Under the pieces are notes generated by a model. That model was not told where the DNA came from. It searched no databases and saw nothing but the letters and a program-made list of their open reading frames with translations. Of a stretch of 52,257 nt of DNA, positions 1 through 52,257 are shown one piece after another (within the stretch, counting starts at the first letter, position 1; every line of letters begins with the position of its first letter). The position numbers and the translations under genes were made by a program. The DNA comes from Candidatus Avigastranaerophilus sp. (lineage in GTDB: Bacteria > Muiribacteriota > Ozemobacteria > Ozemobacterales > Ozemobacteraceae): assembly GCA_045639725.1 (NCBI GenBank), contig JAZUDR010000328.1, positions 1 through 52,257 of the forward strand. The letters are read 5' to 3'.

Positions 1-244
1 GAGCTATGAGCTATAAGCTATAAGCTATAAGCTATAAGCTATAAGCTATAAGCTATAAGCTATAAGCTATAAGCTATGAGCTATAAGCTATAAGCTATAA
101 GCTATAAGCTATAAGCTATAAGCTATAAGCTATAAGCTACAAGCTATAAGCTATGAGCTATGAGCTATGAGCTATGAGCTATAAGCTATAAGCTATAAGC
201 TATAAGCTATTAAGCTTCCTGCTTCAGGCTTCAAGCTTCAAGCT
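1..244. repeat. Heptanucleotide tandem array A: (A/G)AGCTAT x30 followed by 5 reverse-orientation GCTTCNN-type units; truncated by window start
   Basis: Read directly. Units keep perfect 7-bp phase from 1 to 210. The unit is AAGCTAT, with GAGCTAT in units 1, 2, 12 and 23-26 and one AAGCTAC at 134..140. Positions 211..245 read TAAGCTT CCTGCTT CAGGCTT CAAGCTT CAAGCTT, the reverse complement of the GAAGCYN/GGAAGCA units at 35817..36075 and 49579..49611. The last unit ends on the first base of the stop codon (245..247) of the minus-strand ORF. Confidence 0.95.
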
Positions 245-715
245 TTATTCTTCTTCTGGTTTGGTCTTTATGCTGCCAAACAGTTCAGTGCATTTCTTTC
301 TTTGGGAAACAGTTAATTCAGGATACCATCGATACATCAGTTTGTTGGACATGAATTCTGCTGTAATAACAAAACCTTTTCTTGTCTCGATTGCGAACAT
401 GTCTGCGTCTTTCTTTGGTTTACTGAAAGCAAAACCGCGTTCTGCGCAGAATGATTGATAGAATTCACAACACTGCTGGAAGGTAGTCCCGACATTGATG
501 TCACATTCACCAAACAATTCTCTGTTGGCATCGGTCAGACGTTCAGAATATGGTGGCATAGGAAGCACAACATCTACGCCTTTCATATCATAAATCATGA
601 TATTGCCTTTTGCTCTGAAAGATACATATCCAAAATAGCCAAGGCCACAGCAAAGGATGAAAAGTATAAGTGTATTTAAGGCAGCTCCGCCTTTTTTGTT
701 AAAAAAACTATGCAT
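245..715 (-). CDS. Hypothetical membrane-anchored protein (156 aa)
   Basis: The ORF track gives 245..724, starting on GTG. I prefer ATG at 715 because GAGGTG lies 6 nt upstream on the minus strand. There is one N-terminal hydrophobic helix (LNTLILFILCCGLGYFGYV). No family recognised by eye. Confidence 0.55.
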   Translation of the reverse strand: MHSFFNKKGGAALNTLILFILCCGLGYFGYVSFRAKGNIMIYDMKGVDVVLPMPPYSERLTDANRELFGECDINVGTTFQQCCEFYQSFCAERGFAFSKPKKDADMFAIETRKGFVITAEFMSNKLMYRWYPELTVSQRKKCTELFGSIKTKPEEE

Positions 716-764
716 GAATATCACCTCACGTAAAATGTATTATAATATCCATAAAAAGCAAGCA

Positions 765-793
765 TAAAAAAAGCCTGCCATAAAGGCAGGCTT
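765..793 (-). terminator. Rho-independent terminator downstream of the deoxyhypusine-synthase-like gene
   Basis: Stem GCCTGCC (773..779) pairs with GGCAGGC (785..791). On the minus strand it is followed by a T-run (complement of the A-run at 765..771). Confidence 0.75.
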
Positions 794-807
794 CTTTATT
801 GTCTTAA

Positions 808-1788
808 TTACCAGCCAAGAACGTAAGCGAAAAGTAATGGAGCTACGATAGTGGCGTCAGATTCGATAATGAATCTTGGAGTATCTTTAGAAAGCTTACC
901 CCAGGTAATCTTTTCATTTGGAACAGCACCGGAATAAGAACCATAAGAAGTGGTGCAGTCAGAAATCTGGCAGAAGTAAGCCCAAAGTGGAGTGCCCTTC
1001 CAACCAAGATCCTGTTCCATCATTGGAACGCAGCAGATTGGGAAATCGCCAGCAGTGCCGCCGCCAATCTGGAAGAAACCGCAGCCCTGACCGCCGCCGT
1101 TCTTTTTATACCAGTCGCAGAGGAACATCATGGTTTCGATACCATTCTTAATCATAGACTTAGAAGCATCGAATTCACCCTTAATGCAGTGTGCAGTGTA
1201 AATGTTTGCAGTAGTGCAGTCTTCCCAAGCTGGAACTAAAATCGGGATATTCTTTTCACAGGCAGCGAGAACCCAACTGTCCTTTGGATCTATTTCATAA
1301 TACTTTTCAAGAACGCCGCTTCTGAGTAAGCGATAGATTACTTCCCAAGCGAAAAGTCTTTCGCCCTTAGCTTTCATATCGTTCCAAATGTCAACCAGAT
1401 GGTCTTCAAGACGACGGAAAGCTTCTTCTTCTGGGATACAAGTATCAGTTACACGGTTATAGTGATTTTCAAGAAGCTTGTGTTCTTCTTCTGGAGTTAA
1501 GTCACGATAGTTTGGAACTCTGTAGTAGTGATTGTGAGCTACAAGGTTCATTACGTCTTCTTCGAGGTTGTTTGCAGAACAACATACGATAGAAATCTTA
1601 TCCTGACGGATCATTTCAGCAAGTGAAAGACCGATTTCGGCAGTACTCATAGCACCAGCCATAGCAAGCATCATCTTGCCGCCCTTGTTGATGTGTTCAT
1701 CATAAGCCTTAGCAGCGTCCATAAGTGCTGCAGAGTTAAAGTGGCGATAGTGATGACTAATGAATTGAGAAATAGGACCTTTGGCCAT
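808..1788 (-). CDS. Deoxyhypusine synthase-like protein (homospermidine-synthase-type DHS homologue), 326 aa
   Basis: Full-length ORF. Blocks GGKMMLAMAGAMSTAEIG, ISIVCCSANNLEEDV and FFQIGGGTAGDFPICCVP read as the DHS fold. GGAGA sits 7 nt upstream of ATG 1788. Confidence 0.8.
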   Translation of the reverse strand: MAKGPISQFISHHYRHFNSAALMDAAKAYDEHINKGGKMMLAMAGAMSTAEIGLSLAEMIRQDKISIVCCSANNLEEDVMNLVAHNHYYRVPNYRDLTPEEEHKLLENHYNRVTDTCIPEEEAFRRLEDHLVDIWNDMKAKGERLFAWEVIYRLLRSGVLEKYYEIDPKDSWVLAACEKNIPILVPAWEDCTTANIYTAHCIKGEFDASKSMIKNGIETMMFLCDWYKKNGGGQGCGFFQIGGGTAGDFPICCVPMMEQDLGWKGTPLWAYFCQISDCTTSYGSYSGAVPNEKITWGKLSKDTPRFIIESDATIVAPLLFAYVLGW

Positions 1789-1919
1789 TACATTGTCTCC
1801 TATAAAAATAAACTATGTACGGCATAAAATTTCCGACTGTAAATTTATACAACTTAAAGGCTTTAAATGTCAAGAAAAGAATATTTCAGCAGTCTGCTGA
1901 TTGGTTGCCGTAAACTGAA

Positions 1920-4760
1920 TCAATTCTCGCGTAGCGACAAAAGTTCATACAGTGGGAATGTACGGTTAGTGCGACCCTTGATTGCCAAGCGTTCAATGAA
2001 CTGCAGTTTTCCTGCGCCCTGTAAAAGTCTTATTGTGTATGGGCATATCAGAATGCCGGTATTCTGTGCTTTTACAGCCTGAACTTTCAGACGGGCTGCA
2101 AGGTTTACCGGGTTACCAATAACAGTGTAGTCTAATTTTCCGTTTCTTGAGCCTATTTTGCCAGAAACAGCGTCACCAGAAGCTATACCCATTACTAATC
2201 TGAAACCGGGTATCTGATTCTTTAGTTTGTTGTTGATAGCCAGAGCCGTTCTGCATGCATTAAGCGCAAGTCTGTCATTGCTGGTTGTTTTTCTGAAGAC
2301 TATCATTACTGTATCTTCAATCAGTTTGTCTATTTGGCCTTTATTATCTGTTGAAATCTCATCGATAGCGTCTACTAGTTTACCTATTACAGAGGTTATC
2401 GTTTCTGCGGGATACTGGCTTAATTCTTTTTCTCCTTTTAAAGCGCAGAATAGTATGCTGACAGGTATTCTTTCACCGCCTGGCTGTAATTGCATATCGC
2501 TATTTGAAATTTCATTAATGACATCTTGAGAAACATAGTTTGTCATTTTTTCCTTTTGAAGCAAAGCGTCAGTCATTTCGTTGAATGATTCACTCAGTGT
2601 TTCGAATTCATCACGTGATTTCCATTGGATTTTGTTTGTATAATCGCCTTGTCCGACCTTTTCGGCATTTTTTTTCAACTGCTTCAACGGTGTGATGATT
2701 ATGCCGCCAAGAAGCAATGATAAAGCCAATATAAGAAGAAGCGTATATATAAGTATTTTATTTATGTCTACGGAATTGTCGGAAAGTGCATTGCCAGAAA
2801 GCTCTGCAACATTAAATACTATACTGTTCACTTGGCTTATATAGGTTCCGGAAATAACAGTGTCGCCCATATCCCATGTATGATTGTTTTTGGATATTAC
2901 TAATTGATTTGCTTTTTCAATTACCATGTCTATAGGGAATCCGTTTGTCATAATTGTTTTGTCGAGACTTTGAAGCAAGCCATTTTCTGTTAATGGGAAA
3001 ATAGCAGTTTTTATAGAATATTTGCCCATGCGTTTTTCTGAAAATAGGCTGGCTGAGCGCTTTCTTAATACATGCAGCAGATTTTCTGCCTCGAATTTAA
3101 CTACTATGCTTCCTAAGGGTTTTGTTTCATTTGATGATCCTGTGAAAATAGGGAAGACAGAATATAGGGAATTGGGTTCTTCTGCGACTGATGAATAGAT
3201 TTTACCAATGTTTGATATTATCAGACCCATTCCTTCGGGCGAAAAATTCAGGCTTTTTTCCAGTTTATCATATGAATTTATCCTGGAAAAATCTATCTTA
3301 TCAAATGCTTTTTGAAGACCGAAATCTGCAAATCTTTTTACATCATGACTTAATGGGGAAAGAGTAGCATTGGGTTTATTGGTTATTAGATTTTCCTGAT
3401 TGGAATTGTAGCAATAGGAAATTAATTCAGCGTCACTGTCTGGCAACCATTCTTTAAGTTTTTGAACCAGTTCCTCTTCACTTAGATTTATAATACTGCT
3501 TCTAAGATCTGCAATTGATAATTCCTTGTTGCTGATAAATGCTTCTATAGCTTTTTCTATTACTTTCAACTGAATTTGGGTATACTGCTGTATTTCATTT
3601 TTGTTGTATTCCTGTGTATGGTAATAATTGTAATATGCTGCAAGTCCGAATGATGTGAAGGGTATAAGGACTGCTGCCGAAATACAGATTATGACTCTTG
3701 TAAGAATTCTGATATTGCCAGTATAACCAAAGAAAGAAATATTTATCAGCGCAAAGCTTGATAATAAAATCAATAATAATAATGGGAATTTTAAATTGTT
3801 GATTGTTTCTCTCATCGGGTGCTGCAATGATTTTGCAGGAATTGTAATTTTAATCTTTGGAGAGATGCTTTTGAATTTATCTACGTTGAACGGATAATAA
3901 GTATCTTGTGTTATGTAACGGATAACTAATTCTTCAGAAAGCATGCTATATATTGATAACCCATACGACGGATCAAATTCATATTTGTAATATGCTGATT
4001 CCTGCTGTTCTCCAGAAGATACTTCCAGGCTTTTTATATACAACTCATCTGCACTATCCTGATTTGCTGTTTTTATTATTTCTTTTATTGATATGTCCTT
4101 GTTTTTGACTAAGAATAACATATAGTTCTGTTTGTTATCTTTGGTCATAAAGGCTTTAAAATACCCTGTCATTTTTTGCAGTTTTGATTTCCCTGAAAGA
4201 ATAGGGGTTGCATGCTCAGGAATAATTGTTATTCCGCCAGCAGCCAATAAAAACTTTTGGAAATATGCATTATTTCGTTCTATGCTCTGAGAATCTGTTA
4301 TTTGTGAGACTATGCTCTTCATGTATCCTTTTATAGAGGTTTTGGAATACATTCCTAACTCAGATTTCAATTCAGGATAAATGTAAGCGTCTAGTTTTTC
4401 GTTCTCATCATTGAAATAAAACAATGCTGTAATATTTGATTTAAGATGGCGGCTCAGTGAATTCGCTAAGGTATCAGCTGTAAAAGCAGAAGAAGCATAT
4501 TCTGTATTTGGAAAACTTTTTAGCTTATGCTCAATATAATAATCTGTTGTCAGTTTTCTTTGATAATCGTTAATTTCATCAAATAATTGCATTTTGGCTT
4601 TTGATAAAATTCTTTTTTCACCTTCAGACAGAAATGCTTCTGAAACGGTATTCATTCCTAAGTAAGGCAGTATTATCAATAGCAGCCATATAGAAAATAA
4701 TAGAAACTTATTGGAAGTAAGCTTTGCTTGGATTTTAATTTGTTCCTGAATGTTATTCAA
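1920..4760 (-). CDS. Membrane sensor class III adenylate cyclase, HAMP domain, C2-like half-site (946 aa from TTG 4760)
   Basis: Four hydrophobic helices separate two ~300-aa extracytoplasmic segments. HAMP block: IITPLKQLKKNAEKVGQGDYTNKIQWKSRDEFETLSESFNEMTDAL. Cyclase core: VSILFCALKGEKEL (first metal Asp replaced by Ala), DKLIEDTVMIVF, DYTVIGNPVNLAARL (Thr/Asn/Arg retained). Start choice: AGGGAG lies 7 nt upstream of TTG 4760 and gives an 8-nt overlap with the upstream gene. The track start ATG 4835 would overlap by 83 nt. Confidence 0.8.
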   Translation of the reverse strand: MNNIQEQIKIQAKLTSNKFLLFSIWLLLIILPYLGMNTVSEAFLSEGEKRILSKAKMQLFDEINDYQRKLTTDYYIEHKLKSFPNTEYASSAFTADTLANSLSRHLKSNITALFYFNDENEKLDAYIYPELKSELGMYSKTSIKGYMKSIVSQITDSQSIERNNAYFQKFLLAAGGITIIPEHATPILSGKSKLQKMTGYFKAFMTKDNKQNYMLFLVKNKDISIKEIIKTANQDSADELYIKSLEVSSGEQQESAYYKYEFDPSYGLSIYSMLSEELVIRYITQDTYYPFNVDKFKSISPKIKITIPAKSLQHPMRETINNLKFPLLLLILLSSFALINISFFGYTGNIRILTRVIICISAAVLIPFTSFGLAAYYNYYHTQEYNKNEIQQYTQIQLKVIEKAIEAFISNKELSIADLRSSIINLSEEELVQKLKEWLPDSDAELISYCYNSNQENLITNKPNATLSPLSHDVKRFADFGLQKAFDKIDFSRINSYDKLEKSLNFSPEGMGLIISNIGKIYSSVAEEPNSLYSVFPIFTGSSNETKPLGSIVVKFEAENLLHVLRKRSASLFSEKRMGKYSIKTAIFPLTENGLLQSLDKTIMTNGFPIDMVIEKANQLVISKNNHTWDMGDTVISGTYISQVNSIVFNVAELSGNALSDNSVDINKILIYTLLLILALSLLLGGIIITPLKQLKKNAEKVGQGDYTNKIQWKSRDEFETLSESFNEMTDALLQKEKMTNYVSQDVINEISNSDMQLQPGGERIPVSILFCALKGEKELSQYPAETITSVIGKLVDAIDEISTDNKGQIDKLIEDTVMIVFRKTTSNDRLALNACRTALAINNKLKNQIPGFRLVMGIASGDAVSGKIGSRNGKLDYTVIGNPVNLAARLKVQAVKAQNTGILICPYTIRLLQGAGKLQFIERLAIKGRTNRTFPLYELLSLREN

Positions 4761-7700
4761 TGCTAAGCTCCCTATAAAAAACTTCCTGGTTATCTGCTGC
4801 TTCACAGACTTTAAGCTTGTCTGCAACACTTGCATAGGTGTTTTTATCTATGAAAATCTTGCTGGAAACAGCACTTTTGGTCTTTGTTTCCAAGGCTTCT
4901 GCTTCTTTAAGTATTGGGCCCATTAATAGAAACTCACGTCTTCTTGCTTTTTGGCCAGCGAAGCCTATCATGACACTACCGGTTGCAAGACCGATACCGT
5001 TTTCTATAGTAAATAATCCTTGTTTTGCACGTTCTTCATTGAATTGCTTAAGGCTTTCACGCATTTCCAGAGCAGCTTTACATGCATTTAATGCATGGTC
5101 AGGACTCTTTTCTTCGTAAAAGGCTGCTGATATGGCGTCACCAATTATTTTTTCTATTGAACCGCCATACTTGGTAATAGATTTTTCCATTAATGTAAAG
5201 TAATCATTCAATAAAGTTACAACTTCTTCTGGTTCGTTCTTTTCTGAAATAGTTGTGAAGCTTCTTATGTCAGAACTCAAAATAGTTACGTTTGCGCTTG
5301 TTATTGCATTGCCATCATGAGCCGCAAGACTGTTGTATAGCTTGTCGGAAACAAATCGTTTCAGTTTTTCGCGTTCGCAGAGTCCTTCAGCCATCTTATT
5401 AAATGAATCACTGAGTTCTTCCAGTTCATCGCCAGTTTCTATCTCAGTAATTGCATTGAAATGACCACGACCTATTTCTGTTACGAATTTAGTAAGAGCA
5501 TTTATCGGAGCCAGCAGAGCACTTGCTAGAAGATCTGACAGAAGTGCTACAGCTAATATTGCATATAATATCAGTAGCAATGCAAACAATCTGTTAGAGA
5601 AAAAGACAGAATTGTTATCCGGTATTATTGCTACAGCAGCAAAAAGCATTGCACTGTCTGGTATGTAATACCATTTTTTTATTACAGTACCATTTGTGGT
5701 ATGGCTTATCTCTGTATCAGAAGTCTTTTTTTCGACTGCCTTAGTAACTGCTTCTCTAAGATACTGATTATATGGATATGGGGCCTTCAATGGATATATT
5801 TCAGAATGTTCGACCTCTGTATGATTGAAAATGGCGTATTCGATGCAGGTGTTTCCTATTAGCTGTGATAAGAGTGACGGATGCTTTTCTATGACTGTTT
5901 TCCACAAAACCTTTCCAATTTCATAGATTCCTAAGGTCGATAATAGAACTGCATTAGCATTGTTCGGAGTTTGTGGATCTGACAATAGCATATATGAAAG
6001 CTTGTTGCTCAAGGATATGTTCTCACTGGGTATTATATAGCTTTCGCGCGCAAGAATATTTTTGCTGTTGTAAACCTTTGTATATGAGTCTGTATAGCTT
6101 GAAAGCAGCATATATTGCTCATTGTTCTTTTTGTTAAGTGGGCTGCTTTCATCAAGAATATGCATATCGCTCATCATTTTATACATATTAATGATTCTAG
6201 CTAATTTGGTTGAGAAACCATTATGGCTCTTAGAAAATTCCACCAAAAATCCTGATTTGTCTAATAGAAATGCATTTGCCATTGTTTCTGGCTTTTTTAT
6301 ACCTGGTATTACTTTATTTTCTTTTAAAGAACCAAAAAAGTAATCAGTCGTATTTTCATAATACATTTGAGCTATATAACGTTTGAATTCCAAGAACTCG
6401 GTATTGATGTCTATTGACAAATCATCCTTGAACTTATTGAAAAGTGCAAGTCTTTCATTCATCGCATTTTCTATACTGCTATTCTGGAGATTCTGTTCTT
6501 TTTCTGAAACTAGAATATAAATACACCATAAGCCGATAACCGGTATTACTACAGCAATTAAAACAATGGCTCTCACTTTGAGTGAAAGAAAAATCTGTGG
6601 ATTAACGAAATGAAAAACACTATTCAGAAAGATTATTCCCAGCAATGCTATGACAACATATGTAATGACATTACAGTATTTCAGATAGATGAGAAAACTG
6701 TTGTTTAAGTCGCTTTTTGCGATGGAAACAGATATTGCATTGTTGTCTATGAATTCTTTGTATTTCTGATATTCTTCTGGGTTAAAAAGCTTATGACTTT
6801 CTATGCAGTTAGAGAAATAAGAGGGAAAAGGAATCTTATAGGTTATTGTATCTTTGTTCAGTTCCCAGATTGGAAATTTTATTGATTCTTTAATAATACT
6901 TCTAGTTATGGGTAATTCATTGCTTTCAGCTTTGCTATTGGTTATACATTCTAAGAATTTTGAAATTTGAATATCAGAGCTTTTTATGCATACAAAATAT
7001 GTTCCGAGTATTTTTATCGTATTATTGCCTTCTCTTAAGATTAAGGGGCAATAATACTGATAAATATTCTGATTGCCATGATTGCAGGAAAATGAACTAA
7101 AACAAGTCTTAGGGTAGTTTAAATCTGAATTAAACAGGGTTAAGTATTTGGCACACTCAAACATAAATGCGTTGGAACGCGAACCTCTTATAAAATACTG
7201 GCTATTAATACTATTTAGTTTTTGGTTCAAATATTGCCAGTTTGATTTAAGCACAGGTAACACGGTTACAGATCTTGGCAGATACAAGTAATTCCTACCT
7301 AAGAATGCATTTATAAAATTGTTTTTATCAATGTCGTTTTTGAAAATATGGCTCGGATCATCTATTGCAATATCTGTAAAATCGTAATTACTACTAATAA
7401 ATAAAAATGGTTCTATGCCATATTTCTCTTTTATAAAGCGCTTAGATTTTTCTATGAAATCTGATTTTATATAATCCGGCTCAGATTCCTCTGTAAAAGT
7501 GAATTTGAAATTGCGATTTTCTAAGTCGGGAAATTTAAGATATGTCTCAAGATCATTAAAAGCTTTTTTTACATATGATTCAGGCTTTAAATCATCCCGG
7601 AAATTATTCATTTCCCTGAGAAGACGTTCTTTTACCAGTTCTTCATTTATTGAGGACTGGCGTTCAGCAAGCCTATTGAAATAATCTCTTAAATATAATA

Positions 7701-7773
7701 GCGGAATAACTGATAAAATAAAAACAAAAAAGATTCCCAAAGTTTTTGAGAATCCTTTTTGTGTAATTTGCAT
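4753..7773 (-). CDS. Membrane sensor class III adenylate cyclase, HAMP domain, C1-like half-site (1006 aa)
   Basis: Same 4-TM / two-loop topology as the downstream paralogue. HAMP block: LAPINALTKFVTEIGRGHFNAITEIETGDELEELSDSFNKMAEGL. Cyclase core: VTILSSDIRSFTTISE and EKIIGDAISAAF (both metal Asp present), but REFLLMGPILKEAEALE sits where xxYDxxGDxVNxAxRxE is expected, so Asn becomes Lys and Arg becomes Ala. Confidence 0.85.
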   Translation of the reverse strand: MQITQKGFSKTLGIFFVFILSVIPLLYLRDYFNRLAERQSSINEELVKERLLREMNNFRDDLKPESYVKKAFNDLETYLKFPDLENRNFKFTFTEESEPDYIKSDFIEKSKRFIKEKYGIEPFLFISSNYDFTDIAIDDPSHIFKNDIDKNNFINAFLGRNYLYLPRSVTVLPVLKSNWQYLNQKLNSINSQYFIRGSRSNAFMFECAKYLTLFNSDLNYPKTCFSSFSCNHGNQNIYQYYCPLILREGNNTIKILGTYFVCIKSSDIQISKFLECITNSKAESNELPITRSIIKESIKFPIWELNKDTITYKIPFPSYFSNCIESHKLFNPEEYQKYKEFIDNNAISVSIAKSDLNNSFLIYLKYCNVITYVVIALLGIIFLNSVFHFVNPQIFLSLKVRAIVLIAVVIPVIGLWCIYILVSEKEQNLQNSSIENAMNERLALFNKFKDDLSIDINTEFLEFKRYIAQMYYENTTDYFFGSLKENKVIPGIKKPETMANAFLLDKSGFLVEFSKSHNGFSTKLARIINMYKMMSDMHILDESSPLNKKNNEQYMLLSSYTDSYTKVYNSKNILARESYIIPSENISLSNKLSYMLLSDPQTPNNANAVLLSTLGIYEIGKVLWKTVIEKHPSLLSQLIGNTCIEYAIFNHTEVEHSEIYPLKAPYPYNQYLREAVTKAVEKKTSDTEISHTTNGTVIKKWYYIPDSAMLFAAVAIIPDNNSVFFSNRLFALLLILYAILAVALLSDLLASALLAPINALTKFVTEIGRGHFNAITEIETGDELEELSDSFNKMAEGLCEREKLKRFVSDKLYNSLAAHDGNAITSANVTILSSDIRSFTTISEKNEPEEVVTLLNDYFTLMEKSITKYGGSIEKIIGDAISAAFYEEKSPDHALNACKAALEMRESLKQFNEERAKQGLFTIENGIGLATGSVMIGFAGQKARRREFLLMGPILKEAEALETKTKSAVSSKIFIDKNTYASVADKLKVCEAADNQEVFYRELSIE

Positions 7774-7788
7774 TTGATTGTAAATGGC

Positions 7789-8577
7789 TTATTTCTTAGG
7801 TCTTACGTATTTCTTCATGAAACCGTTAAGATTAGAGAAGATACCCATAAGGATATTCACTTCACGCGCAGTTGGAGAAGAACGATGGAAGAATGCTCTT
7901 AAAACCTGGAATAAGTCATCCGGATTTACTAATGGCAGAAATTCGCACATGCTCAGAACACGGGTCATGTGGGCATATAACTTAGCAAGCTCATCAGTAG
8001 TTGCCGGCTGTTCCAATGGATCGTCAGCCTGAGCTTTCTTTAATGGAACTGGATTACCGAACTTCTGGAATAATTCATAAGCTATCAGTAATACAGCCTG
8101 AGAAAGGTTGAGAGAAGTGCACGCAGTATCTGTTACTACTCTCATGCAACCCATGCAGTGCTGTAGATCATCCTTGGTGAGACCCCATTCTTCGCGGCCG
8201 AACAGGATAGAAACCGGTCCCTGTGAAAGAACCTTTTCTATTCTTTCCAGACCTTCTTGGACTGTATAATTCGGTTCATGATATTCGCCACGTCTGTTAG
8301 CGGTTCCTAATACCAATACGCTTCCCTGAATTGCTTCGGGTATGGTCTGGAACACTTTTGCATTGTTCAGCAGTTCCTGTGAGTGCATTGCCATTTTTAT
8401 TGCATCACTGTCTATTTCACAACCAGGTCTTACAAGACAAAGATTATGAAGACCAAAATTGTTCATTGCACGACAGGTAGAACCGATATTAAGTGGTCCC
8501 TGTGGTTCTACTAAAACAATACGTATATTATCCAACAGCAGATTCTGCTGTGGTTCTGGAAAATTTCTATCAGTCAC
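7789..8577 (-). CDS. trmJ: SpoU/TrmH-family tRNA (cytidine/uridine-2'-O)-methyltransferase, TrmJ-like
   Basis: The N-terminus IRIVLVEPQGPLNIGSTCRAMNNFGLHNLCLVRP closely parallels the TrmJ N-terminal motif. The SPOUT C-terminal block LNLSQAVLLIAYEL is present. GTG start with GGAG 7 nt upstream. Confidence 0.8.
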   Translation of the reverse strand: MTDRNFPEPQQNLLLDNIRIVLVEPQGPLNIGSTCRAMNNFGLHNLCLVRPGCEIDSDAIKMAMHSQELLNNAKVFQTIPEAIQGSVLVLGTANRRGEYHEPNYTVQEGLERIEKVLSQGPVSILFGREEWGLTKDDLQHCMGCMRVVTDTACTSLNLSQAVLLIAYELFQKFGNPVPLKKAQADDPLEQPATTDELAKLYAHMTRVLSMCEFLPLVNPDDLFQVLRAFFHRSSPTAREVNILMGIFSNLNGFMKKYVRPKK

Positions 8578-8607
8578 TTTTTAACTCCAAAAAATGGGTA
8601 TAAAAAA

Positions 8608-8681
8608 TAGGCCCGCTCGGATTCGAACCGAGGACCCCCACCATGTCACGGTGGTGCTCTAACCAACTGAGCCACGAGCCT
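8608..8681 (-). tRNA. tRNA-Val (anticodon GAC), 74 nt, no encoded CCA
   Basis: Folded by hand on the minus strand. Acceptor AGGCTCG/CGGGCCT (one G-U pair), D arm GCTC-AGTTGGTTA-GAGC, anticodon arm CCACC-GTGACAT-GGTGG (U33, GAC, A37), variable loop GGGTC, T arm CTCGG-TTCGAAT-CCGAG, discriminator A. Confidence 0.9.
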
Positions 8682-8774
8682 TTGAACAAATGCTATGATA
8701 TCATCTCACACCTACTATGTCAATACCCTTTTTTATATATTATAGACTGTTGGCTTTTATATTTGAGGGTTTTG

Positions 8775-8783
8775 TGTTAAAAT
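8775..8783 (+). promoter_or_regulatory. Extended -10 promoter candidate (TGTTAAAAT) for the apbE operon
   Basis: TGn+TAAAAT lies 29 nt upstream of ATG 8812. GGAAGAGG Shine-Dalgarno sequence lies in between. No good -35 box. Confidence 0.4.
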
Positions 8784-8811
8784 CAGCCTACTAATTGGAA
8801 GAGGCATTATT

Positions 8812-9975
8812 ATGGACGACGAAAAAAAAGTTAACACAACTGAAGTAAACGCTGAAGAAAAGGTTCAGGCTGAAAATACTCAACAAAAGCCAGAGCAAGC
8901 CCCCAGGAATCCAGCTGATATAGAGCTGACTCCTGAAGAAATCAAGAAAAACCTTAAGAAGCGTTTGGTAAGTTCTAGTATTCTTATACTTCTGCTTATT
9001 CTTGTGAGCTCTTTTTTCTACGTTCATGGTGATACTATGTATTTTGAAGATACTCGTTTCCTGATGAATACTGCCTATACGATAAAAACTTATGGAATAA
9101 AAGGTTTTCTTGGAATGCAGGCCGCTTTCAAGAAAATACACCAGGTTGAAAATCTTACTTCCTTTTATCAGCAGGGTTCAGGGCTTTCTAGTTTAAATAA
9201 AACCGGTTCTTATGTTTATGACTTCAATAATAAGCAAAAACGTGACCTGCTCCGTGAAATTGCCATGGGAGCCAAGTTTATGTATGAAAACACCGATGGT
9301 TATTTTGACCCAAGCTTTGCTGCCCTTCATGAAATTTATGGTTTCCATACCCCTGATAAAATAGGAAGACTTCCAGATGATACAGAATTGGCAAACACTA
9401 TGCTCAAGTGTGGCTATAACCATGTTTTACATATAGAAGGTGATAAACTGACTTTGAATTCCGGTTCAATGATTGACTTTGGCGGTATTGTTGGCGGGTA
9501 TTCCATAATGTGCGCCAGAGCAATTCTTCAGGCATCTGGTTGTAAGGCATTCCTAATTGACGACGCCGGTGATATCTGGTTCGAAGGCGAAAAGCCGGAT
9601 AAATCACCTTGGAAAATTGCAGTTAAAGACCCGCGTGGTGGCTCAAGCCTTGCGATGATTGTTTCCAAAACACCTCTGGCAATTTCTACATCTGGTAGCT
9701 ACGAACGCTACGTAACAGTGAATGGCAAAAAATATGGACACATTATGGACCCAAAGACCGGTAAGCCGGCAGATTATTACGATTCTGTTACAGTTGTTTC
9801 TTTGGACCCAATCCAGAGCGACGTATTGAGCACAGCTTTATTTGCCATGCCACCGGAAAAAGCTTATAAATATGCCGAAGACAAAAATGTTGCAGCGTTA
9901 TTTCTTGATACAAAAGGTGAAATTACTGTAAGCACCAAAGGTAAGCTGTATTTTTCTGATATAAAAGTAAAATGA
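8812..9975 (+). CDS. apbE: FAD:protein FMN transferase (ApbE/Ftp family) with N-terminal charged segment and TM anchor
   Basis: ApbE-type blocks DFGGIVGGYS, AISTSGSYERY and HIMDPKTGKP. N-terminal helix SSILILLLILVSSFFYV. Confidence 0.85.
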   Translation: MDDEKKVNTTEVNAEEKVQAENTQQKPEQAPRNPADIELTPEEIKKNLKKRLVSSSILILLLILVSSFFYVHGDTMYFEDTRFLMNTAYTIKTYGIKGFLGMQAAFKKIHQVENLTSFYQQGSGLSSLNKTGSYVYDFNNKQKRDLLREIAMGAKFMYENTDGYFDPSFAALHEIYGFHTPDKIGRLPDDTELANTMLKCGYNHVLHIEGDKLTLNSGSMIDFGGIVGGYSIMCARAILQASGCKAFLIDDAGDIWFEGEKPDKSPWKIAVKDPRGGSSLAMIVSKTPLAISTSGSYERYVTVNGKKYGHIMDPKTGKPADYYDSVTVVSLDPIQSDVLSTALFAMPPEKAYKYAEDKNVAALFLDTKGEITVSTKGKLYFSDIKVK

Positions 9976-10367
9976 ACAATCAAAAGCAGTGGTGGGGAAA
10001 GGGCGATTCCCTGTTGATTCTCGGACTAGCCTTCATGGGCATGATAGCCTGGCTTGTAAGCCGTTTTGGTTTTGTCGGAGCTGATGCTTTTCTTATTAAA
10101 AGCAATAATAACGGAATAGAAACAATACAAACAGTAACCCTTGATTCAGACAAAACAATTACGGTAAAAGGCCAAATTGGCGAAATGCAGTTGGAATTTA
10201 AGCCCGATAAAGGAGCAAGAGTGGCTTCTTCGACCTGCCCGTGCCAGGTTTGTGTAAATTCAGGCTGGAGCAGGACTGAAGCTCTGATTTGCGTTCCAAA
10301 TGGTATTATTATTCAGCCAAAATTGAATAATCAGAAACCCGATACGGCAGACGCGGTAACCAGATAA
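9972..10367 (+). CDS. NusG domain II (DUF1312)-containing membrane protein
   Basis: N-terminal TM, then a beta-rich domain ending in the CPCQVCVNSGW...LICVPNGIIIQ Cys motif typical of NusG_II proteins. ATGA overlap with apbE. The position between ApbE and a Gx transporter is the usual one. Confidence 0.7.
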   Translation: MNNQKQWWGKGDSLLILGLAFMGMIAWLVSRFGFVGADAFLIKSNNNGIETIQTVTLDSDKTITVKGQIGEMQLEFKPDKGARVASSTCPCQVCVNSGWSRTEALICVPNGIIIQPKLNNQKPDTADAVTR

Positions 10368-10873
10368 TGGCTGAAGAAAAACGAAAACGTATAAAAGAGT
10401 TAACACTTACGGCGATTCTTATAGCATCGGCTACAGGCTTACAGATGCTGGAAGCGCCGCTTCCGAGAATACTGCCCTGGCTTAAGCTTGGATTGGCAAA
10501 TGCTATAACTTTATATGCTATTATCAGGTTAGGCGGCTTGAAAGGTATTGTTATTGCTGCTTTGAGAACCTGTCTTGCGGCTTTTGTTCTGGGTAGCTTT
10601 TTATCACCGATACATATGCTTTCCTTTGCAGGAGCAGTATCTGCTGCTGTTGTGATGTTTTTAATGTCACATTTCTTGCCAAAGACATCTATTTGCATTA
10701 TTAGTATATTTGGTGCTATAACAAGTAACATTGCACAGCTTATTGTTGTGCAGTTTATGTTTGCTTCTAATATGCCGCTATGGTTCCACCTGGCGCTTAT
10801 TATATGGATAGGCATACCTTCGGGTATGATTGTCGGCAAAATAACACATGAACTTTTAAGGAGAACAGAATGA
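10367..10873 (+). CDS. Gx transporter family / heptaprenyl-diphosphate-synthase-component-I-like membrane protein
   Basis: 168 aa, about five hydrophobic helices, Gly-rich. TAATG overlap with the upstream gene. The call rests on composition plus conserved neighbourhood. Confidence 0.6.
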   Translation: MAEEKRKRIKELTLTAILIASATGLQMLEAPLPRILPWLKLGLANAITLYAIIRLGGLKGIVIAALRTCLAAFVLGSFLSPIHMLSFAGAVSAAVVMFLMSHFLPKTSICIISIFGAITSNIAQLIVVQFMFASNMPLWFHLALIIWIGIPSGMIVGKITHELLRRTE

Positions 10874-11490
10874 CTGTTGCACTTCCAAAGATATATCTAG
10901 CCTCTAAATCACCGCGCCGTCACGAAATACTGCATGGTTTGCATATTCCCTTCGAATATATTGAGTCTCCTTATGAAGAAAAGATATCTGACGTTGCTGA
11001 CCTGGTTCCGGAAGAAAAATCAGCTAAGCTTGCCAGCCTGAAGGCTATGTATGCTGCTAATGCTATGGAATCAGGCCTTATTATCGGTGCCGACACTATC
11101 GTTGTTGACGGCTCTGAAATCTTAGGCAAACCGAAGGATAGGGCAGATGCCAAGCGAATGTTGACCGAACTTTCTGGGAAAAGGCATCGTGTTATTACTG
11201 GTCTTTCTTTGGTTGATGCCGGCCAGAACAAGACTTATTCTCATTCTGAAATCACCTATGTTTACTTCAGAGAACTTTCAGAAAAGGATATCGAAACTTA
11301 TCTTGATACTGATGAACCATATGATAAAGCAGGTGCCTACGGTATTCAGGGACATGCCGGTCTGTTTGTTGAAAAAATAGAAGGCTGTTATTTCAATGTT
11401 GTTGGTTTTCCGGTTGTTGCTTTTAATAATATAATGAAAGCAGCTGGTTATGACTTGGTTGATTTTATGAAATTAGGTGATAAGAAATGA
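10870..11490 (+). CDS. maf: Maf-like nucleoside-triphosphate pyrophosphatase (septum formation protein Maf)
   Basis: LASKSPRRHEIL, GADTIVV and KAGAYGIQG blocks. ATGA overlap upstream. Confidence 0.9.
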   Translation: MTVALPKIYLASKSPRRHEILHGLHIPFEYIESPYEEKISDVADLVPEEKSAKLASLKAMYAANAMESGLIIGADTIVVDGSEILGKPKDRADAKRMLTELSGKRHRVITGLSLVDAGQNKTYSHSEITYVYFRELSEKDIETYLDTDEPYDKAGAYGIQGHAGLFVEKIEGCYFNVVGFPVVAFNNIMKAAGYDLVDFMKLGDKK

Positions 11491-11966
11491 AGATAGCTGT
11501 CTATCCAGGAAGCTTTGATCCATTTACCAATGGCCATCTTGATATTCTGAAGCGTGCTGCTTCATTGTTTGATCATGTAATTGTAGGTGTTCTTGTTAAT
11601 CAGAGCAAGAACTGCCTTTTCTCTCCGGAAGAACGTGTTGATTTGATTCACGAAGTAACTAAAGATATTGAAAACGTCAGAGTTATTCATTTCAATGGAT
11701 TGCTGGTTAATTTTTGTAAAAAGGTTGGGGCAAACGCTGTTATAAGAGGTCTTAGAGCCGTTTCTGACTATGAATATGAAGTTCAGTTGTTTGCGGCCAA
11801 TTATCATTTGGAACCAACTGTTGAAACTGTTTTCTTGATGTCTCAGCCAAAGTATTCGTTCCTGAGCTCAAGTGTAGTAAAGGAAATAGCATATTATAAC
11901 GGTGATATTGAGGATATGGTATCACCTGTTATTGCAGAAGCGATTAAAAACAAAATGAAGAAGTAA
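11487..11966 (+). CDS. coaD: Phosphopantetheine adenylyltransferase
   Basis: AVYPGSFDPFTNGHLDIL, RGLRAVSDYEYE and SSSVVKE motifs. ATGA overlap with maf. Confidence 0.95.
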   Translation: MKIAVYPGSFDPFTNGHLDILKRAASLFDHVIVGVLVNQSKNCLFSPEERVDLIHEVTKDIENVRVIHFNGLLVNFCKKVGANAVIRGLRAVSDYEYEVQLFAANYHLEPTVETVFLMSQPKYSFLSSSVVKEIAYYNGDIEDMVSPVIAEAIKNKMKK

Positions 11967-12001
11967 AAAAAGACCCGCTCAACTGAGCGGGCCTTTTTTT
12001 T
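11965..12001. terminator. Bidirectional rho-independent terminator between coaD (+) and nifS (-)
   Basis: Stem CCCGCTC (11974..11980) pairs with GAGCGGG (11985..11991). It is flanked by an A-run upstream and a T-run downstream, so it can work on both strands. Confidence 0.85.
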
Positions 12002-13176
12002 TACTTCTTTGAATTTATAAATTCATCGTAGAATGGGCTGAGTTGACGGAGATTCTGGATAATCGGCGGTACAGTCTTTATTGTGTAGTCGATTTCTTCT
12101 TCTGTTGTGAACTTAGAAAGAGAGAATCTGCAGGAGCCGTGGGCATATGAGAATGGAATGCCCATTGCCATCAGAACGTGTGAAGGTTCAAGACTGCCGC
12201 TGGTGCATGCAGAACCGGAACTTGCTGCGATACCAGCCTTGCTGAGGTGCATCAGAATTGCTTCGCCTTCGATAAATTCAAAACCGATGTTTGTGGTATT
12301 GAACAATCTGCGTTCTTCGTCGCCGTTGATATGTGTGTAAGGAATAGCTTCTGTTAAGCCCTTCTGGAGTTTGTCACGAAGAGCACCAACTCTTACTGCT
12401 TCGTCAAACATTTCTTTTTTTGCATCAGCACAAGCCTGACCAAGACCAACAATGTATGGTACATTTTCAGTGCCTGCACGACGACCACTTTCCTGATGAC
12501 CACCAATAATAAAAGGTGATACATGGAGGCCTTTTCTTACATAGAGAACACCAATTCCCTTTGGAGTATGGAGCTTATGACCAGAAAGTGAAAGCATATC
12601 AACATTCAGGGCTTTGAGGTCCATTGGCAGTTTGCCAGCGGCCTGAACTGCGTCTGTATGGAATACTACGCCATGTTCTTTAGCTATTGCGCCTATGTCA
12701 CCAATTGGATTAATTGTGCCTGTTTCATTATTGGCTGTCATTATAGAAATCAAGGCGGTGTCTGGGGTGATAGCTTCTTTCAGTTCATCAAGACTGAGAC
12801 GGCCTTGCTTGTTTACGCTAAGGTATGTTGCTTTATAGCCGTGATGCTTTTCCAGGTATTTGAATACATTCAGAACAGCGGGATGTTCAACCTTGGAGGT
12901 TATGATATGTTTCTTTTCTGGATGAGCTTCAAGGTAACCACGGATAGCATGGTTGTCTGATTCAGAACCACAGGATGTGAAGATGATTTCGTCTGGGTGT
13001 ACATTAAAGAGGTCTGCAACTTTTTCGCGGGCTTCTTTTATATATTTTGCAACCTGACCACCAAAGAAGTGCATTGAGCTTGCATTACCGTAGAATTCTC
13101 CGAAGAATGGCATCATAGCTTCTCTTACTGATGGAGAAACCATGCTGGTTGCGTTATTATCAAGATAAACCTGCAT
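12001..13176 (-). CDS. nifS: Cysteine desulfurase NifS (class V PLP enzyme), 391 aa
   Basis: VYLDNNATS, SLSGHKLHTPKGIGVLYVR (PLP Lys) and SSGSACTSG (active-site Cys loop). The track start 13191 is a TTG inside nifU. ATG 13176 lies 1 nt after the nifU stop, with GAGG upstream. Confidence 0.9.
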   Translation of the reverse strand: MQVYLDNNATSMVSPSVREAMMPFFGEFYGNASSMHFFGGQVAKYIKEAREKVADLFNVHPDEIIFTSCGSESDNHAIRGYLEAHPEKKHIITSKVEHPAVLNVFKYLEKHHGYKATYLSVNKQGRLSLDELKEAITPDTALISIMTANNETGTINPIGDIGAIAKEHGVVFHTDAVQAAGKLPMDLKALNVDMLSLSGHKLHTPKGIGVLYVRKGLHVSPFIIGGHQESGRRAGTENVPYIVGLGQACADAKKEMFDEAVRVGALRDKLQKGLTEAIPYTHINGDEERRLFNTTNIGFEFIEGEAILMHLSKAGIAASSGSACTSGSLEPSHVLMAMGIPFSYAHGSCRFSLSKFTTEEEIDYTIKTVPPIIQNLRQLSPFYDEFINSKK

Positions 13177-13177
13177 A

Positions 13178-14014
13178 TTACTTAGCCTCAATTACATTAA
13201 TAGAAGCGTCAACTTCTTCACGAAGAGTTTTCTGTACAACTTCTTTAAGGGTTTCAAGAGCGTGTGGACAGCTTCCGCATGCACCGTGAAGCTTAACATA
13301 AACATCAGTGCCGTCCATGTCTTCCAATTCAATGTCGCCACCGTCATTGCGAAGCATTGGAGCAATCTTTTCTTCAATTACTGCAGAGACTAGCTTCATT
13401 CTCATAAGGTTAGACATTTTGGGCTTTGCTTCAGTTTCTTCTAATGCTGTGCCATTTACTTCTGCAAGAATGCGTTTGATATCGTTGTGGCACTTACCGC
13501 ATTTACCACCGGCTTTTGTCCAGTTGGTTACTTCTTCAACGGTCTTCAGACCATGTTCTTTTACTATCTGGCGTATTTTATCTTCTTCAACCCAGAAGCA
13601 CTGACATGTAATTTTTGCGTCTTCGTGTTCTGAGGAAACTTCTTCACCACGGTAGTTTGCAATAGCTGCTTCCAGAGCTTCCTTACCCATTACTGAGCAG
13701 TGCATTTTCTGCTGGGGAAGACCACCAAGATAGTCAGCTATCTGTTCGTTTGTTACTTTGAGGGCGTCTGTTATTGTTTTACCAATAATCAGTTCTGTTA
13801 GTGCAGAGGCACTAGCGATAGCACTTGCACAACCGAAGGTCTGGAACTTTGCTTTTTCTATTACTTCGGTTTCAGGATTGATTTTCAAAAACAGCTTAAG
13901 TGCGTCACCACAAGCAAGGGAACCAACCTGACCGATTGCGTTTGCATCATCAAGCTTCCCAGAATTTCTTGGGTTTTCGAAGTGATCAATTACTGTGTTT
14001 GTATAATCCCACAT
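13178..14014 (-). CDS. nifU: Fe-S cluster assembly scaffold NifU (three-domain form)
   Basis: IscU-like N-terminal domain (GSLACGDALKL, FGCASAIASASA, KMHCSVMG), central Cys cluster (ITCQCFWV ... GGKCGKCH) and Nfu-like C-terminal domain (LHGACGSCP). AAGGTGA Shine-Dalgarno sequence. Confidence 0.9.
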   Translation of the reverse strand: MWDYTNTVIDHFENPRNSGKLDDANAIGQVGSLACGDALKLFLKINPETEVIEKAKFQTFGCASAIASASALTELIIGKTITDALKVTNEQIADYLGGLPQQKMHCSVMGKEALEAAIANYRGEEVSSEHEDAKITCQCFWVEEDKIRQIVKEHGLKTVEEVTNWTKAGGKCGKCHNDIKRILAEVNGTALEETEAKPKMSNLMRMKLVSAVIEEKIAPMLRNDGGDIELEDMDGTDVYVKLHGACGSCPHALETLKEVVQKTLREEVDASINVIEAK

Positions 14015-14064
14015 ACGTATTCACCTTATATATAAATAGCCATATGGCCAAATTTGGAATCTTG

Positions 14065-14093
14065 ATTATATCCTTATTTGTATAATACTTCAA
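14065..14093 (-). promoter_or_regulatory. Sigma70-type promoter of nifU-nifS (TTGAAG-17-TATAAT on the minus strand)
   Basis: -35 is the complement of 14088..14093. -10 is the complement of 14065..14070. The spacer is exactly 17 nt. The promoter lies 51 nt upstream of ATG 14014. Confidence 0.55.
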
Positions 14094-14181
14094 CTTAAAT
14101 TTTATTGCTTCAGAATACCGCTACTATTATGGATTTCATATAGAAAGCGATTCAATTTTTTTTACCTTTAAAAAAATAAAT

Positions 14182-14210
14182 TTGACAAAGAGTGTACACA
14201 GTGATATATT
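14182..14210 (+). promoter_or_regulatory. Sigma70-type promoter of the M23 peptidase gene (TTGACA-17-TATATT, with TGa extension)
   Basis: TTGACA at 14182..14187, 17-nt spacer, TATATT at 14205..14210 preceded by TGA. The TTG used as ORF start in the track is the -35 box itself. Confidence 0.6.
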
Positions 14211-14238
14211 TACGCAACCTAAAAAGGTAAGCAAAAAA

Positions 14239-14955
14239 ATGAAGAACTTAGCTAATACATTAAAAGCAATTTCAATCGCAGCATTAATGGTTCCGGCTAT
14301 AAGCATGGAAGCTAACGCATCTGTACATTTCCACAGCGTAAAAGCAGGTGGATTTGTATCTCAGATGTCTTCTGCGGTAACTGAAGTTATTAATGTAAGA
14401 CCTGAAAAGGAAGAAAAAGCAAAGTTCTTTAATACAACAGATGTAGCCTGCTCAAAAGTAGGTGCTGTTAAGACTTACACTATTAAGATTGTTGATAAGA
14501 AGCCAAGAAAGAAAGATAACTTCGAAATAAAAGGAGTTTATGACGATTCTGGCGATGCAACAGTCACAAGGTTTTTGAACAGACCAGTAAATGGCGTTCT
14601 GACCTCTGCCTTTGGTTATAGAATACATCCAAAGCGCAAAAGAAAACATTTCCACTCAGGCGTTGATCTTGCAGCAAAAAGCGGAACACCAATCGCTTGC
14701 GCCGGCTCAGGCAAGGTAGTATACGCTGGTTGGAAGTCAGGTTACGGTTACGTAATAATGGTTGACCATGGCCGTGGCTATGAAACCTTATACGCACACT
14801 GCTCAAAGTTGTCGGCTACAGTAGGGCAGACCGTAAGTGCAGGGAAGATTATTGCATATGTCGGTAGAACAGGCGTAGCAACAGGCCCGCACCTCCACTT
14901 CGAAGTAAGAAAGAATGGAGCCTATCAGAATCCAATGAGATATCTGAAGAATTAA
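14239..14955 (+). CDS. M23 (LytM-type) metallopeptidase, secreted, 238 aa
   Basis: Signal peptide MKNLANTLKAISIAALMVPAISMEANA. HSGVDLAA ... GYGYVIMVDHG ... GPHLHFEVRKNG is the HxxxD / HxH zinc signature. Confidence 0.85.
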   Translation: MKNLANTLKAISIAALMVPAISMEANASVHFHSVKAGGFVSQMSSAVTEVINVRPEKEEKAKFFNTTDVACSKVGAVKTYTIKIVDKKPRKKDNFEIKGVYDDSGDATVTRFLNRPVNGVLTSAFGYRIHPKRKRKHFHSGVDLAAKSGTPIACAGSGKVVYAGWKSGYGYVIMVDHGRGYETLYAHCSKLSATVGQTVSAGKIIAYVGRTGVATGPHLHFEVRKNGAYQNPMRYLKN

Positions 14956-14960
14956 AAAAA

Positions 14961-14992
14961 TACCTCGGTAAAAACACCGAGGTATTTTTTTT
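14961..14992 (+). terminator. Rho-independent terminator after the M23 peptidase gene
   Basis: Stem TACCTCGGT (14961..14969) pairs with ACCGAGGTA (14976..14984), followed by T8. Confidence 0.85.
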
Positions 14993-15159
14993 GTTAATAA
15001 ATGTTAAGTTTTTGCACTGTGCTTAAAAATTGAACAGCGTTGTTTGGCTTTGTTTATATTTGTTCAAGTATGTCTTAATTTGTTAAAAAACTGCTAATAA
15101 TAAGATTGTGGCGGCCGATAAGTTTAATATCAAAATAAAATTATAAGTTGGTATTAAAT

Positions 15160-15312
15160 ATGCATAGTAATATGCGCGAAAATTATAAAGAAAGTAGTGC
15201 AACAAAAATGAACAACAAACAAGAAAACAGATATGAAGATTATGTAATGATCCGCACTGATTCCAAATCCCAGCTCGCAGTATGGATGAAACTCCCTCCA
15301 CAGGGCAGATAA
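15160..15312 (+). CDS. Possible small ORF (50 aa) in a 530-bp AT-rich gap
   Basis: Translated by hand: MHSNMRENYKESSATKMNNKQENRYEDYVMIRTDSKSQLAVWMKLPPQGR. No convincing Shine-Dalgarno sequence and no recognised family. Reported only because the gap is otherwise empty. Confidence 0.2.
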   Translation: MHSNMRENYKESSATKMNNKQENRYEDYVMIRTDSKSQLAVWMKLPPQGR

Positions 15313-15528
15313 GTTATTTAAGATAGAGAGAATCTATCATGAGCCTTTTCTTATTTTATATGTTCCGACGTTATATTTCCCGTCGTAACGTAGCCTGATA
15401 GTTAATTTTTGGGCAAAATTTCAGTTAAACAATTCTGATACTTTATTAATGATTCCCAATAGAGGGAAAAGTGTACACACAAAACATGATGTGAAATTTT
15501 TGCACATAGTGTACGGTACAGAATTAAA

Positions 15529-16035
15529 TCAGATTTCCAAATCCTCGTTTTTATTTTCGTCAGCTTCTGGAAGCTTAATCAATGTCTGTTTGTAAATCAA
15601 GTTTGAAATAAACATTCCTAGCAGACTGATAAATGCCCAGAATAATCCCTGGTCTATATAGTTTGTTCCATTTAATACTATAATAGGTGACCCTTGCTTC
15701 TTTTTAATGAGCATTGAAGGTTCTGCATCCTGATAGGCAAACTTAGAAACACCAACCCGTGTATAATCATCAAAATTACCCATTAACACTGTTAATGCAT
15801 CATTGTTTGTAATTTGTTTGTGCTCGTCAGACTTGTAATTCTGATTTAGGAACAGGTCATAATTCTTCTGTATAAAACCGGATGTGGTTTCCTTGTGCAT
15901 AACCATACCGTCAAATTCTCGGCCAAGTGACTTAAAAGCAGATATAGCAAGACTACAGCTTAGCATTAATACTACAACTGCAAAAATGCGGGCTTTTATA
16001 ATTCCTGATCGATTATATTTTGTTTGTTCTTCCAT
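15529..16035 (-). CDS. Hypothetical membrane protein (two TM helices flanking a ~95-aa domain)
   Basis: 168-aa ORF. Helices at AVVVLMLSCSLAISAF and LFWAFISLLGMFISNLIY. No family recognised. Confidence 0.5.
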   Translation of the reverse strand: MEEQTKYNRSGIIKARIFAVVVLMLSCSLAISAFKSLGREFDGMVMHKETTSGFIQKNYDLFLNQNYKSDEHKQITNNDALTVLMGNFDDYTRVGVSKFAYQDAEPSMLIKKKQGSPIIVLNGTNYIDQGLFWAFISLLGMFISNLIYKQTLIKLPEADENKNEDLEI

Positions 16036-16143
16036 ATTTATAATGTATTACATAGAAGGATTGTAAGTCAATAGGGATACCAATACATACTAGCAAAGTA
16101 TATGGCAGAACGGCCTGTCTGTCTTGGCATGAGCCAGCGGATA

Positions 16144-16152
16144 TGGTAAGAT
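16144..16152 (+). promoter_or_regulatory. Extended -10 promoter (TGGTAAGAT) exactly 6 nt upstream of the aroK ATG: leaderless candidate
   Basis: TGG+TAAGAT at 16144..16152, ATAGGC, then ATG 16159. No Shine-Dalgarno sequence can fit. Confidence 0.45.
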
Positions 16153-16158
16153 ATAGGC

Positions 16159-16617
16159 ATGAAAGACGACATTATACTTATATCTGGATTCATGGGCGCT
16201 GGAAAGACTACCTTTGGAAGAAAACTGGCTTCTGATAAAGGTTATGCTTTTATCGACCTCGACAGCTATATTGAAGAACATGAATCAAAGTCTATTAAAG
16301 ACATATTTGCCGAAAAAGGCGAAGCTCATTTCAGAGAGCTTGAAACAATTTCTTTTGCTGAAATAATTAAAAATACAACCGAAAAAACAGTTATTGCTCT
16401 CGGTGGCGGTTTTCCAATAAAGCCTGAAAATCGAGAGTTAATGAAAGCTCATACAACAATTTTCCTGAATACTCCACTAGAAAAAATAATAGAGCGCTTA
16501 AACAAATCAGAGATTGCTAAGCGCCCTATGCTTAACGATGATATAGAACGGTTAAAGGAGTTATATCGAAAACGCCTTCCTATCTATTCGAAAACAGCAG
16601 ATATTATTTCTTCTTAG
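16159..16617 (+). CDS. aroK: Shikimate kinase
   Basis: ISGFMGAGKTTFGRKLA P-loop, FIDLD and ALGGGFP blocks. Length 152 aa. Confidence 0.85.
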   Translation: MKDDIILISGFMGAGKTTFGRKLASDKGYAFIDLDSYIEEHESKSIKDIFAEKGEAHFRELETISFAEIIKNTTEKTVIALGGGFPIKPENRELMKAHTTIFLNTPLEKIIERLNKSEIAKRPMLNDDIERLKELYRKRLPIYSKTADIISS

Positions 16618-17401
16618 CCATATTCCAGTATACATCAAGCTGTTCGAGGGTTTTTCCTTCAAATCCGCCGTTTTTTTCAGCCATTTTTTCTACTGTGTCG
16701 AAACGCTTTACAAATTTATGGCCTGCATTTCTTAGACATTTTTCAGCATCAACACCAGCTAATCTTGCAACGTTGAGGGTTGCGAACAGCAAATCACCGA
16801 TTTCTTCTTCGAGATTTTCTTTGTCACCTGATTTTAAAGCTTCTTCAACTTCCTTAGCTTCTTCCGGAACCTTTGGAAGTGCATCGAGAGCCTTAGGCCA
16901 ATCAAAGCCTACGCTGGCAGCTATTTCTTGAATCTTGACAATAGAGGCAATGGCTGACTTGAAGTCTTCTGCTTCTTGCATTTTGTAGGTAAGTCTTGCT
17001 TTTTCTGCTTTTTCCTGGGCTTTTACTTTGCCCCACAGATCCATAACCTGGTCTGGACTGATTTTATTGTCAGCATTTTCGCCAAAAATATGGGGATGTC
17101 TGAATATTAGTTTTTCACAGATGTCGTGGGCAACGTCTGCCATGTCGAAAGTGCCGTTTTCATCAGCTATTTGCGCTGCCATAACAATTGTCATTAAAAG
17201 ATCGCCAAGTTCTTCCTTTATGTGAAGTGTGTCACCAGCGTTCAAGGCTTCTACTGCTTCAGCGGCTTCTCCACCGACATGCTTGCCCATTGTGGCAATA
17301 GTCTGTTTTCTATCCCATGAACAGCCGTCTGGGGAACGCAAAATCTTCATTATATCTATAAGTCTGAGAAATTCTTTACTGATTTTAGCATTATCGCTCA
17401 T
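16604..17401 (-). CDS. mazG: Nucleoside triphosphate pyrophosphohydrolase MazG (tandem MazG domains), 265 aa
   Basis: CSWDRKQT, plus two EExxE/EELGDLL-type repeats (EAVEALNAG..KEELGDLLMTIV and AKEVEEAL..EEEIGDLLFATL). AGGAG lies 8 nt upstream of ATG 17401. The 3' end overlaps aroK by 14 nt, convergently. Confidence 0.85.
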   Translation of the reverse strand: MSDNAKISKEFLRLIDIMKILRSPDGCSWDRKQTIATMGKHVGGEAAEAVEALNAGDTLHIKEELGDLLMTIVMAAQIADENGTFDMADVAHDICEKLIFRHPHIFGENADNKISPDQVMDLWGKVKAQEKAEKARLTYKMQEAEDFKSAIASIVKIQEIAASVGFDWPKALDALPKVPEEAKEVEEALKSGDKENLEEEIGDLLFATLNVARLAGVDAEKCLRNAGHKFVKRFDTVEKMAEKNGGFEGKTLEQLDVYWNMAKKK

Positions 17402-17559
17402 TTTTAAGCTCCTGCCTTTGAAATTATTTAATGCTAGCAATTATATCAGAATTTGAGTGATTTTGCTTTCTCTATTGAGCTTCTTTTATTAAAAACTTGC
17501 ACTTTGATATAGATTATGTGATACTTGATACTACTTTATGTATAGGAATGCTACTTTAT

Positions 17560-18135
17560 ATGTTAGAAAATGTTCAAAAATTATTAGAGGCTGGCGGACC
17601 ATTAATGTATGTTCTTACACTAATTGGTCTTGTTGTGTTTTTTATTGGAATATACCAGCTTACTTGGCTTTTAGGCTTTAAACATAATCCCGAAACCTTT
17701 ACAACGCAAAGAGGGGTACATGTCTGGGCAAATAAAGCTTTGGAAATGGCTAAGACAAGGACTGGCCTGCAGGGACTTTCTTTGATGGATTCCTTGGAAA
17801 TCTGCTTTGCCCGCATGGAAGAAAGCTTATCTTGGCGAACTGTGGAGCTTCGTTTCTGTGCACAGGTTAGCACTCTGATTGGTTTCCTAGGTACAGTAAC
17901 CGGTATGGTTAAGGTGTTTGATACTGTTGCTAAGATTGGTAAAGCTACACCTGCCGACTTGGCCGGGGGAATTCATGAAGCGTTGTTTACCACTGTTTAC
18001 GGACTTATTATTGCCTTAATAGCGTGGTTCTTTGTACACGGTATTGAAATGTTTGTCAGGAAGCACATGAGAAATCTAGAGGTTTTGATTTTTTCTGAGC
18101 TTGATGCCAGTGAAAAAAGGCCAGAAAGCAAATAA
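17560..18135 (+). CDS. exbB: MotA/TolQ/ExbB-family proton channel
   Basis: Three TM helices and the blocks GFLGTVTGMVKVF and GIHEALFTTVYGLIIA. The start is uncertain (ATG 17548 or 17560; the track TTG at 17497 is unlikely). Confidence 0.75.
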   Translation: MLENVQKLLEAGGPLMYVLTLIGLVVFFIGIYQLTWLLGFKHNPETFTTQRGVHVWANKALEMAKTRTGLQGLSLMDSLEICFARMEESLSWRTVELRFCAQVSTLIGFLGTVTGMVKVFDTVAKIGKATPADLAGGIHEALFTTVYGLIIALIAWFFVHGIEMFVRKHMRNLEVLIFSELDASEKRPESK

Positions 18136-18137
18136 AA

Positions 18138-18560
18138 ATGAGCTTTAGACGAAAAAAAGAAAAAGAACAGTTCGCTTTGGATATGACAACTTGTTCTGAT
18201 ATTATATTCACTTTACTTCTGTTTTATATCCTTACTCAGAATTTTCTTCCGCAGACTACTTTGGAGTTGCCGGAGACTGTATCATCCGAGCAGACTGAGG
18301 CCCAGGAACAGATTAAGGTAGAAATAACAGAATCCGGTGATATTATCTGGAATGATGTGTCATATTCTGAAGAAAAGCTTGTAGAACAGATTTTACAAGC
18401 TTCTAATAATCAGGAAAAATCAGCTATCATGATTTTTGCCCAAAAAAAATCACCTGCCGGTGTATGTATTGAACTACTAGACAAGCTTAGAAATTCTGGC
18501 ATAAAGAATGTTGTCTTTGCAGGGCAGGCCCCAAAACCTAGAGAAAATATTGCTAAATAG
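18138..18560 (+). CDS. exbD: ExbD/TolR-family biopolymer transport protein
   Basis: 140 aa. N-terminal LDMTTCSDIIFTLLLFYIL helix with the conserved Asp. Lies 2 nt after exbB. Confidence 0.75.
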   Translation: MSFRRKKEKEQFALDMTTCSDIIFTLLLFYILTQNFLPQTTLELPETVSSEQTEAQEQIKVEITESGDIIWNDVSYSEEKLVEQILQASNNQEKSAIMIFAQKKSPAGVCIELLDKLRNSGIKNVVFAGQAPKPRENIAK

Positions 18561-18581
18561 TTATATTACCCTTGGAAAGCT

Positions 18582-19388
18582 ATGAAAATGTTGGGCTGTA
18601 TACAGAAAACGGAATCGGTAAGGTTTATAGCAACTCTGTTGCTGAGCGTTTCTGCACAATTTATAATATGTACACTCTTGTGGAACTTTTGTTGCAGCAA
18701 TGCCTCTTTGCCTGACAGAAAGCTGAACGTTCAGTTGATTATACCCTTTGAAGCTCCAGAAGAAATTCCTATACAGAAAAGCTTGCTGAAACATGATGAA
18801 GAAAAAATCGAAATGATTCAGAAGCTTCATGAATTTGAACAGATAATTCCTGAAAATCCCTTTGAACAGCCAATGAAGCTTGATAAACCTGTCATAATCG
18901 AAAAAACGAAACCTGAAGTTAAGAAAAAACAGGCTTTAAAGCAGGAGCCTGTCAAGCAGGTTGAGAAGTTGCCAGAAACTAAACCGATAAATCCTGTGCC
19001 TGAAAAGCCTAAGGATATTCAGACTTCTTTGCCCGAACCTACTAAGGCTGTGCAGGAAACAAAGGCGCCAGCGGTTACGAAACCTGTTCTAACGAAGGCT
19101 CAGCAAAATGAAAATACAAAATATCTGGCAAAGGTAATGCAGATTCTTGAAAAGAATAAAAGGTATTCTGAAGCAGCTAGAAAAAGGAATCTTGAGGGAA
19201 AAATAATTGTTGCCTTTGCAATAACCAGTGATGGAAAAACAGAGAAGGTAAAAGCTAAGACTACTAGTCCAAGAGAATTAGCTGATGCTGCTGAACAATT
19301 AATCAAGAGCGCAAAGCTTCCTGCACCGCCTTCAAGCTGGCCAGCCGGCTCTTTGGTTGAAATTCCAATAAATTATAAAATTAAATAA
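18582..19388 (+). CDS. tonB: TonB-family energy transducer
   Basis: N-terminal TM, a Pro/Lys/Glu-rich spacer (KPEVKKKQALKQEPVKQVEKLPETKPINPVPEKPKD) and a C-terminal TonB_C-like block (RKRNLEGKIIVAFAITSDGK ... AKLPAPP). Confidence 0.7.
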   Translation: MKMLGCIQKTESVRFIATLLLSVSAQFIICTLLWNFCCSNASLPDRKLNVQLIIPFEAPEEIPIQKSLLKHDEEKIEMIQKLHEFEQIIPENPFEQPMKLDKPVIIEKTKPEVKKKQALKQEPVKQVEKLPETKPINPVPEKPKDIQTSLPEPTKAVQETKAPAVTKPVLTKAQQNENTKYLAKVMQILEKNKRYSEAARKRNLEGKIIVAFAITSDGKTEKVKAKTTSPRELADAAEQLIKSAKLPAPPSSWPAGSLVEIPINYKIK

Positions 19389-19463
19389 AAATTTTTTTGA
19401 ACAGATTTTTTCTTAGCTATTTATACCCTATAGAAAAACAAAATGTTTTCTAGGAGGGTAACA

Positions 19464-19931
19464 ATGGAAAATACAATATCTGATGCAATCATCGTAAGCC
19501 AAAATAAAGCTGCTAAGCGCTTCCCGGCCTGTTTGCTTGATGCAGATAATTACACTGCCGGTAAAGCAATTGTAGCTGTTATGTTCCTTTTCTCATGCAT
19601 GTATTTCCTTTCCGGACTTTACCATTTCATTTGCTGGGAAAGCGGATGGTTCCTGCTCGAATTACTTACCAAGCCTTTCTATCTGTTGTATCATATTGGG
19701 GTTTTCACAATAATGTATTCTATTACATGGGCAACCTTTGATATTGAAACCTTCAAGGCCTGTGCTAAGAAATTTTTTGGGGTTGTTGCTGCAATAGTTT
19801 ATGTTTGCTTGCCAGCAGACCTTGTTCCTGATTTCCTTCCTTTTGTAGGCCAGATTGACGACATGATTGCTGTAGCTTTCGGTATCTACAGCGCAGTGAC
19901 AATGGGAAAAATTAAAAAGCCCAATGAATGA
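19464..19931 (+). CDS. DUF1232 (YkvA-like) membrane protein, 155 aa
   Basis: LPADLVPDFLPFVGQIDDMIAVAFGIY is the DUF1232 signature. GGAGG lies 6 nt upstream of ATG 19464, so the track start 19443 is rejected. Confidence 0.7.
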   Translation: MENTISDAIIVSQNKAAKRFPACLLDADNYTAGKAIVAVMFLFSCMYFLSGLYHFICWESGWFLLELLTKPFYLLYHIGVFTIMYSITWATFDIETFKACAKKFFGVVAAIVYVCLPADLVPDFLPFVGQIDDMIAVAFGIYSAVTMGKIKKPNE

Positions 19932-19940
19932 GATTGCGGG

Positions 19941-21491
19941 TTAGCCAAACAGCTTGTAATAATTTCTTATCTTATTCAGCAGCGGTTCCGGCGGTGATAA
20001 TTTCTGTCTGGGCTTGCCGCTGCTTGTATCTATTATTAAGCTTTCCCGCACTGAAAGATTCTGGAAAGGACTTTTTTCTTCAGAGAAAAGACTATTTCCG
20101 AGAAAGTAGTTTTTATGGTTTTCTATTCCAAGTATATTTAATATTGTTGGGGTTAGTGCCAGCGAATTTCTGTTCTTTGCATCGAAATGCTGCGGGATTA
20201 TTCCGTTCTTGTAAATAAGCAGCGGAACAGTATCCACGAATGAACCATGCTCGCTGCCAAAAGCCTTGTTGAAGTCTGGGGTTGGGTAGGTTGAGTGATC
20301 CGCAGTGAATATCAAAAGTGTATTGTCAAAATAATTTCTGGCTTTCATCTTCTTTATGAATTCACCAAACCAATGATCTTGATTGTAGAATTTATTTAAG
20401 CAGGCATCTTTTCCGTCCTTGTATTTTTCATGGGGACTATCAAGATAAACGTGTGTTCCTTGTATATAGGTGCAGATTAAAAATCTTTCATTAGCTTTTT
20501 CATATTTGTCAGCAGCTTTGAATAAAGCTTCATAAGTATCGCGGTCAGACTGTATTTCGGTAAGCTTTTCATCGATAATTACTTTCTGGAAGCTGAGCTT
20601 GGTAATCATTGAATTGAAGGCGTCATCTTTCAAATCAGGAGATACAAAGCAGGTTTTATAACCTTCCTTTTCTAATATCGTTTGCAGCATTGGTATTGAA
20701 CTTAACTTAGGGTTCATGGCAATTCTATCGCCAATGTATATACCATTCTGTTGGTAGCCTGAAATCAGCTGGCCTCGAACGCCGCGGTAGGTTGGGGCAG
20801 TGTGGCAGAAGTAATTATCAACGCAGAAGCTGTTTCCTAAGAGTTCATAGGTATTAGGTGTTATGTCCGGTCTTATAACTCTTCTGCTTGTTCCTTCAGC
20901 AAAAATCAGGATAACATTGAAGCCTTTGGAATCAATCGGGCATTTGCCTGTAGAAATCCTATCTCTTTCAAATTCCTTGGCCATTTCAATATCGAAGAAG
21001 GTTTTGGAACTTAAAATAGTGTGTATTTCAATAATAGGCTCTCTAAGACTACTTATTGAAGGCAATAAAATTGATATCAGAACTATAAAAGCAGCGATAA
21101 AGCTGTTCCTGGTGCTTTTCTTTATAAAAGGGAAAAGAATGTTTGGTATCCAGAGAAAAAAGCAGAATATCAAACCTAATATTGCTTTTATGACAGAACT
21201 GGTCTCTATTTCGTTGTAGCTTGGAAGGTTAAATAGAGTTTCGGTGACTATGTAATCCGCGGTAAACATGTAGTTTACTAGCTGAAGAATAAAAATGCTA
21301 AGTATAATAAGGTTTAACGCCCTTATTAGATGGTTCTGATAAAGGAATGCAAGATTGATACATACAAGACTGGCTGTGAAGGATATAAAGAAACTAAGAT
21401 TGAAACCATCATTGACAAAATAGATCATTGCTGTAATTGCAGTAATTTGTATCAATGATGATATTAGTATTGCTTGACGTTTTTTTTGCAT
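19941..21491 (-). CDS. LTA-synthase/sulfatase-family (alkaline-phosphatase superfamily) membrane transferase
   Basis: Five N-terminal TM helices, then a soluble domain with NVILIFAEGTS ... TADHSTYP ... VPLLIY blocks typical of LtaS/OpgB/MdoB-like enzymes. Confidence 0.65.
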   Translation of the reverse strand: MQKKRQAILISSLIQITAITAMIYFVNDGFNLSFFISFTASLVCINLAFLYQNHLIRALNLIILSIFILQLVNYMFTADYIVTETLFNLPSYNEIETSSVIKAILGLIFCFFLWIPNILFPFIKKSTRNSFIAAFIVLISILLPSISSLREPIIEIHTILSSKTFFDIEMAKEFERDRISTGKCPIDSKGFNVILIFAEGTSRRVIRPDITPNTYELLGNSFCVDNYFCHTAPTYRGVRGQLISGYQQNGIYIGDRIAMNPKLSSIPMLQTILEKEGYKTCFVSPDLKDDAFNSMITKLSFQKVIIDEKLTEIQSDRDTYEALFKAADKYEKANERFLICTYIQGTHVYLDSPHEKYKDGKDACLNKFYNQDHWFGEFIKKMKARNYFDNTLLIFTADHSTYPTPDFNKAFGSEHGSFVDTVPLLIYKNGIIPQHFDAKNRNSLALTPTILNILGIENHKNYFLGNSLFSEEKSPFQNLSVRESLIIDTSSGKPRQKLSPPEPLLNKIRNYYKLFG

Positions 21492-21548
21492 GACTTAATG
21501 ATACAACAATGTTATACAATTATAAACGAAAATCAGTCTGCAACTTTA

Positions 21549-21557
21549 TGGTATAAT
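21549..21557 (+). promoter_or_regulatory. Extended -10 promoter (TGGTATAAT) exactly 6 nt upstream of ATG 21564: leaderless candidate
   Basis: TGG+TATAAT at 21549..21557, ACAATT, then ATG. Confidence 0.5.
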
Positions 21558-21563
21558 ACAATT

Positions 21564-22049
21564 ATGCAATTAGCTTACTATCTATTAAAACTTATATCTA
21601 TAATAGTTTTTGATGTTGTGGGAATAATAGGAGCGGTGGTTCCTGCTATTCCGGGGCCGCCTCTATGTCTGATAGGTCTGGTTATTGCATTCTTTGGCTT
21701 TCCCAATGCTGTATCAGTGACTTTTCTGATAGTCTCTATTGTTCTTTCTTTAATAGCTGCCGGCTTAGATTATTTGGCTCCAGCTTTGGCAACAAAATTC
21801 GGTGGTGGCTCTAAGTGGGCTGTATGGGGTTCAACAATAGGACTGATTATAGGCTTTTTCCTGCCACCCTTTGGTATAATATGGATTCCTTTGGTTTGCG
21901 CTTTTATAGGTGAACTTATTGCTAATTTCAAAGTTGGCAAAGCTTTTAAGGTTGCCTTTTTATCATTCTTGTCTTTTGTTGTAACAATTGGTTTCAAACT
22001 GCTAACCTGCGCAATTATTACCATTGGCTCTATAAAAGCGGCTTTCTAA
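21564..22049 (+). CDS. DUF456-family membrane protein, 161 aa
   Basis: Four hydrophobic helices with FGGGSKWAVWGSTIGLIIGFF and IPLVCAFIGELI blocks. The start is set by the promoter geometry, because the track start 21474 overlaps the divergent gene. Confidence 0.6.
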   Translation: MQLAYYLLKLISIIVFDVVGIIGAVVPAIPGPPLCLIGLVIAFFGFPNAVSVTFLIVSIVLSLIAAGLDYLAPALATKFGGGSKWAVWGSTIGLIIGFFLPPFGIIWIPLVCAFIGELIANFKVGKAFKVAFLSFLSFVVTIGFKLLTCAIITIGSIKAAF

Positions 22050-22086
22050 GCATATTTTATGTTTGTTTGAAAAAAAATCAGAGTTG

Positions 22087-22095
22087 TGATATAGT
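22087..22095 (+). promoter_or_regulatory. Extended -10 promoter candidate (TGATATAGT)
   Basis: TGn+TATAGT lies 43 nt upstream of ATG 22138. Confidence 0.35.
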
Positions 22096-22137
22096 AGCGC
22101 GGTAAGAAAATTTTGTTTTGTTGTCGATAGGTTTTAT

Positions 22138-22473
22138 ATGACGAATCAAACTTATTGGACAAAAAAACAAAGTCAGGAGCTTTTCGAACAGGCTCTGCGG
22201 CTCGAATCTGAAGGAAAAACAGAGGAAGCTGCTGCTGCCTATCGTAAGTCGTTGAACATTTGTCCGAAGAATGCTCAGGCTCTTTATAACCTAGGTATAG
22301 CTTATGCCACACTAGGCAAGATAGACCAGGCTATAAGTAGTTGGCGTAAAGCAATATGGCTCGAGCCTAATTTCAGGAACGAACTCGTAAGAGCTTTTGC
22401 AGTTGATGACGACAGGTCAGAAACAATAATCGGCGATGAATTTGATGGCTACGTATTGGAACAGGCTGCCTGA
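22138..22473 (+). CDS. Small TPR-repeat protein (111 aa)
   Basis: Two to three TPR units (AAAAYRKSLNICPKNAQALYNLGIAYATLGKIDQAISSWRKAIWLEPN). Confidence 0.7.
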   Translation: MTNQTYWTKKQSQELFEQALRLESEGKTEEAAAAYRKSLNICPKNAQALYNLGIAYATLGKIDQAISSWRKAIWLEPNFRNELVRAFAVDDDRSETIIGDEFDGYVLEQAA

Positions 22474-22500
22474 CAAAAGCATTATAAGGAGTAAATAGTC

Positions 22501-22626
22501 ATGGCATATTGCTGGGAAGTTTATCAGAATTCTAAATGTGAAAATTGCAAACATTACATTGCTTATCAGAACGGCACTTTAAAGCTCGAAGAAGTTAAAG
22601 ACGTAGTAGTCGTAGACGAAGACTAA
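22501..22626 (+). CDS. Small Cys-containing protein (41 aa), unannotated in the ORF track
   Basis: Translated by hand: MAYCWEVYQNSKCENCKHYIAYQNGTLKLEEVKDVVVVDED. AAGGAG lies 9 nt upstream of ATG 22501, and a strong terminator follows. Confidence 0.45.
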   Translation: MAYCWEVYQNSKCENCKHYIAYQNGTLKLEEVKDVVVVDED

Positions 22627-22646
22627 TCATTTTATTAATAAAAAAA

Positions 22647-22674
22647 CGCTGACGCAAAGTCAGCGTTTTTTTTT
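22647..22674 (+). terminator. Rho-independent terminator
   Basis: Stem CGCTGAC (22647..22653) pairs with GTCAGCG (22659..22665), followed by T9. Confidence 0.85.
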
Positions 22675-22715
22675 ATGCATTATAAGTTTTGTAGGGTTGA
22701 TTTTTTCAAAGAATA

Positions 22716-22724
22716 TGGTAGATT
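22716..22724 (+). promoter_or_regulatory. Extended -10 promoter (TGGTAGATT) exactly 6 nt upstream of ATG 22731: leaderless candidate
   Basis: TGG+TAGATT, AAATGT, then ATG. Confidence 0.45.
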
Positions 22725-22730
22725 AAATGT

Positions 22731-24593
22731 ATGGATGATCTTAAGGTTCCCGTAACAATATTATTACTTATTCTTGCTGGTGCAGGCTATTTTTTCTATA
22801 ACAAAAAGAACAACCCTACACCTAAGTTTAAGCCTACCAAAAATATTGTAGAAACTGTTCCTGAAAAATCAGAAGCAGACATAAAAGCAGAAAAGGTAGA
22901 AGCATTAGCTGCTTTAAAGAAACAGTCATCTGATGTTTTTAAATCAGGAGATTATACAGAAACCTTAAAGCTTATTGCTGGCAAAGAAGATAGCAATGAT
23001 TATCAAATACAGAAAATGTTTGGCTATAGCTATGCAGCAGCAAAGGAATATGACAAAGCTATCGTAGCATTTGAAAAGGCTTTGAAGATATCAAAGATTC
23101 CTTCAGAGGGTTATTCCTTGGCTTATTTGTATGAAATCACAGGAAGATATGGGGCAGCGGCAGGATTATATGAAGAGCTGGCGTCTGCTGATTTGCCATC
23201 AAATCTCAGGCGTTCTGTTTTTGAAGGTATAGCCAGAATTTCAGCTCATTATCCAGAAAACAAGAACCTGTATAAATACACTCAGGAGTTGCTTGAAGAC
23301 TGGCCCGATTCAAAGGACGGAGTCATTGCTCTTGCAAAGCTCATAAAAGAAAGAAAAGATTTTTCAGGAATAGATAAATTTGTCAACAAGACTTCAAAAA
23401 CCTTCAGTAATGATTATGAATATAATTATGCTGTAGCACAGCTTTATGATGCTGCTGAAAATTACAAAGATGCTGTTACATATTACAAAAAATGTATAAA
23501 GCTGCAGCCGAGAGTGTATACTCCATTTATGGATTGCTACAATGCTCTTACTAAGGCTGGTAAGCCAGAAGCAGCAATCAAGGCATTGGAATATTTCCTG
23601 GAAAGCGGTCAGTCATATCCGACAACATATTTTAAGGCTGCTTTGGAAGCAAAGAGATTGAAACGCTATAAAACAGCCTTCAGATTTTATTTGAATGCAG
23701 TCTGCAACGATGTCAGACTGCAGGGAAAAGACGATGAAGGCTTGATGAGTGAAGCAGAAAAAGAGTATAAAGAACGTGGTACTGAATTAGACAAAACCTT
23801 TATAAATGCTTTTATTTGTTATATTAACGGTGATTGTCAGTATGCTGATTCAGAATTACAGCGAATCAAATCTGAAATAGAAAATTCTGTGTATAAAGAA
23901 GATTATGCTCTTGTTGTCAGAGAATGCAACAAGCTTCTTGCTAAGGATAAAAAGCGCGATGACGAAATCAAGGCTTATGAAGACCGCCTGAGAGCTGAAG
24001 AAGAGGCTAAATTGGCTAAAGAAAGAGCTGCTAAGGCGCAGGCAGCAAAGAATAATCAGGCTAATGTAACATCTGGCGGTTCCCAGTTGTCCGATAACGA
24101 ATTGAAGATAAAGGCCCTTAAGGCTCCAAGCGATTATAATATTCAGCTTCAGACTGCTATGGATTTTTATGCACGCGGTAATCTGAAGGAAGCAAAGACG
24201 TTTTTCAAGAATGCTATGATGCTTAATTCAAAATCAGCTATTCCATATGTAGAAATGGCTAGAATCAACTCCATGGAAAATGATTATGAATCAGCAGAAA
24301 ACAATATTGAAAAGGGTGTTAAACGTGACCCGAGCAACCCGGTAGCCTTAATTATGGCAGCCAATATTTTTATGAAGCAGAATAAGCTTCCTAAGGCTAA
24401 GGAATATGCTGAACAGGCAATGCAGGCCAACCCACTTGATTCTCAGGGGTTAATCATGCTTGCAAAGATAAATATACAGGAAAACAATGCTGCTAAGGCA
24501 AAAGAACTTGTAGATCAGGGACTTGCTACAGAAAAGAATAATGTACGCAGGGCCGAACTTCTAAGCTTGAAAAGACAGTTAGAAGGCAGATGA
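22731..24593 (+). CDS. Membrane-anchored TPR-repeat protein with central coiled coil (620 aa)
   Basis: N-terminal helix VTILLLILAGAGYFFY. Multiple TPR units on both sides of a Lys/Glu/Ala-rich coiled coil (DEIKAYEDRLRAEEEAKLAKERAAKAQAAK). Confidence 0.75.
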   Translation: MDDLKVPVTILLLILAGAGYFFYNKKNNPTPKFKPTKNIVETVPEKSEADIKAEKVEALAALKKQSSDVFKSGDYTETLKLIAGKEDSNDYQIQKMFGYSYAAAKEYDKAIVAFEKALKISKIPSEGYSLAYLYEITGRYGAAAGLYEELASADLPSNLRRSVFEGIARISAHYPENKNLYKYTQELLEDWPDSKDGVIALAKLIKERKDFSGIDKFVNKTSKTFSNDYEYNYAVAQLYDAAENYKDAVTYYKKCIKLQPRVYTPFMDCYNALTKAGKPEAAIKALEYFLESGQSYPTTYFKAALEAKRLKRYKTAFRFYLNAVCNDVRLQGKDDEGLMSEAEKEYKERGTELDKTFINAFICYINGDCQYADSELQRIKSEIENSVYKEDYALVVRECNKLLAKDKKRDDEIKAYEDRLRAEEEAKLAKERAAKAQAAKNNQANVTSGGSQLSDNELKIKALKAPSDYNIQLQTAMDFYARGNLKEAKTFFKNAMMLNSKSAIPYVEMARINSMENDYESAENNIEKGVKRDPSNPVALIMAANIFMKQNKLPKAKEYAEQAMQANPLDSQGLIMLAKINIQENNAAKAKELVDQGLATEKNNVRRAELLSLKRQLEGR

Positions 24594-24649
24594 TTTAAAG
24601 TAAATTTTTATTATTTTATTTTATAAAAGCCACAAATTCTCTTTTATTA

Positions 24650-24658
24650 TGTTATAAT
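24650..24658 (+). promoter_or_regulatory. Extended -10 promoter candidate (TGTTATAAT)
   Basis: TGn+TATAAT lies 44 nt upstream of ATG 24702, which has an AAGGAG Shine-Dalgarno sequence. Confidence 0.45.
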
Positions 24659-24701
24659 TAAAATATATGTTTTACTATGTACACAATAAAGGAGTGTAAT
24701 C

Positions 24702-25856
24702 ATGAATAAAAAGCTTTTGATAGCACTTTGTGCTTTTGCTTTGATTAATACTTGTAATTATGCGCAGGATACAACAATAACTTCTGAAATGTCCTTAGAA
24801 GTCGAAGGCGCTGAAGCAGATGGATTCCGTGGCTCAAGTGCTAGCAGCGGTGACAAAAATTTCTTGGAAGACTGCGAATACAAACTTGATGAAAACTCCT
24901 TGATTTATAAAGATGCCGGTCAGGCTGTAGGTGGTGGAAATGTGGCTGTAGGTGCACCAAACATCACTTGGTCTGTTACAAAGAATGCTGAAAATGATAA
25001 CGAAGATGATGAAGTAATTAGCTCTGCAAACACAAATAGCCAGACTAATTGCAGTAACTTCACTGATCCAGGTACTTATCAGGTACATAACTCTGGCGCT
25101 CGTCAGATTTCTGACGCAACTGGAGCAGGCGAAGGCGGTCTTGCTACTGCCAATCAGTCTATGGGTGTAGTAGTTCATGATGTTACTCCACCAGATGTTT
25201 GTATTGCTTTCCAGGAAGTAGCTGGTGATTCTAAGAATTGTAAATGCGAAGAAGAACTTGAAAAACAGATTCTTACGAAGATGGTTTCAAGTGCTGGTGC
25301 TCCATTTGTAACAAGCGTTGCCGATGTTGCTGACGAACCAACAAGTTATATTTTTGTTGATGAAGGAAGCAGCAGAAATCAGGCTCCTGCAAATAAGTCA
25401 GTAAGAATTACTCTTGCTGGTTCAATGTTTGATAAAGACGGTGCTGCAACTTTAAATAGCGCTGTTGCTCCAACTTCTACACTTAATGGCGGAGACAAGA
25501 CTCGTTTGGCTTCTGTTTCATCAGATGAATCCAGTGCTTTCTCTGGTATTTATGTAAGACGTAATATACCTTTCTTTGTTCTTGTAAGAAGCATTGATAA
25601 TGGCGATAAACGCAAGACTGTCGGTTCTACCGCTGCTGATGGTGTTTCCTATACTCTTAAGGATTCTACTGGTAAAGAAGTTGCAAAGGAAGAAGACGGT
25701 TCTTACATGTTCAGAGTTCAGAACTATCCTCGTGATAAGTATGCTGACCAGCCAGGCTACGTTTTTGAAGCCTCGGTAAAAGATGGCTCTGGCAATATGA
25801 CTACTGTTAAATCTGATGTTTTCGTAGTAAATAACGAAGCTTCCTTTGAAAATTGA
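24702..25856 (+). CDS. Secreted protein with Ig-like (HYR/DUF5011-like) signature, paralogue 1
   Basis: Signal peptide MNKKLLIALCAFALINTCNYAQD. Domain boundary motif VHDVTPPDVCI and C-terminal EASVKDGSGNMTTVKSDVFVV (A-x-D-x-x-GN ... F-V-V). Confidence 0.6.
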   Translation: MNKKLLIALCAFALINTCNYAQDTTITSEMSLEVEGAEADGFRGSSASSGDKNFLEDCEYKLDENSLIYKDAGQAVGGGNVAVGAPNITWSVTKNAENDNEDDEVISSANTNSQTNCSNFTDPGTYQVHNSGARQISDATGAGEGGLATANQSMGVVVHDVTPPDVCIAFQEVAGDSKNCKCEEELEKQILTKMVSSAGAPFVTSVADVADEPTSYIFVDEGSSRNQAPANKSVRITLAGSMFDKDGAATLNSAVAPTSTLNGGDKTRLASVSSDESSAFSGIYVRRNIPFFVLVRSIDNGDKRKTVGSTAADGVSYTLKDSTGKEVAKEEDGSYMFRVQNYPRDKYADQPGYVFEASVKDGSGNMTTVKSDVFVVNNEASFEN

Positions 25857-25879
25857 TTCCTAGAGGGCAATTGAGAAAT

Positions 25880-26887
25880 ATGAAGAGTAAGCTTTTGTTG
25901 GCTATTGCCTTAGGGTTCGCTTTTAATTGTACTGTTTTCGCTGAAGGCGAAGCTACACCTTGGTCTGGTGGAGCGGAAAGACTTCCCTATGGACCTTCTA
26001 TTCCAGCTCCATTGTATGATTTGACTATATCTGGCGAAGACGGTGGTCCTATTCCCGCAGAAGTAACTGAAGATGTTCCTATGGTTGTTACTGCTAATTC
26101 TGATATCTTCTATGAAACTCCTCCTGAAAAATCCTCAGATGGAAAAGAATTTTCTCAGGCTAGATGGGTCAGAAATAAAGCAAGCGCAATCTGGATTGTA
26201 GTAGATTGGGAGAATAATAAGAGCTACAATGCCATAAAGCCAGAAAATTTCGAACAGGAATTAGCTGCCAATCAGCAGGCTATAGTTCCTATGAATCCTA
26301 CGGAAAAAGGCTCTTTGAACTGCCACGTATCAAGAAAAATGTCATATGTTGATTCTGAAAGTGGCGAAGAAAGAACAGTTTACGCTAACTCCAGCACAGC
26401 TGTTGCTTTTAAAGTAAAAGACATAACACCGCCAACCTGCGGCTTACAGATTTCTGTTGAAGATGGTTATTCTGGAACCTGCTATCCTGTGGAAAATCCA
26501 CCAAACCATTATCCTTTGCCCAAGACTGCTGATGTTATATTCAGTGGTTCTTTGTTTGGGGCTACAGACGAAGATAGGTTGGTTCAGGGCTATGAACTTG
26601 GTGCTAATATGATTGTATCCAATGAAGATGGTTCTGTTACTCTTCCTAAGAATGCTGTAGTAACATTGAAGGTTGTTGGTGATGATAACTTCAAGCTTAA
26701 CCCCGATAAGGTTAAATTTGGTGTTTGCGCCGGAGCTGGCGGAGAACCTACACCGGTTTCTCCAATAAACGAAGAAAAGATAGACTTCTCAACATTTGTA
26801 GTTCCGCAGAATCCATATTTCTATCTTGACGCAACGGATATGGCAGGAAATCGAGAAGTCCTTTTTATACCAATAAGTATTCAGTAA
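25880..26887 (+). CDS. Secreted protein with Ig-like (HYR/DUF5011-like) signature, paralogue 2 (335 aa)
   Basis: Signal peptide MKSKLLLAIALGFAFNCTVFAEG. VKDITPPTCGL and C-terminal DATDMAGNREVLFIPISI mirror paralogue 1. Start at ATG 25880, with AGAGGG upstream. Confidence 0.6.
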   Translation: MKSKLLLAIALGFAFNCTVFAEGEATPWSGGAERLPYGPSIPAPLYDLTISGEDGGPIPAEVTEDVPMVVTANSDIFYETPPEKSSDGKEFSQARWVRNKASAIWIVVDWENNKSYNAIKPENFEQELAANQQAIVPMNPTEKGSLNCHVSRKMSYVDSESGEERTVYANSSTAVAFKVKDITPPTCGLQISVEDGYSGTCYPVENPPNHYPLPKTADVIFSGSLFGATDEDRLVQGYELGANMIVSNEDGSVTLPKNAVVTLKVVGDDNFKLNPDKVKFGVCAGAGGEPTPVSPINEEKIDFSTFVVPQNPYFYLDATDMAGNREVLFIPISIQ

Positions 26888-26899
26888 TTTGTTTAAAAA

Positions 26900-26927
26900 C
26901 ACCTCTATAATAAAGAGGTGTTTTTTT
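26900..26927 (+). terminator. Rho-independent terminator
   Basis: Stem CACCTCT (26900..26906) pairs with AGAGGTG (26914..26920), followed by T7. Confidence 0.85.
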
Positions 26928-26938
26928 ATTGCTTATTG

Positions 26939-26947
26939 TGGTATTCT
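26939..26947 (+). promoter_or_regulatory. Extended -10 promoter (TGGTATTCT) exactly 6 nt upstream of ATG 26954: leaderless candidate
   Basis: TGG+TATTCT, ATTTGT, then ATG. Confidence 0.45.
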
Positions 26948-26953
26948 ATTTGT

Positions 26954-27592
26954 ATGCATTATCAAATAAGAAATAGAAAAGGTCTTGCTTTTGTAGAAGT
27001 AATGATTGCCTGTTTGATGCTGGCTGTCATTCTTCTGCCTATGTTTCATTTTCTTACCACTTCGGTTAAGGAAACAGAGAGGACCTATGCAGAAGTTATT
27101 GCTATTTCCAGAGCTAAGATGATAATGGATACTTTGCTTTATCAGGTCCCATGGCGTGCAATAAGACAAGGGAACCCATGCACAATAGAAGACCCTAAGG
27201 GCGAATCTGAAGCCATAGCCTTTTTTAAGGAAGTTATCCCGGATATTATGGGTGAAGGTTCTTCTGCTTCCTTGGATGGAAGATTCATTGGTGATGGAAT
27301 TTATACCAGTGAAGCAGGCTTTAAGTTCAGAGCCAGAGTTAAGGTTGTTGACCTGGACCATGACGGCTTGGGAAGTCAGGAACTGTTTTTCACCGTAAGA
27401 ACCAAGGGCGGTGACTATAAAGACTTTAAATTTAATGAAATCACTTCAAAAGACGCTGACGGCAAATATAATCTTGTGAAAAAGATTGTTGTTCAGGTTA
27501 AATGGAGTCTGAGCAAAGGCAAAGACCCACATGATGACCCGCATGCCAAGAGTATTTTTCTAGTCGGTTTCAAATCAAATCTGGAAGGTTGA
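26954..27592 (+). CDS. Prepilin-type N-terminal cleavage/methylation-domain pseudopilin (212 aa)
   Basis: MHYQIRNRKG / LAFVEVMIACLMLAVILLP: the Gly(-1) and Glu(+5) class III signal peptide, then a hydrophobic helix. Confidence 0.75.
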   Translation: MHYQIRNRKGLAFVEVMIACLMLAVILLPMFHFLTTSVKETERTYAEVIAISRAKMIMDTLLYQVPWRAIRQGNPCTIEDPKGESEAIAFFKEVIPDIMGEGSSASLDGRFIGDGIYTSEAGFKFRARVKVVDLDHDGLGSQELFFTVRTKGGDYKDFKFNEITSKDADGKYNLVKKIVVQVKWSLSKGKDPHDDPHAKSIFLVGFKSNLEG

Positions 27593-27594
27593 GC

Positions 27595-28134
27595 ATGATA
27601 AAGAATAATAAAAAAGGCATGGCAGTAGTTGTTGTATTGTTCTTTGCTTTTGCAATAGCAATAATCATGTTTTTTATGCTCCAGTCAAATACCAACCTGA
27701 CTAACCAGACGAAGCAGACCTTGTATGAAATGCAGGCTAATTATCTCGCACAGTCTGCAATGCAATATGGCAAGCTTCAGATTTATCTTCTTCCAAAGGA
27801 AATTTACGAATACTATTCCAGCAATAGTGGCGCTTCGGATTGCTTTGACAAATGTGATTCTGATTATTTGCCACCATTGGCAATGTCTGCTTTTTATGAT
27901 CCAAAAGGCAAATACGATTTGTTTGAAAACGACAAAGCACCTGACCTGGCATTTCCTTACGGTGGAAAATTCGCTATTACTAAGTGCGAATACATTCTTT
28001 CCAATGCCAATATGAAAATGGTTCAAGATAGCTATCGACTTGAAGTGGAAGCTTCTATTGCCCACGGACAGAAGAAAGAAAAATCTGATACCTTGTCAGA
28101 AGACTTTATTGTATCAAGATATACAGGGAGATAA
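27595..28134 (+). CDS. GspK/PilX-like minor pseudopilin lacking Glu+5 (179 aa)
   Basis: MIKNNKKG / MAVVVVLFFAFAIAIIMFF: a prepilin-like leader without Glu+5, as in GspK/PilX-type minor pilins. GGAAGG Shine-Dalgarno sequence; start lies 2 nt after the upstream stop. Confidence 0.55.
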   Translation: MIKNNKKGMAVVVVLFFAFAIAIIMFFMLQSNTNLTNQTKQTLYEMQANYLAQSAMQYGKLQIYLLPKEIYEYYSSNSGASDCFDKCDSDYLPPLAMSAFYDPKGKYDLFENDKAPDLAFPYGGKFAITKCEYILSNANMKMVQDSYRLEVEASIAHGQKKEKSDTLSEDFIVSRYTGR

Positions 28135-28998
28135 ATGATGATTGCTGCAAAGAAAAGAGGCTTCACTTTCATAGAAGTCTGCATGTCAATACTTATACTA
28201 TCCCTTGTATTTGGTGTGGCGGCCGGAATAATGAGCTATTCACGCAAGGAATCAGAAAAGGGGCGATGGATTCAGCAGAGCCTCGGCATGCTTCGTAATG
28301 CAACAAGACAGATTGGTGACAAACTTAAGGAAAAGTCCTATCCGTCAACTCTGGTTGCTAATCGTTCTGCTACTGATGCTACAAAATTTAACCAGATTGT
28401 TATTTCTTTTAAAGAACGCCGTGAATACGACAGCACTGGTAGACTTAGATTCATGGAAGTTAATGATAGTAATATCTACGAAATCTTTGCTGCTACCAAT
28501 GGTGGTTTAATTGCTCCTACTGATATGCAGATTCTATTGATGTATTTCCCCATATGTACACCGGAAAAAGACTTCCAGAGTGACTATACACCTGGTTTGA
28601 TTACTTGGGTCAGATTCGTTCTTGAACCTGCAGCTGATTTTGAATATACAAAGCGTGGTAAAATCGTAATGGAAGAGTATGAAGCTAATTACGATACACG
28701 CGAATATGAAATTGCCAGAGCCTATAAGCTTGATGATCCTTTCAATATTGAAACAGCTAAGCTGAAGCGCCAGAAGGAAATAATCACAGATGTCAGTGGT
28801 GTTCAGATTAAGAGCTTTGAAATGAGCAGCTCAAGAGGTTCATACGTTGACTCAAAATCTGGTAGCCGCTCAGAAGATTTTAAGCAGATAAAGAATATCA
28901 TAAATTTTAAAATTTACTGCACACATCCAAAGGACGACAAGGTCAAGATTACAGATACATGCTCTGTAACTGCCAATTCAGAAGTGATACCATTATAG
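28135..28998 (+). CDS. Prepilin-type N-terminal cleavage/methylation-domain pseudopilin (287 aa)
   Basis: MMIAAKKRG / FTFIEVCMSILILSLVFG: the canonical G/FTxIE signal. ATG directly follows the upstream TAA. Confidence 0.75.
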   Translation: MMIAAKKRGFTFIEVCMSILILSLVFGVAAGIMSYSRKESEKGRWIQQSLGMLRNATRQIGDKLKEKSYPSTLVANRSATDATKFNQIVISFKERREYDSTGRLRFMEVNDSNIYEIFAATNGGLIAPTDMQILLMYFPICTPEKDFQSDYTPGLITWVRFVLEPAADFEYTKRGKIVMEEYEANYDTREYEIARAYKLDDPFNIETAKLKRQKEIITDVSGVQIKSFEMSSSRGSYVDSKSGSRSEDFKQIKNIINFKIYCTHPKDDKVKITDTCSVTANSEVIPL

Positions 28999-29169
28999 CT
29001 GTCGGATTCTCAGACAGCTGGGTTAGGGACCTGTGCTTTTGTAATTATTAGACAACTCTAATGGGTTATAGCAAGGTCTGAAAGATATATAAGATTTTTT
29101 AATTTTTAGTTAAGAAAATCTTATCCCTATACGATAAAAAAGTATCTACAGTATAGGGAAGTCCATTTC

Positions 29170-29460
29170 ATGAAACAGAAGCAAGTACACAATAGCGTTG
29201 ATGATGAAGCATTAGAATTGATTCTTTGCAAAATTTCTTCCGCAGTATGTGAAACCGAACGCCTTAGCGACAATTTCAACGAACTCAAGAAACGTTACGT
29301 AAAAGCGTTAAGAGAGTTAGGCGTCGCCAATGAAACTAATGAGCTTCTGAGAGAAGAGATCAGAAACCTTAGATGCAGAGAAGCTGCTCTTATGGGACAG
29401 CTTAGGCAGAATACTGAAGTATTCGGTGAAGAAGAAGTTGACCTTAGAATGGTTAATTAA
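29170..29460 (+). CDS. Hypothetical coiled-coil protein (96 aa)
   Basis: Heptad-like Leu/Glu/Arg-rich sequence (NELKKRYVKALRELGVANETNELLREEIRNLRCREAALMGQL). AGGGAAG lies upstream. No family recognised. Confidence 0.45.
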   Translation: MKQKQVHNSVDDEALELILCKISSAVCETERLSDNFNELKKRYVKALRELGVANETNELLREEIRNLRCREAALMGQLRQNTEVFGEEEVDLRMVN

Positions 29461-30596
29461 TAGGTCATACCGAATATAAATCCACAGATTGCACTGAACA
29501 GTACAACAAAACCCAGGAAAGCGAATGCTTTCTTTTTCCCTACTATGGGGACAAGGGCAAGGATACTTGGTAGACTTACTGCAGGACCAGAGAGCAAAAG
29601 TGTTAAGGCTGGACCGGCATGCATACCATAATCCTTTAAGGTGGTTACAATGGTAACACCTACGATTGTACCAAAATACATCAGTGCTCCAAGAACTGAA
29701 GATACCAGATTACCTTGTATAGTGTTGTTTTCAAAGAAAGTTAGGAACTTTGTTAAGGGTACTTCTTTGCCAATGATACTGCATACAAAAATCCCACCAA
29801 GAACCTTTGGGAATATCATGATAAAAAGAGTGTAGGCTTTCTTTAGCCACAGTTGTATTTCGAATTTATCAAATATTTTTCTAGCCCATAGAGCAATAGC
29901 TATTATTTCGACAACAACAGTTGCAATTCGGCTGTAGAAGCCTGTTGTGATACCTATATAAGAAGTTGCCATGACAGTGTAGTCATCTAATAGACCTGTA
30001 GTAGAAAGCATCAGAAGAACCAGTAGGAAGAAGAATACTGCCAGTTGGCCGTCAGTATAATTTGTTTCTTCTTCGACAATGACATATTTCGATTGAATTG
30101 GCTTGTATTGCTGATCTGGAAAGCAAAGCTTCATGCAAAGGCCTATAACCATAGCACTCAATAAAACCGCAATTGCTCTTCCTATTAAAAATTTGCCACC
30201 TAGTAAACTCCATGTGTAGGAAAGTGCAATCAGATTCACTGCCGGAGCAGACATGAGGAAGGTAAAAGCTGGACCTACCCCTGCGCCTTGTTGCATAATA
30301 CTGGTGAATATTGGAATAACACCGCATGAGCAGACTGTCAGGATACCACCTGATAGTGCTGCAACCGGATAAGATATTAACGGGTTTGCATTAGCGCCCA
30401 TCAAACGTGTGATTCGTTCTTTATCCAGGAATATGGCAATTGCACCAGCTATTAAAAAAGCTGGGACCATACCTGATATAAGGTGTGTTCCAATAAATTC
30501 ACCGCAACCTGCGAAGCCAGACCAGGTCCAGCCTAAGTGCAAATTGTTCAGTAAATCATGGAACTTTACAACGATGTCATTCAGAAATTCTATCAT
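29457..30596 (-). CDS. Permease of the ArsP/DUF318 (PF03773-like) family
   Basis: About ten hydrophobic helices, with the hallmark TVCSCGVIP motif in the first half. ATGA overlap with the upstream thioredoxin-like gene. Confidence 0.7.
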   Translation of the reverse strand: MIEFLNDIVVKFHDLLNNLHLGWTWSGFAGCGEFIGTHLISGMVPAFLIAGAIAIFLDKERITRLMGANANPLISYPVAALSGGILTVCSCGVIPIFTSIMQQGAGVGPAFTFLMSAPAVNLIALSYTWSLLGGKFLIGRAIAVLLSAMVIGLCMKLCFPDQQYKPIQSKYVIVEEETNYTDGQLAVFFFLLVLLMLSTTGLLDDYTVMATSYIGITTGFYSRIATVVVEIIAIALWARKIFDKFEIQLWLKKAYTLFIMIFPKVLGGIFVCSIIGKEVPLTKFLTFFENNTIQGNLVSSVLGALMYFGTIVGVTIVTTLKDYGMHAGPALTLLLSGPAVSLPSILALVPIVGKKKAFAFLGFVVLFSAICGFIFGMTY

Positions 30597-30859
30597 TTGG
30601 ACTGTAATGCCAATTCTTTCTTAACCCAAAGTTCTACTTTTTCTTTTATGACTGGTTTGCCCATAGAATAGATTTTGTAGCCGAGGGCAACAACCGGAGT
30701 TGAATACAAGCCGAAATCAGCAGTTTCTGGTTCTCCGTCAATAAGGATTTTTATTTCTATATCATTAGGATACTTTTCTGCTATTTCTTTGCATATACGT
30801 TCTGTATCTGCACAGCTTGCACATTTGGTCTTACTTTTTATAACGGAAACCTTAAGCAT
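30593..30859 (-). CDS. Thioredoxin-fold small protein (redox-active disulfide protein 2-like)
   Basis: 88 aa with CASC near the N-terminus. Its size and its pairing with an ArsP-type permease are typical of this family. Confidence 0.65.
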   Translation of the reverse strand: MLKVSVIKSKTKCASCADTERICKEIAEKYPNDIEIKILIDGEPETADFGLYSTPVVALGYKIYSMGKPVIKEKVELWVKKELALQSK

Positions 30860-30862
30860 GGT

Positions 30863-31642
30863 TTAATTTCCTTTCTCTTTTGTATCATCACCAGAGAACC
30901 ATTCCTGCATAAGGATTCTTGAACGCAATTCTTCAAAGCTTGTTCTGAGCTTTGATACGCTCTGGTCTAACTGGTCTTTTGAATCATTTTTAGCTAATGA
31001 CTGTGATATTGATTCTATTAACGCAGCAGTGCTTTTTGCGGCTGCAGCATCGTCTTCTGTAGTATATTTTACGAAGGCGTCAAGATCTGATTTCAGCTTT
31101 TCTAACTGTTTCTGGGCTTCTTGGGCAGACTTGCTTTCAATCATGCGCTGCAAATCATTCAGGTCGGCAGAGGTTGTAATGAAAATCTGCTTTTCATCGG
31201 TAATGCCGACAGCCTCAAAAAAGGTGCCAATGGTGTTGCTCAGTTCTAGGACATTGTTGTGAGCTTCAAGATACTGCTTGTTGTTTACAAGTTTTCGTAT
31301 TTCACCTATTTTGCGAGCTGTTAAACTCATTTTTTCTCGCCACTGCTTGTCGTTCTTGGCTTCATCTGGTGGATTGGTCATATATTTCTTGGAAAATTCC
31401 AACCAGGCGTCTAAGGCGCCATTTACTTCTGTAGAATAATCTTCCTTAGGAGTGTATTTCAGAGCGGTGCCTAGAACAGTCATAGAATTCATGAATGAGC
31501 GTATTGTCTTTGAGAATTCGCTTGTTGGATTCTTTGCGGTTAAGAGCATTACAAGTGTGTCGTCGCAGGAATACACCGGTGCTGAGACGAGTAATGAGGC
31601 TGCTAATAATATATAAAAACTATTTCTGGTTAACTTGTTCAT
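30863..31642 (-). CDS. Secreted or lipoprotein-like all-helical protein (259 aa)
   Basis: Signal peptide ending SAPVYS-C (possible lipobox). The rest is helical and Lys/Glu-rich. No family recognised. Confidence 0.5.
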   Translation of the reverse strand: MNKLTRNSFYILLAASLLVSAPVYSCDDTLVMLLTAKNPTSEFSKTIRSFMNSMTVLGTALKYTPKEDYSTEVNGALDAWLEFSKKYMTNPPDEAKNDKQWREKMSLTARKIGEIRKLVNNKQYLEAHNNVLELSNTIGTFFEAVGITDEKQIFITTSADLNDLQRMIESKSAQEAQKQLEKLKSDLDAFVKYTTEDDAAAAKSTAALIESISQSLAKNDSKDQLDQSVSKLRTSFEELRSRILMQEWFSGDDTKEKGN

Positions 31643-31698
31643 AAGTCAATTATATAAAATTAACTTATGAATATCAATATTAAAGAGTTTTAAGGTTG

Positions 31699-33573
31699 TC
31701 ACCAGGAGATTACAATTGGTAGTGAACGGAGATTGGTAATGTGTGTAGAGCCTTGAGGCAGGCTAATGACAGATTGATTCAGGTCTATTGTTTCAGAAGC
31801 AGCATCATTAGATATCTGTATTTTTCCTGTTTGCTTAAAAAGACCTTGAATACTCTGGAAACTGCGATTCATTGGATGTATATTCAGCATCGGCACTGCT
31901 TCTATGTCATAAACTCCTTTTGAATATTCAAAAATGAATTCAGCAGGAATGAAGGTTATGTTTTTTATACGATTAGCAGTGCTTAATATTGGTGAGAAAA
32001 ACTGCTTCTTCACTTCCGGAAAGTTTTGTAGATATACAAAGGCTTCTGACAATGGAATAAGCAGACCTTCTAATGCTTCAAGCTCTTCATTCTGCCCGGG
32101 TATGTCAAGGCTATTATAGTTATCTACTCTGCAGATTGCTTCTTGAAGGAGATTTGTAAGATTATGCTCTGATTCTCTTGTATGGTTTATATAGCTTTCC
32201 AGAAAACTCTTTGAACTTAAATAGATTTTATAGGTTTCTGAAGCTTTCAGTTCCATTTCGCTGTCGACTATGCTAAAACGCGGTTCTGGAGTAGCTTCGC
32301 TGGCTCCTATAATGAAGTCCTGATAATATGATAGTGGAATTTCGTTTAAGGGATTCGGATAAATCTCTTTAAGATTCTGTGACTGTTCCTTTGTTAGGTT
32401 CGTCACGCTTAATTTTTTACTTGTGCCGATATAGCCTTTTCTGGCTAAGGCCAATGCCAACTTGTCTTTTTCAGTATTCTGGAATTCAGAATTTAACTCT
32501 GTTAGGAAAAGATTAAATTCGTTTTTGTTATGAGGTGGTATATATCTGATTTTTTCATGAGTTGAGACTTCATTTCCTGATATCTGCCAAACCTTGAAGA
32601 GGGCTGGGCAACCTGCGAGTAATGGCTTTTGAAGAATCAGCGAAACAGTGCCGCCTTCTAAGTCCAGGTTAGAAAAATAGTGAAGCTTACCGTTCTGCCA
32701 TATTTCGATCTGTCTATGGTCTGAATCTGGACAACCATAGGCTAACAATGTATCACCGCTTTGGCAGTTAAGATTAAAGATGTAGCCGCAGGTTTCGTTG
32801 TTGTCTTTATCTGAGCTATAGGTTGGTATAGTTTCCAGTGAGCTCAATTTCGGTTCAGAATCATTTCCCTTAACGTAAATAGAAATCTTTTGTTCGAAGC
32901 TGCCTGACTGAAATACAAAGGTATAAAAGCCTTCTGGTGATGCTGGATGTATTTCTGTTTCGAAATTTGCAAGACCAACAGAATCTGTTGTCACTACTCG
33001 ATTCAGAGTTGTTAATCCTGACGGTGCAATAAGCTTGACTCTCACAGGAATCTTAAAAATGCTGAGACCATTCTTTTTATCAACAGAAGCTAATTTAAAG
33101 GAAACCTTGCTTCCAGCGCGAACCTGATTGGCTGGTGGCTGAACTACGATGGCTCTTTCCTTTTTTACAGGAATTTCACAGGTAAGAATCGGTTTATCGA
33201 CTCTATTGTCTGGATAAAGAACAGCTTTTACTGTTGTATAATCTAATTCTGCTGGAAAATCACAGGAACAAGTGTATTTGCCTGGCATGGCAAAGGTAAG
33301 TGGAATCCTTGCTTCTCGTGTCGTTCCGTCTACCATCGGCATTATAAATTGTATACCTAGGTTTATTCGCGATTCAAATGTTCGCTGGCCGTCAATTTCC
33401 TTAAAGATATTTATAAGAAAATCCTGACGGATGCCTGGGGTAATATTGCCGTCTGTTGAAATAATAGCAGTATATAAATCAGCCGGCGAAATGTGCCGCC
33501 ATGGGTCGTTTAACTGCATTGCTAAAAGACCGGCTATTATAATTGCTATTATTAATGAAATATTTTTGCCCAT
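31699..33573 (-). CDS. Membrane-anchored protein with MG2/Ig-like beta domains (624 aa)
   Basis: N-terminal helix ISLIIAIIIAGLLAM. The segment VVQPPANQVRAGSKVSFKLASV ... TDSVGLANFETEIHPASPEGFYTFVF resembles alpha-2-macroglobulin MG2-type domains. This is a low-resolution call. Confidence 0.45.
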   Translation of the reverse strand: MGKNISLIIAIIIAGLLAMQLNDPWRHISPADLYTAIISTDGNITPGIRQDFLINIFKEIDGQRTFESRINLGIQFIMPMVDGTTREARIPLTFAMPGKYTCSCDFPAELDYTTVKAVLYPDNRVDKPILTCEIPVKKERAIVVQPPANQVRAGSKVSFKLASVDKKNGLSIFKIPVRVKLIAPSGLTTLNRVVTTDSVGLANFETEIHPASPEGFYTFVFQSGSFEQKISIYVKGNDSEPKLSSLETIPTYSSDKDNNETCGYIFNLNCQSGDTLLAYGCPDSDHRQIEIWQNGKLHYFSNLDLEGGTVSLILQKPLLAGCPALFKVWQISGNEVSTHEKIRYIPPHNKNEFNLFLTELNSEFQNTEKDKLALALARKGYIGTSKKLSVTNLTKEQSQNLKEIYPNPLNEIPLSYYQDFIIGASEATPEPRFSIVDSEMELKASETYKIYLSSKSFLESYINHTRESEHNLTNLLQEAICRVDNYNSLDIPGQNEELEALEGLLIPLSEAFVYLQNFPEVKKQFFSPILSTANRIKNITFIPAEFIFEYSKGVYDIEAVPMLNIHPMNRSFQSIQGLFKQTGKIQISNDAASETIDLNQSVISLPQGSTHITNLRSLPIVISW

Positions 33574-33650
33574 GGCCGAAAATTAGCATTTATTGATGTT
33601 AAAAGTCAATGGTATTGGAATGATTCATTTAATATGCTACTATTACTATT

Positions 33651-35825
33651 GTGAATAATGACAGTATAACAGTAACTATTGAACGTATAACCTTTGCAAA
33701 TGAGCAGAACGGCTACCACGTATTAAAAGCCTCCGGGCGCGATTATCCGAATGGTGTAACGCTAGTCGGTAATTTTTGCATGATTCAGCCCGGTGAAGAA
33801 ATAAAGGCTTATGGGACCTGGGCCTGTCACCCGACCTTTGGCATGCAATACCAGACCTCACATTATACTGTTCTTAAGCCCGCAACCTTGAAGGGAATAG
33901 AAAAATTTCTCGGCTCCGGTCTGATAAAAGGCATTGGGCCTGTAACAGCAAAAAGGCTTGTAAAAACCTTCGGCATTGATACGCTTGAAATTATAGAAAA
34001 CCATCCTGAAAAACTGGCTGAATGTCCAGGCATCGGTCCAAACAAAGCAGACAAGATATCTCAGGGGTTCTTTTTGCATCGTTCAATTCAGGATATAATG
34101 GTCTTTCTGCAAGGCCATGGAATTTCAACAGCTTATGCCGCAAGGATATTTAAAAGGTATGATAAGGAAGCCATAAAAAAGGTTTCGGAGAATCCGTATA
34201 TTCTTGCTGATGAAATACCTGGTATTGGTTTCAAGAAGGCAGACGACATTGCTGCCGAATTCGGTATTATTGGAAATGACCAGCGCCGTGTTACTGCAGG
34301 TATATTCTATACACTGAACTCTGTAAATAAAGACGGGCATCTCTTTTTGACAAGTGATGAGCTTTTTAAACTGTCTGGTGAGACATTGGGAATAACAGAC
34401 GAGAATCTGGTTGCCAATGCATTGAATTCACTGGTGACTTCAAAAAAGATTATTTTAAGAGAGTATGATGACCGAAAACTTTATTATCTACCAAACAATT
34501 TTTACTCTGAAGCTAAGAGCGCCTTTTTTGTAAAACGTCTTGCTTCATGTGCTAGAAATATTCCGAGAGATCAACTGACTGCAGTCTTAGACCAGGCTAT
34601 GGAGGCTCATGGCTTAAAATTGAGTGATATCCAGCAATTTGCCGTAGAAACTTCACTTACAAAGGGACTTGTTATTATTACTGGCGGCCCTGGAACTGGT
34701 AAGACAACTACCTTGAAGGCAGTTGTAATGGCTCACAAGGCCATGGGGCATAAGGTTCTTCTTGCTAGTCCTACAGGAAGAGCCGCTAAGAGATTGACAG
34801 AGGTTTCTGGTTTTGAGGCATCTACTATACATAGATTATTGAAGTATGACCATCAGATCCATGGCTTTAAGCATAACCATGAAAGCCCGTTAGATTGTGA
34901 TGTTCTCGTTATAGACGAAGCATCAATGGTAGATATGAGCTTGTTCTATTCTGTTGTTCAAGCCGTTCCTCAAAGAGCTTCACTAGTGCTTGTGGGTGAT
35001 GTTGACCAGCTTCCATCTGTTGGGGCAGGGCTTGTTCTTAATGAACTTATACGTTCTGGCATTGTGCCTACGGTCGTATTGAATACCATTTTCAGACAGG
35101 CAGAAACATCTGATATAATAAAGAATGCTCACCTTATCAATAAAGGGCAGATGCCTGTTCTTACAGTTCCTGACGGGAGAGCAAAGACAGATTGCTATTT
35201 TATTAGTGCAGACCCGGTTGATAAGGTAATCGATTTGTTAAAGAATGTCGTAGCAAAGAGTTTGCCGAAGAAATTCGGTTATGTTCCTATCAGAGATATT
35301 CAAGTGCTGACTCCAATGAATAGAGGTCCACTAGGCGCTGTTGCTCTGAATTCCGTGCTGCAGGGAATACTTAATCCGCCATCTCCTGAACGCGCTGAAA
35401 TTCAGCATGCTGGCCGAGTGCTCAGGGTGGGGGACAAGGTTATTCAATTAAGGAACAATTATGACCTTGATGTATTCAATGGTGATATTGGGGTTATTAC
35501 CGAAATAGACCCTGAAGAGCAGGAAGTTACTATCGATTTCCCTCAGGGGACGGTAGCTTTTCAGAGTGCTGATTTTGTAGATCTTGCTCATGCTTATGCT
35601 GTAACTATACATAAGTCACAGGGAAGCGAGTATCCTGCGGTTGTTATGATTGCGCACACCCAGCATTATATGATGCTTCAGCGCAACCTTGTATATACGG
35701 GTCTTACCAGAGCAAAGAAGACAATGGTTTTTCTAGGTACACAGAAGGCTATTAGTATAGCTGTGAACAACAATAAGATAAAAGCTCGCAATACTATTCT
35801 GGCTGAGCTGCTGAAGGAAGCTTGA
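33651..35825 (+). CDS. recD2: RecD2-type SF1B ATP-dependent DNA helicase
   Basis: ITGGPGTGKTTT (Walker A), VLVIDEASMVD (Walker B), LVGDVDQLPSVGAG, TIHKSQGSEYPAV and LVYTGLTRAK motifs. GTG start. The stop TGA (35823..35825) is built from the first units of array B. Confidence 0.9.
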   Translation: MNNDSITVTIERITFANEQNGYHVLKASGRDYPNGVTLVGNFCMIQPGEEIKAYGTWACHPTFGMQYQTSHYTVLKPATLKGIEKFLGSGLIKGIGPVTAKRLVKTFGIDTLEIIENHPEKLAECPGIGPNKADKISQGFFLHRSIQDIMVFLQGHGISTAYAARIFKRYDKEAIKKVSENPYILADEIPGIGFKKADDIAAEFGIIGNDQRRVTAGIFYTLNSVNKDGHLFLTSDELFKLSGETLGITDENLVANALNSLVTSKKIILREYDDRKLYYLPNNFYSEAKSAFFVKRLASCARNIPRDQLTAVLDQAMEAHGLKLSDIQQFAVETSLTKGLVIITGGPGTGKTTTLKAVVMAHKAMGHKVLLASPTGRAAKRLTEVSGFEASTIHRLLKYDHQIHGFKHNHESPLDCDVLVIDEASMVDMSLFYSVVQAVPQRASLVLVGDVDQLPSVGAGLVLNELIRSGIVPTVVLNTIFRQAETSDIIKNAHLINKGQMPVLTVPDGRAKTDCYFISADPVDKVIDLLKNVVAKSLPKKFGYVPIRDIQVLTPMNRGPLGAVALNSVLQGILNPPSPERAEIQHAGRVLRVGDKVIQLRNNYDLDVFNGDIGVITEIDPEEQEVTIDFPQGTVAFQSADFVDLAHAYAVTIHKSQGSEYPAVVMIAHTQHYMMLQRNLVYTGLTRAKKTMVFLGTQKAISIAVNNNKIKARNTILAELLKEA

Positions 35826-36075
35826 AGCTTGAAGCCTGAAGCCTGAAGCTCGAAGCCTGAAGCTTGAAGCTTGAAGCCTCAAGCTCGAAGCTTGAAGCTG
35901 GAAGCTGGAAGCTGGAAGCCTGAAGCTTGAAGCTGGAAGCTTGAAGCTCGAAGCTGGAAGCCGGAAGCCTGAAGCTTGAAGCTTGAAGCTCGAAGCTGGA
36001 AGCCTGAAGCTTGAAGCTGGAAGCTTGAAGCTGGAAGCTGGAAGCTGGAAGCCTGAAGCTTGAAGCTCGAAGCCA
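35817..36075. repeat. Heptanucleotide tandem array B: GAAGC(T/C)N x37
   Basis: Counted unit by unit. There are 37 units in unbroken 7-bp phase. GAAGC is invariant except for one CAAGC. The last two positions vary (TT, CT, TC, TG, CG, CA). Degenerate units extend to 35810 and 36103. An identical 42-bp (6-unit) block occurs at 35887..35928 and 36020..36061. Confidence 0.95.
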
Positions 36076-36165
36076 AAAGCTAATGGCCAAAAGCGAAGTG
36101 CAACGAACTTTGACATCTACTTGTAAAATATATCAAGTTTTTTTGAAAAAAATTTTGAGCCCCCC

Positions 36166-36194
36166 TTGACGGTTTAGTATTTTATCAGTAAAAT
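36166..36194 (+). promoter_or_regulatory. Sigma70-type promoter candidate (TTGACG-17-TAAAAT)
   Basis: TTGACG at 36166..36171, 17-nt spacer, TAAAAT at 36189..36194. Lies upstream of the Gly-zipper protein gene. Confidence 0.5.
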
Positions 36195-36276
36195 TAAATT
36201 AACAATGGTAAGGGTACACAAACCCATGACCCAAATTATAAGTTTAAATAAGTTTCATACTTGGGGGTATTATAAG

Positions 36277-37164
36277 ATGAAAAGGGCAAAAGTTTTACTC
36301 TGCATGGTTCTTTCACTTCTCATGCTCGTAGACTACACTGTTTTCCAGCCTGCTCCAGCATTCGGTTCTATTAAGGAAAAGGTTCAGTCACTTGATAAGA
36401 AGAGTCTTCTTATTGGTGGCGCTGTAGGCGTTGCTGCTGGCGCTGGTATCGCACTTGCTGCTCCAGCTATTGGTGGCGCTGTTGCTAGTGCTGGTGGAAT
36501 TGCTGGCGTTGGTTCAGCAATCGTTGGTGGCGTTGCTGCTATCGGCGGCGGTGTTCTTGGTGCTGTATCTGCATTCGCAGGTGCTATAGGTTCAGCTCTC
36601 GGTGCCGTAGGTGGCTTCATTGCTGGTATCTTCACTAGCCCACTCTTTATACCTGCATTAGTTGTTGTAGGTGCTTGTGTTGCTGGTTACTTCATCTACA
36701 AGAAATACAAAGAAAAGAAAGCAAAATCTGGCGCAGACGCTGCAGTTCTTCCAGAATCTGAAACTCTCACCATCACACCAGGTGACTATCAGATGTCTAG
36801 CGTAATCCCAGCCGGCGAAGAAGAACCAATCAATGTTGGTGCTGGTTGCGAAATCATCACAATTGGTACTGCTGATTCTGTAACAGTATCTGATGATATT
36901 CCAGTTGCTGCTAGTCCAGAAACTGCTTCAACAAAACTCAGCGCTGCTGAAGAAGCTGATGCTTCTGGTGCTGTTACTACTACTGAAAGCAGATCTCTCA
37001 AAGCTGCTCATGATCGCTATATCGAAGCTTATCAGAGATATACTAACCTCGTAACTAACAGCGGTGGAGCTAACAGTAACGACGTTCAGGCTGCTCTTGA
37101 AGAATACAGAGAAGCTTATAACGAATATGAAACCCTTCGTGCTACTGGCGCTGTAAACAAGTAA
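36277..37164 (+). CDS. Secreted/membrane glycine-zipper protein (295 aa)
   Basis: Signal peptide MKRAKVLLCMVLSLLMLV. About 100 aa is almost entirely G/A/V/I with repeated GxxxG/AxxxG. A TM helix is followed by KKYKEKKAK, then an acidic Ser/Thr/Ala-rich tail. GGGGG Shine-Dalgarno sequence before ATG 36277. Confidence 0.6.
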   Translation: MKRAKVLLCMVLSLLMLVDYTVFQPAPAFGSIKEKVQSLDKKSLLIGGAVGVAAGAGIALAAPAIGGAVASAGGIAGVGSAIVGGVAAIGGGVLGAVSAFAGAIGSALGAVGGFIAGIFTSPLFIPALVVVGACVAGYFIYKKYKEKKAKSGADAAVLPESETLTITPGDYQMSSVIPAGEEEPINVGAGCEIITIGTADSVTVSDDIPVAASPETASTKLSAAEEADASGAVTTTESRSLKAAHDRYIEAYQRYTNLVTNSGGANSNDVQAALEEYREAYNEYETLRATGAVNK

Positions 37165-37195
37165 CATACCCATAAACTTATAAAGTATGAAAAAT

Positions 37196-37223
37196 GCCAC
37201 TCGTAAGAGTGGCATTTTTTTTT
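37196..37223 (+). terminator. Rho-independent terminator
   Basis: Stem GCCACTC (37196..37202) pairs with GAGTGGC (37207..37213), followed by A then T9. Confidence 0.85.
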
Positions 37224-37239
37224 GCAATTTTAGTAAATA

Positions 37240-37248
37240 TGTTATATA
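37240..37248 (+). promoter_or_regulatory. Extended -10 promoter candidate (TGTTATATA)
   Basis: TGn+TATATA lies 30 nt upstream of ATG 37278, which has an AGAGG Shine-Dalgarno sequence. Confidence 0.35.
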
Positions 37249-37277
37249 GTATATCCCTACAAAAAAAGAGGTTAGAA

Positions 37278-39878
37278 ATGACAGAAAAATCTACATTGTG
37301 GAATACACTCGAAAGCAATCCTGCATATAGTAAATATCTAATGCGGGCATTTGAGCTTTACGAAAAAAGAAAAACTCCAGAAACACACGACGGGGTCAGC
37401 ATGTTAGAGCATGCTGTTGGTCATTGTACTGACGTAAAAATAATCCAATACATGGCTGAGAACAAATTCTGGCATTGTAAGGGAGAGCCTTTTGATTTTG
37501 CCATAGCGGCTACTGCTATTCTTAATCCAAATGAAAAGATTCTGGAATATCTTATTACTCAGGGACTTTGTTTGGAAGAAGATAAAGAACATGGCTGCGG
37601 TCCTTTACACATTGCCTGCGCAGATAACAGCAATCCAAAAGTTATAAAAACAATCATAAATGCTGGTGCTGATATAAATCTACGTGAAACAGAAACTGGT
37701 GTTACGCCATTTCTTATGGCTGCTTCCAAAAATAATAATCCAGAGATCCTTAAGGTTTTGAAAAAAGCCGGTGCAGATATATTCGCAAAGACCAATGATG
37801 GTAAGAGTGCTTTACATATTGCAGCCAAAGAAAATAATAATGCAGAAATACTTGAAACATTAATAAGCTTTGGTCTAGATGTTAACGAAGAAGACAATGC
37901 TGGTTGTACACCATTTATGTATGGTGTTACCAGACCAAATGCTGAAATATTTAAAACCTTGATAAAGCATGGCGCACACCTTATTGTGAAGGATAAGCTT
38001 GGCCAAAGCCCGTTATTCTATGCTGCTTATTTGAATACAAATCCGTTAGTTGTCAGGACAATGCTTAGAATAGGTTATCCTGTTAACGAAAAGAATATTG
38101 AAGGCAGAACACCTTTGATGTATTCCAGTCTGAATGTTAATGATGAGATAGCTGGAATTCTCATAGATAACGGTGCCGATGTTAATGAAGTAGACGCAAC
38201 CGGCAAAAAAGCTTATTGCTATGTTCTTGAGCAGACACAGAGTACAAAGATAGTTAAAAAGATGGCTGCATTGAGCAATTTTGCCAATGACGAGCATGTA
38301 AGATGGCTGTTTTTAGCTGCTGTTGCCGGTTATAATAATTTGCCAATGCTGAAATACGTTTTAAAGCTTGGCGCTGATATTAATACTAAGAATTCTGATA
38401 ATCGCTCTGTATTGCATTTTGCGGCATCTTCAAGTGTAAATCCAAAGGTATTGCAGTTCTTGGTTAAGTCTGGTCTCGATGTGAATGCACTGGACGATAT
38501 CAAGGCTACCCCTTTCCTTTATGCTGCCAGAGGAAATCAGTCTCCAGAAGCTTTAATGACATTGCTTCAACTAGGTGCTGACCCACATATTACCCATAAT
38601 GACAAACGCAGCGCTTTGCATATTGCCTGCGAACAGAATCCGTCATTAGCCACAGTTGAATTCCTGGTAAAGTCAGGCCTGTTTAATATTAACGAAAAAG
38701 ACTCCCTTGGATTTTCACCGTTCCTTTATTCAACAGCGAATCCTAATCTGGATGTTATGAAGATGCTGGTTAAAAATGGTGCGGACACCAAGGCTACAGA
38801 TAGCGAAGGCTGCAATGCTTTGTGCGTAGCTGGTAGTAATGCACATTCCCCAGAGTTTATTGATTATCTTGTTGATGAATTGAAGCTTCCTATCAGGTCT
38901 AAGGGGAAAAATGGCTACGATTCAATATATTATTGTGCTTTCAATAACTGTTCTGTAGAGGTTTTGGACCGACTTGTTGTACATGGAGCTGAGCTTTACA
39001 GATTCTATCAGAACGGTATGAATCTATTGATGATTGCCTCAAGATTCAATATGAATCCTGAGATTGTAAGGTATCTTGTTAAGACAGCAAGGATAAATGT
39101 TAATCTGCGCTCACGTGAACCTGAAGGCGAAGATGAAATAGCTCCTGATGAAGTAAAAGCAGAAGTTATAAAACAGCTTGAAGCAGAGGCAGAAGCTGAA
39201 GAACTGAAGAATAAAAAGTATGTACCTTATAGGGATACATACAAAAAGGGTACAACAGCAATAATGCACGCTGCCTGCAATATTAATATTGAAATACTGG
39301 AAACTTTAATTGGGCTTGGAGCAAATATTCATGACCACGATAAGGCTGGTCGTGACCTACTTAATTATGCTGCGGGCTCAAATGAAAACCCGATAATTCC
39401 GAAGATACTTATTTCTAAGTATGGTTTCAGAACTAATCGTAGAGACGAAAACGAGGCAACAGCAGTTTTTGATGCTGCCATGAATCCGAACGTCGAAACG
39501 ATGCAAAGCATTCTTGAATATGGCGGTGATTTGTATATTCAGGCTGCTGGTGGTGTTACTCCATTAATGATAGCTTCTATAGTAAACCCGAATCCTGAAA
39601 TGATTAAGTTTTTATTGGAACAGGGACTTTCGGTTCATGATAGCGATGACAGTGGCATGACTCCATTGCTTCACGCTGCTGCTACCAATGAAAATCCAGA
39701 GGTTTGCGAAGTTTTGATAGCCGCTGGTGCAAGTATATATGATGAAAACTCTCAGGGCAGTAATGCCGTAGCTCTTGCCAGATCTAATCCAAATCCGGCT
39801 ATATATCACACTATCATGAAGTATGCTTCAATGAATGTTGCACCAAAAGAAGACCACGAAGACGTCGTAGTTAATTAA
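37278..39878 (+). CDS. Large ankyrin-repeat protein (866 aa)
   Basis: 33-aa periodicity throughout (G-x-TPLxxAA ... NPE[IV]hxxLhxxGADhN). My hand count of the N-P-E-[IV] helix motif gives about 20-23 repeats. They are interrupted by an acidic coiled segment (EPEGEDEIAPDEVKAEVIKQLEAEAEAEELKNKK). No signal peptide is visible. Confidence 0.85.
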   Translation: MTEKSTLWNTLESNPAYSKYLMRAFELYEKRKTPETHDGVSMLEHAVGHCTDVKIIQYMAENKFWHCKGEPFDFAIAATAILNPNEKILEYLITQGLCLEEDKEHGCGPLHIACADNSNPKVIKTIINAGADINLRETETGVTPFLMAASKNNNPEILKVLKKAGADIFAKTNDGKSALHIAAKENNNAEILETLISFGLDVNEEDNAGCTPFMYGVTRPNAEIFKTLIKHGAHLIVKDKLGQSPLFYAAYLNTNPLVVRTMLRIGYPVNEKNIEGRTPLMYSSLNVNDEIAGILIDNGADVNEVDATGKKAYCYVLEQTQSTKIVKKMAALSNFANDEHVRWLFLAAVAGYNNLPMLKYVLKLGADINTKNSDNRSVLHFAASSSVNPKVLQFLVKSGLDVNALDDIKATPFLYAARGNQSPEALMTLLQLGADPHITHNDKRSALHIACEQNPSLATVEFLVKSGLFNINEKDSLGFSPFLYSTANPNLDVMKMLVKNGADTKATDSEGCNALCVAGSNAHSPEFIDYLVDELKLPIRSKGKNGYDSIYYCAFNNCSVEVLDRLVVHGAELYRFYQNGMNLLMIASRFNMNPEIVRYLVKTARINVNLRSREPEGEDEIAPDEVKAEVIKQLEAEAEAEELKNKKYVPYRDTYKKGTTAIMHAACNINIEILETLIGLGANIHDHDKAGRDLLNYAAGSNENPIIPKILISKYGFRTNRRDENEATAVFDAAMNPNVETMQSILEYGGDLYIQAAGGVTPLMIASIVNPNPEMIKFLLEQGLSVHDSDDSGMTPLLHAAATNENPEVCEVLIAAGASIYDENSQGSNAVALARSNPNPAIYHTIMKYASMNVAPKEDHEDVVVN

Positions 39879-39924
39879 ATTGATTAGATTTTGCGTTGTT
39901 ATCGGATATTGGCGCTATTTCCTA

Positions 39925-39959
39925 ATTGAAAATTGAGAATTGAGGATTGAGAATTATTG
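39925..39959. repeat. Short heptanucleotide array ATTGA(A/G)(A/G) x5
   Basis: ATTGAAA ATTGAGA ATTGAGG ATTGAGA ATTATTG in 7-bp phase. Lies between the convergent stops of the ankyrin gene (39878) and rsmD (39970). Confidence 0.6.
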
Positions 39960-39969
39960 GTATTATGCA

Positions 39970-40527
39970 TTAATTCTTGTCGGCTAGGCGGAAATAGGTG
40001 CAGACAGTGGCGCCGTAGGTGCGTTCGTCTAGGAGCTTGTAGTCTGGGTTTTCTTCAATGCCGATTATGTCTTTTTTCTGACGTTCTATAATGAATAGAG
40101 TATCGTGCGTGAACAGCGGGCATTGTGGAATATATTTCAGAACTGGGTCTAACAAGCCTTTAAGATAAGGCGGGTCAATAAATACTATATCAAATGGTTC
40201 AAGAGTAGCTGTTTCCATGAACTTCATAACGTCCATGCAGAATACTTCGCCCCTGTCATCCAGCTTGCACATAACAAGGTTTTCTTTTATCGTCTTTGCA
40301 CATTCTCTGGACATATCGACAAAGGCGCCATAACTTCCGCCACGGCTCAGGCCTTCGATGCCCAGATTCCCAGAACCGGCAAAAAGGTCTAGAAAACGGG
40401 CTCCGTCAACTAGAGAGGCAATAATATTAAAGGTAGAGCCTTTGACTTTATCCATTGCTGGACGAGTCTGACCACCACCTGGCATTTTAAGAATTCTTCC
40501 TTTGGCACTGCCGGTAATAACACGCAT
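39970..40527 (-). CDS. rsmD: 16S rRNA (guanine966-N2)-methyltransferase RsmD
   Basis: RVITGSAKGR ... FLDLFAGSGNLGIEGLSRG ... FIDPPY motifs. Confidence 0.85.
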   Translation of the reverse strand: MRVITGSAKGRILKMPGGGQTRPAMDKVKGSTFNIIASLVDGARFLDLFAGSGNLGIEGLSRGGSYGAFVDMSRECAKTIKENLVMCKLDDRGEVFCMDVMKFMETATLEPFDIVFIDPPYLKGLLDPVLKYIPQCPLFTHDTLFIIERQKKDIIGIEENPDYKLLDERTYGATVCTYFRLADKN

Positions 40528-40533
40528 GATTAA

Positions 40534-42642
40534 TTAACCACCTTCCATAAAGGTTTTATAGGACTCACCAAAGGAGCGGACCATCTGCTGATGGAACCAA
40601 TCTCGAACCTCTGCTGGGTCGATTGTAAGTATTTCAAAAGCACGCTTTCTGGCGTTTTCTACAAGCTTTTGAGGTATTCTATGAGAGAAGCAAGGGTGAC
40701 CTAGACCACTCTGGCGGGTTCCGACCAGGTCTCCAGGGCCTCTGAGCTTGAGATCTTCCATAGAAAGCTCGAAGCCGTCATTGGTTGATGCTAGAACATC
40801 TAGCCTTTCAGCATTTTCATCATTATGAGAAATGAGTATGCAGTGCGAAGCATCGGCACCGCGACCAACCCTGCCTCTAAGCTGATGAAGCTGTGAAAGA
40901 CCGAAACAGTCTGCGTTTTCAATAATCATTAATGTAGCATTAGGATTATCTACACCAACTTCTACGACTGTGGTTGCAATAAGAATCTGCAACTGGCGGT
41001 CCTTGAAGCTTTGCATGACCATTTCTTTTTCATCCCAAGTCTGGGCACCTGTAAGAGTAGCATAAGTTGCCTCCGGAAGCAAATCGCTGACTCTGTCGGC
41101 TGCTTCCTCGACGGAAACCCAGTCTCTTTCATCAGAAAGCTCAATTAAAGGGCAGACTATGTATACCTGGTTTCCTGCTGCAAGAGTAGCCTCTATGTCA
41201 GGAACTACAGATTTAAAGCTTCGTTCAATCCTAGTGGCGACAGGTGTTCTGCCGGGAGGCATTTCATTGATGATGCTTGTATCCATATCGCCAAAAATTG
41301 TCAGGGAAAGGGTTCTCGGAATTGGTGTGGCAGACAGAAGCAACTGGTTTGGGTTACTTCCTTTGTTGAAAAGTAGTCTTCTGTGGTTGACTCCGAAACG
41401 TTGCTGCTCATCAATGATACAATAGCCTAATTCTCTAAATTTTACATTTTCAGAGAACATGGCATGGGTTCCGAATACAAATGTTGCTGCGCCGGTTGCT
41501 ATTAAATCATTGGCTAGGCGCTTTTCTGCTGTTTTCTGACTGCCAGTTATGATGACTGCCTTATCAGCAAACTGTGGGAAGAATTTCTTGAAGTTGATTA
41601 GGTGCTGTCTTGCCAATATTTCTGTGGGAGCCATGAATGCGCACTGATAGCCAGGTGCCAGTTCAAGACAGAAATGGAGCATTGAAAGGAACGCAACTAA
41701 TGTTTTACCAGAACCTACATCTCCCTGAAGAAGACGGTTCATTGGTGGTCTTGCTTTATCTTCTTTTTCAACAGGAGTTAGATTATTTTTAAGGTCAGCC
41801 ACTATTTCACTTAAAGCCTCTGTCTGACCGTTGGTAAGATTGAACGGCAGCGGGTAGGGCGATTCAAAACGTGGTGGCTTGTTCGAATCAGGCATTGTCA
41901 GGTAGCCAGTAAGATGTTCACGACGCTTTAAAACGCCAATCTGGAAAAGAACCTGATCAAAAAATGCCAGAGTAAATTTGGCCTTCTGGAGGGTTTCTTC
42001 GGTATGTGGCCTGTGAATTTCGGCTATGGCTTCAATGATTTTATCAAAGGCTGTGCCTCTTAATGCGCCAGGTAAGGAATTTTCCCAGTCAATATTGTCG
42101 AGAAGCTGTGCTATTAGCTTACGAAGACCGAGAGGTGAAATATGTGCTTCTGCCAGTCTTGCGTTAGATGGATAAATAGGGGTCAGAACATCTGCACGCT
42201 GGCCGTTGGCTTCTTCAATTCTTTCTACTTCTGGATTATTGATAATCAGGTTGTTTCCAACCTTGCCAATGGTGCCAAATACCCAGTATTCAACGTTTGG
42301 TAGTAACTGTTTGGTCAGATATGTTCTATTGAACCACTTTGCAGAAATCTTACCGGTTTTGTCATGAAAATTAGCTGTAATTACGGTGAGTCCGCGGCGG
42401 GCAAAAGCTGATTTTATGGAATCTAGAGTTACACGAAGCAAGCACATTTTTCCGTTTTCAATCATTGAAACAGGTGTTGCTTTGCGGCGGTCTTGATATT
42501 TTGTAGGGTAGAATCTCAGGATATCAAAAACACATTGACATCCTGCTTTATTAAGTGCTTCAGCCTTTTTGGGACCAACACCGGCAATATTTCCTACCGG
42601 ATCGTCCAATACAATTTTTGTATTCTTTACAGCTCTTGCCAT
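40534..42642 (-). CDS. recG: ATP-dependent DNA helicase RecG
   Basis: N-terminal wedge/OB region, then LLQGDVGSGKTLVA (Walker A), CIIDEQQRFG (DEQH box), LLLSATPIPRTL, and QLHQLRGRVGRG. ATG 42642 directly follows the stop of the upstream HEAT/TPR gene. Confidence 0.95.
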   Translation of the reverse strand: MARAVKNTKIVLDDPVGNIAGVGPKKAEALNKAGCQCVFDILRFYPTKYQDRRKATPVSMIENGKMCLLRVTLDSIKSAFARRGLTVITANFHDKTGKISAKWFNRTYLTKQLLPNVEYWVFGTIGKVGNNLIINNPEVERIEEANGQRADVLTPIYPSNARLAEAHISPLGLRKLIAQLLDNIDWENSLPGALRGTAFDKIIEAIAEIHRPHTEETLQKAKFTLAFFDQVLFQIGVLKRREHLTGYLTMPDSNKPPRFESPYPLPFNLTNGQTEALSEIVADLKNNLTPVEKEDKARPPMNRLLQGDVGSGKTLVAFLSMLHFCLELAPGYQCAFMAPTEILARQHLINFKKFFPQFADKAVIITGSQKTAEKRLANDLIATGAATFVFGTHAMFSENVKFRELGYCIIDEQQRFGVNHRRLLFNKGSNPNQLLLSATPIPRTLSLTIFGDMDTSIINEMPPGRTPVATRIERSFKSVVPDIEATLAAGNQVYIVCPLIELSDERDWVSVEEAADRVSDLLPEATYATLTGAQTWDEKEMVMQSFKDRQLQILIATTVVEVGVDNPNATLMIIENADCFGLSQLHQLRGRVGRGADASHCILISHNDENAERLDVLASTNDGFELSMEDLKLRGPGDLVGTRQSGLGHPCFSHRIPQKLVENARKRAFEILTIDPAEVRDWFHQQMVRSFGESYKTFMEGG

Positions 42643-45027
42643 TTATCTTTCTGGTTCTGTGTAACCAAGTGCTGTCTTGGTAAATACATAACCCTTCAGG
42701 ACCTGTTTGATGGCATTTTCCTGTTGAGGTGCCTGAGAACACATCTTCAAGGTTAAATCCATAGCGTTGAAGGCTTCCTGAGGCCTGTTGGTGTAATTAT
42801 AGCAATAGGCAAGAAGTATGCTGGCTTCTACGTCTACAGGTGAAATATCAAGAGCTTTTTCCAATACGACAATGGCTTCATCAAACTGGTGAAGCTGCAT
42901 GTGAAGAGCTGCAAGTTTCTGGTAAATAACAGGGTTACGAGGTGAAAGATCTGCAGCTCTTGTCAAAAGCTTAATACTGTCACTGTATTTGCCTGCAATC
43001 TGATAAATCTGAGCAAGAAGCAGGTATGCGCCAAGAATCTTCGGATAAATGCTAAGAGCCTTAACAAGATACTGGAGAGAGGTTTCGTATTTACGTGCGC
43101 AGAAATAAATAGTTCCGAGGTTGAAGAGTGCTTTAACGATGTTAGGATTAACTTCAAGAGCGTCCTTATACAATCTTGCAGCTTCGTTATTGCGCTTAAG
43201 CATGAACAGCATGTTAGCATGTGCAAGCAGTGCTTTGACATGTTTCGGTGATTTCAGATGGATAGCATTGAATATTTCTTCTGCTTCGTCATATTCCTTG
43301 TTAGCAATGTAATCGGCTGCCTGTGTAAGTTCTTCGGCAAAGCTGTTATCGGGAAGAATTTCATTACTGATAAGAACAGTCTTCGGAGCTTCGTCCTGGC
43401 TCTGGTCAATCGGTGAATCTTCTTTGGTTGCTTCACGGGTTGCTGGAAGCTGTTGCGGCTTAGCTGGTTCTATGGCAGCTTTTGTTTCAGGAGCACTAGC
43501 TTCTGGTGCAACTTCTGCAGTTTCTTCTGCATTGAGCTTGTTGATTTCATCAGGATTTTCAATCAGTTCAGCAATGATATTGTTGATTGAATCTGACATC
43601 TGGTCATCGTTGCTGATTTCCTTACCGATTTCGCCTAGAACGAAGGTTGCAGATTGGATAAGCTTCTTGTCGTTGCTCTTAAAGAAGCCGCGAAGATTAT
43701 CTAATACAGAATATTCACCCCAGATCCAGAGGGTTCTGATGGCAGTGCTCTTTACACGGTTGTCATCATGGCTCAGTAAATATTTGAGGCGGCCTAAGAG
43801 TGAATTGTCAGGCTTTTTGCAAAGCTTAACAAGTGCGTCAATAGTATTGGAAATAACACGTGGGTCTTCGCTGCTAAGGTAATTAGATATTACTGGAACA
43901 GCTTCTTCCTTGCCAAGCTGACCTAAGCAGGAAATACATGTTGCCTGAACAATGTGGTTTTCTTCATTGGGAAGGTGATTAGCGATGTGTTCGTAAGCAA
44001 CACCGGGAGCACATCTTGTTAATGACTGAATTGCTTCAACACGGACGTCGAAGTTGGGGTCATTAAGCATTGGAATAAGGTTTGGTGTTGCTTCAGAGAG
44101 TTCTATCTTTCTGATTGCATTTGCTGCATTTCTTCTAACATCGGAATCTTCATCCTTAAGGGCTCTTGAAAGAAGGTGGATGAACTTCGGATCATTGATT
44201 TCACCAATTGCATAGGCTGCAGATGCACGATACCATTTGTCACCATGCTCAAGCATTTCAGTGAGAGTTTCGGTAACGTCGAAATCGCCATATTTCCAGA
44301 TGGCCTTTGCAACATTTGCTCTGACACGATTGTTGGGGTCTTCAAGGTAAGGCTGAAGAATACCAACAATAGAACCTGATTTTATACCTTCAATAGCTTC
44401 GATTGCATTTGCTCTGACACGGGGGTCTTCATCGCGAAGTGCACCCTGGAAAACAGGCATGAGCTTGTCGCTGGCCATCATTCCTAAAGCCATAATAACA
44501 GAAGCTCTGATACGGGCATTCTTTTCATTGGCATAAAGTCGCTTTAAAAGACTGTTAGCCATCCAGTTCTTAATTTTGCCGAGAGCAATGATTGCGCCAA
44601 TAATGGAATCTTCTTCAAAGAAGATAAGGGCATCGTCTACGATGTTTTCCTTGTCTGCAGAGTGGAGATTCGAATCAATATAATTGTTGAGGGCTTCCAT
44701 CAGGATGTCGAATGCTTCAGGATTTTCCATCATACCCAAAGCGCGGGCGGCATTGAAACGAACTTCCTGACTCGGATCTTTGAGCGCGTTAATTAAAAGC
44801 TTTACTGATTTGCTGGAATCAATGTTGCCAAGTGCAAGGGCCATAAAGTCCTGCATATTGTCACTTTCATAGGTTTCAAGCAAAAAGTCTGTGGCTTTTT
44901 CGCCCTTGAATTTTGAGAGAGCGATAGCTGATTCACGGCGCTGGTTATAATCACCAGCTAAAAAGTTGTGTATAAGCTTTGCTAATAATGGTTTTATATT
45001 GTTAACAACAATCTGATTGGCTTCCAT
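42643..45027 (-). CDS. HEAT (PBS-lyase-like) repeat + C-terminal TPR protein, paralogue A (794 aa)
   Basis: Repeated D-x-(D/N)-x-x-VR-x-x-A-x-x-A-L/I-G units (DPSQEVRFNAARALG, DEDPRVRANAIEAIE, DPNNRVRANVAKAIW, DEDSDVRRNAANAIR, DPNFDVRVEAIQSL). A Pro/Glu/Ala-rich linker is followed by about six TPR units. AGAGGG Shine-Dalgarno sequence. Confidence 0.8.
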   Translation of the reverse strand: MEANQIVVNNIKPLLAKLIHNFLAGDYNQRRESAIALSKFKGEKATDFLLETYESDNMQDFMALALGNIDSSKSVKLLINALKDPSQEVRFNAARALGMMENPEAFDILMEALNNYIDSNLHSADKENIVDDALIFFEEDSIIGAIIALGKIKNWMANSLLKRLYANEKNARIRASVIMALGMMASDKLMPVFQGALRDEDPRVRANAIEAIEGIKSGSIVGILQPYLEDPNNRVRANVAKAIWKYGDFDVTETLTEMLEHGDKWYRASAAYAIGEINDPKFIHLLSRALKDEDSDVRRNAANAIRKIELSEATPNLIPMLNDPNFDVRVEAIQSLTRCAPGVAYEHIANHLPNEENHIVQATCISCLGQLGKEEAVPVISNYLSSEDPRVISNTIDALVKLCKKPDNSLLGRLKYLLSHDDNRVKSTAIRTLWIWGEYSVLDNLRGFFKSNDKKLIQSATFVLGEIGKEISNDDQMSDSINNIIAELIENPDEINKLNAEETAEVAPEASAPETKAAIEPAKPQQLPATREATKEDSPIDQSQDEAPKTVLISNEILPDNSFAEELTQAADYIANKEYDEAEEIFNAIHLKSPKHVKALLAHANMLFMLKRNNEAARLYKDALEVNPNIVKALFNLGTIYFCARKYETSLQYLVKALSIYPKILGAYLLLAQIYQIAGKYSDSIKLLTRAADLSPRNPVIYQKLAALHMQLHQFDEAIVVLEKALDISPVDVEASILLAYCYNYTNRPQEAFNAMDLTLKMCSQAPQQENAIKQVLKGYVFTKTALGYTEPER

Positions 45028-45259
45028 GAAGATACCCTCTTATTACTTGGTGCAACTAATATATCAAAGATTTAGCTAGTAATAAAGAACTACTTTGTGA
45101 ATAATTCTAAAGTAATTAATTAAATTTACTTAATCTGAATGTTTGATAAAAGACTGCATAAATAATCGGCTATAGATAATAAGATTATTAGAGGTCTTCG
45201 GCTTGGTTTTATGCTTTTTATAAGGTTGTTTTCAGTTTGTTTTTTTTGCCGGGAAAGTA

Positions 45260-45268
45260 TGCTATACT
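45260..45268 (+). promoter_or_regulatory. Extended -10 promoter (TGCTATACT) exactly 6 nt upstream of the pilT-1 ATG: leaderless candidate
   Basis: TGC+TATACT, AATTCT, then ATG 45275. Confidence 0.45.
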
Positions 45269-45274
45269 AATTCT

Positions 45275-46366
45275 ATGGCAGACGAAAAAAGCTTATATAG
45301 ATTATTAAAACTTACATTTGACCAGAACGCATCAGACTTGCATCTGAAGGTCGGTAAAATTGCGTGTATCCGCGTCGACGGGCATATTACACCTGTTGAA
45401 GGTTATAAGTTCAGTAAAAATGATTTCGAAAAAATCATCGAAGCTTTGCTGAATCCTGAACAGGAAGCGCAGTTCCGCAAAAATCATGAGCTTGACTTTG
45501 CTTACACCCTTGAAGGTGTTTGCCGCTTCAGAGTAAATCTTTATACTGATTTAAACGGTCCGGGTGCTGTGTTCAGAGTTATTCCATACCGTGTTATGGA
45601 TTTTGATGAGATAGGGTTGCCCAATGCTGCCCGAAGGCTGATTGAGCAGCCAAATGGTCTGATTCTCATTACCGGCCCCACAGGCGCTGGCAAGACTTCG
45701 ACTCTGGCAAGCTATTTGAGTTACGTAAATCAGAATGCAAAGCGTCACATTGTGACTCTTGAAGACCCGATTGAATACCAGTTTGAAGATCAGTTGTCTT
45801 TTTTCAATCAGCGCCAGGTTGGTGTTGACTGCAGAAGTTTCTATGAAGGTCTTTTAACAGTATTGCGACAGGACCCAGACATTGTTGTCGTAGGTGAAAT
45901 GCGTGACCCGGAAACGATTTCATTGACTCTAAATGCTGCAGAAACTGGGAAACTTGTTATCGCAACTTTGCATACCAATTCCGCTGTTGCAACTGCTGAA
46001 CGTATTGTTAATGTTTTCCCGGAAGACAGACACAATCAGATTCTTTTGCAGCTTTCTATGGTATTGCGCGGCGTTGTTTCCCAGACTTTGCTCAGAAGAA
46101 CAAATGGCGGTCGTGTTGCTGCTTTTGAACTTCTGTTGAATACTTCTGGGGTAAGAAGCCTTATAGCCGAAGGTAAGATCCACATGCTTCCATCTTATCT
46201 TGAAACAGGTGGCGAAACTGGTATGATGACAATGGAAATGTCATTGGCCCAGCTTGTAAAGGATAAGATAGTTACTCCTGAAGAAGCTTTTGCTTCCGCT
46301 CCGAATCCAAATGCTTTGCGTAAGCTTTTAATGCCAAAGCCAATGCAGAGTCAGGTTCAGGGTTAA
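45275..46366 (+). CDS. pilT: Type IV pilus retraction ATPase PilT (copy 1, canonical motifs)
   Basis: ASDLHL N-terminal block, GPTGAGKTST (Walker A), TLEDPIEY (Asp box), DPDIVVVGEMRD (Walker B plus catalytic Glu), ATLHTNSA (His box), GVRSLIAEGK. Confidence 0.9.
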   Translation: MADEKSLYRLLKLTFDQNASDLHLKVGKIACIRVDGHITPVEGYKFSKNDFEKIIEALLNPEQEAQFRKNHELDFAYTLEGVCRFRVNLYTDLNGPGAVFRVIPYRVMDFDEIGLPNAARRLIEQPNGLILITGPTGAGKTSTLASYLSYVNQNAKRHIVTLEDPIEYQFEDQLSFFNQRQVGVDCRSFYEGLLTVLRQDPDIVVVGEMRDPETISLTLNAAETGKLVIATLHTNSAVATAERIVNVFPEDRHNQILLQLSMVLRGVVSQTLLRRTNGGRVAAFELLLNTSGVRSLIAEGKIHMLPSYLETGGETGMMTMEMSLAQLVKDKIVTPEEAFASAPNPNALRKLLMPKPMQSQVQG

Positions 46367-46376
46367 GGAGGATTGA

Positions 46377-47420
46377 ATGCAGACTTTAAAGATACATAGA
46401 TATTTTGACATAGCTATTGAACGTCAAGCCTCTGACCTTCATTTGAAGGCTGGTTCACCACCAATCATCAGAGTCGGAGGTCGTCTTATTACATTAGCCG
46501 AAGAACCTCTTGCCTTCCAGGAAATGCCAAACCTTTTTCTGCCATTGATGGAATTGAAGGACCAGCAGGACCTTAAAACAAGATTTGAAGCTAACTTTAT
46601 GACTGCCTACAAGAGCCGTTTTAGAGTCAGAGCTTGTATATATACACAACGCGGCTGCCTCAGCGGCGCTTTCCGATTTATTCCTCAGAATGTGCCTTCA
46701 ATTGAAAGCTTAGGTCTGCCACCTATTCTGAAGGATATCGCACAGCTCCCGCGCGGTCTTTTCCTTGTTACTGGTCCGGCAAACTCAGGCAAGACTCACA
46801 CTCTTGCTGCAATTATTAACGAAATTAACAAAACCTCGGCCCGTCACGTAATTACTATTGAAGACCCTATAGAATTTGTTTACCGCGAAAAGAAATCTAT
46901 TTTCACCCAGCGCGAAATAGGTGTAACTTCGAATAGCTATTCAAGCGCTCTTATGAACGCTTTGCGCGAAGACCCGGATGTAATTCTCGTTGGTGAAATG
47001 CGCGATGTGGATACGATTGAAATGGTTCTGACTGCCGCGGAAACAGGTCACCTGGTTTTCTCGACTCTGCATACTGTTGGCGCTGTTCAGACCATAGACC
47101 GTATTGTAAATATGTTCCCAGGCCATAGACATGATGAAATCAGAACTCAGTTGTCTATGTCACTCATAGGAATTATTTCGCAGATATTGCTACCAAGCCT
47201 CCATAAAAAGGAACGCGTAATGGCACACGAAATAATGATTATGAACTCAGCAATGAGAAATCAGGTAAGAGAAAAGAAAACAAATCAGCTTAAGTCTGCC
47301 TTGATGCTTGCACGTAAGGACGGTTGCAAGACCTTGAAGGACTCTTTGTCTGAAATCCTAAAAGATGAACGCGTTGATCCAAAGCTTATCGCTAACATCA
47401 TGAGAGAAATTGTAGAATGA
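46377..47420 (+). CDS. PilT/PilU-family ATPase (copy 2, canonical motifs)
   Basis: GPANSGKTHT, TIEDPIEF, DPDVILVGEMRD and STLHTVGA. AAGGAGG Shine-Dalgarno sequence; start lies 10 nt after the pilT-1 stop. Confidence 0.85.
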   Translation: MQTLKIHRYFDIAIERQASDLHLKAGSPPIIRVGGRLITLAEEPLAFQEMPNLFLPLMELKDQQDLKTRFEANFMTAYKSRFRVRACIYTQRGCLSGAFRFIPQNVPSIESLGLPPILKDIAQLPRGLFLVTGPANSGKTHTLAAIINEINKTSARHVITIEDPIEFVYREKKSIFTQREIGVTSNSYSSALMNALREDPDVILVGEMRDVDTIEMVLTAAETGHLVFSTLHTVGAVQTIDRIVNMFPGHRHDEIRTQLSMSLIGIISQILLPSLHKKERVMAHEIMIMNSAMRNQVREKKTNQLKSALMLARKDGCKTLKDSLSEILKDERVDPKLIANIMREIVE

Positions 47421-49576
47421 CGAAGCAACAACAAAACGAAGATATTGAAGCATTTAGATATGTAAAAGCTGGTAGAAGGCTGATGAAGCCTATTACAGAT
47501 AAGCTTGAAGCACTCGTTAAGAACGAGGATATATCTGACGAACTAAGGTTTGAAGCATTGATAAGTCTTGGTAAAATTGGCGATAACGAATCTTTGCCGA
47601 CTTTGACAAGAATTTTCAATGAATATCCAGACTACTTGGAACCTATTACTGCCTTAGGGCATTATAAGAGCAGCACTCCTGTTTCAAAGCTTATCGAACG
47701 ACTTCAGGACCCCGATTCCCTCTATAAGGAAGAAATCGTCAGAGTTTTGGGTGAAATCGGTGACCCGATGGCTACTAAGACTTTGATGGAGCTCCTTCAT
47801 GATGAAGACAGAATGGTTCGCTATTATTCTGCCAGAGCTCTTTACAAAATGGGTGGCCGCGATGTTGTTCAGGCTCTTTGCAGCTTGCTTAATGACCCAG
47901 ACGAATGGATTGTTATTAACGTTCTTGAAATTCTTTCCAAAATGAAGGACCCGGATGCTATACCAGCTTTGGTAGGGCAGTTTGAAGTAATCAGGGACTC
48001 ACGTCTTAAGGCTATTATCATTTCGTCTCTTGCTAATTTCGCTGAAAGCAAGCTTCTTAAGACCTTTGAAAGCGCTTTGGATTCATTTGATTCACGTATT
48101 CAGGCTAATGCCGTTGAAGCTATTTCAATGCTCAAGATACCTGGCCCAGAAATGAAAAGAAAGCTTAAACGCTTCTACGGTCATCCAAATAACAGAGTCA
48201 GGGCAAATATGTGTATTGCTCTGGCTAATGCTGATACAAAAGCCGTTTTTGAAGAAATAGGCTGTATGCTTGTAAGCCGTGATGCTTCCACAAGACGTTC
48301 TGCTGCTTATGTTCTTGCGAGAATTGATTGTGAAAAGAGAAGCGAATATATTCATACTTTGCTTGAAGATGAAAACTTTGGTGTCAGAAAGATGGCCCTC
48401 AGAGCAGCTCTGGCATTGGGCGATGCTGTAGGTGTTACAGAAATCAAGCCTTTGCTGAATGATGAAAATCAGTGGGTTCGCCGCGAAGTTGTTGAATGTG
48501 CTCTTGGTATGGACGATTTCCCGAACGACCTGATTCTTGCCCGTTTGAAGAAGGAAGATTGTCCTCCTGTTGTTGAGCTTTTGCTTAAATATGTTGTAGA
48601 CAGGCATTTGTATGAAGCCGTTCCGATGATTTATGAACGCATCAAGAGGGAACCAGAAGAAGAAATGCCGTGGCTCATTTCTGCATTAGGTCACTTGGGT
48701 GCTGTAAAAGAGCTTAATCAGGCTAAGAAATTCCTTAGTGCGGTTAGAGCCAGTGTATTTGTAGAATACTATCAGGCACTTTTGTTGAACGGCGACCTGA
48801 GCATATTCAAAACCATATCTGATAATCTTGATGAAAAGAAACGTGAACAGGAGCTTCTTTCCTGGACAAACGTCGCAGGTGTTCTTGGCAACTTTATTCA
48901 GGATACTAAGTCATATTCAAGAGTTTTACTGGAAGCTCTTGGACGTGAAGTCAAGATTGATATGGGTGAACTAGCAGATGATGCTGTTGCGGGTGCTGTT
49001 GAAAATACAGACGAACTCATGGCTAAGGGGCGTGAATTCTATCTCGTAAAAGACTACAGCCGTGCTTCACAGCATTTTGAAAAGGTTGTTGCTGCCCGAC
49101 CCCATGATCTTGATGCCCGTTATTTGCTGGCAAATTGTTCTTATTACCTTGGTGACGCTAACAGAGCATGTGACCTTCTTGAAAAGATTCTTGTTGCAAA
49201 GCCTTCACATATTGATGCTGGTATTCTGCTTGGTCAGATGTATTTCAGACGTAAGGACTGGAAGCAACTGGCAGACTGCTACAATAAATTGAAGGATTTC
49301 ATCAAAAGTGACGATAAAAAGAATGAAATCAGGGTTTATGGCGCACTGGGGCTTGCATACTTCAATCTGAAGCATTATGAAGAAGCTATAGAAGCTTTGA
49401 ATAGAGGGTTGAAGGCAAATCCCCGTGACCTGTCGTCTTCCTACCACCTGGCTCTATGCTATTATTCTGTTGGTAATGCTGAAAAGGCCAGAACAATTCT
49501 TGAAGGTCTGAGAAAGACCTTGCCGCCTGATAGTCAGGTATTGAAGAACGTTCTCGAGTTGCTGCAGAGGATGTAG
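47417..49576 (+). CDS. HEAT (PBS-lyase-like) repeat + C-terminal TPR protein, paralogue B (719 aa)
   Basis: HDEDRMVRYYSARALY, NDPDEWIVINVLEIL, HPNNRVRANMCIALA, DENFGVRKMALRAAL and NDENQWVRREVVECAL units, then about five TPR units. ATGA overlap with PilT copy 2. Confidence 0.8.
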   Translation: MTKQQQNEDIEAFRYVKAGRRLMKPITDKLEALVKNEDISDELRFEALISLGKIGDNESLPTLTRIFNEYPDYLEPITALGHYKSSTPVSKLIERLQDPDSLYKEEIVRVLGEIGDPMATKTLMELLHDEDRMVRYYSARALYKMGGRDVVQALCSLLNDPDEWIVINVLEILSKMKDPDAIPALVGQFEVIRDSRLKAIIISSLANFAESKLLKTFESALDSFDSRIQANAVEAISMLKIPGPEMKRKLKRFYGHPNNRVRANMCIALANADTKAVFEEIGCMLVSRDASTRRSAAYVLARIDCEKRSEYIHTLLEDENFGVRKMALRAALALGDAVGVTEIKPLLNDENQWVRREVVECALGMDDFPNDLILARLKKEDCPPVVELLLKYVVDRHLYEAVPMIYERIKREPEEEMPWLISALGHLGAVKELNQAKKFLSAVRASVFVEYYQALLLNGDLSIFKTISDNLDEKKREQELLSWTNVAGVLGNFIQDTKSYSRVLLEALGREVKIDMGELADDAVAGAVENTDELMAKGREFYLVKDYSRASQHFEKVVAARPHDLDARYLLANCSYYLGDANRACDLLEKILVAKPSHIDAGILLGQMYFRRKDWKQLADCYNKLKDFIKSDDKKNEIRVYGALGLAYFNLKHYEEAIEALNRGLKANPRDLSSSYHLALCYYSVGNAEKARTILEGLRKTLPPDSQVLKNVLELLQRM

Positions 49577-49578
49577 TT

Positions 49579-49611
49579 GGAAGCAGGAAGCTGGAGAGCA
49601 GGAAGCAGGAC
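49579..49611. repeat. Short heptanucleotide block GGAAGCN x~5
   Basis: GGAAGCA GGAAGCT GGAGAGCA GGAAGCA GGAC. Starts 3 nt after the stop at 49576. Confidence 0.6.
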
Positions 49612-49650
49612 ATTATTATATACGAAGCAAGTATAATGTTTGTTGCAATA

Positions 49651-49685
49651 GGCTATTGGCTCTTAGCTTTTGGCTGTTGGCCGAG
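49651..49685. repeat. Short heptanucleotide block GGCTNTT x5 (opposite orientation to the AGC-core units)
   Basis: GGCTATT GGCTCTT AGCTTTT GGCTGTT GGCCGAG in 7-bp phase. A third short block, GGAAGCA GGAGAGC TTAGAGC, lies at 49701..49721. Confidence 0.55.
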
Positions 49686-49759
49686 AACAAGCAGGCCGAC
49701 GGAAGCAGGAGAGCTTAGAGCTTATTTATGAAAAATTACTAATGAAGAAAGGGTTTTTG

Positions 49760-50806
49760 ATGTCTGAATTAGTTAAAATATGGGACTTGGTTAAGGCAAA
49801 GAAGCCTTCTGATATTCATTTGTCTCCGAATCAGAGGGTATATTACAGAGTAAATGGTGTGCTTGAAAAGCTTGATACCATTGTTACAGAAGACCAGATT
49901 AAGAAAATTATCCTGGCCACTAGCACTCCTAAGGCTAGAGAAATACTTGGTCATCAGCGCCAGGTTACTTATGCTGAAAATGTAGATGGCATCGGTCGTT
50001 TGAGATTCTCCGCTTTCTTTGAACGTGGCCGTTTTGCTATTTCTCTTCGCGTTATTGAAGATAGCTTTATGGAACTTGAAGACCTTGGAATCAATGAAAT
50101 GCAGAAAAAGGCTCTTTTCCAGCAGTCAGGTCTTGTGCTTGTAGGTAGCCCGTCCTGTGAAGGCAAATCTACAACAATTGCCTCTATTCTGAATTACATG
50201 AACCATAACTTCCAGAAGAGCATTTATACCATTGAAAACCCTGTAGAATTTGTATATCAGGATGATAAGGCAGCCTTCATACAGCGCAGTATTCCAGTAG
50301 ATATTTCCAACTTCTATAATGGTCTTTGTGAAGCTTACCGCGTAGACCCGGATGTAGTTGTTACTGACTCAGTTGTTTATGCTGACGCACTCGATCAAGC
50401 CCTTACCCTTGCTGAATCCGGGTGCTTGGTAATTGCTTCAACTGACGGTGGTGACTGCCTCCAGATTATTGAAAGACTTACAGGTCTCAGAGTTCCTGAA
50501 GAACGTGAAAATCTTAGACAGAGAATTGCTAACCAGCTCAGAATGATTATAAGCCAGAGACTTGTGCCTACGATTAATAACGAAAGCCGTAAGCCGATTT
50601 TCGATATTATGATAAACACTGTTCAGATGAAGGACCTCATCAAGAAGAACAATGTCAGCATGTTCAGAACAATTCAGAGCCAGAAGGAAGCAGATGGTAT
50701 GCGGACTTTTGACAAGCAGCTTCAGAACCTTGTTGGTAAGAAGATTATTTCTATGAAGACTGCCATTGAATTTGCAATTGATAAGAACAAGTTTGTTGCT
50801 ATATAA
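49760..50806 (+). CDS. PilT-family protein with degenerate catalytic motifs (copy 3, 348 aa)
   Basis: PSDIHL N-terminal block and PilT-like length. The motifs are altered: VGSPSCEGKST (first P-loop Gly lost), TIENPVEF (Asp to Asn), DPDVVVTDSVVYAD (no GEMRD) and ASTDGGDC in place of TLHT. GAAAGGG Shine-Dalgarno sequence lies 6 nt before ATG 49760. The track start 49670 lies inside the repeat block. Confidence 0.75.
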   Translation: MSELVKIWDLVKAKKPSDIHLSPNQRVYYRVNGVLEKLDTIVTEDQIKKIILATSTPKAREILGHQRQVTYAENVDGIGRLRFSAFFERGRFAISLRVIEDSFMELEDLGINEMQKKALFQQSGLVLVGSPSCEGKSTTIASILNYMNHNFQKSIYTIENPVEFVYQDDKAAFIQRSIPVDISNFYNGLCEAYRVDPDVVVTDSVVYADALDQALTLAESGCLVIASTDGGDCLQIIERLTGLRVPEERENLRQRIANQLRMIISQRLVPTINNESRKPIFDIMINTVQMKDLIKKNNVSMFRTIQSQKEADGMRTFDKQLQNLVGKKIISMKTAIEFAIDKNKFVAI

Positions 50807-50817
50807 GAGGTGAAGCC

Positions 50818-51858
50818 ATGGATGTGAAAAAGTTAATTGAAAAAGTTGTTACATTAGGCGGTAATGAATTACATCTTAAGATTGGTTCTCAGCCTCTTAT
50901 CCGAAAGAATAATAATTTGACTGCCATGGATATGCCAGCTTTGATTGAAGCAGACATGACAAGTCTTATTGAAGATCTCTTGACTTCAGATGAAGCTGCA
51001 AAATTCAGTAAGACTGGTGTTTTTGAAGCAAATCATTTTGGTCAGCCACCCTGCAATTTCAGGCTTTCATTATTCCATTCTCAGCAGAAGCCAGTTGCTT
51101 ATATAAAGCTGATAAAATCTGAAATTCCTACAGTAGAAGAAATTGGTTTCCCAACAAGCGTTTCCAACCTGCTGAGTTCACCAAAGGGATTGATGATTCT
51201 TACAGGTCCGTCCCGTTCCGGAATTTCTACCTCAATGGCTGCTTTGGTAGAACATATGAACGCAAAATACAAGAGACATATTCTTGTAATAGAAGACCCG
51301 ATTCAGTATTACTATGAACCGAAGGAATGCATTATTTCCCAGCGTCAGTTCTCAAAGGATATTTTCATGGTCGAACAGGGGATTAACTTTGCAAAGCGCA
51401 TGGATGTTGATGCTCTTGTTATTGGTGACCTCAAACGTGATATTCCTTTTAAGAATGTAATGGAATATGTTGCCGGTGGTAATCTGGTAGTGCTCTGTAT
51501 GCAGACCCTCGGTGCCGTTGCTGCTCTTGAAAAGATTGTATATTCATTCCCAGAAAACTATAGAGATTTTGTAAATCAGGTTCTTACCGAAAACCTGCTT
51601 GCAGTCTGCTCTCAGACATTGATTACCAATTCATCTGGAGTAAATGTTCCGATACACGAAGTATTCATTCCTAATAAGAACACTGAAAATATTACTCAAT
51701 ACGGTAAGTATCAGCAGCTTGAAGGTAATATAAGCACTGCTGGTGCAGGTAGCAGATTGTTTAGGGATGAACTCAAGGATAAGATTGCTGCCGGTAAGCT
51801 TGATAAAGCTTCTGCAGACGTTTTCTTCGAAGCTTATAAAGGCACTAGATTGCAATAA
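50818..51858 (+). CDS. PilT-family protein with degenerate catalytic motifs (copy 4, 346 aa)
   Basis: GNELHL N-terminal block. GPSRSGISTS (P-loop Lys to Ile), VIEDPIQY retained, ALVIGDLKRD (Glu to Asp) and LCMQTLGA (His to Gln). AGAGGTGA Shine-Dalgarno sequence; start lies 11 nt after copy 3. Confidence 0.75.
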   Translation: MDVKKLIEKVVTLGGNELHLKIGSQPLIRKNNNLTAMDMPALIEADMTSLIEDLLTSDEAAKFSKTGVFEANHFGQPPCNFRLSLFHSQQKPVAYIKLIKSEIPTVEEIGFPTSVSNLLSSPKGLMILTGPSRSGISTSMAALVEHMNAKYKRHILVIEDPIQYYYEPKECIISQRQFSKDIFMVEQGINFAKRMDVDALVIGDLKRDIPFKNVMEYVAGGNLVVLCMQTLGAVAALEKIVYSFPENYRDFVNQVLTENLLAVCSQTLITNSSGVNVPIHEVFIPNKNTENITQYGKYQQLEGNISTAGAGSRLFRDELKDKIAAGKLDKASADVFFEAYKGTRLQ

Positions 51859-51860
51859 AA

Positions 51861-52042
51861 TAAAGCTCTAAGCTATAAGCCTAAAGCTTGCAGCTTAAAG
51901 CTTAAAGCCTAAAGCCTAAAGCCTAAAGCTTAAAGCCTAAAGCATAGAGCCTAAAGCTTAAAGCTTAGAGCCTAAAGCTTATAGCTTATAGCTTATAGCC
52001 TAGAGCTTAGAGCTTAGAGCTTATAGCTTATAGCTTATAGCT
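51861..52042. repeat. Heptanucleotide tandem array D: T(A/G/C)NAGC(T/C/A) x26
   Basis: Counted unit by unit. There are 26 units in unbroken phase (TAAAGCT, TAAAGCC, TAGAGCC/T, TATAGCT/C, one each of CTAAGCT, ATAAGCC, TGCAGCT and TAAAGCA). The array begins 3 nt after the pilT-4 stop. Its last base is the first base of the recN-like stop codon complement. Confidence 0.95.
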
Positions 52043-52248
52043 TAATTAGTAAGTAACGAACGGGCGAAGGTTAAGCCGTCTTTATCTGTTCGGCCAAGCA
52101 TTCTTGCGATTTCTTCGACACGTTCATCGCCTTCGACACGGTTAATATGAACTTCGGTCTGGTCACCGTTAACAGTTTTGGTAACAGTGAAATGATGAGT
52201 TCCTTCTTTGGCAATCTGGTGAAGATGAGTTACCAATAAAACCTGTTT
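52042..52248 (-). CDS. recN: RecN C-terminal fragment (68 codons), bounded upstream by an in-frame TAA 9 nt from the window edge
   Basis: KQVLLVTHLHQIAKEGTHHFTVTK ... ERVEEIARMLGRTD ... ARSLL matches the RecN C-terminal QV(L/I)xVTHLPQ(V/I)A ... E(I/L)ARMLGG region. The frame contains TAA at 52249..52251 (minus strand), so the gene may be disrupted. See findings. Confidence 0.6.
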   Translation of the reverse strand, partial: KQVLLVTHLHQIAKEGTHHFTVTKTVNGDQTEVHINRVEGDERVEEIARMLGRTDKDGLTFARSLLTN

Positions 52249-52257
52249 TTAAGTCGG

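Follow-up and report, generated by a model that had tools for sequence, protein, structure and literature searches.

The window analysed here, a stretch of 52,257 nucleotides, carries two adjacent genes on its minus strand, each encoding a membrane-bound class III cyclase with an incomplete set of catalytic residues, which raises the question of whether the two products act separately or share one active site. Gene A (4753..7773, minus strand) encodes 1006 aa from an ATG start and provides the metal half, comparable to C1. Gene B (1920..4760, minus strand) encodes 946 aa from a TTG start and provides the substrate and transition-state half, comparable to C2. Judging from their sequences, A and B probably are the two subunits of a single obligate heterodimeric, membrane-bound adenylate cyclase receptor of class III (IIIb-like). 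As each chain keeps just half of the catalytic residues, activity most likely requires both chains together.

The junction between the genes depends on where B begins. The longest open reading frame for B spans 1920..4835 and opens with an ATG at 4835. The TTG at 4760 is the better start, since a Shine-Dalgarno sequence (AGGGAG; 4768..4773, minus strand) lies 7 nt upstream of it and orthologues begin at the same place. This ribosome-binding sequence is embedded in the conserved C-terminal codons of A (Y-R-E-L). With the TTG at 4758..4760 and the TAA stop of A at 4753..4755, the genes overlap by 8 nt (4753..4760, minus strand), and the adjacency and overlap described in the first-pass annotation were recovered with this start. 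Orthologous pairs overlap by 4, 8 or 11 nt and keep the Shine-Dalgarno sequence inside the YREL codons of A; across 11 pairs, it reads GGGAG in nine and AGAGAA or AAAGAA in two. The overlap of the B start with the A stop indicates that the two genes are translationally coupled.

Both products contain a HAMP and a PF00211 domain, which scored above the curated Pfam cut-offs in A (HAMP 9e-8, PF00211 1.9e-18) as well as in B (HAMP 8e-10, PF00211 3.2e-11). The PF00211 bit scores of 67.2 (A) and 43.6 (B), against a cut-off of 21.9, identify both as class III nucleotidyl cyclase domains, and the best matches in the PDB reached 4.6e-23 for A and 4.5e-11 for B. A hydropathy scan detected four transmembrane (TM) segments in each protein, with outside segments of ~330 and ~305 aa in A and ~285 and ~290 aa in B. 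The common topology proposed earlier for the pair, with four TM segments, two outside segments of ~300 aa, HAMP and a class III cyclase domain, was borne out by Pfam and hydropathy. HAMP directly follows TM4 in both chains, which is the layout of HAMP-linked transmembrane receptors.

More specifically, A is composed of TM1 (residues ~10-32), outside segment 1 (~33-362; 6688..7686), a TM2/TM3 hairpin (~363-423), outside segment 2 (~424-728; 5590..6504), TM4 (~729-751), HAMP (PF00672, 748-798; 5380..5532) and the cyclase domain (826-1006). The cyclase homology region of A was placed at 4756..5298 by alignment to 2W01 and 3R5G and by HMM columns. B follows the same order with TM1 (~19-38), outside segment 1 (~40-325; 3786..4643), TM2/TM3 (~326-376), outside segment 2 (~377-668; 2757..3632), TM4 (~669-690), HAMP (PF00672 and HAMP_2, 684-734; 2559..2711) and the cyclase domain (766-946), whose homology region (1968..2465) was delimited by alignment to 3R5G and the HMM read-out. 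All of these features lie on the minus strand, and the outside segments were located by the TM scan, with an AF2 model of medium confidence for outside segment 2 of B. Numbered from the longest open reading frame (ATG 4835), the HAMP of B would span residues 709-759. Between A and B, HAMP and the helix after it align without gaps. The AF2 model of the B cyclase domain superposes on 3R5G with a TM-score of 0.62 relative to the target.

To establish which catalytic residues each chain retains, they were read from phmmer alignments to CyaB (3R5G) and Cya2 (2W01) together with an HMM-based column read-out. A carries the six-residue signature D-K-D-L-K-A (D835, K875, D879, L949, K956 and A960), in which both metal-binding Asp are kept and Leu, Lys and Ala occupy the Thr, Asn and Arg positions. 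B carries A-K-D-T-N-R (A773, K812, D816, T879, N886 and R890), with Ala at the first metal-Asp position and Lys, Thr, Asn and Arg in place. The full set of two Asp, Lys, Asp/Thr, Asn and Arg is found in neither chain and exactly once between A and B. The substitutions cannot be misaligned residues, because the anchors on either side (RRxF...G...LE) fix the alignment. The first-pass annotation had read these substitutions in both chains by eye and had proposed a proper alignment to solved cyclases as a check, which upheld them. Two of its details required amendment: the purine-specifying Lys assigned to B (KLIED) is indeed there, but A has it too (EKIIGD), and B has lost the first metal Asp while the second is still present (KLIED). 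Because A retains the Lys and B the second metal Asp, the split is less clean than that of mammalian C1/C2, and some residual homodimer function of A or B is conceivable.

The substrate-specifying pair of subclass IIIb adenylate cyclases consists of Lys and, in place of Asp, Thr, a definition that reportedly goes back to Linder and Schultz in 2003. B has this pair (K812, T879), as does CyaB, and A combines K875 with L949.

All 15 close A/B pairs (40-70% identity) show the complementary pattern without exception, with A reading DKDLKx and B reading [A/V]KDTNR. Each of the four distant A-type representatives is followed by an overlapping or abutting B-type gene, and the signatures of these B-type domains are AKDTNR, EKNTNR, SKDTNR and SKDTNR. 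The expectation that the two genes co-occur as neighbours with the same substitutions holds in every relative examined, the 15 close and the four distant ones. Since the pattern is invariant in the close pairs and recurs across a large family, it cannot be attributed to chance. Identities among A proteins and among the corresponding B proteins are tightly correlated (r = 0.974, reached by 0 of 5000 permutations), in a set that includes one genome with two co-duplicated pairs. Among 11 orthologues, mean identity amounts to 76% and 78% for the cyclase domains of A and B and to 41-45% for the ectodomains; no other part of either protein is as well conserved as its half-dead cyclase domain. Candidatus Riflebacteria appear to be the only group with this family, and all of its members come from metagenome-assembled genomes, none from a cultured organism. 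A search of the 52-kb window for further cyclase domains returned none besides those of A and B, and other partners for either may lie elsewhere in the genome.

The same division of residues is found within single chains. Of 27 two-domain relatives, 25 are fusions that carry the A-type domain ahead of the B-type domain in one chain. Each half brings its own set of TM segments, with up to 4 + 4 detected (8-TM chains), and a linker of ~40-140 aa separates the first cyclase domain from the next TM segment. The second domains have a B-like catalytic signature and A minus B HMM scores of -25 to +11 bits; as their overall sequence is not clearly nearer to B than to A, orthology of this half with B is not proven. 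Single-domain relatives (50% clustering) are A-type in 115 of 119 cases, with both Asp kept and Asn and/or Arg, at positions variable among them, lost. Genes annotated as "adenylate/guanylate cyclase" in these genomes are probably inactive singly. The comparative tests strongly support the earlier proposal that neither chain would be competent alone and that the two would form one competent ATP site together. The fusions in A-B order and the co-variation of A and B identities are two supports that had not been foreseen. Together with translational coupling, they are indirect evidence that the two domains associate physically.

A and B could also be co-regulated homodimeric paralogues, with B as a weak or unconventional one-Asp cyclase and A as a non-catalytic nucleotide- or metal-binding pseudo-enzyme with another mode of signalling, although we regard this as unlikely. 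Such an arrangement would agree with the residues that remain (D816, Lys, Thr, Asn and Arg in B; Asp, Lys and Asp in A), with the canonical single-gene relatives P0163 and P0174 (DKDTNR) in the same family, and with reviews that generally describe bacterial class III cyclases as homodimers with two equivalent sites (PMC9552081; PMC4821796). However, it leaves unexplained the exactly complementary, long-conserved losses as well as the constant gene coupling and the 25 A-B order fusions. The first-Asp position of B-type domains is occupied by A, V, S, G, T, H or E, and the lack of a consistent replacement also speaks against a working one-Asp enzyme. Further weight against homodimers comes from Mycobacterium tuberculosis Rv1625c, a membrane class III cyclase whose D300A mutant showed no activity by itself and whose R376A mutant is reported to be inactive, while co-expression of the two restores activity (PMC4821796). 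By analogy with these mutants, A and B would each be inactive alone.

That the heterodimer is real and makes a product other than cAMP, whether cGMP or another cyclic or linear nucleotide, seems rather improbable. The specificity is predicted from two residues only, the best PDB match of A is the guanylate cyclase Cya2 (2W01), and class III domains with non-canonical products exist, namely the pyrimidine cyclases. Yet Cya2 carries Glu/Gly at the specificity positions, whereas the competent pocket would take its pair from B, whose best matches are the adenylate cyclases CyaB (3R5G) and CyaC (1WC0) with the same Lys/Thr. It is very improbable that an error of assembly or sequencing has introduced a frameshift here into what is truly one fused A-B gene. 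Fused proteins do occur in relatives and the two frames share just a few bases, but the same stop/start junction, complete with Shine-Dalgarno sequence and start codon, recurs in independent assemblies from many samples and several lineages. In addition, B begins ~18 aa before its own TM1, compared with the ~40-140-aa linker of the fusions.

A single heterodimeric cyclase built from A and B might operate as follows. Coupled translation, through the Shine-Dalgarno sequence in the last codons of A and the start/stop overlap, would favour equal amounts of both chains, which would pair head-to-tail via HAMP, the following helix and the cyclase domains. The complete inter-subunit pocket would receive the metal-binding D835 and D879 from A, and from B the adenine-specifying K812 and T879 and the transition-state residues N886 and R890. 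The predicted product, based on the Lys/Thr pair of B, is cAMP. In the mirror pocket, A773 and D816 of B would face K875, L949, K956 and A960 of A, and this site is expected to be catalytically dead. Degenerate pockets serve as regulatory sites elsewhere, binding forskolin in the mammalian transmembrane adenylyl cyclases (tmAC) and bicarbonate in sAC. Within the subfamily of the window, L949 and K956 are invariant; in the wider family, these positions vary strongly. The earlier suggestion that the dead pocket binds a regulator is unsupported.

Signals from four different outside segments, two per subunit, would converge through a mixed HAMP bundle on one catalytic output. None of the four segments returned a match in PDB sequence and profile searches. 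Comparison of A with B gave a weak similarity for segment 1 (hhalign E = 2e-4, probability 46%) and none for segment 2; the ectodomains are at most marginally related. It is plausible that the pair integrates two sensor sets. Outside segment 1 of A had a sub-threshold Pfam match to sCache_3_3 (E = 0.038), and the AF2 model of A was unusable (pLDDT 39). Outside segment 2 of B was modelled with a pLDDT of ~65-87 as a long helix with two alpha/beta modules after it. Structural comparison of this model gave a single match of low TM-score, the MCPB-MCPC chemoreceptor model 9a69_B, and the segment is possibly Cache-like.

Among known systems, mammalian tmAC offers a close parallel in active-site organisation. 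Its C1 and C2 are likewise two class III domains that have diverged into complementary halves, with one catalytic and one degenerate pocket; one half gives the two metal Asp and the other gives Asn, Arg and both specificity residues, the first of them Lys. Each half has a membrane anchor, and the fused relatives of the window pair also place the metal half first. In contrast, A and B are separate, translationally coupled polypeptides, with four TM segments and two large outside segments each instead of six TM segments with short loops per half, and with a HAMP before each cyclase domain. The second specificity residue is Thr (IIIb-like) rather than Asp (IIIa), the second metal Asp persists in B and the Lys in A, and there is no G-protein or forskolin context. 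By sequence, A and B are nearest to solved bacterial IIIb enzymes and not to tmAC, so their asymmetry probably has a separate origin. It may go back to an ancient whole-gene duplication after which the catalytic residues were divided between the copies, with later fusion of the two genes into 8-TM single chains in related Riflebacteria. Such a course would resemble the way in which mammalian adenylyl cyclases arose, but it appears to have been independent of it.

Soluble guanylyl cyclase alpha/beta (PMC3591389) also consists of two gene products with their own sensors that form an obligate heterodimer with one competent site, and so do the chytrid rhodopsin-guanylyl-cyclase/NeoR heterodimers (PMC8815786; PMC12264004). 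Unlike A and B, both systems are eukaryotic, make cGMP (Glu/Cys-type), use haem or rhodopsin sensors and form no operon. The bacterial class IIIb/HAMP cyclases, such as Pseudomonas aeruginosa CyaB (3R5G), Spirulina CyaC (1WC0) and the mycobacterial HAMP cyclases, share the HAMP directly before the class III domain and the Lys/Thr pair of B, and they are the best sequence and structure matches; they differ in having all six catalytic residues in one chain and in forming homodimers with two equivalent sites. The co-expressed Rv1625c mutants are a laboratory equivalent of natural B and A, with the metal Asp missing in one chain and the transition-state Arg in the other. They are artificial point mutants of one homodimeric enzyme, whereas A and B represent a natural division that affects at least three positions, is conserved across a lineage of phylum rank and joins two different sensor sets. 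When complementing Rv1625c chains carried different membrane domains, they were active but not regulated (PMC4821796).

The asymmetric pseudoheterodimer has been ascribed to duplication and fusion in an early eukaryote (PMC9552081; PMC4821796), and we found no published natural bacterial example of a complementary half-site pair in the literature. If the A/B pair is what it appears to be, a natural, conserved half-site family exists in bacteria in split and fused forms, the same solution would have evolved there too, and the stated rule of homodimeric bacterial class III cyclases would be challenged. On balance, we lean towards a broader proposal: that Candidatus Riflebacteria evolved, independently of eukaryotes, a whole family of membrane adenylate cyclases in which one pocket is active and the other dead, occurring as coupled pairs and 8-TM fusions, that bacteria show every stage of the route proposed for mammalian adenylyl cyclases, from duplication through division of labour to fusion, and that the split form is a coincidence detector or integrator of two extracellular sensor sets. 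The pair would also be a simple, expressible model for a question still debated for mammalian adenylyl cyclases, namely how a single catalytic site is controlled by two different receptor halves.

The surroundings of the pair contain two further features. A SpoU-type RNA methyltransferase gene (PF00588; 7789..8577, minus strand) lies 15 nt upstream of A and is probably co-transcribed with it; a PF00588 gene is also found directly upstream of A in L001, L004, L005, L006, L010 and L016. This gene is context only and forms no part of the cyclase. At the other end, a terminator-like hairpin (1886..1900, minus strand) with a weak consensus match follows 20 nt past the stop codon of B.

The ORF scan shows two sensor cyclase genes in head-to-tail order on the minus strand: gene A, the upstream gene (4753..7773), encodes 1006 aa from an ATG start, and gene B, downstream of it (1920..4760), encodes 946 aa from a TTG start at 4760. 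The topology that the first-pass annotation had proposed for both proteins was recovered by a hydropathy scan, which found four TM segments in each, and by Pfam, which places a HAMP domain before a class III cyclase domain (PF00211), above curated cut-offs. More specifically, both proteins begin with TM1 and an outside segment of ~290-330 aa, continue with a TM2/TM3 hairpin and another outside segment (~290-305 aa), and end in TM4, HAMP and the cyclase domain. A and B share only 25% identity, confined to the HAMP and cyclase domains, and the HAMP together with the helix that follows it aligns between them without gaps. No third cyclase domain was found in the 52-kb window.

The longest ORF for B begins at ATG 4835. 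TTG 4760 is the better start because AGGGAG at 4768..4773 precedes it with a 7-nt spacing, and because orthologue gene calls begin at the homologous codon. Both observations bear out the start chosen earlier and, with it, an 8-nt overlap of B with the TAA stop of A. The same arrangement is found in related loci. In 9 of 11 pairs, the codons for the C-terminal Y-R-E-L of A carry a GGGAG ribosome-binding site for B, the exceptions being the contig L007 and the first pair of contig L013, with AGAGAA or AAAGAA at that place; across the 11 pairs, the ATG, GTG or TTG start of B overlaps the stop of A. TAYAGGGAGCT, the sequence coding for the conserved C-terminal peptide F/Y-Y-R-E-L of A (window 4761-4780, with homologous junctions across the related contigs L001-L015), doubles as the Shine-Dalgarno sequence of B, so that one stretch is under constraint at both the protein and the translation level. 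A frameshift artefact splitting a single gene was considered and rejected, since the junction recurs in many independent assemblies.

The catalytic residues were placed unambiguously by phmmer alignments to P. aeruginosa CyaB (3R5G) and Synechocystis Cya2 (2W01), and six canonical columns (metal Asp 1, Lys, metal Asp 2, Thr/Asp, Asn and Arg) were read from the domain HMM. CyaB reads DKDTNR in these columns, A reads DKDLKA (D835, K875, D879, L949, K956, A960), and B reads AKDTNR (A773, K812, D816, T879, N886, R890). The alignment thus upholds the residues originally assigned by eye and adds to them a retained Lys in A and a retained second metal Asp in B. In a head-to-tail class III dimer, the metal Asp pair comes from one chain and Lys, Thr, Asn and Arg from its partner. 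With the residues split between chains in this way, an A:B dimer would hold exactly one complete pocket, made up from the Asp pair of A and the Lys/Thr/Asn/Arg of B. Its mirror pocket is predicted to be incomplete, and by the same alignment an A:A dimer would be without Asn or Arg and a B:B dimer without the first metal Asp.

Word-index searches returned few relatives, but each sits in a pair, a point that the first-pass annotation had proposed to survey in related genomes. In L001-L010 and L012-L015, an upstream gene of ~1000-1046 aa is followed by a downstream gene of ~945-976 aa, with an overlap of 4 or 11 nt. All 15 pairs read DKDLK plus a variable residue in A and [A/V]KDTNR in B, at an overall protein identity of only 40-70%. 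The cyclase domains are the most conserved part, with mean identities of 76% and 78% against 41-45% for the outside segments, which indicates strong selection on these 'half-dead' domains. Pairwise A-A and B-B identities correlate at r = 0.974, a value reached by 0 of 5000 permutations; therefore, the two genes have been inherited and duplicated as a unit. A reindeer-rumen genome carries two A/B pairs in a row. Two complete tandem pairs, ordered A1-B1-A2-B2 with a 4-nt overlap at each junction, are seen at L002 1-10865 and L013 1004-12853. Within a tandem, the two pairs share ~50% identity in A as well as in B, again showing duplication of the pair as a unit.

The word-index searches, with only four A-type relatives (both metal Asp kept, Asn and/or Arg lost) and eight B-type relatives (first metal Asp lost, Lys/Thr/Asn/Arg kept), gave the picture of a small family, and a third indexed search, using an alignment, found no further ones. 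This picture was overturned by an exhaustive search of 1.8 billion representatives with a profile of the A alignment, which gave 1400 hits at E < 1e-30. Cyclase domains were classified in the best 149 of these 1400 hits, excluding P0001, a close relative of the window protein. Within this set, 115 of 119 single-domain relatives are A-type, mostly of ~1000 aa, while two are B-type and two fully canonical. Both Asp are kept in all 115 A-type domains, and 112 have K or R in the Lys column; both Asn and Arg are lost in 99 and one of them in 16, and these positions are highly variable. On the contigs of four distant representatives (P0031, P0050, P0056 and P0035), a B-type gene overlaps or abuts the A-type gene downstream in every case, with the signatures AKDTNR, EKNTNR, SKDTNR and SKDTNR, respectively.

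Among the same best 149 of 1400 hits, 25 of 27 two-domain relatives (1360-2325 aa) have an A-type domain first and a B-type domain second, the latter reading [G/A/S/T]K[D/E/G]TNR; in P0048 the order is reversed, and both domains of P0054 are fully canonical. Such fusions join an A-type and a B-type half, each with four TM segments, HAMP and cyclase domain, so that complete fusions are 8-TM chains, and their domain order is the gene order of the window. Fusion in the A-B order provides the classic gene-fusion argument for physical interaction. The first domain of the fusions is clearly A-like by HMM score (+52 to +90 bits). Scores of the second domain do not place it clearly nearer to B than to A, and we therefore propose functional equivalence with B rather than orthology, which is not claimed. 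Fusions in Riflebacteria MAGs include P0104, P0105, P0113, P0114, P0123 (NCBI MBF0545498.1), P0129 and P0145, among others.

Nearly all organism names given by the sources are Candidatus Riflebacteria, Rifleibacterium or Ozemobacteraceae. The closest genome, L011 (JAZRWI010000055.1; 75% identity and an unchanged gene order), carries the NCBI label Candidatus Avigastranaerophilus (Melainabacteria). All other relatives with the locus of the window (L013, L015 and L016 among them) are labelled Riflebacteria or Rifleibacterium, and labels of Pusillimonas, Clostridiales or Erysipelotrichia occur on isolated members. The discordant labels are probably errors of MAG binning or labelling.

Taken together, the architecture, complementary residues, gene coupling, A/B co-evolution and fusions form several independent comparative lines that support the earlier heterodimer interpretation. 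A and B would pair through HAMP, linker helix and cyclase domains into a heterodimer with a single ATP site, and four different outside segments would govern one output. The predicted product is cAMP, given Lys/Thr, a pair shared with the IIIb enzymes that are the best matches of B. On this comparative evidence, we consider an obligate A:B heterodimer with a single site probable. A direct laboratory precedent is offered by Rv1625c, in which D300A is inactive alone, R376A is described as inactive, and co-expression restores activity (PMC4821796). The additional suggestion of a regulator bound in the dead pocket is not supported, since across the family there is free variation at the A residues that face it.

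Profile searches of the PDB with all four outside segments gave nothing below E = 0.04. By hhalign, the first segments of A and B show one weak match (E = 2e-4, probability 46%); the second segments show none, and neither do segments 1 and 2 of A when compared with each other. With the first segments only weakly alike and the second not, the two subunits very likely sense different things. AlphaFold2 models were unusable for full-length A (5 sequences, pLDDT 38.9) and for B (8 sequences, pLDDT 60.9) reached moderate confidence only in the cyclase domain and outside segment 2, the latter appearing, at medium confidence, as a helix and two alpha/beta modules. Foldseek hits came mainly from the cyclase domain, and no sensor fold was assigned from them.

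By sequence, A and B belong to the bacterial HAMP-linked IIIb-like cyclases. The arrangement is predicted to work like mammalian C1/C2 and like the eukaryotic two-gene heterodimers sGC alpha/beta and chytrid RGC/NeoR, and the Riflebacteria A-B fusions would be bacterial 8-TM analogues of the mammalian pseudoheterodimeric adenylyl cyclases. Heterodimerisation has been speculated on for degenerate mycobacterial cyclases, and some bacterial sAC-like proteins carry two domains. A full-text literature search of incomplete coverage found no natural bacterial class III cyclase described as heterodimeric or A/B-fused. R. centenum GcyB/GcyC, considered as a possible known multi-subunit bacterial cyclase, was rejected, as these are described as non-catalytic subunits or hypothetical proteins. 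Two papers describe bacterial class III cyclases as homodimerising, with the pseudoheterodimer as a feature of eukaryotic enzymes (PMC4821796) and duplication and fusion dated to an early eukaryote (PMC9552081). Shenoy et al. 2004 mention heterodimers. The pair comes as a surprise for cyclase specialists, but it varies a principle already known, and to date it has been seen in uncultured bacteria only.

A SpoU-type methyltransferase gene (7789..8577, minus) is the conserved upstream neighbour of A, and 15 nt separate the two. Just upstream of SpoU-A-B lies tRNA-Val (anticodon GAC; 8608-8681, minus), the window's sole RNA gene, and ahead of it the region's best promoter-like site (8723..8695); a weak terminator-like hairpin follows B. 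The conserved downstream neighbour is a deoxyhypusine-synthase-like gene (808-1788, minus; PF01916 in relatives), found on the same strand in L001 and L006 and on the opposite strand in L004, L012 and L016. The Rifleibacterium contig L016 keeps the gene order of the window: CoaD, Maf, Hpre_diP_synt_I, NusG_II, ApbE, SpoU, A, B, deoxyhypusine-synthase-like.

No cyclic-nucleotide-binding protein (cAMP receptor) was found in the window, the remainder of which holds housekeeping genes. An 894-aa protein (37194-39878, plus) is nearly all ankyrin repeats (10 Ank_2 stretches, E = 2.5e-86), which is unusual for a free-living bacterium. Five consecutive same-strand ORFs (24702-28998, plus; 384, 344, 224, 181 and 287 aa), some with 4-nt overlaps, had no Pfam match at E <= 1e-4. 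At 42643-51858, four PilT/T2SSE-type ATPase genes form two adjacent pairs (45275..47420, 49670..51858), alternating with genes for two large HEAT+TPR repeat proteins (42643..45027, 47417..49576). The distant A/B pair of contig L017 is flanked by two more cyclase-domain genes (1-878, 13024-14304), one encoding a 426-aa protein with a canonical DKDDNR domain fused to an RDD domain, pointing to a local grouping of cyclases there; a comparable T2SSE pair is found nearby, at L017 883-3001.

Follow-up and report, generated by a model that had tools for sequence, protein, structure and literature searches.

Results

A heptamer array at the end of recD2

The window, by which we mean the whole analysed stretch of 52,257 nucleotides (contig JAZUDR010000328.1), contains a recD2 gene whose end runs directly into a tandem array of heptamers, here called array B. 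The array gives way to a few degenerate units and a spacer, a promoter-like site and a downstream gene (Table 1). In agreement with the sequence-only reading, the recD2 open reading frame closes with GAA GCT TGA, which are also units 1-2 of the array. Homologues of RecD2 terminate 0-3 amino acids beyond a conserved ...LLK motif, and the protein encoded here is therefore not truncated in any real sense.

Table 1. Features of the recD2 locus and the other heptamer arrays of the window
Feature	Position	Strand	Remarks
array A	1..245	-	truncated by window start; belongs 3' of gene 245-724(-)
recD2, SF1B helicase, 724 aa	33651..35825	+	Pfam AAA_19, AAA_30, HHH_RecD2, SH3_13, OB_YrrC, UvrD_C_2
mechanical 127-aa ORF through array B	35733..36116	-	
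array B, 37 GAAGCYN heptamers in perfect phase	35817..36075	+	Tandem Repeats Finder, unit split, shuffles
48-bp exact internal duplication of array B, copy 1	35887..35934	+	
48-bp exact internal duplication of array B, copy 2	36020..36067	+	
degenerate units AAAGCTA ATGGCCA AAAGCGA AGTGCAA, then spacer	36076..36165	+	
promoter-like site TTGACG-17-TAAAAT of downstream gene	36166..36194	+	conserved, including in array-free L011
nearly invariant leader of ~77 nt, then downstream gene	36195..37164	+	ATG at 36278; no Pfam match
array C, (AATTGAG) x 4.6	39914..39959	+	between convergent genes
mosaic D	49577..49725	+	
array E, 27 units, TAAAGCT/TAGAGCT/TATAGCT family	51859..52047	+	

Tandem Repeats Finder places array B at 35817-36073, with period 7, 36.7 copies and a score of 332. 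Splitting the sequence from 35817 yields 12 GAAGCTT, 10 GAAGCTG, 8 GAAGCCT and 4 GAAGCTC units and one each of CAAGCTC, GAAGCCG and GAAGCCA, which confirms the count of 37 heptamers in 7-bp phase over 259 bp. A recount of positions 6-7 returned the dinucleotides originally described (TT, TG, CT, TC, CG and CA). The internal duplication that had been reported over 42 bp (35887-35928 and 36020-36061) is indeed exact, but its extent had been drawn too short: it measures 48 bp and is the longest exact repeat within the array. The string GAAGCYNGAAGCYNGAAGC occurs 33 times in the window and not once in 100 shuffles, and the length of array B is far above chance expectation.

The array is non-coding and lies 3' of the recD2 stop. 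Stop codons number 7, 5 and 7 in the three frames of its plus strand, as against 0, 0 and 1 on the minus strand, leaving a minus-strand frame of 127 amino acids as the mechanical product of a stop-free strand. We judge this frame spurious, because any change in copy number that is not a multiple of three units shifts it. The GAAGCTT unit contains the AAGCTT palindrome, such that six of its seven positions are self-complementary. Rfam, run at gathering scores over the window and the related sequences L005 and L007 and at permissive E-values over array B, the insert that splits it in other strains and the M2 module (see below), returned just a tRNA-Val and sub-threshold miRNA-like matches, the latter owing to the palindromic repeats. 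A CRISPR array was also considered and rejected, as the 7-nt units are contiguous and have no spacers, whereas CRISPRs combine repeats of 23-50 nt with unique spacers.

Other arrays in the window

A lag scan of the window detected tandem arrays at lag 7 only, at five loci in 52 kb, the single exception being a brief run of period 12 at 45756-45795. Four of the five arrays begin within a stop codon or 0-2 nt from one: the stop falls within units 1-2 of array B and lies 0-2 nt from arrays A, D and E. Read on the sense strand of its gene, array A consists of the stop, about five GAAGCYT units and then about 30 YATAGCT units; the complete version in L143 has 61 units and a terminator. Array C is a shrunken form of a 680-bp mosaic present in L010, and array E occupies the entire gap between two convergent stop codons. 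Mosaic D is composed, in order, of (GAAGCNG) x 4, linker L1 (...AAGTATAATGTTTGTTGCAATA), (GGCTNTT) x 4, GGCCGAGA... and (AGAGCTT) x 2, and shares homology with the insert found within array B of other strains. Linker L1 was considered as a possible promoter; it has a good -10 box (TATAAT or TATAAA) but no conserved -35 box, and was not picked by the promoter scan.

Further heptamer arrays occur in L010 and L031, and the unit families seen are GAAGCYN, AGCTATA, TAAAGCY, GGCTWTT, AATTGAG and ATAATKC. A rule by which every unit would be a 6-nt palindrome plus one nucleotide fits GAAGCTT, TAAAGCT and ATAATGC but fails for AGCTATA, GGCTWTT and AATTGAG, and was dropped. Unit families and conserved linker modules are common to several array loci; thus, dispersal must have been involved besides local slippage.

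Host, oligomer usage and wider distribution

All named relatives found with RecD2 and RecG are Riflebacteria. One metagenome-assembled genome is labelled Melainabacteria, a label contradicted by both markers. Judged by these two proteins, the host is a member of the Riflebacteria lineage and not a cyanobacterium. The genome uses no hexamer more often than AAGCTT and no heptamer more often than AAAGCTT, and the array units correspond to its commonest oligomers. A link to restriction-modification was rejected, since outside the arrays AGCT and AAGCTT show no avoidance (observed/expected 0.95 and 1.06); the avoided sites are GATC and GTAC.

Scans of genome collections and metagenomes show a wide distribution. 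GAAGCYN arrays occur in at least 120 unrelated metagenome contigs, and arrays with GAAGCYN or other AGCY-core units in at least 120 metagenome contigs and at least 120 genome loci from many phyla, these counts being lower bounds and not frequencies. Among the unrelated contigs, 19% of GAAGCYN arrays touch the stop of a sense reading frame of at least 100 amino acids, compared with 4.4% at random positions.

Variation between strains and lineages

At the site of array B, other strains and lineages have 2, 6, 8, 9, at least 13, 37 or about 39 proximal units. The array is uninterrupted in L010 and split by a mosaic insert of 190-260 bp in L005 and L007, and the presence of this insert varies even among strains with identical RecD2. 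No array follows recD2 in L011, an 83% identical relative in which no heptamer array was found across 22 kb. Array B has been maintained across lineages whose recD2 genes diverge by 17% at the DNA level, and lies within a 1.45-kb tract of 91-100% identity that, to judge from this pattern, looks like a recombination import. The spacer region downstream is ~85-92% identical across all array-bearing lineages and cannot be aligned in the array-free relative.

Growth by multi-unit slippage or unequal exchange, as proposed from the order of the variants, is supported by these comparisons: strains with identical flanking proteins differ in both the copy number and the unit order of array B. Likewise, array E has 27, 23, 29 or 15 units (189, 161, 203 and 105 bp, all multiples of 7) next to an identical upstream protein, with conserved edge units and a reshuffled interior. 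Multi-unit steps are also evident from the duplications of 48 bp in array B, of 82 bp in L010 and of 98 bp (14 x 7), the last being a module duplicated in tandem in L136 and L137. The idea that the arrays are recombination hot spots gains indirect support from modules gained or lost inside them and from contigs that break there.

Terminators and RNA folding

An intrinsic terminator scan of 35826-36204 returned no terminator-like site. Other parts of the window do contain true intrinsic terminators, among them those at 11965-12000, 26895-26925 and 37190-37219. The sequence-only reading held that terminators and arrays are mutually exclusive and that one or the other marks every operon end. Neither half of this claim was confirmed: a canonical terminator follows array A just past the left edge of the window (in L143), and the window contains several gene ends that lack both. 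Nor are arrays confined to gene 3' ends, as a 53-unit array of L031 sits between divergent genes. Substitution of array B for a terminator was rejected, since array A coexists with a textbook terminator and the array-free L011 lacks a terminator 3' of recD2 as well. The predicted fold of array B RNA (-120.9 kcal/mol) is lower in energy than that of shuffled sequences (-106.6; z = -3.0), but the frequency of the minimum free energy structure is 0.0007, the centroid is unstructured and no hairpin dominates; with neither a unique fold nor a U-tract, the RNA does not resemble a terminator alternative.

Discussion

Array B displays tandem 7-nt units, a polymorphic copy number and a non-coding site, as expected of a long simple sequence repeat (LSSR) or VNTR. 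We consider it reasonably probable that it is a hypervariable heptanucleotide repeat of this kind, belonging to a family of arrays, mostly with an AGCY core, that populate intergenic DNA of the Riflebacteria lineage together with linker modules. Slippage and unequal recombination would expand, contract and reshuffle the array in 7-bp and multi-unit steps, and recombination between flanking arrays may split it by other mosaic modules or remove such modules again. The array would persist at little cost, because its plus strand offers stops in all three frames and the downstream promoter is left untouched. Its real effects may be those of an indel and recombination hot spot and of a long, loosely self-pairing 3' UTR. 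Array B is probably neutral or selfish DNA and most likely not a dedicated terminator or switch. Against neutrality, the proximity of arrays to stop codons could reflect function or targeting and not mere tolerance; the maintenance of array B across diverged lineages also counts against it, although the surrounding tract looks like a recombination import. Of the original interpretation, growth by slippage and kinship with STRR repeats are supported, whereas the terminator role, the promoter context and the exclusive 3'-end location are not.

It is conceivable that the array, or its length, was produced by assembly. Short-read Logan contigs stop inside arrays A and B, and the left edge of the window itself falls inside array A. 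However, the window and L010 both read through array B from end to end, as L005 and L007 do for its split form; each of these sequences stems from a different sample, and the flanks are collinear. The longest exact repeat inside the array (48 bp) is also shorter than the k of 141 suggested by the names (k141_) of the L005 and L007 contigs. Since independent assemblies span the array, an artefact is extremely improbable. A functional RNA element in the recD2 3' UTR has more to recommend it: AAGCUU hairpins might halt or slow transcription or, in the manner of REP elements, shield the mRNA from 3' exonucleases. The self-complementarity of the unit, a fold energy below that of shuffles and the lack of an intrinsic terminator between recD2 and the next promoter speak for such a role, as does the transcription of most comparable heptamer repeats in Xanthomonas and Nostoc (PMC4692102). 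However, the unpaired centroid indicates that there is no unique structure, a U-tract is absent, and since the array-free relative has no terminator at the same site, array B replaces nothing. Moreover, array A adjoins a canonical terminator, other unit families of the same genome are not self-complementary, one array occupies a divergent promoter region and a copy number ranging from 2 to 39 speaks against a tuned element. We therefore regard an RNA function as decidedly unlikely, and a new kind of terminator is not supported by the evidence. Still less plausible, indeed very improbable, is a role in regulation or protein binding in which the number of units would tune the downstream promoter in the style of phase variation. 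A conserved promoter does lie 91 bp downstream of array B, close to the 90 bp first estimated, and heptamer repeats near promoters affect the action of LexA and NtcA in Nostoc reporter assays. However, the repeats reside neither in a reading frame nor between the -35 and -10 boxes, the same promoter is kept in the array-free relative and arrays of unrelated units are found in every type of intergenic context. Contrary to the suggestion that copy number alters promoter context, the promoter and its 90-bp spacer are unchanged in all array-bearing strains at any copy number; copy number therefore simply shifts recD2 away from the promoter. With its position past the stop, 91 bp upstream of the -35 box, and this constant spacer, array B was also rejected as a contingency repeat of phase-variable loci.

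A scenario with more substance, albeit still an unlikely one, is that array B belongs, as one module, to a mosaic element of the MITE, REPIN or BIME type that is actively mobile, inserts at or near stop codons and carries or nucleates arrays, slippage being secondary. Several observations point this way: the linker AAGTATAA..ATGTTTCAATA precedes arrays of different units at at least four loci, a (GGCTNTT)n-GGCCGAGA module recurs at at least five loci, including a strain-specific insertion at L010 7883, and two unrelated loci carry copies of the structured M2 module whose base pairs show compensatory changes. The variable presence of the insert in array B among strains with identical RecD2 and the abutment of arrays on stop codons fit as well. 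(M2 is not a hammerhead ribozyme by our assessment, as its CUGANGA-like string is not conserved between copies and has no Rfam match.) However, the ~75 kb of the species covered yielded neither terminal inverted repeats nor target-site duplications nor a transposase, and the recurring modules compared at several loci show no consistent ends or duplications. The combination of modules differs at each locus, as expected if arrays recombine with one another, loss of the insert is simply explained by recombination between two flanking direct arrays, and some joins come from short-read contigs and are possibly chimeric across repeats. A broader proposal, which we deem rather doubtful, is that arrays, linkers (L1 and the GGCCGAGA module) and the M2 hairpin together constitute an undescribed mosaic intergenic family of Riflebacteria, one that would spread between loci and lineages, prefer stop codons and possibly act at mRNA 3' ends.

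Bacterial heptanucleotide arrays have been on record since 1990, and in many genomes no other kind of long simple repeat is as common. Array B is an addition to the heptamer repeats already known from several bacterial groups. STRR repeats have the units CCCCAGT, TTGGTCA and CAACAGT. They were reportedly described by Mazel and colleagues in 1990 (cited in PMC4692102) from heterocystous cyanobacteria. The arrays described here resemble them in being tandem heptamers scattered through intergenic DNA and in having several families of units in one genome, but they lack the STRR consensus units and their host is not a heterocystous cyanobacterium. The suspected kinship with STRR-type heptamers in a non-cyanobacterial host is supported, the RecD2 and RecG homologues all being from Riflebacteria. 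REP and BIME elements of enterobacteria are likewise intergenic mosaics that combine repeated units with conserved linkers; they are located at gene 3' ends, vary between strains and potentially form hairpins in mRNA. They differ in that a REP unit is an imperfect palindrome of ~35 nt associated with RAYT transposases, whereas the arrays here consist of tandem 7-mers and no RAYT was found in the ~75 kb of the species covered.

Prokaryotic heptanucleotide LSSRs, for which polymerase slippage has been proposed (Mrazek et al., 2007, as relayed in PMC4679880), resemble array B in their head-to-tail 7-nt units beyond chance expectation in intergenic DNA. In the same account they are scattered across phyla with 7 as the favoured period (PMC4679880), and arrays with GAAGCYN or other AGCY-core units are also spread over many phyla. 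New with respect to LSSRs are GAAGCYN and the other AGCY-core units, the Riflebacteria host, the common linkers and the mosaics. The GGGNATC and GGGGAYT repeats of Xanthomonas and Nostoc (Rehm et al., 2015; PMC4692102) are similar in forming inverted array pairs, in not being conserved at orthologous genes of close relatives and in rarely lying between divergent genes. However, GGGNATC units are G-rich and form quadruplexes, of which GAAGCYN is incapable, its units having no run of three or more G and the AAGCTT palindrome instead. Close parallels also exist to the TAACTGA direct repeats of Beggiatoaceae, cyanobacteria and Bacteroidetes (MacGregor, 2015; PMC4679880), namely intergenic arrays sporadic across phyla, strain differences in steps of 7 nt, contigs that stop in repeats and close relatives with shorter, repeat-free intergenic regions. 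In BOGUAY, the best-studied Beggiatoaceae genome, TAACTGA occurs mostly in 2-6 copies just upstream of start codons, and some Bacteroidetes and cyanobacteria have long arrays of up to 43 copies (PMC4679880). Unlike the BOGUAY repeats, array B is long and begins at a stop codon.

With this locus, the heptamer repeats known from bacteria gain a new host phylum as well as new unit families. Three facts appear useful: identical flanking genes accompany wide strain differences in copy number and inserted modules, the units match the most abundant oligomers of the genome, and the arrays belong to mosaics with common linkers. Short-read contigs often break within array B, and the arrays are the reason why short-read assemblies of this organism break at such points; they would also serve well as strain-typing markers. 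If the arrays, linkers and M2 hairpin do form a mosaic family of their own, this lineage, with its abundant natural copy-number variants, would be a usable system for studying the function of heptamer repeats and the question why their period is 7.

Structure and start of array B

Array B, the run of GAAGCYN heptamers downstream of recD2, is real, hypervariable and non-coding. Tandem Repeats Finder reports it with period 7, 36.7 copies and score 332, and cutting from its first base yields 37 units in perfect register throughout. The end of recD2, GAA GCT TGA, falls in units 1-2, as the sequence-only reading had it. There are 12 GAAGCTT, 10 GAAGCTG, 8 GAAGCCT and 4 GAAGCTC units, plus one each of CAAGCTC, GAAGCCG and GAAGCCA. 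The exact 42-bp internal duplication described in that reading is borne out and extends to 48 bp, the longest exact internal repeat, and a three-unit pattern has 33 matches in the window versus none in 100 shuffles. Since every plus-strand frame holds five to seven stops, genes entering the array terminate inside its first units; the minus strand has nearly none. Truncation of RecD2 by the array is ruled out, because in homologues a conserved LLK motif is followed by only 0-3 further residues. The array begins exactly at the native C-terminus, where the codons (CTG AAG GA.) are already unit-like.

Coordinates of the repeat arrays and associated features (L-numbers denote loci from other strains and relatives)
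Feature	Locus	Position	Strand	Remark
recD2 ORF	window	33651-35825	+	six diagnostic Pfam domains identify a RecD2 helicase
Array A	window	1-245		lag 7
Array B	window	35817-36075		GAAGCYN units
Array C	window	39914-39959		lag 7
Array D	window	about 49577-49725		lag 7
Array E	window	51859-52047		lag 7
Promoter and leader	window	36166-36277		TTGACG-17-TAAAAT, then ~77-nt leader to ATG at 36278
Module M2	L005	12195-12400
Module M2	L007	3310-3570
Module M2	L144	11555-11640
Module M2	L147	2850-2930

Variation among strains and loci

Comparison between strains, which the sequence-only reading had called for, reveals 2 to ~39 units at array B, with the array split in some. Short-read contigs with ~100% identical RecD2 hold only 2-8 units, then GAAGCAGGGCATTATTCAATAC, then the contig end. 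L010 (RecD2 93%) has an unbroken array of ~39 units with its own 82-bp internal repeat. In the lineage of L005 and L007 (94%) a 190-260 bp insert separates a proximal part of 6 or 9 units from a longer distal one, for which the L007 count is 22 units. L011 (83%), in which the genes keep their order, has no array at recD2 and no period-7 array in its whole 22-kb locus; its recD2 ends ...NVNASS* and the same promoter follows ~55 nt downstream.

A lag scan of the window found tandem arrays at five loci, all of lag 7, the sole other repeat being a short period-12 stretch. Array E occupies the entire gap between two convergent stop codons. Four strains whose upstream protein is identical have array E lengths of 189, 161, 203 and 105 bp, each a multiple of 7; they share the first six units and the last one, whereas the units in between are reshuffled. 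Mosaic D has a 98-bp core made up of linker L1, (RGCTNTT) x 4 and GGCCGAGAACAAGCAGGCCGA. This core, exactly 14 x 7 bp long, is single at 49600-49700 in the window and tandemly duplicated in two strains (L136, L137, 8700-8870). These length steps, the internal duplications and the doubled module support the earlier proposal of growth by multi-unit slippage or unequal exchange, and array B would change by slippage together with unequal recombination. Seeding of arrays by slippage should be easy, since the units are the genome's commonest words: AAGCTT is the top hexamer of the window outside arrays (80 copies, 4.8 times as many as base composition predicts, and present in each of the three codon phases) and AAAGCTT the top heptamer. 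Avoidance of AGCT or AAGCTT was considered and rejected, as neither site is avoided outside arrays. GATC and GTAC are strongly under-represented there (observed/expected 0.38 and 0.34), which suggests restriction systems targeting those sites.

Several contig ends coincide with repeats. The window begins within array A, and Logan contig SRR21150884_7407 (36,372 nt) spans exactly array A to array B. The last seven nucleotides of the window (52251-52257) read AAGTCGG versus GCTGACC in three other assemblies and introduce a stop in a recN-like gene, and thus look like a contig-end artefact. In one short-read contig (L141, 2179-2420) array E is followed by a CTAACGTGTTAG hairpin, linker L1 and a different downstream gene, which reflects either a genuine rearrangement at this array or a chimeric assembly through the repeat.

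Shared modules and possible exchange between lineages

Unit families recur between loci, GAAGCYN at A, B and D and TATAGCT at A and E, the latter being the reverse complement of the AGCTATA family of L031. The linker AAGTATAA(1-3 nt)ATGTTTCAATA lies directly 5' of arrays with unlike units (GGCTWTT; the 53-unit AGCTATA array of L031), and at least five loci carry a (GGCTNTT)n-GGCCGAGA module, one of them as a strain-specific insertion. The convergent Ank/rsmD spacer, site of array C, is 92 nt long in the window. L011 has only 17 nt there, and L010 has 680 nt, with inverted (ATAATKC)n arrays adjoining both stop codons. The insert splitting array B is homologous to mosaic D and contains module M2, which also accompanies just two GAAGCTT units at the array A site of L144 and L147. 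Slippage at one locus alone is thus insufficient to account for the arrays, and some dispersal, through recombination or transposition, is needed. M2 (~80 nt, TCGCCCCTGCGAGGCCTTCCTCCTT.AGGGGGAAGGTGGCA....GAAGC....ACGAATGAGGGG) is predicted to form a three-way junction; one of its hairpins shows two compensatory base-pair changes between copies (CAGTGC/GCACTG versus CACAGC/GCTGTG), and the L007 region carries an extra nested hairpin insertion of ~60 nt. M2 has no Rfam match and no copy within the window.

Compared with the L010/L005 lineage, the window generally shows 77-87% DNA identity (83% in recD2, 58% at its third positions), but this climbs to 91-100% from ~35740 to ~37200. This tract comprises the last 77 nt of recD2 (100%), array B, spacer, promoter and next gene, and ends near a bidirectional terminator at 37190-37219; it is suggestive, as a single case, of recombination import between lineages. 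Promoter and leader are nearly invariant in three lineages differing by 17-25% in coding DNA. One-nucleotide indels rule out coding as the reason for this conservation, and the region, without an Rfam match, is, judged from its sequence, a conserved leader RNA. Two tandem HAMP plus guanylate/adenylate-cyclase genes at 1920-7773, in the part of the window lowest in G+C (0.32-0.36), differ more between lineages than any other genes, with DNA identity of 73-84%. Strains also differ at 8577-8812, in the SpoU methylase/ApbE interval adjoining tRNA-Val (8608-8681), with a RelB/ParE toxin-antitoxin pair in L150 and L151, a DUF3990 gene pair in L143 and nothing extra in the window.

Possible roles

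The terminator and promoter-context roles proposed for array B are disfavoured. Canonical terminators occur in the window (11965-12000, 26895-26925, 37190-37219 and others), and operon ends had been thought to carry either a terminator or an array, never both; this fails, since array A has both (in L143, 61 YATAGCT units precede a canonical bidirectional terminator) and several gene ends have neither. Nor do arrays appear to substitute for terminators, as none follows recD2 whether the array is present (window) or absent (L011). Copy number leaves the promoter's immediate context unaltered, because the array-promoter spacer is constant in all array-bearing strains.

Action in the RNA 3' end is a possible, minority reading. 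As to the suggested fold-back into long helices, array B RNA folds somewhat better than shuffles (-120.9 versus -106.6 kcal/mol, z = -3), but without a preferred register (minimum-energy structure frequency 0.0007, centroid unpaired), and the 53-unit array of L031 sits between divergent genes. Membership of a mobile mosaic element is likewise possible as a minority view.

Host and wider distribution

The nearest named relatives of RecD2 and RecG are Candidatus Riflebacteria/Rifleibacteriota, with graded identity. The sister-lineage MAG GCA_045599645.1 (JAZRWI01; L010, L031, L143) is labelled Ca. Avigastranaerophilus, a melainabacterium, probably wrongly, since both proteins group with Riflebacteria; the host is thus not cyanobacterial, in keeping with the earlier remark that nothing else here looks so.

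When each species was represented by a single genome, (AGCYNNN) x 6 gave at least 120 matches, and those listed are genuine period-7 arrays from Acidobacteriota, Streptomyces, Halomonas, Moorena, Nitrospira and many more. In metagenomes (GAAGCYN) x 6 likewise gave at least 120, with contig G+C from 0.16 to 0.73 among the matches listed. Among these, a sense ORF of 100 aa or more ends -3 to +20 nt from the array start in 19 of 98 arrays and an antisense ORF at the opposite boundary in 12 of 99, versus 4.4% for random positions.

Published bacterial heptamer repeats present the same picture. In many prokaryotes, long simple repeats are most often heptameric, and polymerase slippage has been proposed as their origin (Mrazek 2007, as cited in PMC4679880); strains differ by 7-nt indels in TAACTGA arrays, which close relatives lack (PMC4679880). 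GGGNATC/GGGGAYT repeats of Xanthomonas and Nostoc overlap stop codons or are found no more than 50 bp from them, on the coding strand; they also form inverted pairs, and sister species do not share them (PMC4692102). Array B is best read as a member of this known class of heptanucleotide tandem repeats, with a phylum and units that are new for the class, and it is embedded in a mosaic repeat system.

Follow-up and report, generated by a model that had tools for sequence, protein, structure and literature searches.

The locus analysed here raises the question of what two PilT-family proteins with degenerate ATPase motifs might do beside two intact ones. The window, i.e. the whole stretch of 52,257 nt under study, derives from the genome of an uncultivated member of the Riflebacteria belonging to a rumen/gut clade. 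Four full-length genes of the PilT/PilU family, hereafter T1, T2, T3 and T4, were confirmed by an ORF check, and the region is a Riflebacteria-specific motor operon of a putative type IV filament-like machine. Judging from their sequences, T3 and T4 probably act as non-catalytic partners of a pilus-retraction motor.

Gene layout and family membership

T1 (45275..46366, plus strand) encodes a protein of 363 aa and is separated by 10 nt from T2 (46377..47420, plus strand, 347 aa), the median distance across genomes being 11 nt; the Shine-Dalgarno-like signal of T2 is AAGGAGGA. The T2 stop codon overlaps by 4 nt (ATGA) the start of the HTm gene (47417..49576, plus strand), and the same overlap occurs in 32 of 34 genomes. 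HTm is a cytoplasmic HEAT and TPR repeat protein of 719 aa (Pfam HEAT_2, 2.9e-58; TPR_19, 1.2e-19), the named members among its orthologs, showing 40-100% identity, all belong to Riflebacteria, and the next matches drop to 25%. Its paralog HTu (42643..45027, minus strand, 794 aa), also cytoplasmic, combines N-terminal HEAT with C-terminal TPR repeats (HEAT_2, 1.8e-70, and TPR families). While HTm lies between T2 and T3, HTu is placed divergently upstream of T1, both in the window and in most related loci long enough to show it, and has the opposite orientation and order in locus L004; its dN/dS against the closest relative, L003, was 0.058. The AT-rich region between the two divergent genes HTu and T1 (45028..45274) is presumed from its position to hold promoters in both directions, and a consensus promoter scan of this region returned no enrichment over shuffled sequences.

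The only sizeable gap of the operon is the spacer between HTm and T3 (49577..49759), which measures 183 nt in the window and 67 nt in the median across genomes (range 11-303 nt), and which sits at the boundary of the two modules described below. T3 (49760..50806, plus strand, 348 aa from its ATG) starts with the Met at 49760 in all orthologs, the mechanical ORF opening at a TTG at 49670, and an AAAGGG is found 8 nt 5' of the ATG. T4 (50818..51858, plus strand, 346 aa) follows after 11 nt, a value identical to the median of 46 genomes, and its ATG is preceded by the Shine-Dalgarno-like AGAGGTGA. The initial annotation had described the cluster as both interrupted and terminated by heptamer arrays. 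Analysis by TRF retained the terminal array, consisting of about 26 TAAAGCT-type copies (51861..52045), while the supposed interrupting array was reduced to a 33-nt feature (49578-49610) among the short GGAAGCA-type repeats of the spacer.

The description of four tandem PilT-family ORFs was borne out by the profile searches as well. In the hmmsearch analysis that had been proposed, Pfam T2SSE was matched by all four proteins with E values from 1e-46 to 3e-11. The NCBIfam PilT/PilU model TIGR01420, whose curated cut-off is 319.1 bits for the whole protein, scored 414.8 bits for T1 and 394.6 bits for T2, both above the threshold, and 259.9 bits for T3 and 211.9 bits for T4, both below it, still being by far the best model for the latter two. 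The best solved matches returned by phmmer were Geobacter PilT (6ojx, 311 bits) for T1 and 5zfq (293 bits) for T2, and all four proteins aligned to solved PilT chains over their full length with no insertion or deletion at the motifs. For T3 and T4 these alignments covered residues 1-332 and 10-345 respectively; together with the AlphaFold2 (AF2) models they support a two-domain PilT fold spanning both proteins entirely, with an N-terminal PAS-like and a C-terminal RecA-like ATPase domain. The T3 model (pLDDT 85.5) was superimposed by Foldseek on 6ojx_A with a TM score of 0.92, the T4 model (pLDDT 89.7) reached TM scores up to 0.87, and the top matches of both were PilT4 and PilU (E 1e-32 to 1e-34).

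Intact and altered ATPase motifs

T1 and T2 had been annotated as catalytically intact, and this assignment holds in the window and in the orthologs. The T1 motifs read GPTGAGKTS, LEDPIEY, VGEMRD and TLHT, and the patterns GPTGAGKT[ST], [LI]EDPIE, GEMR[DE] and TLHT were found in all 34 orthologs; those of T2 read GPANSGKTH, IEDPIEF, VGEMRD and TLHT and are intact in 32 of 33 orthologs, with GEMRD also present in 32 of 33. Both proteins thus carry the Walker A GxxxxGK[ST], the catalytic glutamate (position E204 of PilT), the Asp box and the His box. The C-terminal motif typical of PilT proper, AIRNLIRE, is closely approached by the T2 family (AMRN[LQM][IV]RE; AMRNQVRE in the window) and partially by T1 (AVRSLIA[DE]), with no match in T3 or T4. 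The dN/dS values were 0.044 for T1 and 0.010 for T2.

The substitutions reported for the third and fourth copies proved exact in gap-free alignments to solved PilT structures. T3, whose motifs read SPSCEGKST, IENPVEF, VTDSVVY and STDG, has lost the first glycine of the P-loop (replaced by serine), the aspartate of the Asp box, the catalytic glutamate and the histidine of the His box; it retains the lysine and the Thr/Ser of the P-loop, both N-domain arginines and the glutamates of the Asp box. T4, with GPSRSGIST, IEDPIQY, IGDLKR and CMQT, shows a different pattern, in which the P-loop lysine is changed to isoleucine, the catalytic glutamate to aspartate, the histidine to glutamine and ETGH to AGG[HN], and the first N-domain arginine is lost. 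When examined with the motifs of competent members, T3 and T4 both lack Walker A GxxxxGK[ST], the Walker B glutamate of Dh4GE and the His box, whereas the Asp box EDPIE is altered in T3 (ENPVE) and kept in T4 (EDPI[EQ]).

These changes are shared by whole families. T3 and T4 define ortholog families in 47 species-level Riflebacteria genomes, with 43-96% identity, and are always adjacent. The T3 motifs SPS[GC][EHQ]GK[TS], [IV]ENPVE, [ST]DS[ILV]xY and xxGG are maintained in 45 genomes, and GPxRSGI[ST]T, EDPI[EQ], GDLK[RH] and MQ[TNS] predominate in T4 (47 genomes), where the P-loop lysine is isoleucine in 47 of 47 and the histidine is glutamine in most orthologs. Conservation of the specific substitutions, which had been suggested as a check, was therefore found across 45-47 Riflebacteria genomes, and the degeneracy predates the radiation of the Riflebacteria sampled.

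T3 and T4 might alternatively be decaying pseudogenes or annotation artefacts, since both score under the TIGR01420 cut-off and diverge within their families more than T1 and T2 do; the probability of this explanation is negligible, and it was refuted by several observations. No related locus that covers the two genes shows a disrupted ORF, the family motifs persist in orthologs as divergent as 43-45% identity, the AF2 predictions are of high confidence, and dN/dS at unsaturated dS was 0.036 for T3 and 0.052 for T4, i.e. about 0.04-0.05, as compared with 0.044 for T1. Clear homology, missing essential residues and purifying selection, the sequence-level marks of a pseudoenzyme, are thus found together in both proteins. 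T3 and T4 are, at the level of sequence, ancient pseudo-ATPase-type PilT paralogs under selection, rather than pseudogenes. The earlier claims that they are not decaying and that they are of pseudo-ATPase type are accordingly supported by the missing residues, the predicted folds (pLDDT 85-90) and motifs fixed in 45-47 genomes.

In both families sequence entropy reaches its minimum at the altered Walker A, Walker B and His-box segments, and [ST]-D-S in T3 and G-D-L-K and GPxRSGI in T4 are nearly invariant. T3 carries an invariant aspartate one residue ahead of the lost glutamate, besides the intact Lys and Thr/Ser, and T4 has a conserved arginine at position 4 of the P-loop and an aspartate at the position of the glutamate, so that residual or altered chemistry is possible; the conserved pockets could stem from changed catalysis or from a newly acquired ligand, rather than simply from nucleotide or partner binding. 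It is nevertheless rather improbable that T3, T4 or both are active enzymes of a non-canonical kind with altered kinetics, or bind another ligand such as a second messenger, as each of them departs from the competent form at four or five separate catalytic elements. The single substitution E204A or H229A already inactivates PilT in vivo, abolishing twitching (PMC6858323). In PilT and PilU, ATP binding depends on Walker A and hydrolysis on Walker B (PMC6762196); T4 lacks the Walker A lysine.

Two modules and the pseudopilin genes

The initial annotation had treated the four genes as one undifferentiated set of ATPases. Gene order and rate covariation argue for a different arrangement, a T3-T4-pseudopilin group as opposed to a T1-T2-HEAT/TPR unit. 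In most relatives two pseudopilin genes, pp1 and pp2, directly follow T4, and pilin-type genes were part of the ancestral operon, whose order was a HEAT/TPR gene on the minus strand followed by T1-T2-HEAT/TPR-T3-T4-pseudopilin-pseudopilin. The first of them, pp1, encodes the prepilin N-methylation motif (N_methyl, E 8.7e-7; KGFTLIEMSVV) and a weak GspG-like (T2SSG) domain. About 38 of 47 loci have it directly 3' of T4, and in about 33 pp2 comes after pp1, which it overlaps. Genes with a prepilin signal are thus linked to the ATPases through the pp1 and pp2 of the relatives.

The operon consists of two modules, {T1, T2, HTm} and {T3, T4, pp1, pp2}. In two genomes they occur on separate contigs, each module internally intact: T3-T4-pp1 apart from T1-T2-HTm in GCA_015232575.1, and T3-T4-pp1-pp2 apart from T1-T2-HTm in GCA_015233565.1. 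Where the operon is split, HTm remains with T1-T2. Pairwise divergences, compared among non-independent genome pairs and without a formal significance test, gave a T3-T4 partial correlation of 0.77 with T1 and T2 controlled; the values for HTm were 0.76-0.82 with T1 or T2 and about -0.1 with T3 or T4.

In the window and the rest of its rumen/gut clade, neither pseudopilin gene follows T4, both having been lost at this locus. Their site, which in many genomes also includes HU, is occupied in the window by the heptamer array 51861-52045; the closest relative, L003, has the same kind of array between T4 and RecN, and L004 has none. Since T3 and T4 persist under selection in the window clade despite this loss, the link to pp1 and pp2 is not obligatory.

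The statement that no pilB, pilC, pilM-Q or major pilin gene occurs in the window was upheld in part. Among the scanned ORFs of at least 150 aa in the 52-kb window, excluding the ORF at 245-724 (minus strand) and short nested ORFs, none encoded PilB/GspE, PilC/GspF, prepilin peptidase, PilM-Q or a secretin, and none of these components was among the called genes of loci L001 and L002. As regards pilins, the window does contain, at 26918-28998, two pilin-like genes carrying class III signal peptides and perhaps a third.

This genomic context bears on whether T3-T4 might have been repurposed for a process unrelated to type IV filaments, such as DNA transactions, which appears very doubtful. Many genomes show the full arrangement with RecG at one end of the operon and HU, RecN or both at the opposite end, and this conserved position between recG and hupB-recN would fit such a role, as would the retention of T3 and T4 in the window clade without pp1 and pp2 and the lack of other adjoining pilus machinery genes among the scanned window ORFs. 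However, housekeeping neighbours on the opposite strand are weak functional evidence, a prepilin-type gene follows T4 at a median distance of 3 nt in 38 loci, and this pairing survives the relocation of T3-T4 to a neighbourhood without RecG or RecN.

Candidate roles and comparison with known systems

A function at a filament machine being favoured, the residues of T3 and T4 suggest what each protein might contribute. Since T3 keeps the nucleotide-contacting residues and has lost the catalytic glutamate and the histidine contacting the gamma-phosphate, it most likely binds ATP, with hydrolysis very slow or nil. T4, having lost the Walker A lysine and one arginine, would most likely be devoid of canonical nucleotide binding. 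The distinct roles originally envisaged for the two copies, binding without hydrolysis versus no binding, would fit this pattern. T3 and T4 may together make up a non-catalytic ring, or part of one, in the simplest case as a T3/T4 hetero-oligomer; it would dock on the filament platform and recruit, position or gate the active T1/T2 motors, with HTm, and perhaps HTu, scaffolding T1/T2. We regard a non-catalytic ring or adaptor made of a T3 that binds and hardly hydrolyses nucleotide and a T4 that does not canonically bind it as having about an even chance of being correct.

T3 and/or T4 could instead assemble into homo-hexamers and compete for the platform with T1/T2 or an assembly ATPase, acting as a brake or clutch that keeps the filament static. 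The full-length PilT fold predicted by the models would make ring formation and platform binding plausible, catalytic residues are lost in both proteins, and T3-T4 can be genomically apart from T1-T2. We consider this option unlikely, because two different dead paralogs that are constantly adjacent, at a median of 11 nt, and whose divergences co-vary are more easily reconciled with a single shared complex than with a pair of separate inhibitors; moreover, T3-T4 normally adjoins T1-T2-HTm, a layout that points to joint expression in comparable amounts and less to inhibition under particular conditions.

The ring or adaptor role proposed for T3-T4 has partial counterparts elsewhere. PilT and PilU, paired retraction ATPases of type IVa pili in Vibrio cholerae, Pseudomonas aeruginosa and Neisseria, are likewise adjacent PilT-family paralogs cooperating at one machine. 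In V. cholerae PilU can still drive retraction when PilT has been inactivated by engineering in Walker A or B, but not when PilT is missing, and in two pilus systems function is sustained by PilU if PilT is Walker-dead and lost if PilT is absent (PMC6762196); a non-catalytic PilT-fold protein can therefore serve as an adaptor. However, natural PilT and PilU keep all four motifs, while T3 and T4 are constitutively degenerate, each in its own way, and the Riflebacteria locus comprises four paralogs and dedicated HEAT/TPR proteins. Expansion of PilT within one genome is also seen in Myxococcus xanthus (PilT, PilU and three others) and Geobacter sulfurreducens (PilT1-4). Some of these paralogs, such as MXAN_6705 and MXAN_6706, are adjacent; Walker A, Asp box, Walker B and His box are retained in all those of the two species, and none is a pseudo-ATPase (PMC13584747, PMC5065972).

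The nearest functional analogue of the role proposed for T3 is FlaH (ArlH), a ring-forming P-loop protein that binds ATP without hydrolysing it and works with the scaffold ring FlaX; the archaellum motor requires FlaH to bind, in a nucleotide-dependent manner, the PilT-superfamily motor FlaI (PMC5019145). FlaH differs in having a RecA/KaiC-like fold, in not being a PilT-family paralog and in having no second, nucleotide-blind paralog like T4. Non-catalytic paralogous P-loop subunits, some binding nucleotide without hydrolysing it and others devoid of nucleotide binding, also alternate with or support catalytic ones in hetero-oligomeric ring ATPases such as F1 (alpha versus beta) and the clamp loader (delta-prime). 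These belong to other superfamilies, and hetero-oligomers are established there, as opposed to the inferred T3/T4 assembly. The initial annotation knew of no characterised system of such composition, and a literature search likewise found no paper describing paired dead-motor PilT paralogs of this type.

An exhaustive search retrieved tandem PilT-PilT fusions (P0200-P0222), which carry two PilT domains per chain and are rare metagenomic sequences with uninformative contexts. Unlike T3 and T4, both halves of these fusions are closest to generic PilT, as represented by the T1 profile. Several of them, e.g. P0208, P0217, P0209 and P0220, have one degenerate half, so that the pairing of a degenerate PilT domain with a second PilT domain recurs in nature.

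Four PilT-family genes with intact and degenerate motifs

The ORF listing returned four plus-strand genes at the coordinates of the initial annotation, here named T1 (45275-46366), T2 (46377-47420), T3 (49760-50806) and T4 (50818-51858), together with a 719-aa HEAT/TPR ORF between T2 and T3 (HTm) and a divergent 794-aa HEAT/TPR paralog upstream of T1 (HTu). All four genes matched Pfam T2SSE, and NCBIfam TIGR01420 (PilT/PilU family) was the best of all models for each of them. With a curated cut-off of 319.1 bits, T1 and T2 scored above it (414.8 and 394.6 bits), whereas T3 and T4 scored below (259.9 and 211.9 bits).

The four proteins were compared by phmmer with all PDB chains and aligned over their full length with solved PilT and PilU (E 1e-45 to 1e-92), with no gaps at the motif positions. 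T1 and T2 are intact PilT-type ATPases, carrying respectively GPTGAGKTS and GPANSGKTH as Walker A, LEDPIEY and IEDPIEF as Asp box, and VGEMRD and TLHT as Walker B and His box in both. The corresponding motifs are degenerate in T3 (SPSCEGKST, IENPVEF, VTDSVVY and STDG) and in T4 (GPSRSGIST, IEDPIQY, IGDLKR and CMQT). Since the alignments were full length and gap-free at these sites, each of the substitutions first read from the sequence of T3 and T4 was confirmed.

For T3 the genuine start codon is the ATG at 49760, as every ortholog begins there, and Shine-Dalgarno-like sequences, previously noted for the degenerate genes, were found upstream of T3 and T4, and of T2 as well. T1 and T2 share 37% identity, T3 or T4 about 26-28% with either of them, and T3 and T4 only 20% with each other; judged from these values the paralogs are old. 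T1 and T2 belong to the PilT/PilU family. Its fold and descent are shared by T3 and T4, which yet fail both the catalytic-motif definition and the TIGR01420 cut-off, and from their motifs would be best filed as pseudoenzyme derivatives rather than as PilT.

Conservation and selection of T3 and T4

A search of 5.8 billion proteins returned about 99 T3 orthologs with 45-96% identity, followed by a sharp fall to about 32% for ordinary PilT, and all the orthologs with informative names belonged to Candidatus Riflebacteria, Rifleibacteriota or Ozemobacteraceae. The same pattern was obtained for T4 (45-100% identity). When the T4 profile was run exhaustively against 1.84 billion cluster representatives, the T4-type matches comprised a single full-length representative (605 bits) plus two fragments; the remaining matches were ordinary PilT (up to 236 bits) or tandem two-domain PilT fusions. 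When one genome per GTDB species was scanned, 47 loci carrying T3/T4 were found, 44 of them labelled Riflebacteria-type or "uncultured bacterium". The three exceptions (L003, L026 and L047, labelled "Candidatus Avigastranaerophilus", "Candidatus Methylomirabilis" and "Erysipelotrichia", one each) are probably mis-binned or mislabelled MAG contigs; the operon is otherwise restricted to Riflebacteria.

The altered motifs are kept as family signatures across these genomes, namely SPS[GC][EHQ]GK[TS], [IV]ENPVE, [ST]DS[ILV]xY and xxGG in T3, and GPxRSGI[ST]T, EDPI[EQ], GDLK[RH] and MQ[TNS] in T4, and the regions containing them are the lowest-entropy stretches of both families. With L003, the nearest relative of the window, as the partner in the comparison (dS 0.47-0.85), the Nei-Gojobori dN/dS was 0.036 for T3 and 0.052 for T4, close to the 0.044 of T1; T2, HTm and RecG gave 0.010, 0.057 and 0.015, respectively. 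AF2 models were confident (pLDDT 85.5 for T3 and 89.7 for T4) and their top Foldseek matches were PilT4 and PilU, with TM up to 0.92 for T3 and 0.87 for T4. Decay of T3 and T4, which the initial annotation had discounted, is refuted by the ortholog families, the conserved altered motifs, the low dN/dS and the confident models.

As regards domain orientation, the nearest structures were ATP-bound PilT4 for the T3 model and, for the T4 model, PilU or chains in the ADP state; this was not used to assign open or closed states, since the inter-domain angle of monomer predictions is unreliable. The most conserved stretch of the T3 family, IILxTSTPKAREILG, lies in the N-terminal domain (residues 50-64, window 49907-49951); as ordinary PilT has nothing equivalent, it is a candidate surface for the binding of a partner. 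Among the T2 orthologs, one is split in two overlapping ORFs in a single MAG (L048, 5519-6692), by frameshift or assembly error, and another carries GKMRD in place of GEMRD.

Operon modules and the pilin-type genes

The ancestral gene order, read from most of the related loci long enough to show the full arrangement, is RecG(-), HTu(-), then T1, T2, HTm, T3, T4, pp1 and pp2 on the plus strand, followed by HU(-) and RecN(-). The product of the pseudopilin gene pp1 contains KGFTLIEMSVV, a match to the prepilin N-methylation motif (E 8.7e-7), together with a weakly matching GspG-like domain, and pp2 has a hydrophobic, prepilin-like N-terminus. The genes are tightly packed (medians over 33-46 genomes), with 11 nt between T1 and T2, an ATGA overlap at the T2-HTm junction in 32 of 34 genomes, 11 nt between T3 and T4, 3 nt between T4 and pp1, and overlapping pp1 and pp2; the HTm-T3 gap has a median of 67 nt (range 11-303, 183 in the window). 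T3 and T4 are neighbours in all 47 loci.

In two genomes the operon is broken exactly at the HTm-T3 gap: GCA_015232575.1 carries T3-T4-pp1, and GCA_015233565.1 T3-T4-pp1-pp2, on a different contig from T1-T2-HTm, and in both the T1-type and T2-type genes are motif-intact. Pairwise divergences among 31 genomes agree with this split. The partial correlation between T3 and T4 was 0.77 with T1 and T2 controlled, those among T1, T2 and HTm were 0.72-0.82 with T3 and T4 controlled, and that of T3 or T4 with HTm was about -0.1; as genome pairs are non-independent, these values are descriptive only. The operon is made of two modules: T1-T2-HTm would be an active motor unit with its scaffold, whereas T3-T4, ancestrally with pp1/pp2, would be non-catalytic and linked to the filament. 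The named members of the HTm ortholog family are exclusively Riflebacteria, and both HTm and HTu are apparently cytoplasmic, judging their N-termini by eye. A scan of 44900-52257 for promoters and terminators gave counts not above those of shuffled sequence.

In many Riflebacteria genomes the full-arrangement operon is bordered by RecG at one end and by HU, RecN or both at the other. A role in DNA uptake might be suggested by the neighbouring recG and hupB-recN, but the T3-T4-pp1 unit persists in other neighbourhoods, and we therefore retain this reading with low probability only. Genes of DNA repair occur in the window at 33651-35825, 40534-42642 and 52042-52257, as well as in L001; a RecD2-type helicase lies 9 kb upstream of the operon and RecN (-) is cut by the window end.

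The window belongs to a rumen/gut clade; its relatives there are goat abomasum, RUG and reindeer MAGs, and the closest of them is L003, itself labelled "Avigastranaerophilus". This clade (L003-L008) has lost pp1/pp2 downstream of T4, in contrast to L001 and L009-L049, and the sequence following T4 varies between its genomes. HU was not detected in the available stretches of L003-L008, and a tblastn search with E up to 10 gave no credible relocated pp1/pp2 in the window or in the loci of its rumen/gut relatives. T3 and T4 are still intact and under purifying selection in the clade despite this absence. A function of T3/T4 unrelated to pili would be compatible with such persistence and is less in keeping with the ancestral pp1/pp2 linkage; we rank it third among the rival readings.

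The T4-RecN gap is filled by a heptamer array in the window and in L003, while L004 has no such array; it occupies the site of pp1, pp2 and HU in other Riflebacteria. Long intergenic tandem arrays of this kind (types AGCTATA, GAAGCTT, AATTGAG and TAAAGCT) were found in the window at 2-216, 35817-36073, 39924-39955 and 51861-52045, and in L003 at 11041-11364, and seem to have arisen recently, within the lineage of this group of genomes.

The initial annotation had stated that no pilB, pilC, pilM-Q or major pilin gene is present. PilB, PilC, PilM-Q and secretin were indeed absent among the scanned ORFs of the window (all except 245-724 (-) and short ORFs nested in larger genes), whereas the absence of any pilin gene is contradicted by a separate plus-strand cluster at 22731-28998. 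It comprises a gene for a TPR protein at 22731-24593 and two genes (24702-25856 and 25853-26887) whose products carry an N-terminal secretion signal and match no Pfam family. The other three products are small: two are pilin-like with prepilin-type (class III signal peptide) N-termini, RKGLAFVEVMIACLML (26918-27592) and KRGFTFIEVCMSILIL (28135-28998), and the third (27589-28134) is a less canonical pilin candidate. The cluster may represent a minor-pilin or pseudopilin set. Elsewhere in the window are an 894-aa ankyrin-repeat protein (37194-39878; Ank_2 2.5e-86) and, at 1920-7773, two minus-strand ORFs that overlap, each about 1000 aa long and almost without family matches, one with a weak histidine-kinase segment and the other with none.

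Nucleotide pockets, possible mode of action and related proteins

Residues were mapped on Geobacter PilT numbering, with the offset verified on T221 and H230. In T3 the Lys and Thr/Ser of Walker A are present, as are the two RxR arginines of the N-domain, both glutamates of the Asp box and, in most but not all orthologs, the Arg278 equivalent; the catalytic Glu and the His are missing, and so are the first Gly of the P-loop and the Asp of the Asp box. In T4 the Asp box is preserved, together with the second arginine of RxR, and an Asp stands in place of the catalytic Glu, while the Walker A Lys is replaced by Ile in 47 of 47 genomes, the first RxR arginine and the E and T of ETGH are lost, and the His is Gln in most orthologs. 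In PilT, E204A or H229A alone abolishes function in vivo (PMC6858323), and in PilT/PilU the Walker A is needed for ATP binding and the Walker B for hydrolysis (PMC6762196). The residue losses and these mutants suggest that T3 binds nucleotide and barely hydrolyses it, and that T4 is probably devoid of canonical nucleotide binding. However, T3 has an invariant Asp immediately ahead of the lost Glu, T4 has a conserved Arg at P-loop position 4, and both pockets are strongly constrained, which leaves room for altered chemistry or a new ligand; we consider this the second most probable rival.

Work on PilT-type motors treats them as homo-hexamers, with protomers that alternate, in a nucleotide-dependent manner, between an open and a closed conformation. 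The simplest model for the operon is that T3 and T4 might form a hetero-oligomeric PilT-like ring on the platform, which would recruit or gate T1/T2. It is supported by two precedents: in V. cholerae PilU sustains two pilus systems with a Walker-dead PilT but not without PilT (PMC6762196), and the archaellum motor requires FlaH, which binds ATP without hydrolysing it, to associate with FlaI inside a scaffold ring (PMC5019145). The leading rival would keep the non-catalytic role and replace the mixed ring by a homo-hexameric brake or clutch; the constant pairing and covariation of T3 with T4 are more in line with a joint assembly. A bolder and rather unlikely version of the hetero-oligomeric ring is an obligate alternating T3/T4 hexamer frozen in state, with T3 always nucleotide-bound and closed-like and T4 always empty and open-like, serving on the filament platform as an immobile stator or adaptor to which active T1/T2 rings would dock, organised by the HEAT/TPR scaffold. 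Such a hexamer would resemble the alpha/beta arrangement of F1 and, within the PilT/VirB11 superfamily, would provide the first example of a motor architecture that is heteromeric and in part non-catalytic.

Known PilT expansions, with five paralogs in M. xanthus (PMC13584747) and four in G. sulfurreducens (PMC5065972), keep all motifs, and PilT and PilU are each catalytically competent. The literature searched held nothing linking PilT with pseudo-ATPases, Riflebacteria/Ozemobacter pili or HEAT-repeat partners. What sets this case apart is the conserved pair of differently degenerate PilT-fold proteins inside a seven-gene motor operon, so far found only in Riflebacteria-type genomes. Fixed, adjacent and co-varying since before the sampled members of the phylum diverged, and set among two intact motors, dedicated HEAT/TPR scaffolds and pseudopilins, the pair is a natural test system that bears on how accessory paralogs such as PilU couple to PilT-type motors. 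It would allow one to ask whether non-catalytic PilT subunits act as adaptors or fixed-state protomers, whether hetero-oligomeric rings occur in the PilT superfamily and what an intact nucleotide pocket contributes without hydrolysis; the components are small and soluble, making heterologous expression feasible. The family signatures could also end the annotation of T3 and T4 as ordinary "twitching motility protein PilT" or "TadA".

In the exhaustive T4-profile search, proteins of 660-1024 aa ranked just below the T4 representative. Their identification as T3-T4 fusions, a Rosetta-stone link, was rejected: each half is closest to the generic T1 profile rather than to T3 or T4, and the scores are the sum of two domains. 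These tandem PilT-PilT fusions could serve only as an analogy for the T3-T4 pairing, and their genomic contexts (L050 and L051) and cluster names were uninformative. We know of no description of such proteins, which are rare and metagenomic (P0200-P0212, P0217, P0220 and P0222). Both halves are intact in P0200 and P0201, and some others have one degenerate half; the N-half of P0208 reads SGNRGSGRS, LQDRIRF, DEVYG and YLGGD, that of P0217 lacks Walker A, and P0209 and P0220 carry degenerate motifs in both halves.

Follow-up and report, generated by a model that had tools for sequence, protein, structure and literature searches.

A hypervariable heptanucleotide array between the converging ends of pilT-4 and recN in a Riflebacteria-like genome

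The pilT-4 and recN genes converge near the end of the window, by which we mean the whole stretch of 52,257 nucleotides analysed here, and the space between their stop codons is occupied by a tandem repeat of 7-bp units, array D. The question raised by this locus is whether the array acts as a 3' element for the two genes, as proposed in an initial annotation made from the sequence, or is a repeat that is tolerated where they end. Array D belongs to a group of heptamer arrays with an AGCY core found in this Riflebacteria-like genome, it is polymorphic between strains, and it is absent behind the pilT-4 genes of related species. We consider it likely that array D is a hypervariable heptanucleotide repeat of the long-simple-sequence-repeat or STRR kind, tolerated in a gap that contains no promoter. 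The discovery is modest in that this kind of repeat is already known, and a function of array D in stopping transcription is an unproven proposal.

Structure of array D and its flanking genes

Array D (51861-52042) consists of 26 head-to-tail heptamers in uninterrupted 7-bp phase, all in direct orientation, and is non-coding by its placement between two stop codons. Tandem Repeats Finder reports the segment 51861-52045 with period 7, 26.4 copies, 83% matches and the consensus TAAAGCT. The triplet AGC recurs 26 times at exact 7-bp spacing (51864-52041), and base-shuffled versions of the window, used as a control for this phase, contain 0.02 AGC runs of at least three per shuffle, against which 26 in-phase units are far above chance expectation. 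Positions 4-6 are A, G and C in all units, whereas position 3 is A in 14 units, T in 6, G in 5 and C in 1, and position 7 is T in 17, C in 8 and A in 1. The unbroken phase described in the initial annotation thus stands, but the strict pattern T-N-N-A-G-C-Y that it assigned to every unit fits 23 of the 26, the exceptions being unit 2 (CTAAGCT), unit 3 (ATAAGCC) and unit 12 (TAAAGCA). Variants occur in homogeneous runs, exactly as had been listed: TAAAGCC three times, TATAGCT twice followed by TATAGCC, TAGAGCT three times and TATAGCT three times. The AAGCTT palindrome, also pointed out earlier, is present across unit junctions. Scans of the heptamer arrays against Rfam and for tRNAs gave no match.

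The earlier description of the gap as almost pure array is borne out at both edges. Only the dinucleotide AA lies between the pilT-4 stop codon (TAA, 51856-51858) and the first unit, and the last unit, TATAGCT (52036-52042), shares its final base with the complement of the recN stop codon (TTA, 52042-52044). Stop codons are found within array D at 8-12 per frame on both strands. The features of the locus and of the remaining heptamer arrays are listed in Table 1.

Table 1. Positions of array D, its neighbours and the other heptamer arrays in the window.
Feature	Position	Strand	Description
Array A	2..245	-	In the sense of a minus-strand 156/159-aa gene (stop complement 245-247), GAAGCTT-type units x5, then TATAGCT x30; truncated by contig end
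Array B	35817..36080	+	About 37 units GAAGCTT / GAAGCCT / GGAAGCT; recD2 TGA stop (35823-35825) in first unit; next gene codirectional
Short array AATTGAG	39924..39955	.	4.6 copies; convergent gap between ankyrin gene and ORF 39970-40527
Array C, composite	49577..49724	+	Between HEAT/TPR gene and pilT-3; GGAAGCA-type units, unique core of about 45 nt, GGCTATT-type units, AGAGCTT x2
pilT-4	50818..51858	+	Divergent PilT/PilU-family paralogue, PF00437; last of pilT1-pilT2-HEAT/TPR-pilT3-pilT4 cluster
Candidate recN-sense terminator-like site	51853..51889	-	12-pair stem 51889 to 51863, then TATTTTATTG, the complement of the pilT stop region; consensus scan only
Array D, fixed proximal block (units 1-5)	51861..51895	.	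TAAAGCT CTAAGCT ATAAGCC TAAAGCT TGCAGCT; identical in all eight assemblies
Array D, hypervariable core	51896..52042	.	21 units TA[A/G/T]AGC[C/T]; 9, 17, 23 or 31 units in other conspecific strains, order different in each
recN, 3' end	52042..52250	-	Stop complement overlaps the last array D unit by one base

As for the flanking genes, pilT-4 scores 211.9 bits against TIGR01420, which is under the cut-off of 319.1. The Walker A lysine is replaced (GPSRSGIS) and the Walker B region reads IGDLKR instead of VGEMRD, and because of these two alterations the product is probably not an active ATPase. The gene is the last in a conserved cluster (45275-51858) that comprises four PilT-like genes and one for a HEAT/TPR protein. 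On the other side, the full-length ORF in contig L001 is RecN (TIGR00634, 464.5 bits; cut-off 407.85). In the window, recN runs into an in-frame stop at 52249-52251, but the idea of a recN pseudogene was rejected as a contig-end artefact: the last seven bases of the window, 52251-52257 (TAAGTCGG), are unlike those of all other assemblies (GCTGACCA...).

Variation of array D between strains

Seven contigs obtained from different samples and assemblers were identified by an exact-protein look-up with PilT-4. Their DNA is 99.2-99.5% identical to the window, and array D is present in all seven of these conspecific contigs. The five assemblies that span the gap, including the window, contain 14, 22, 26 (window), 28 and 36 units in gaps of 99, 155, 183, 197 and 253 nt, respectively, and all differences are multiples of 7; a length polymorphism between strains, which the initial annotation had proposed to look for, is thus found in steps of whole units, with counts that are provisional and approximate because short-read assemblies may mis-size repeats longer than a read. 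The first five, degenerate units and both flanks are identical in all assemblies, whereas the six unit variants of the interior are arranged differently in every contig. Between the arrays of different strains, edit distances counted in units are 11-23, compared with 2-7 differences per kb in the flanks, and one contig (L003) contains multi-unit duplications within the array. Array D is among the fastest-changing sequences of the genome, and the arrays are useful as strain markers for this uncultured Riflebacteria-like species.

Since these comparisons rely on assembled contigs, it has to be asked whether the array or its length differences could be produced by short-read assembly. The arrays, at 182-252 bp, are longer than a typical short read, contigs end inside arrays at several places (the window start, L005, L007 and L140-L142), and contig L006 joins array D to another locus. 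Against this, the first five units and the flanks are the same in eight assemblies, which come from different samples and represent two assembler styles, and in the five spanning assemblies lengths differ by exact multiples of 7 and the variants follow distinct orders. Because independent assemblies all carry array D (8/8; its absence there would have counted against the reading in the initial annotation) and do so with distinct interiors, we regard the array as real, and an origin of it or of its length variation as an assembly artefact as extremely improbable. Arrays do cause contig breaks and chimeric joins in assemblies of this species. In L006, the sequence exits array D after 9 units, from position 2246, and continues into another locus (…TAACGTGTTAGAC…, CTAACCC x2 and a 772-aa ORF); this contig is probably a chimera, formed via another TAAAGCY array of this genome.

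Copy-number variation as extreme as this is also a property of contingency loci, in which the repeat number acts as a phase-variation switch for a neighbouring gene, and heptanucleotide switches are described for Haemophilus promoters in the part of the literature consulted (PMC8262952). Such a locus needs a site in a reading frame, a promoter or a 5' leader. Array D lies 3' of both genes and outside all three, and its length changes leave both proteins unaltered, so that we can attach hardly any credence to a role as contingency locus.

The variation is best explained by slippage. The initial annotation had read the homogeneous runs as a sign of stepwise local slippage, and the whole-unit changes between assemblies agree with that reading. 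We infer that array D grows, shrinks and is reshuffled by slipped-strand mispairing together with unequal exchange of at least one unit at a time; polymerase slippage is the proposed cause of long simple sequence repeats in general (Mrazek 2007, as cited in PMC4679880). The constancy of the degenerate first five units is as expected if interruptions block slippage. The array would persist since neither a promoter nor a start site, which it could damage, is present in the short gap where the two genes converge, and a change in its length would never extend either gene because every unit carries stop codons on both strands. Array D would appear to be gap-filling only since the ancestral spacer may have been at most a few tens of bases long.

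Sister arrays in the genome, in relatives and in metagenomes

Within the 52-kb window, array D is accompanied by arrays A, B and C and by a short AATTGAG array (Table 1). Array A, which reads AGCTATA x30 followed by AAGCTTC x5 on the plus strand, is positioned in a convergent gap with a pullulanase-like gene, as seen in contigs L135 and L136. In L135, which derives from a different species, the array has 60 units and is directly followed by AAAAAAAAACCGCTCATCGGTGATGAGCGGTTTTTTTT, a classic bidirectional terminator. In the conspecific contigs L136 and L139, the TATAGCT array is absent and about 110 nt of unrelated sequence is found between the same flanks and terminator. Because array A is terminator-adjacent in one species and missing from these two contigs, heptamer arrays can occur together with a real terminator and can disappear with no obvious effect. 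The replacement sequence (L136 11560-11670; L139 2855-2965) is G+C-rich and looks hairpin-capable (GAACTCGCCCCTGCGAGG...CCTTCAGGGGGAAGG...). Variation is seen in the array C region as well, where the number of GGAAGCA-type units differs between strains and where about 100 nt of the composite block are tandemly duplicated in L001 and L002 (8640-8942). Exact-protein look-ups with the gene beside array A (one) and with the gene after array B (two) gave no match, probably owing to differently called gene starts. In L026, a contig from a related metagenome-assembled genome (MAG), four heptamer arrays are found within 4.4 kb.

Arrays A, B and D all start at the stop codon of the adjoining gene or at most 2 nt from it, and have an identical polarity in the sense of that gene (GAAGCTT..., TATAGCT... 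and TAAAGCT...). This explains the relation, correctly noted in the initial annotation, that the TATAGCT tail of array D is the reverse complement of the array A unit AGCTATA (window 2-216): the polarity relative to the upstream gene is the same, and the relation reflects only that the upstream genes are on opposite strands. A polarity that follows the upstream gene and not the chromosome strand is not predicted by pure replication slippage; with n = 3-4 it is suggestive but not significant.

The AGC core, invariant in 26 of 26 units while positions 3 and 7 vary, and the AGCY cores common to arrays A, B and D could point to heptads that serve as sites for a sequence-specific DNA- or RNA-binding protein, the array being a regulatory or nucleoid-organising platform; a hypothesis of this type was proposed earlier for the TAACTGA repeats of Beggiatoaceae (PMC4679880). 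No candidate protein was found, however, nor a regulated target, both neighbours having their ends here. Outside the arrays, AGCT and AAGCTT occur about as often as expected (ratios of 0.96 and 1.06, respectively), and arrays with unrelated units (AATTGAG, CATAATT, CTAATAC and GAATGGA) are present in the same genome and its relatives. A binding platform is therefore very unlikely in our judgement. By the same two ratios, the idea that the arrays are collections of restriction sites (AGCT for AluI, AAGCTT for HindIII) was rejected.

Outside this lineage, a scan of genome collections for six AGCY cores at 7-bp spacing, which is an unspecific pattern, identified true 7-bp arrays of 6-47 units in many phyla among the matches listed. 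The TAAAGCY unit occurs in at least four consecutive copies in at least 120 unrelated metagenome contigs (L143-L262), the GC content of which is 29-72%. Among the matches listed, the median array has 5.5 units and the longest 26, and these arrays are spread over all gap types. An apparent 2.5-fold enrichment in convergent gaps shrank when the comparison was made against the other gaps of the same contigs (16/62 versus 50/333; p = 0.04), and was gone under stricter ORF criteria. Many of these contigs have the stop codon of the AGCTTTA-strand gene at the final unit junction (-1, -8, ... nt away), as for recN here, and by crude ORF calls about 10 of 18 arrays are at most 9 nt from the stop of the AGCTTTA-strand gene compared with 4 of 19 on the other side, which suggests that TAAAGCY arrays are polarised relative to gene ends.

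Some further features of the arrays and their surroundings can be noted. The minus strand of the array B region (35733-36116) is stop-free in every frame and gives rise to spurious ORFs (98-127 aa) that repeat every 7 residues; the final codons of recD2 (…KEA and stop) may be array-derived. Related species have a TAACTGA-like array upstream of pilT-1 (L133, 64-144) and two AATTAGG/AATGAGT arrays (L132, 14456-14498 and 14645-14689). A dispersed element of about 45 nt is positioned next to heptamer arrays at three loci (window 49610-49650, L006 2246-2300 and L026 4205-4256), with a weaker copy at L026 3825-3850. It contains TATAC[C/G]AAGCAAGTATAA, a TTATAC/GTATAA inverted repeat and a TATAAT-like box, and might be a candidate promoter cassette or a small mobile element.

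Terminator potential of the junction and known kinds of heptamer repeat

The pilT-4 orthologues of five related species (61-74% protein identity) are not followed by an array, but instead by a classic hairpin-plus-T-tract terminator 10-50 nt past the stop codon (for example AAAAAAGCTTCCTGAATGGAAGCTTTTTTT and AAAAAAGCTCCCTTCCCGGGAGCTTTTTTT), with folding energies of -15 to -17 kcal/mol and z-scores of -4 to -4.7. Because the downstream neighbour of pilT-4 also differs in the related species, the pilT-4/recN junction is species-specific. Genuine terminators in the window have energies of -22 to -25 kcal/mol and z-scores of -6 to -7. Elsewhere in the window, convergent genes are separated by classic bidirectional terminators (11965-12000 and 14955-14995), not by arrays, or they overlap, and array A stands beside a terminator; the possibility raised earlier, that convergent pairs elsewhere are separated by arrays only, is not what these gaps show.

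Either strand of array D can fold into a single long imperfect hairpin, with -69.8 kcal/mol in the pilT sense and -84.3 kcal/mol for the minus strand, in agreement with the self-complementarity that had been recognised from the unit sequence. The energies of all haplotypes are about -0.35 to -0.48 kcal/mol per nt. The corresponding z-scores against dinucleotide shuffles, -1.1 and -3.0, are poor evidence, since such shuffles keep the AGCT-rich composition and fold well, and because they fold almost as well as the array itself, composition accounts for most of the fold stability. The two strands are not equivalent. Units that end in C can form G-U pairs on the minus strand only, and in the recN sense only, an uninterrupted stem of 12 pairs (10 Watson-Crick and 2 G-U pairs) is built from the fixed units 1-4 and followed by UAUUUUAUUG. 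The local fold of this region is -15.4 kcal/mol in the recN sense; in the pilT sense the value is -10.2 kcal/mol and the fold contains two C-A mismatches. The match to a terminator in the recN sense is weak, with 4 G-C pairs and the tail TATTTTATTG. In the pilT sense, a consensus scan and local folding revealed no U tract, no G+C-rich stem and no terminator site in array D. The symmetric, orientation-independent element envisaged in the initial annotation is not supported by a hairpin and U-rich tail in one sense only or by the better folding of the minus-strand RNA, nor by the range of array lengths, the absence of array A, another array in a convergent gap, from some strains, and a preference for convergent gaps in metagenomes that is at most weak.

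The most economical reading of the sequence is that transcription would include array D in a 3' untranslated region, probably that of recN, and would run to a predicted weak terminator at the pilT end, where the hairpin is followed by the U-rich site, leaving pilT-4 without a recognisable terminator. The long RNA hairpin could have an incidental effect on termination or RNA stability.

An effect of this kind is central to the alternative that array D is a selected 3' element, in which an RNA hairpin on either strand halts RNA polymerase, makes it pause or keeps out 3' exonucleases, replacing a terminator and insulating pilT-4 from recN. The favourable folds of both strands and of all haplotypes, the recN-sense hairpin with its tail and the presence of the array in all assemblies are consistent with this explanation, as is the lack here of the A-tract/hairpin/T-tract terminators that follow pilT-4 in the relatives. 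Moreover, the stems of those terminators (AAAAAAGCTTCC... and AAAAAAGCTCCC...) resemble TAAAGCT, and the array may have been seeded by a terminator arm. On the other hand, the pilT sense has neither a G+C-rich stem nor a U tract, the z-scores are weak where composition alone gives stability, and a 2.5-fold range of lengths combined with a scrambled interior does not suggest a tuned structure. Array A lies beside a fully classic terminator and can be absent, arrays B and C are located between codirectional genes, and TAAAGCY arrays elsewhere show no clear enrichment in convergent gaps. We consider a selected 3' element possible, but unlikely.

The preferred reading, a tolerated slippage repeat, would make array D nearly neutral. 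Against strict neutrality it can be held that at least 14 units are present in every spanning assembly, in a gap without a classic terminator. Since the relatives and other gaps of this genome have such a terminator and this gap has none, some selection for a structured element is possible. In a more specific version of this idea, which appears doubtful to us, a length-variable heptamer array has replaced a classic bidirectional terminator in this lineage and provides a two-way RNA hairpin barrier without a U tract, and may have been seeded by slippage of an ancestral AAAGCT stem arm. If true, the conversion of a terminator into a microsatellite would be a route by which 3' ends evolve. What bacterial heptamer arrays do has been a question since the STRR reports, and the array D locus offers a clean natural experiment: near-identical strains have 14-36 units, a classic terminator is retained behind the same gene in sister species, and array A occurs in some strains and not in others, next to a terminator that is intact either way.

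With respect to known repeats, array D shares the convergent position and the self-complementarity of both strands with bidirectional terminators and with REP/BIME elements. Unlike intrinsic bidirectional terminators, it does not have a G+C-rich stem with a U tract and a 5' A tract, whereas the real terminators of this genome have both the stem and the flanking A/T tracts. REP/BIME are palindromic units of 35-40 nt, often in alternating orientation, at the 3' ends of genes, and array D differs from them by its 7-bp units in direct orientation. The agreement is much closer with the long simple sequence repeats of prokaryotes (units of 5-11 nt), which are likewise head-to-tail, intergenic, present several times per genome and unstable in copy number. 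Array D has the copies, the non-coding site, the accompanying arrays and the whole-unit variation of a heptanucleotide repeat of the long-simple-sequence-repeat or STRR type, and no difference in kind is apparent; the unit family TA[A/G/T]AGC[C/T] and a Riflebacteria host are absent from the papers searched, and no report of such heptamer repeats in Riflebacteria was found in that literature. In most prokaryotic genomes, heptamers are more abundant than any other class of such repeats, according to Mrazek 2007 as cited in PMC4679880.

The STRRs of cyanobacteria (Calothrix, Nostoc and Anabaena, for example at hupS-hupL) resemble array D as 7-bp tandem repeats that are intergenic or 3' of genes and hairpin-capable. 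The classic STRR units are CCCCAGT, TTGGTCA and CAACAGT, whereas the unit of array D is TAAAGCT-like and its host belongs, by RecG, to Riflebacteria and not to Cyanobacteria or Melainabacteria, so that array D differs from strict cyanobacterial STRRs in both host and STRR1-3 unit. STRRs are described as hairpin-capable 7-bp repeats without known function, for which transcript stabilisation has been suggested (PMC2670836). TAACTGA direct repeats in Beggiatoaceae, Cyanobacteria and Bacteroidetes are intergenic, reach 43 copies in some species and are mostly found just upstream of start codons, where a role in translation was proposed (PMC4679880). They are heptamer direct repeats like array D, but array D follows two stop codons. 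The GGGAATC and GGGGATT arrays of Xanthomonas and Nostoc are intergenic and genome-wide, are found in gaps of every type and lack conservation at orthologous genes, with 16% of the Xanthomonas heptamers between convergent and 7-8% between divergent genes (PMC4692102). These units are G-rich and form quadruplexes, in contrast to the A+T-rich units of array D with their palindromic AGCT/AAGCTT core and hairpins.

The assignment of the host rests on RecG, for which the best named relatives are Ca. Riflebacteria (82%), Ca. Rifleibacterium (64-69%) and Ozemobacter (44-47%), and the relatives of PilT-4 give the same picture. The contigs L135 (JAZRWI010000055.1) and L026 (JAZRWI010000074.1), which show synteny with the window and 76-90% nucleotide identity to it, are part of the MAG JAZRWI01, which has the NCBI label Ca. 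Avigastranaerophilus (Melainabacteria). A cyanobacterial or Melainabacteria kinship based on this label was dropped, since RecG and PilT point to Riflebacteria, and the MAG is probably mislabelled or mixed. A deoxyhypusine-synthase-family protein was uninformative for the lineage, with Bacteroidales at about 79% as nearest named relatives, and RecG was used in its place. This identity is much closer than the rest of the genome predicts, and a horizontal transfer of the gene is suggested by the sequence comparison. [quoted passage not shown]
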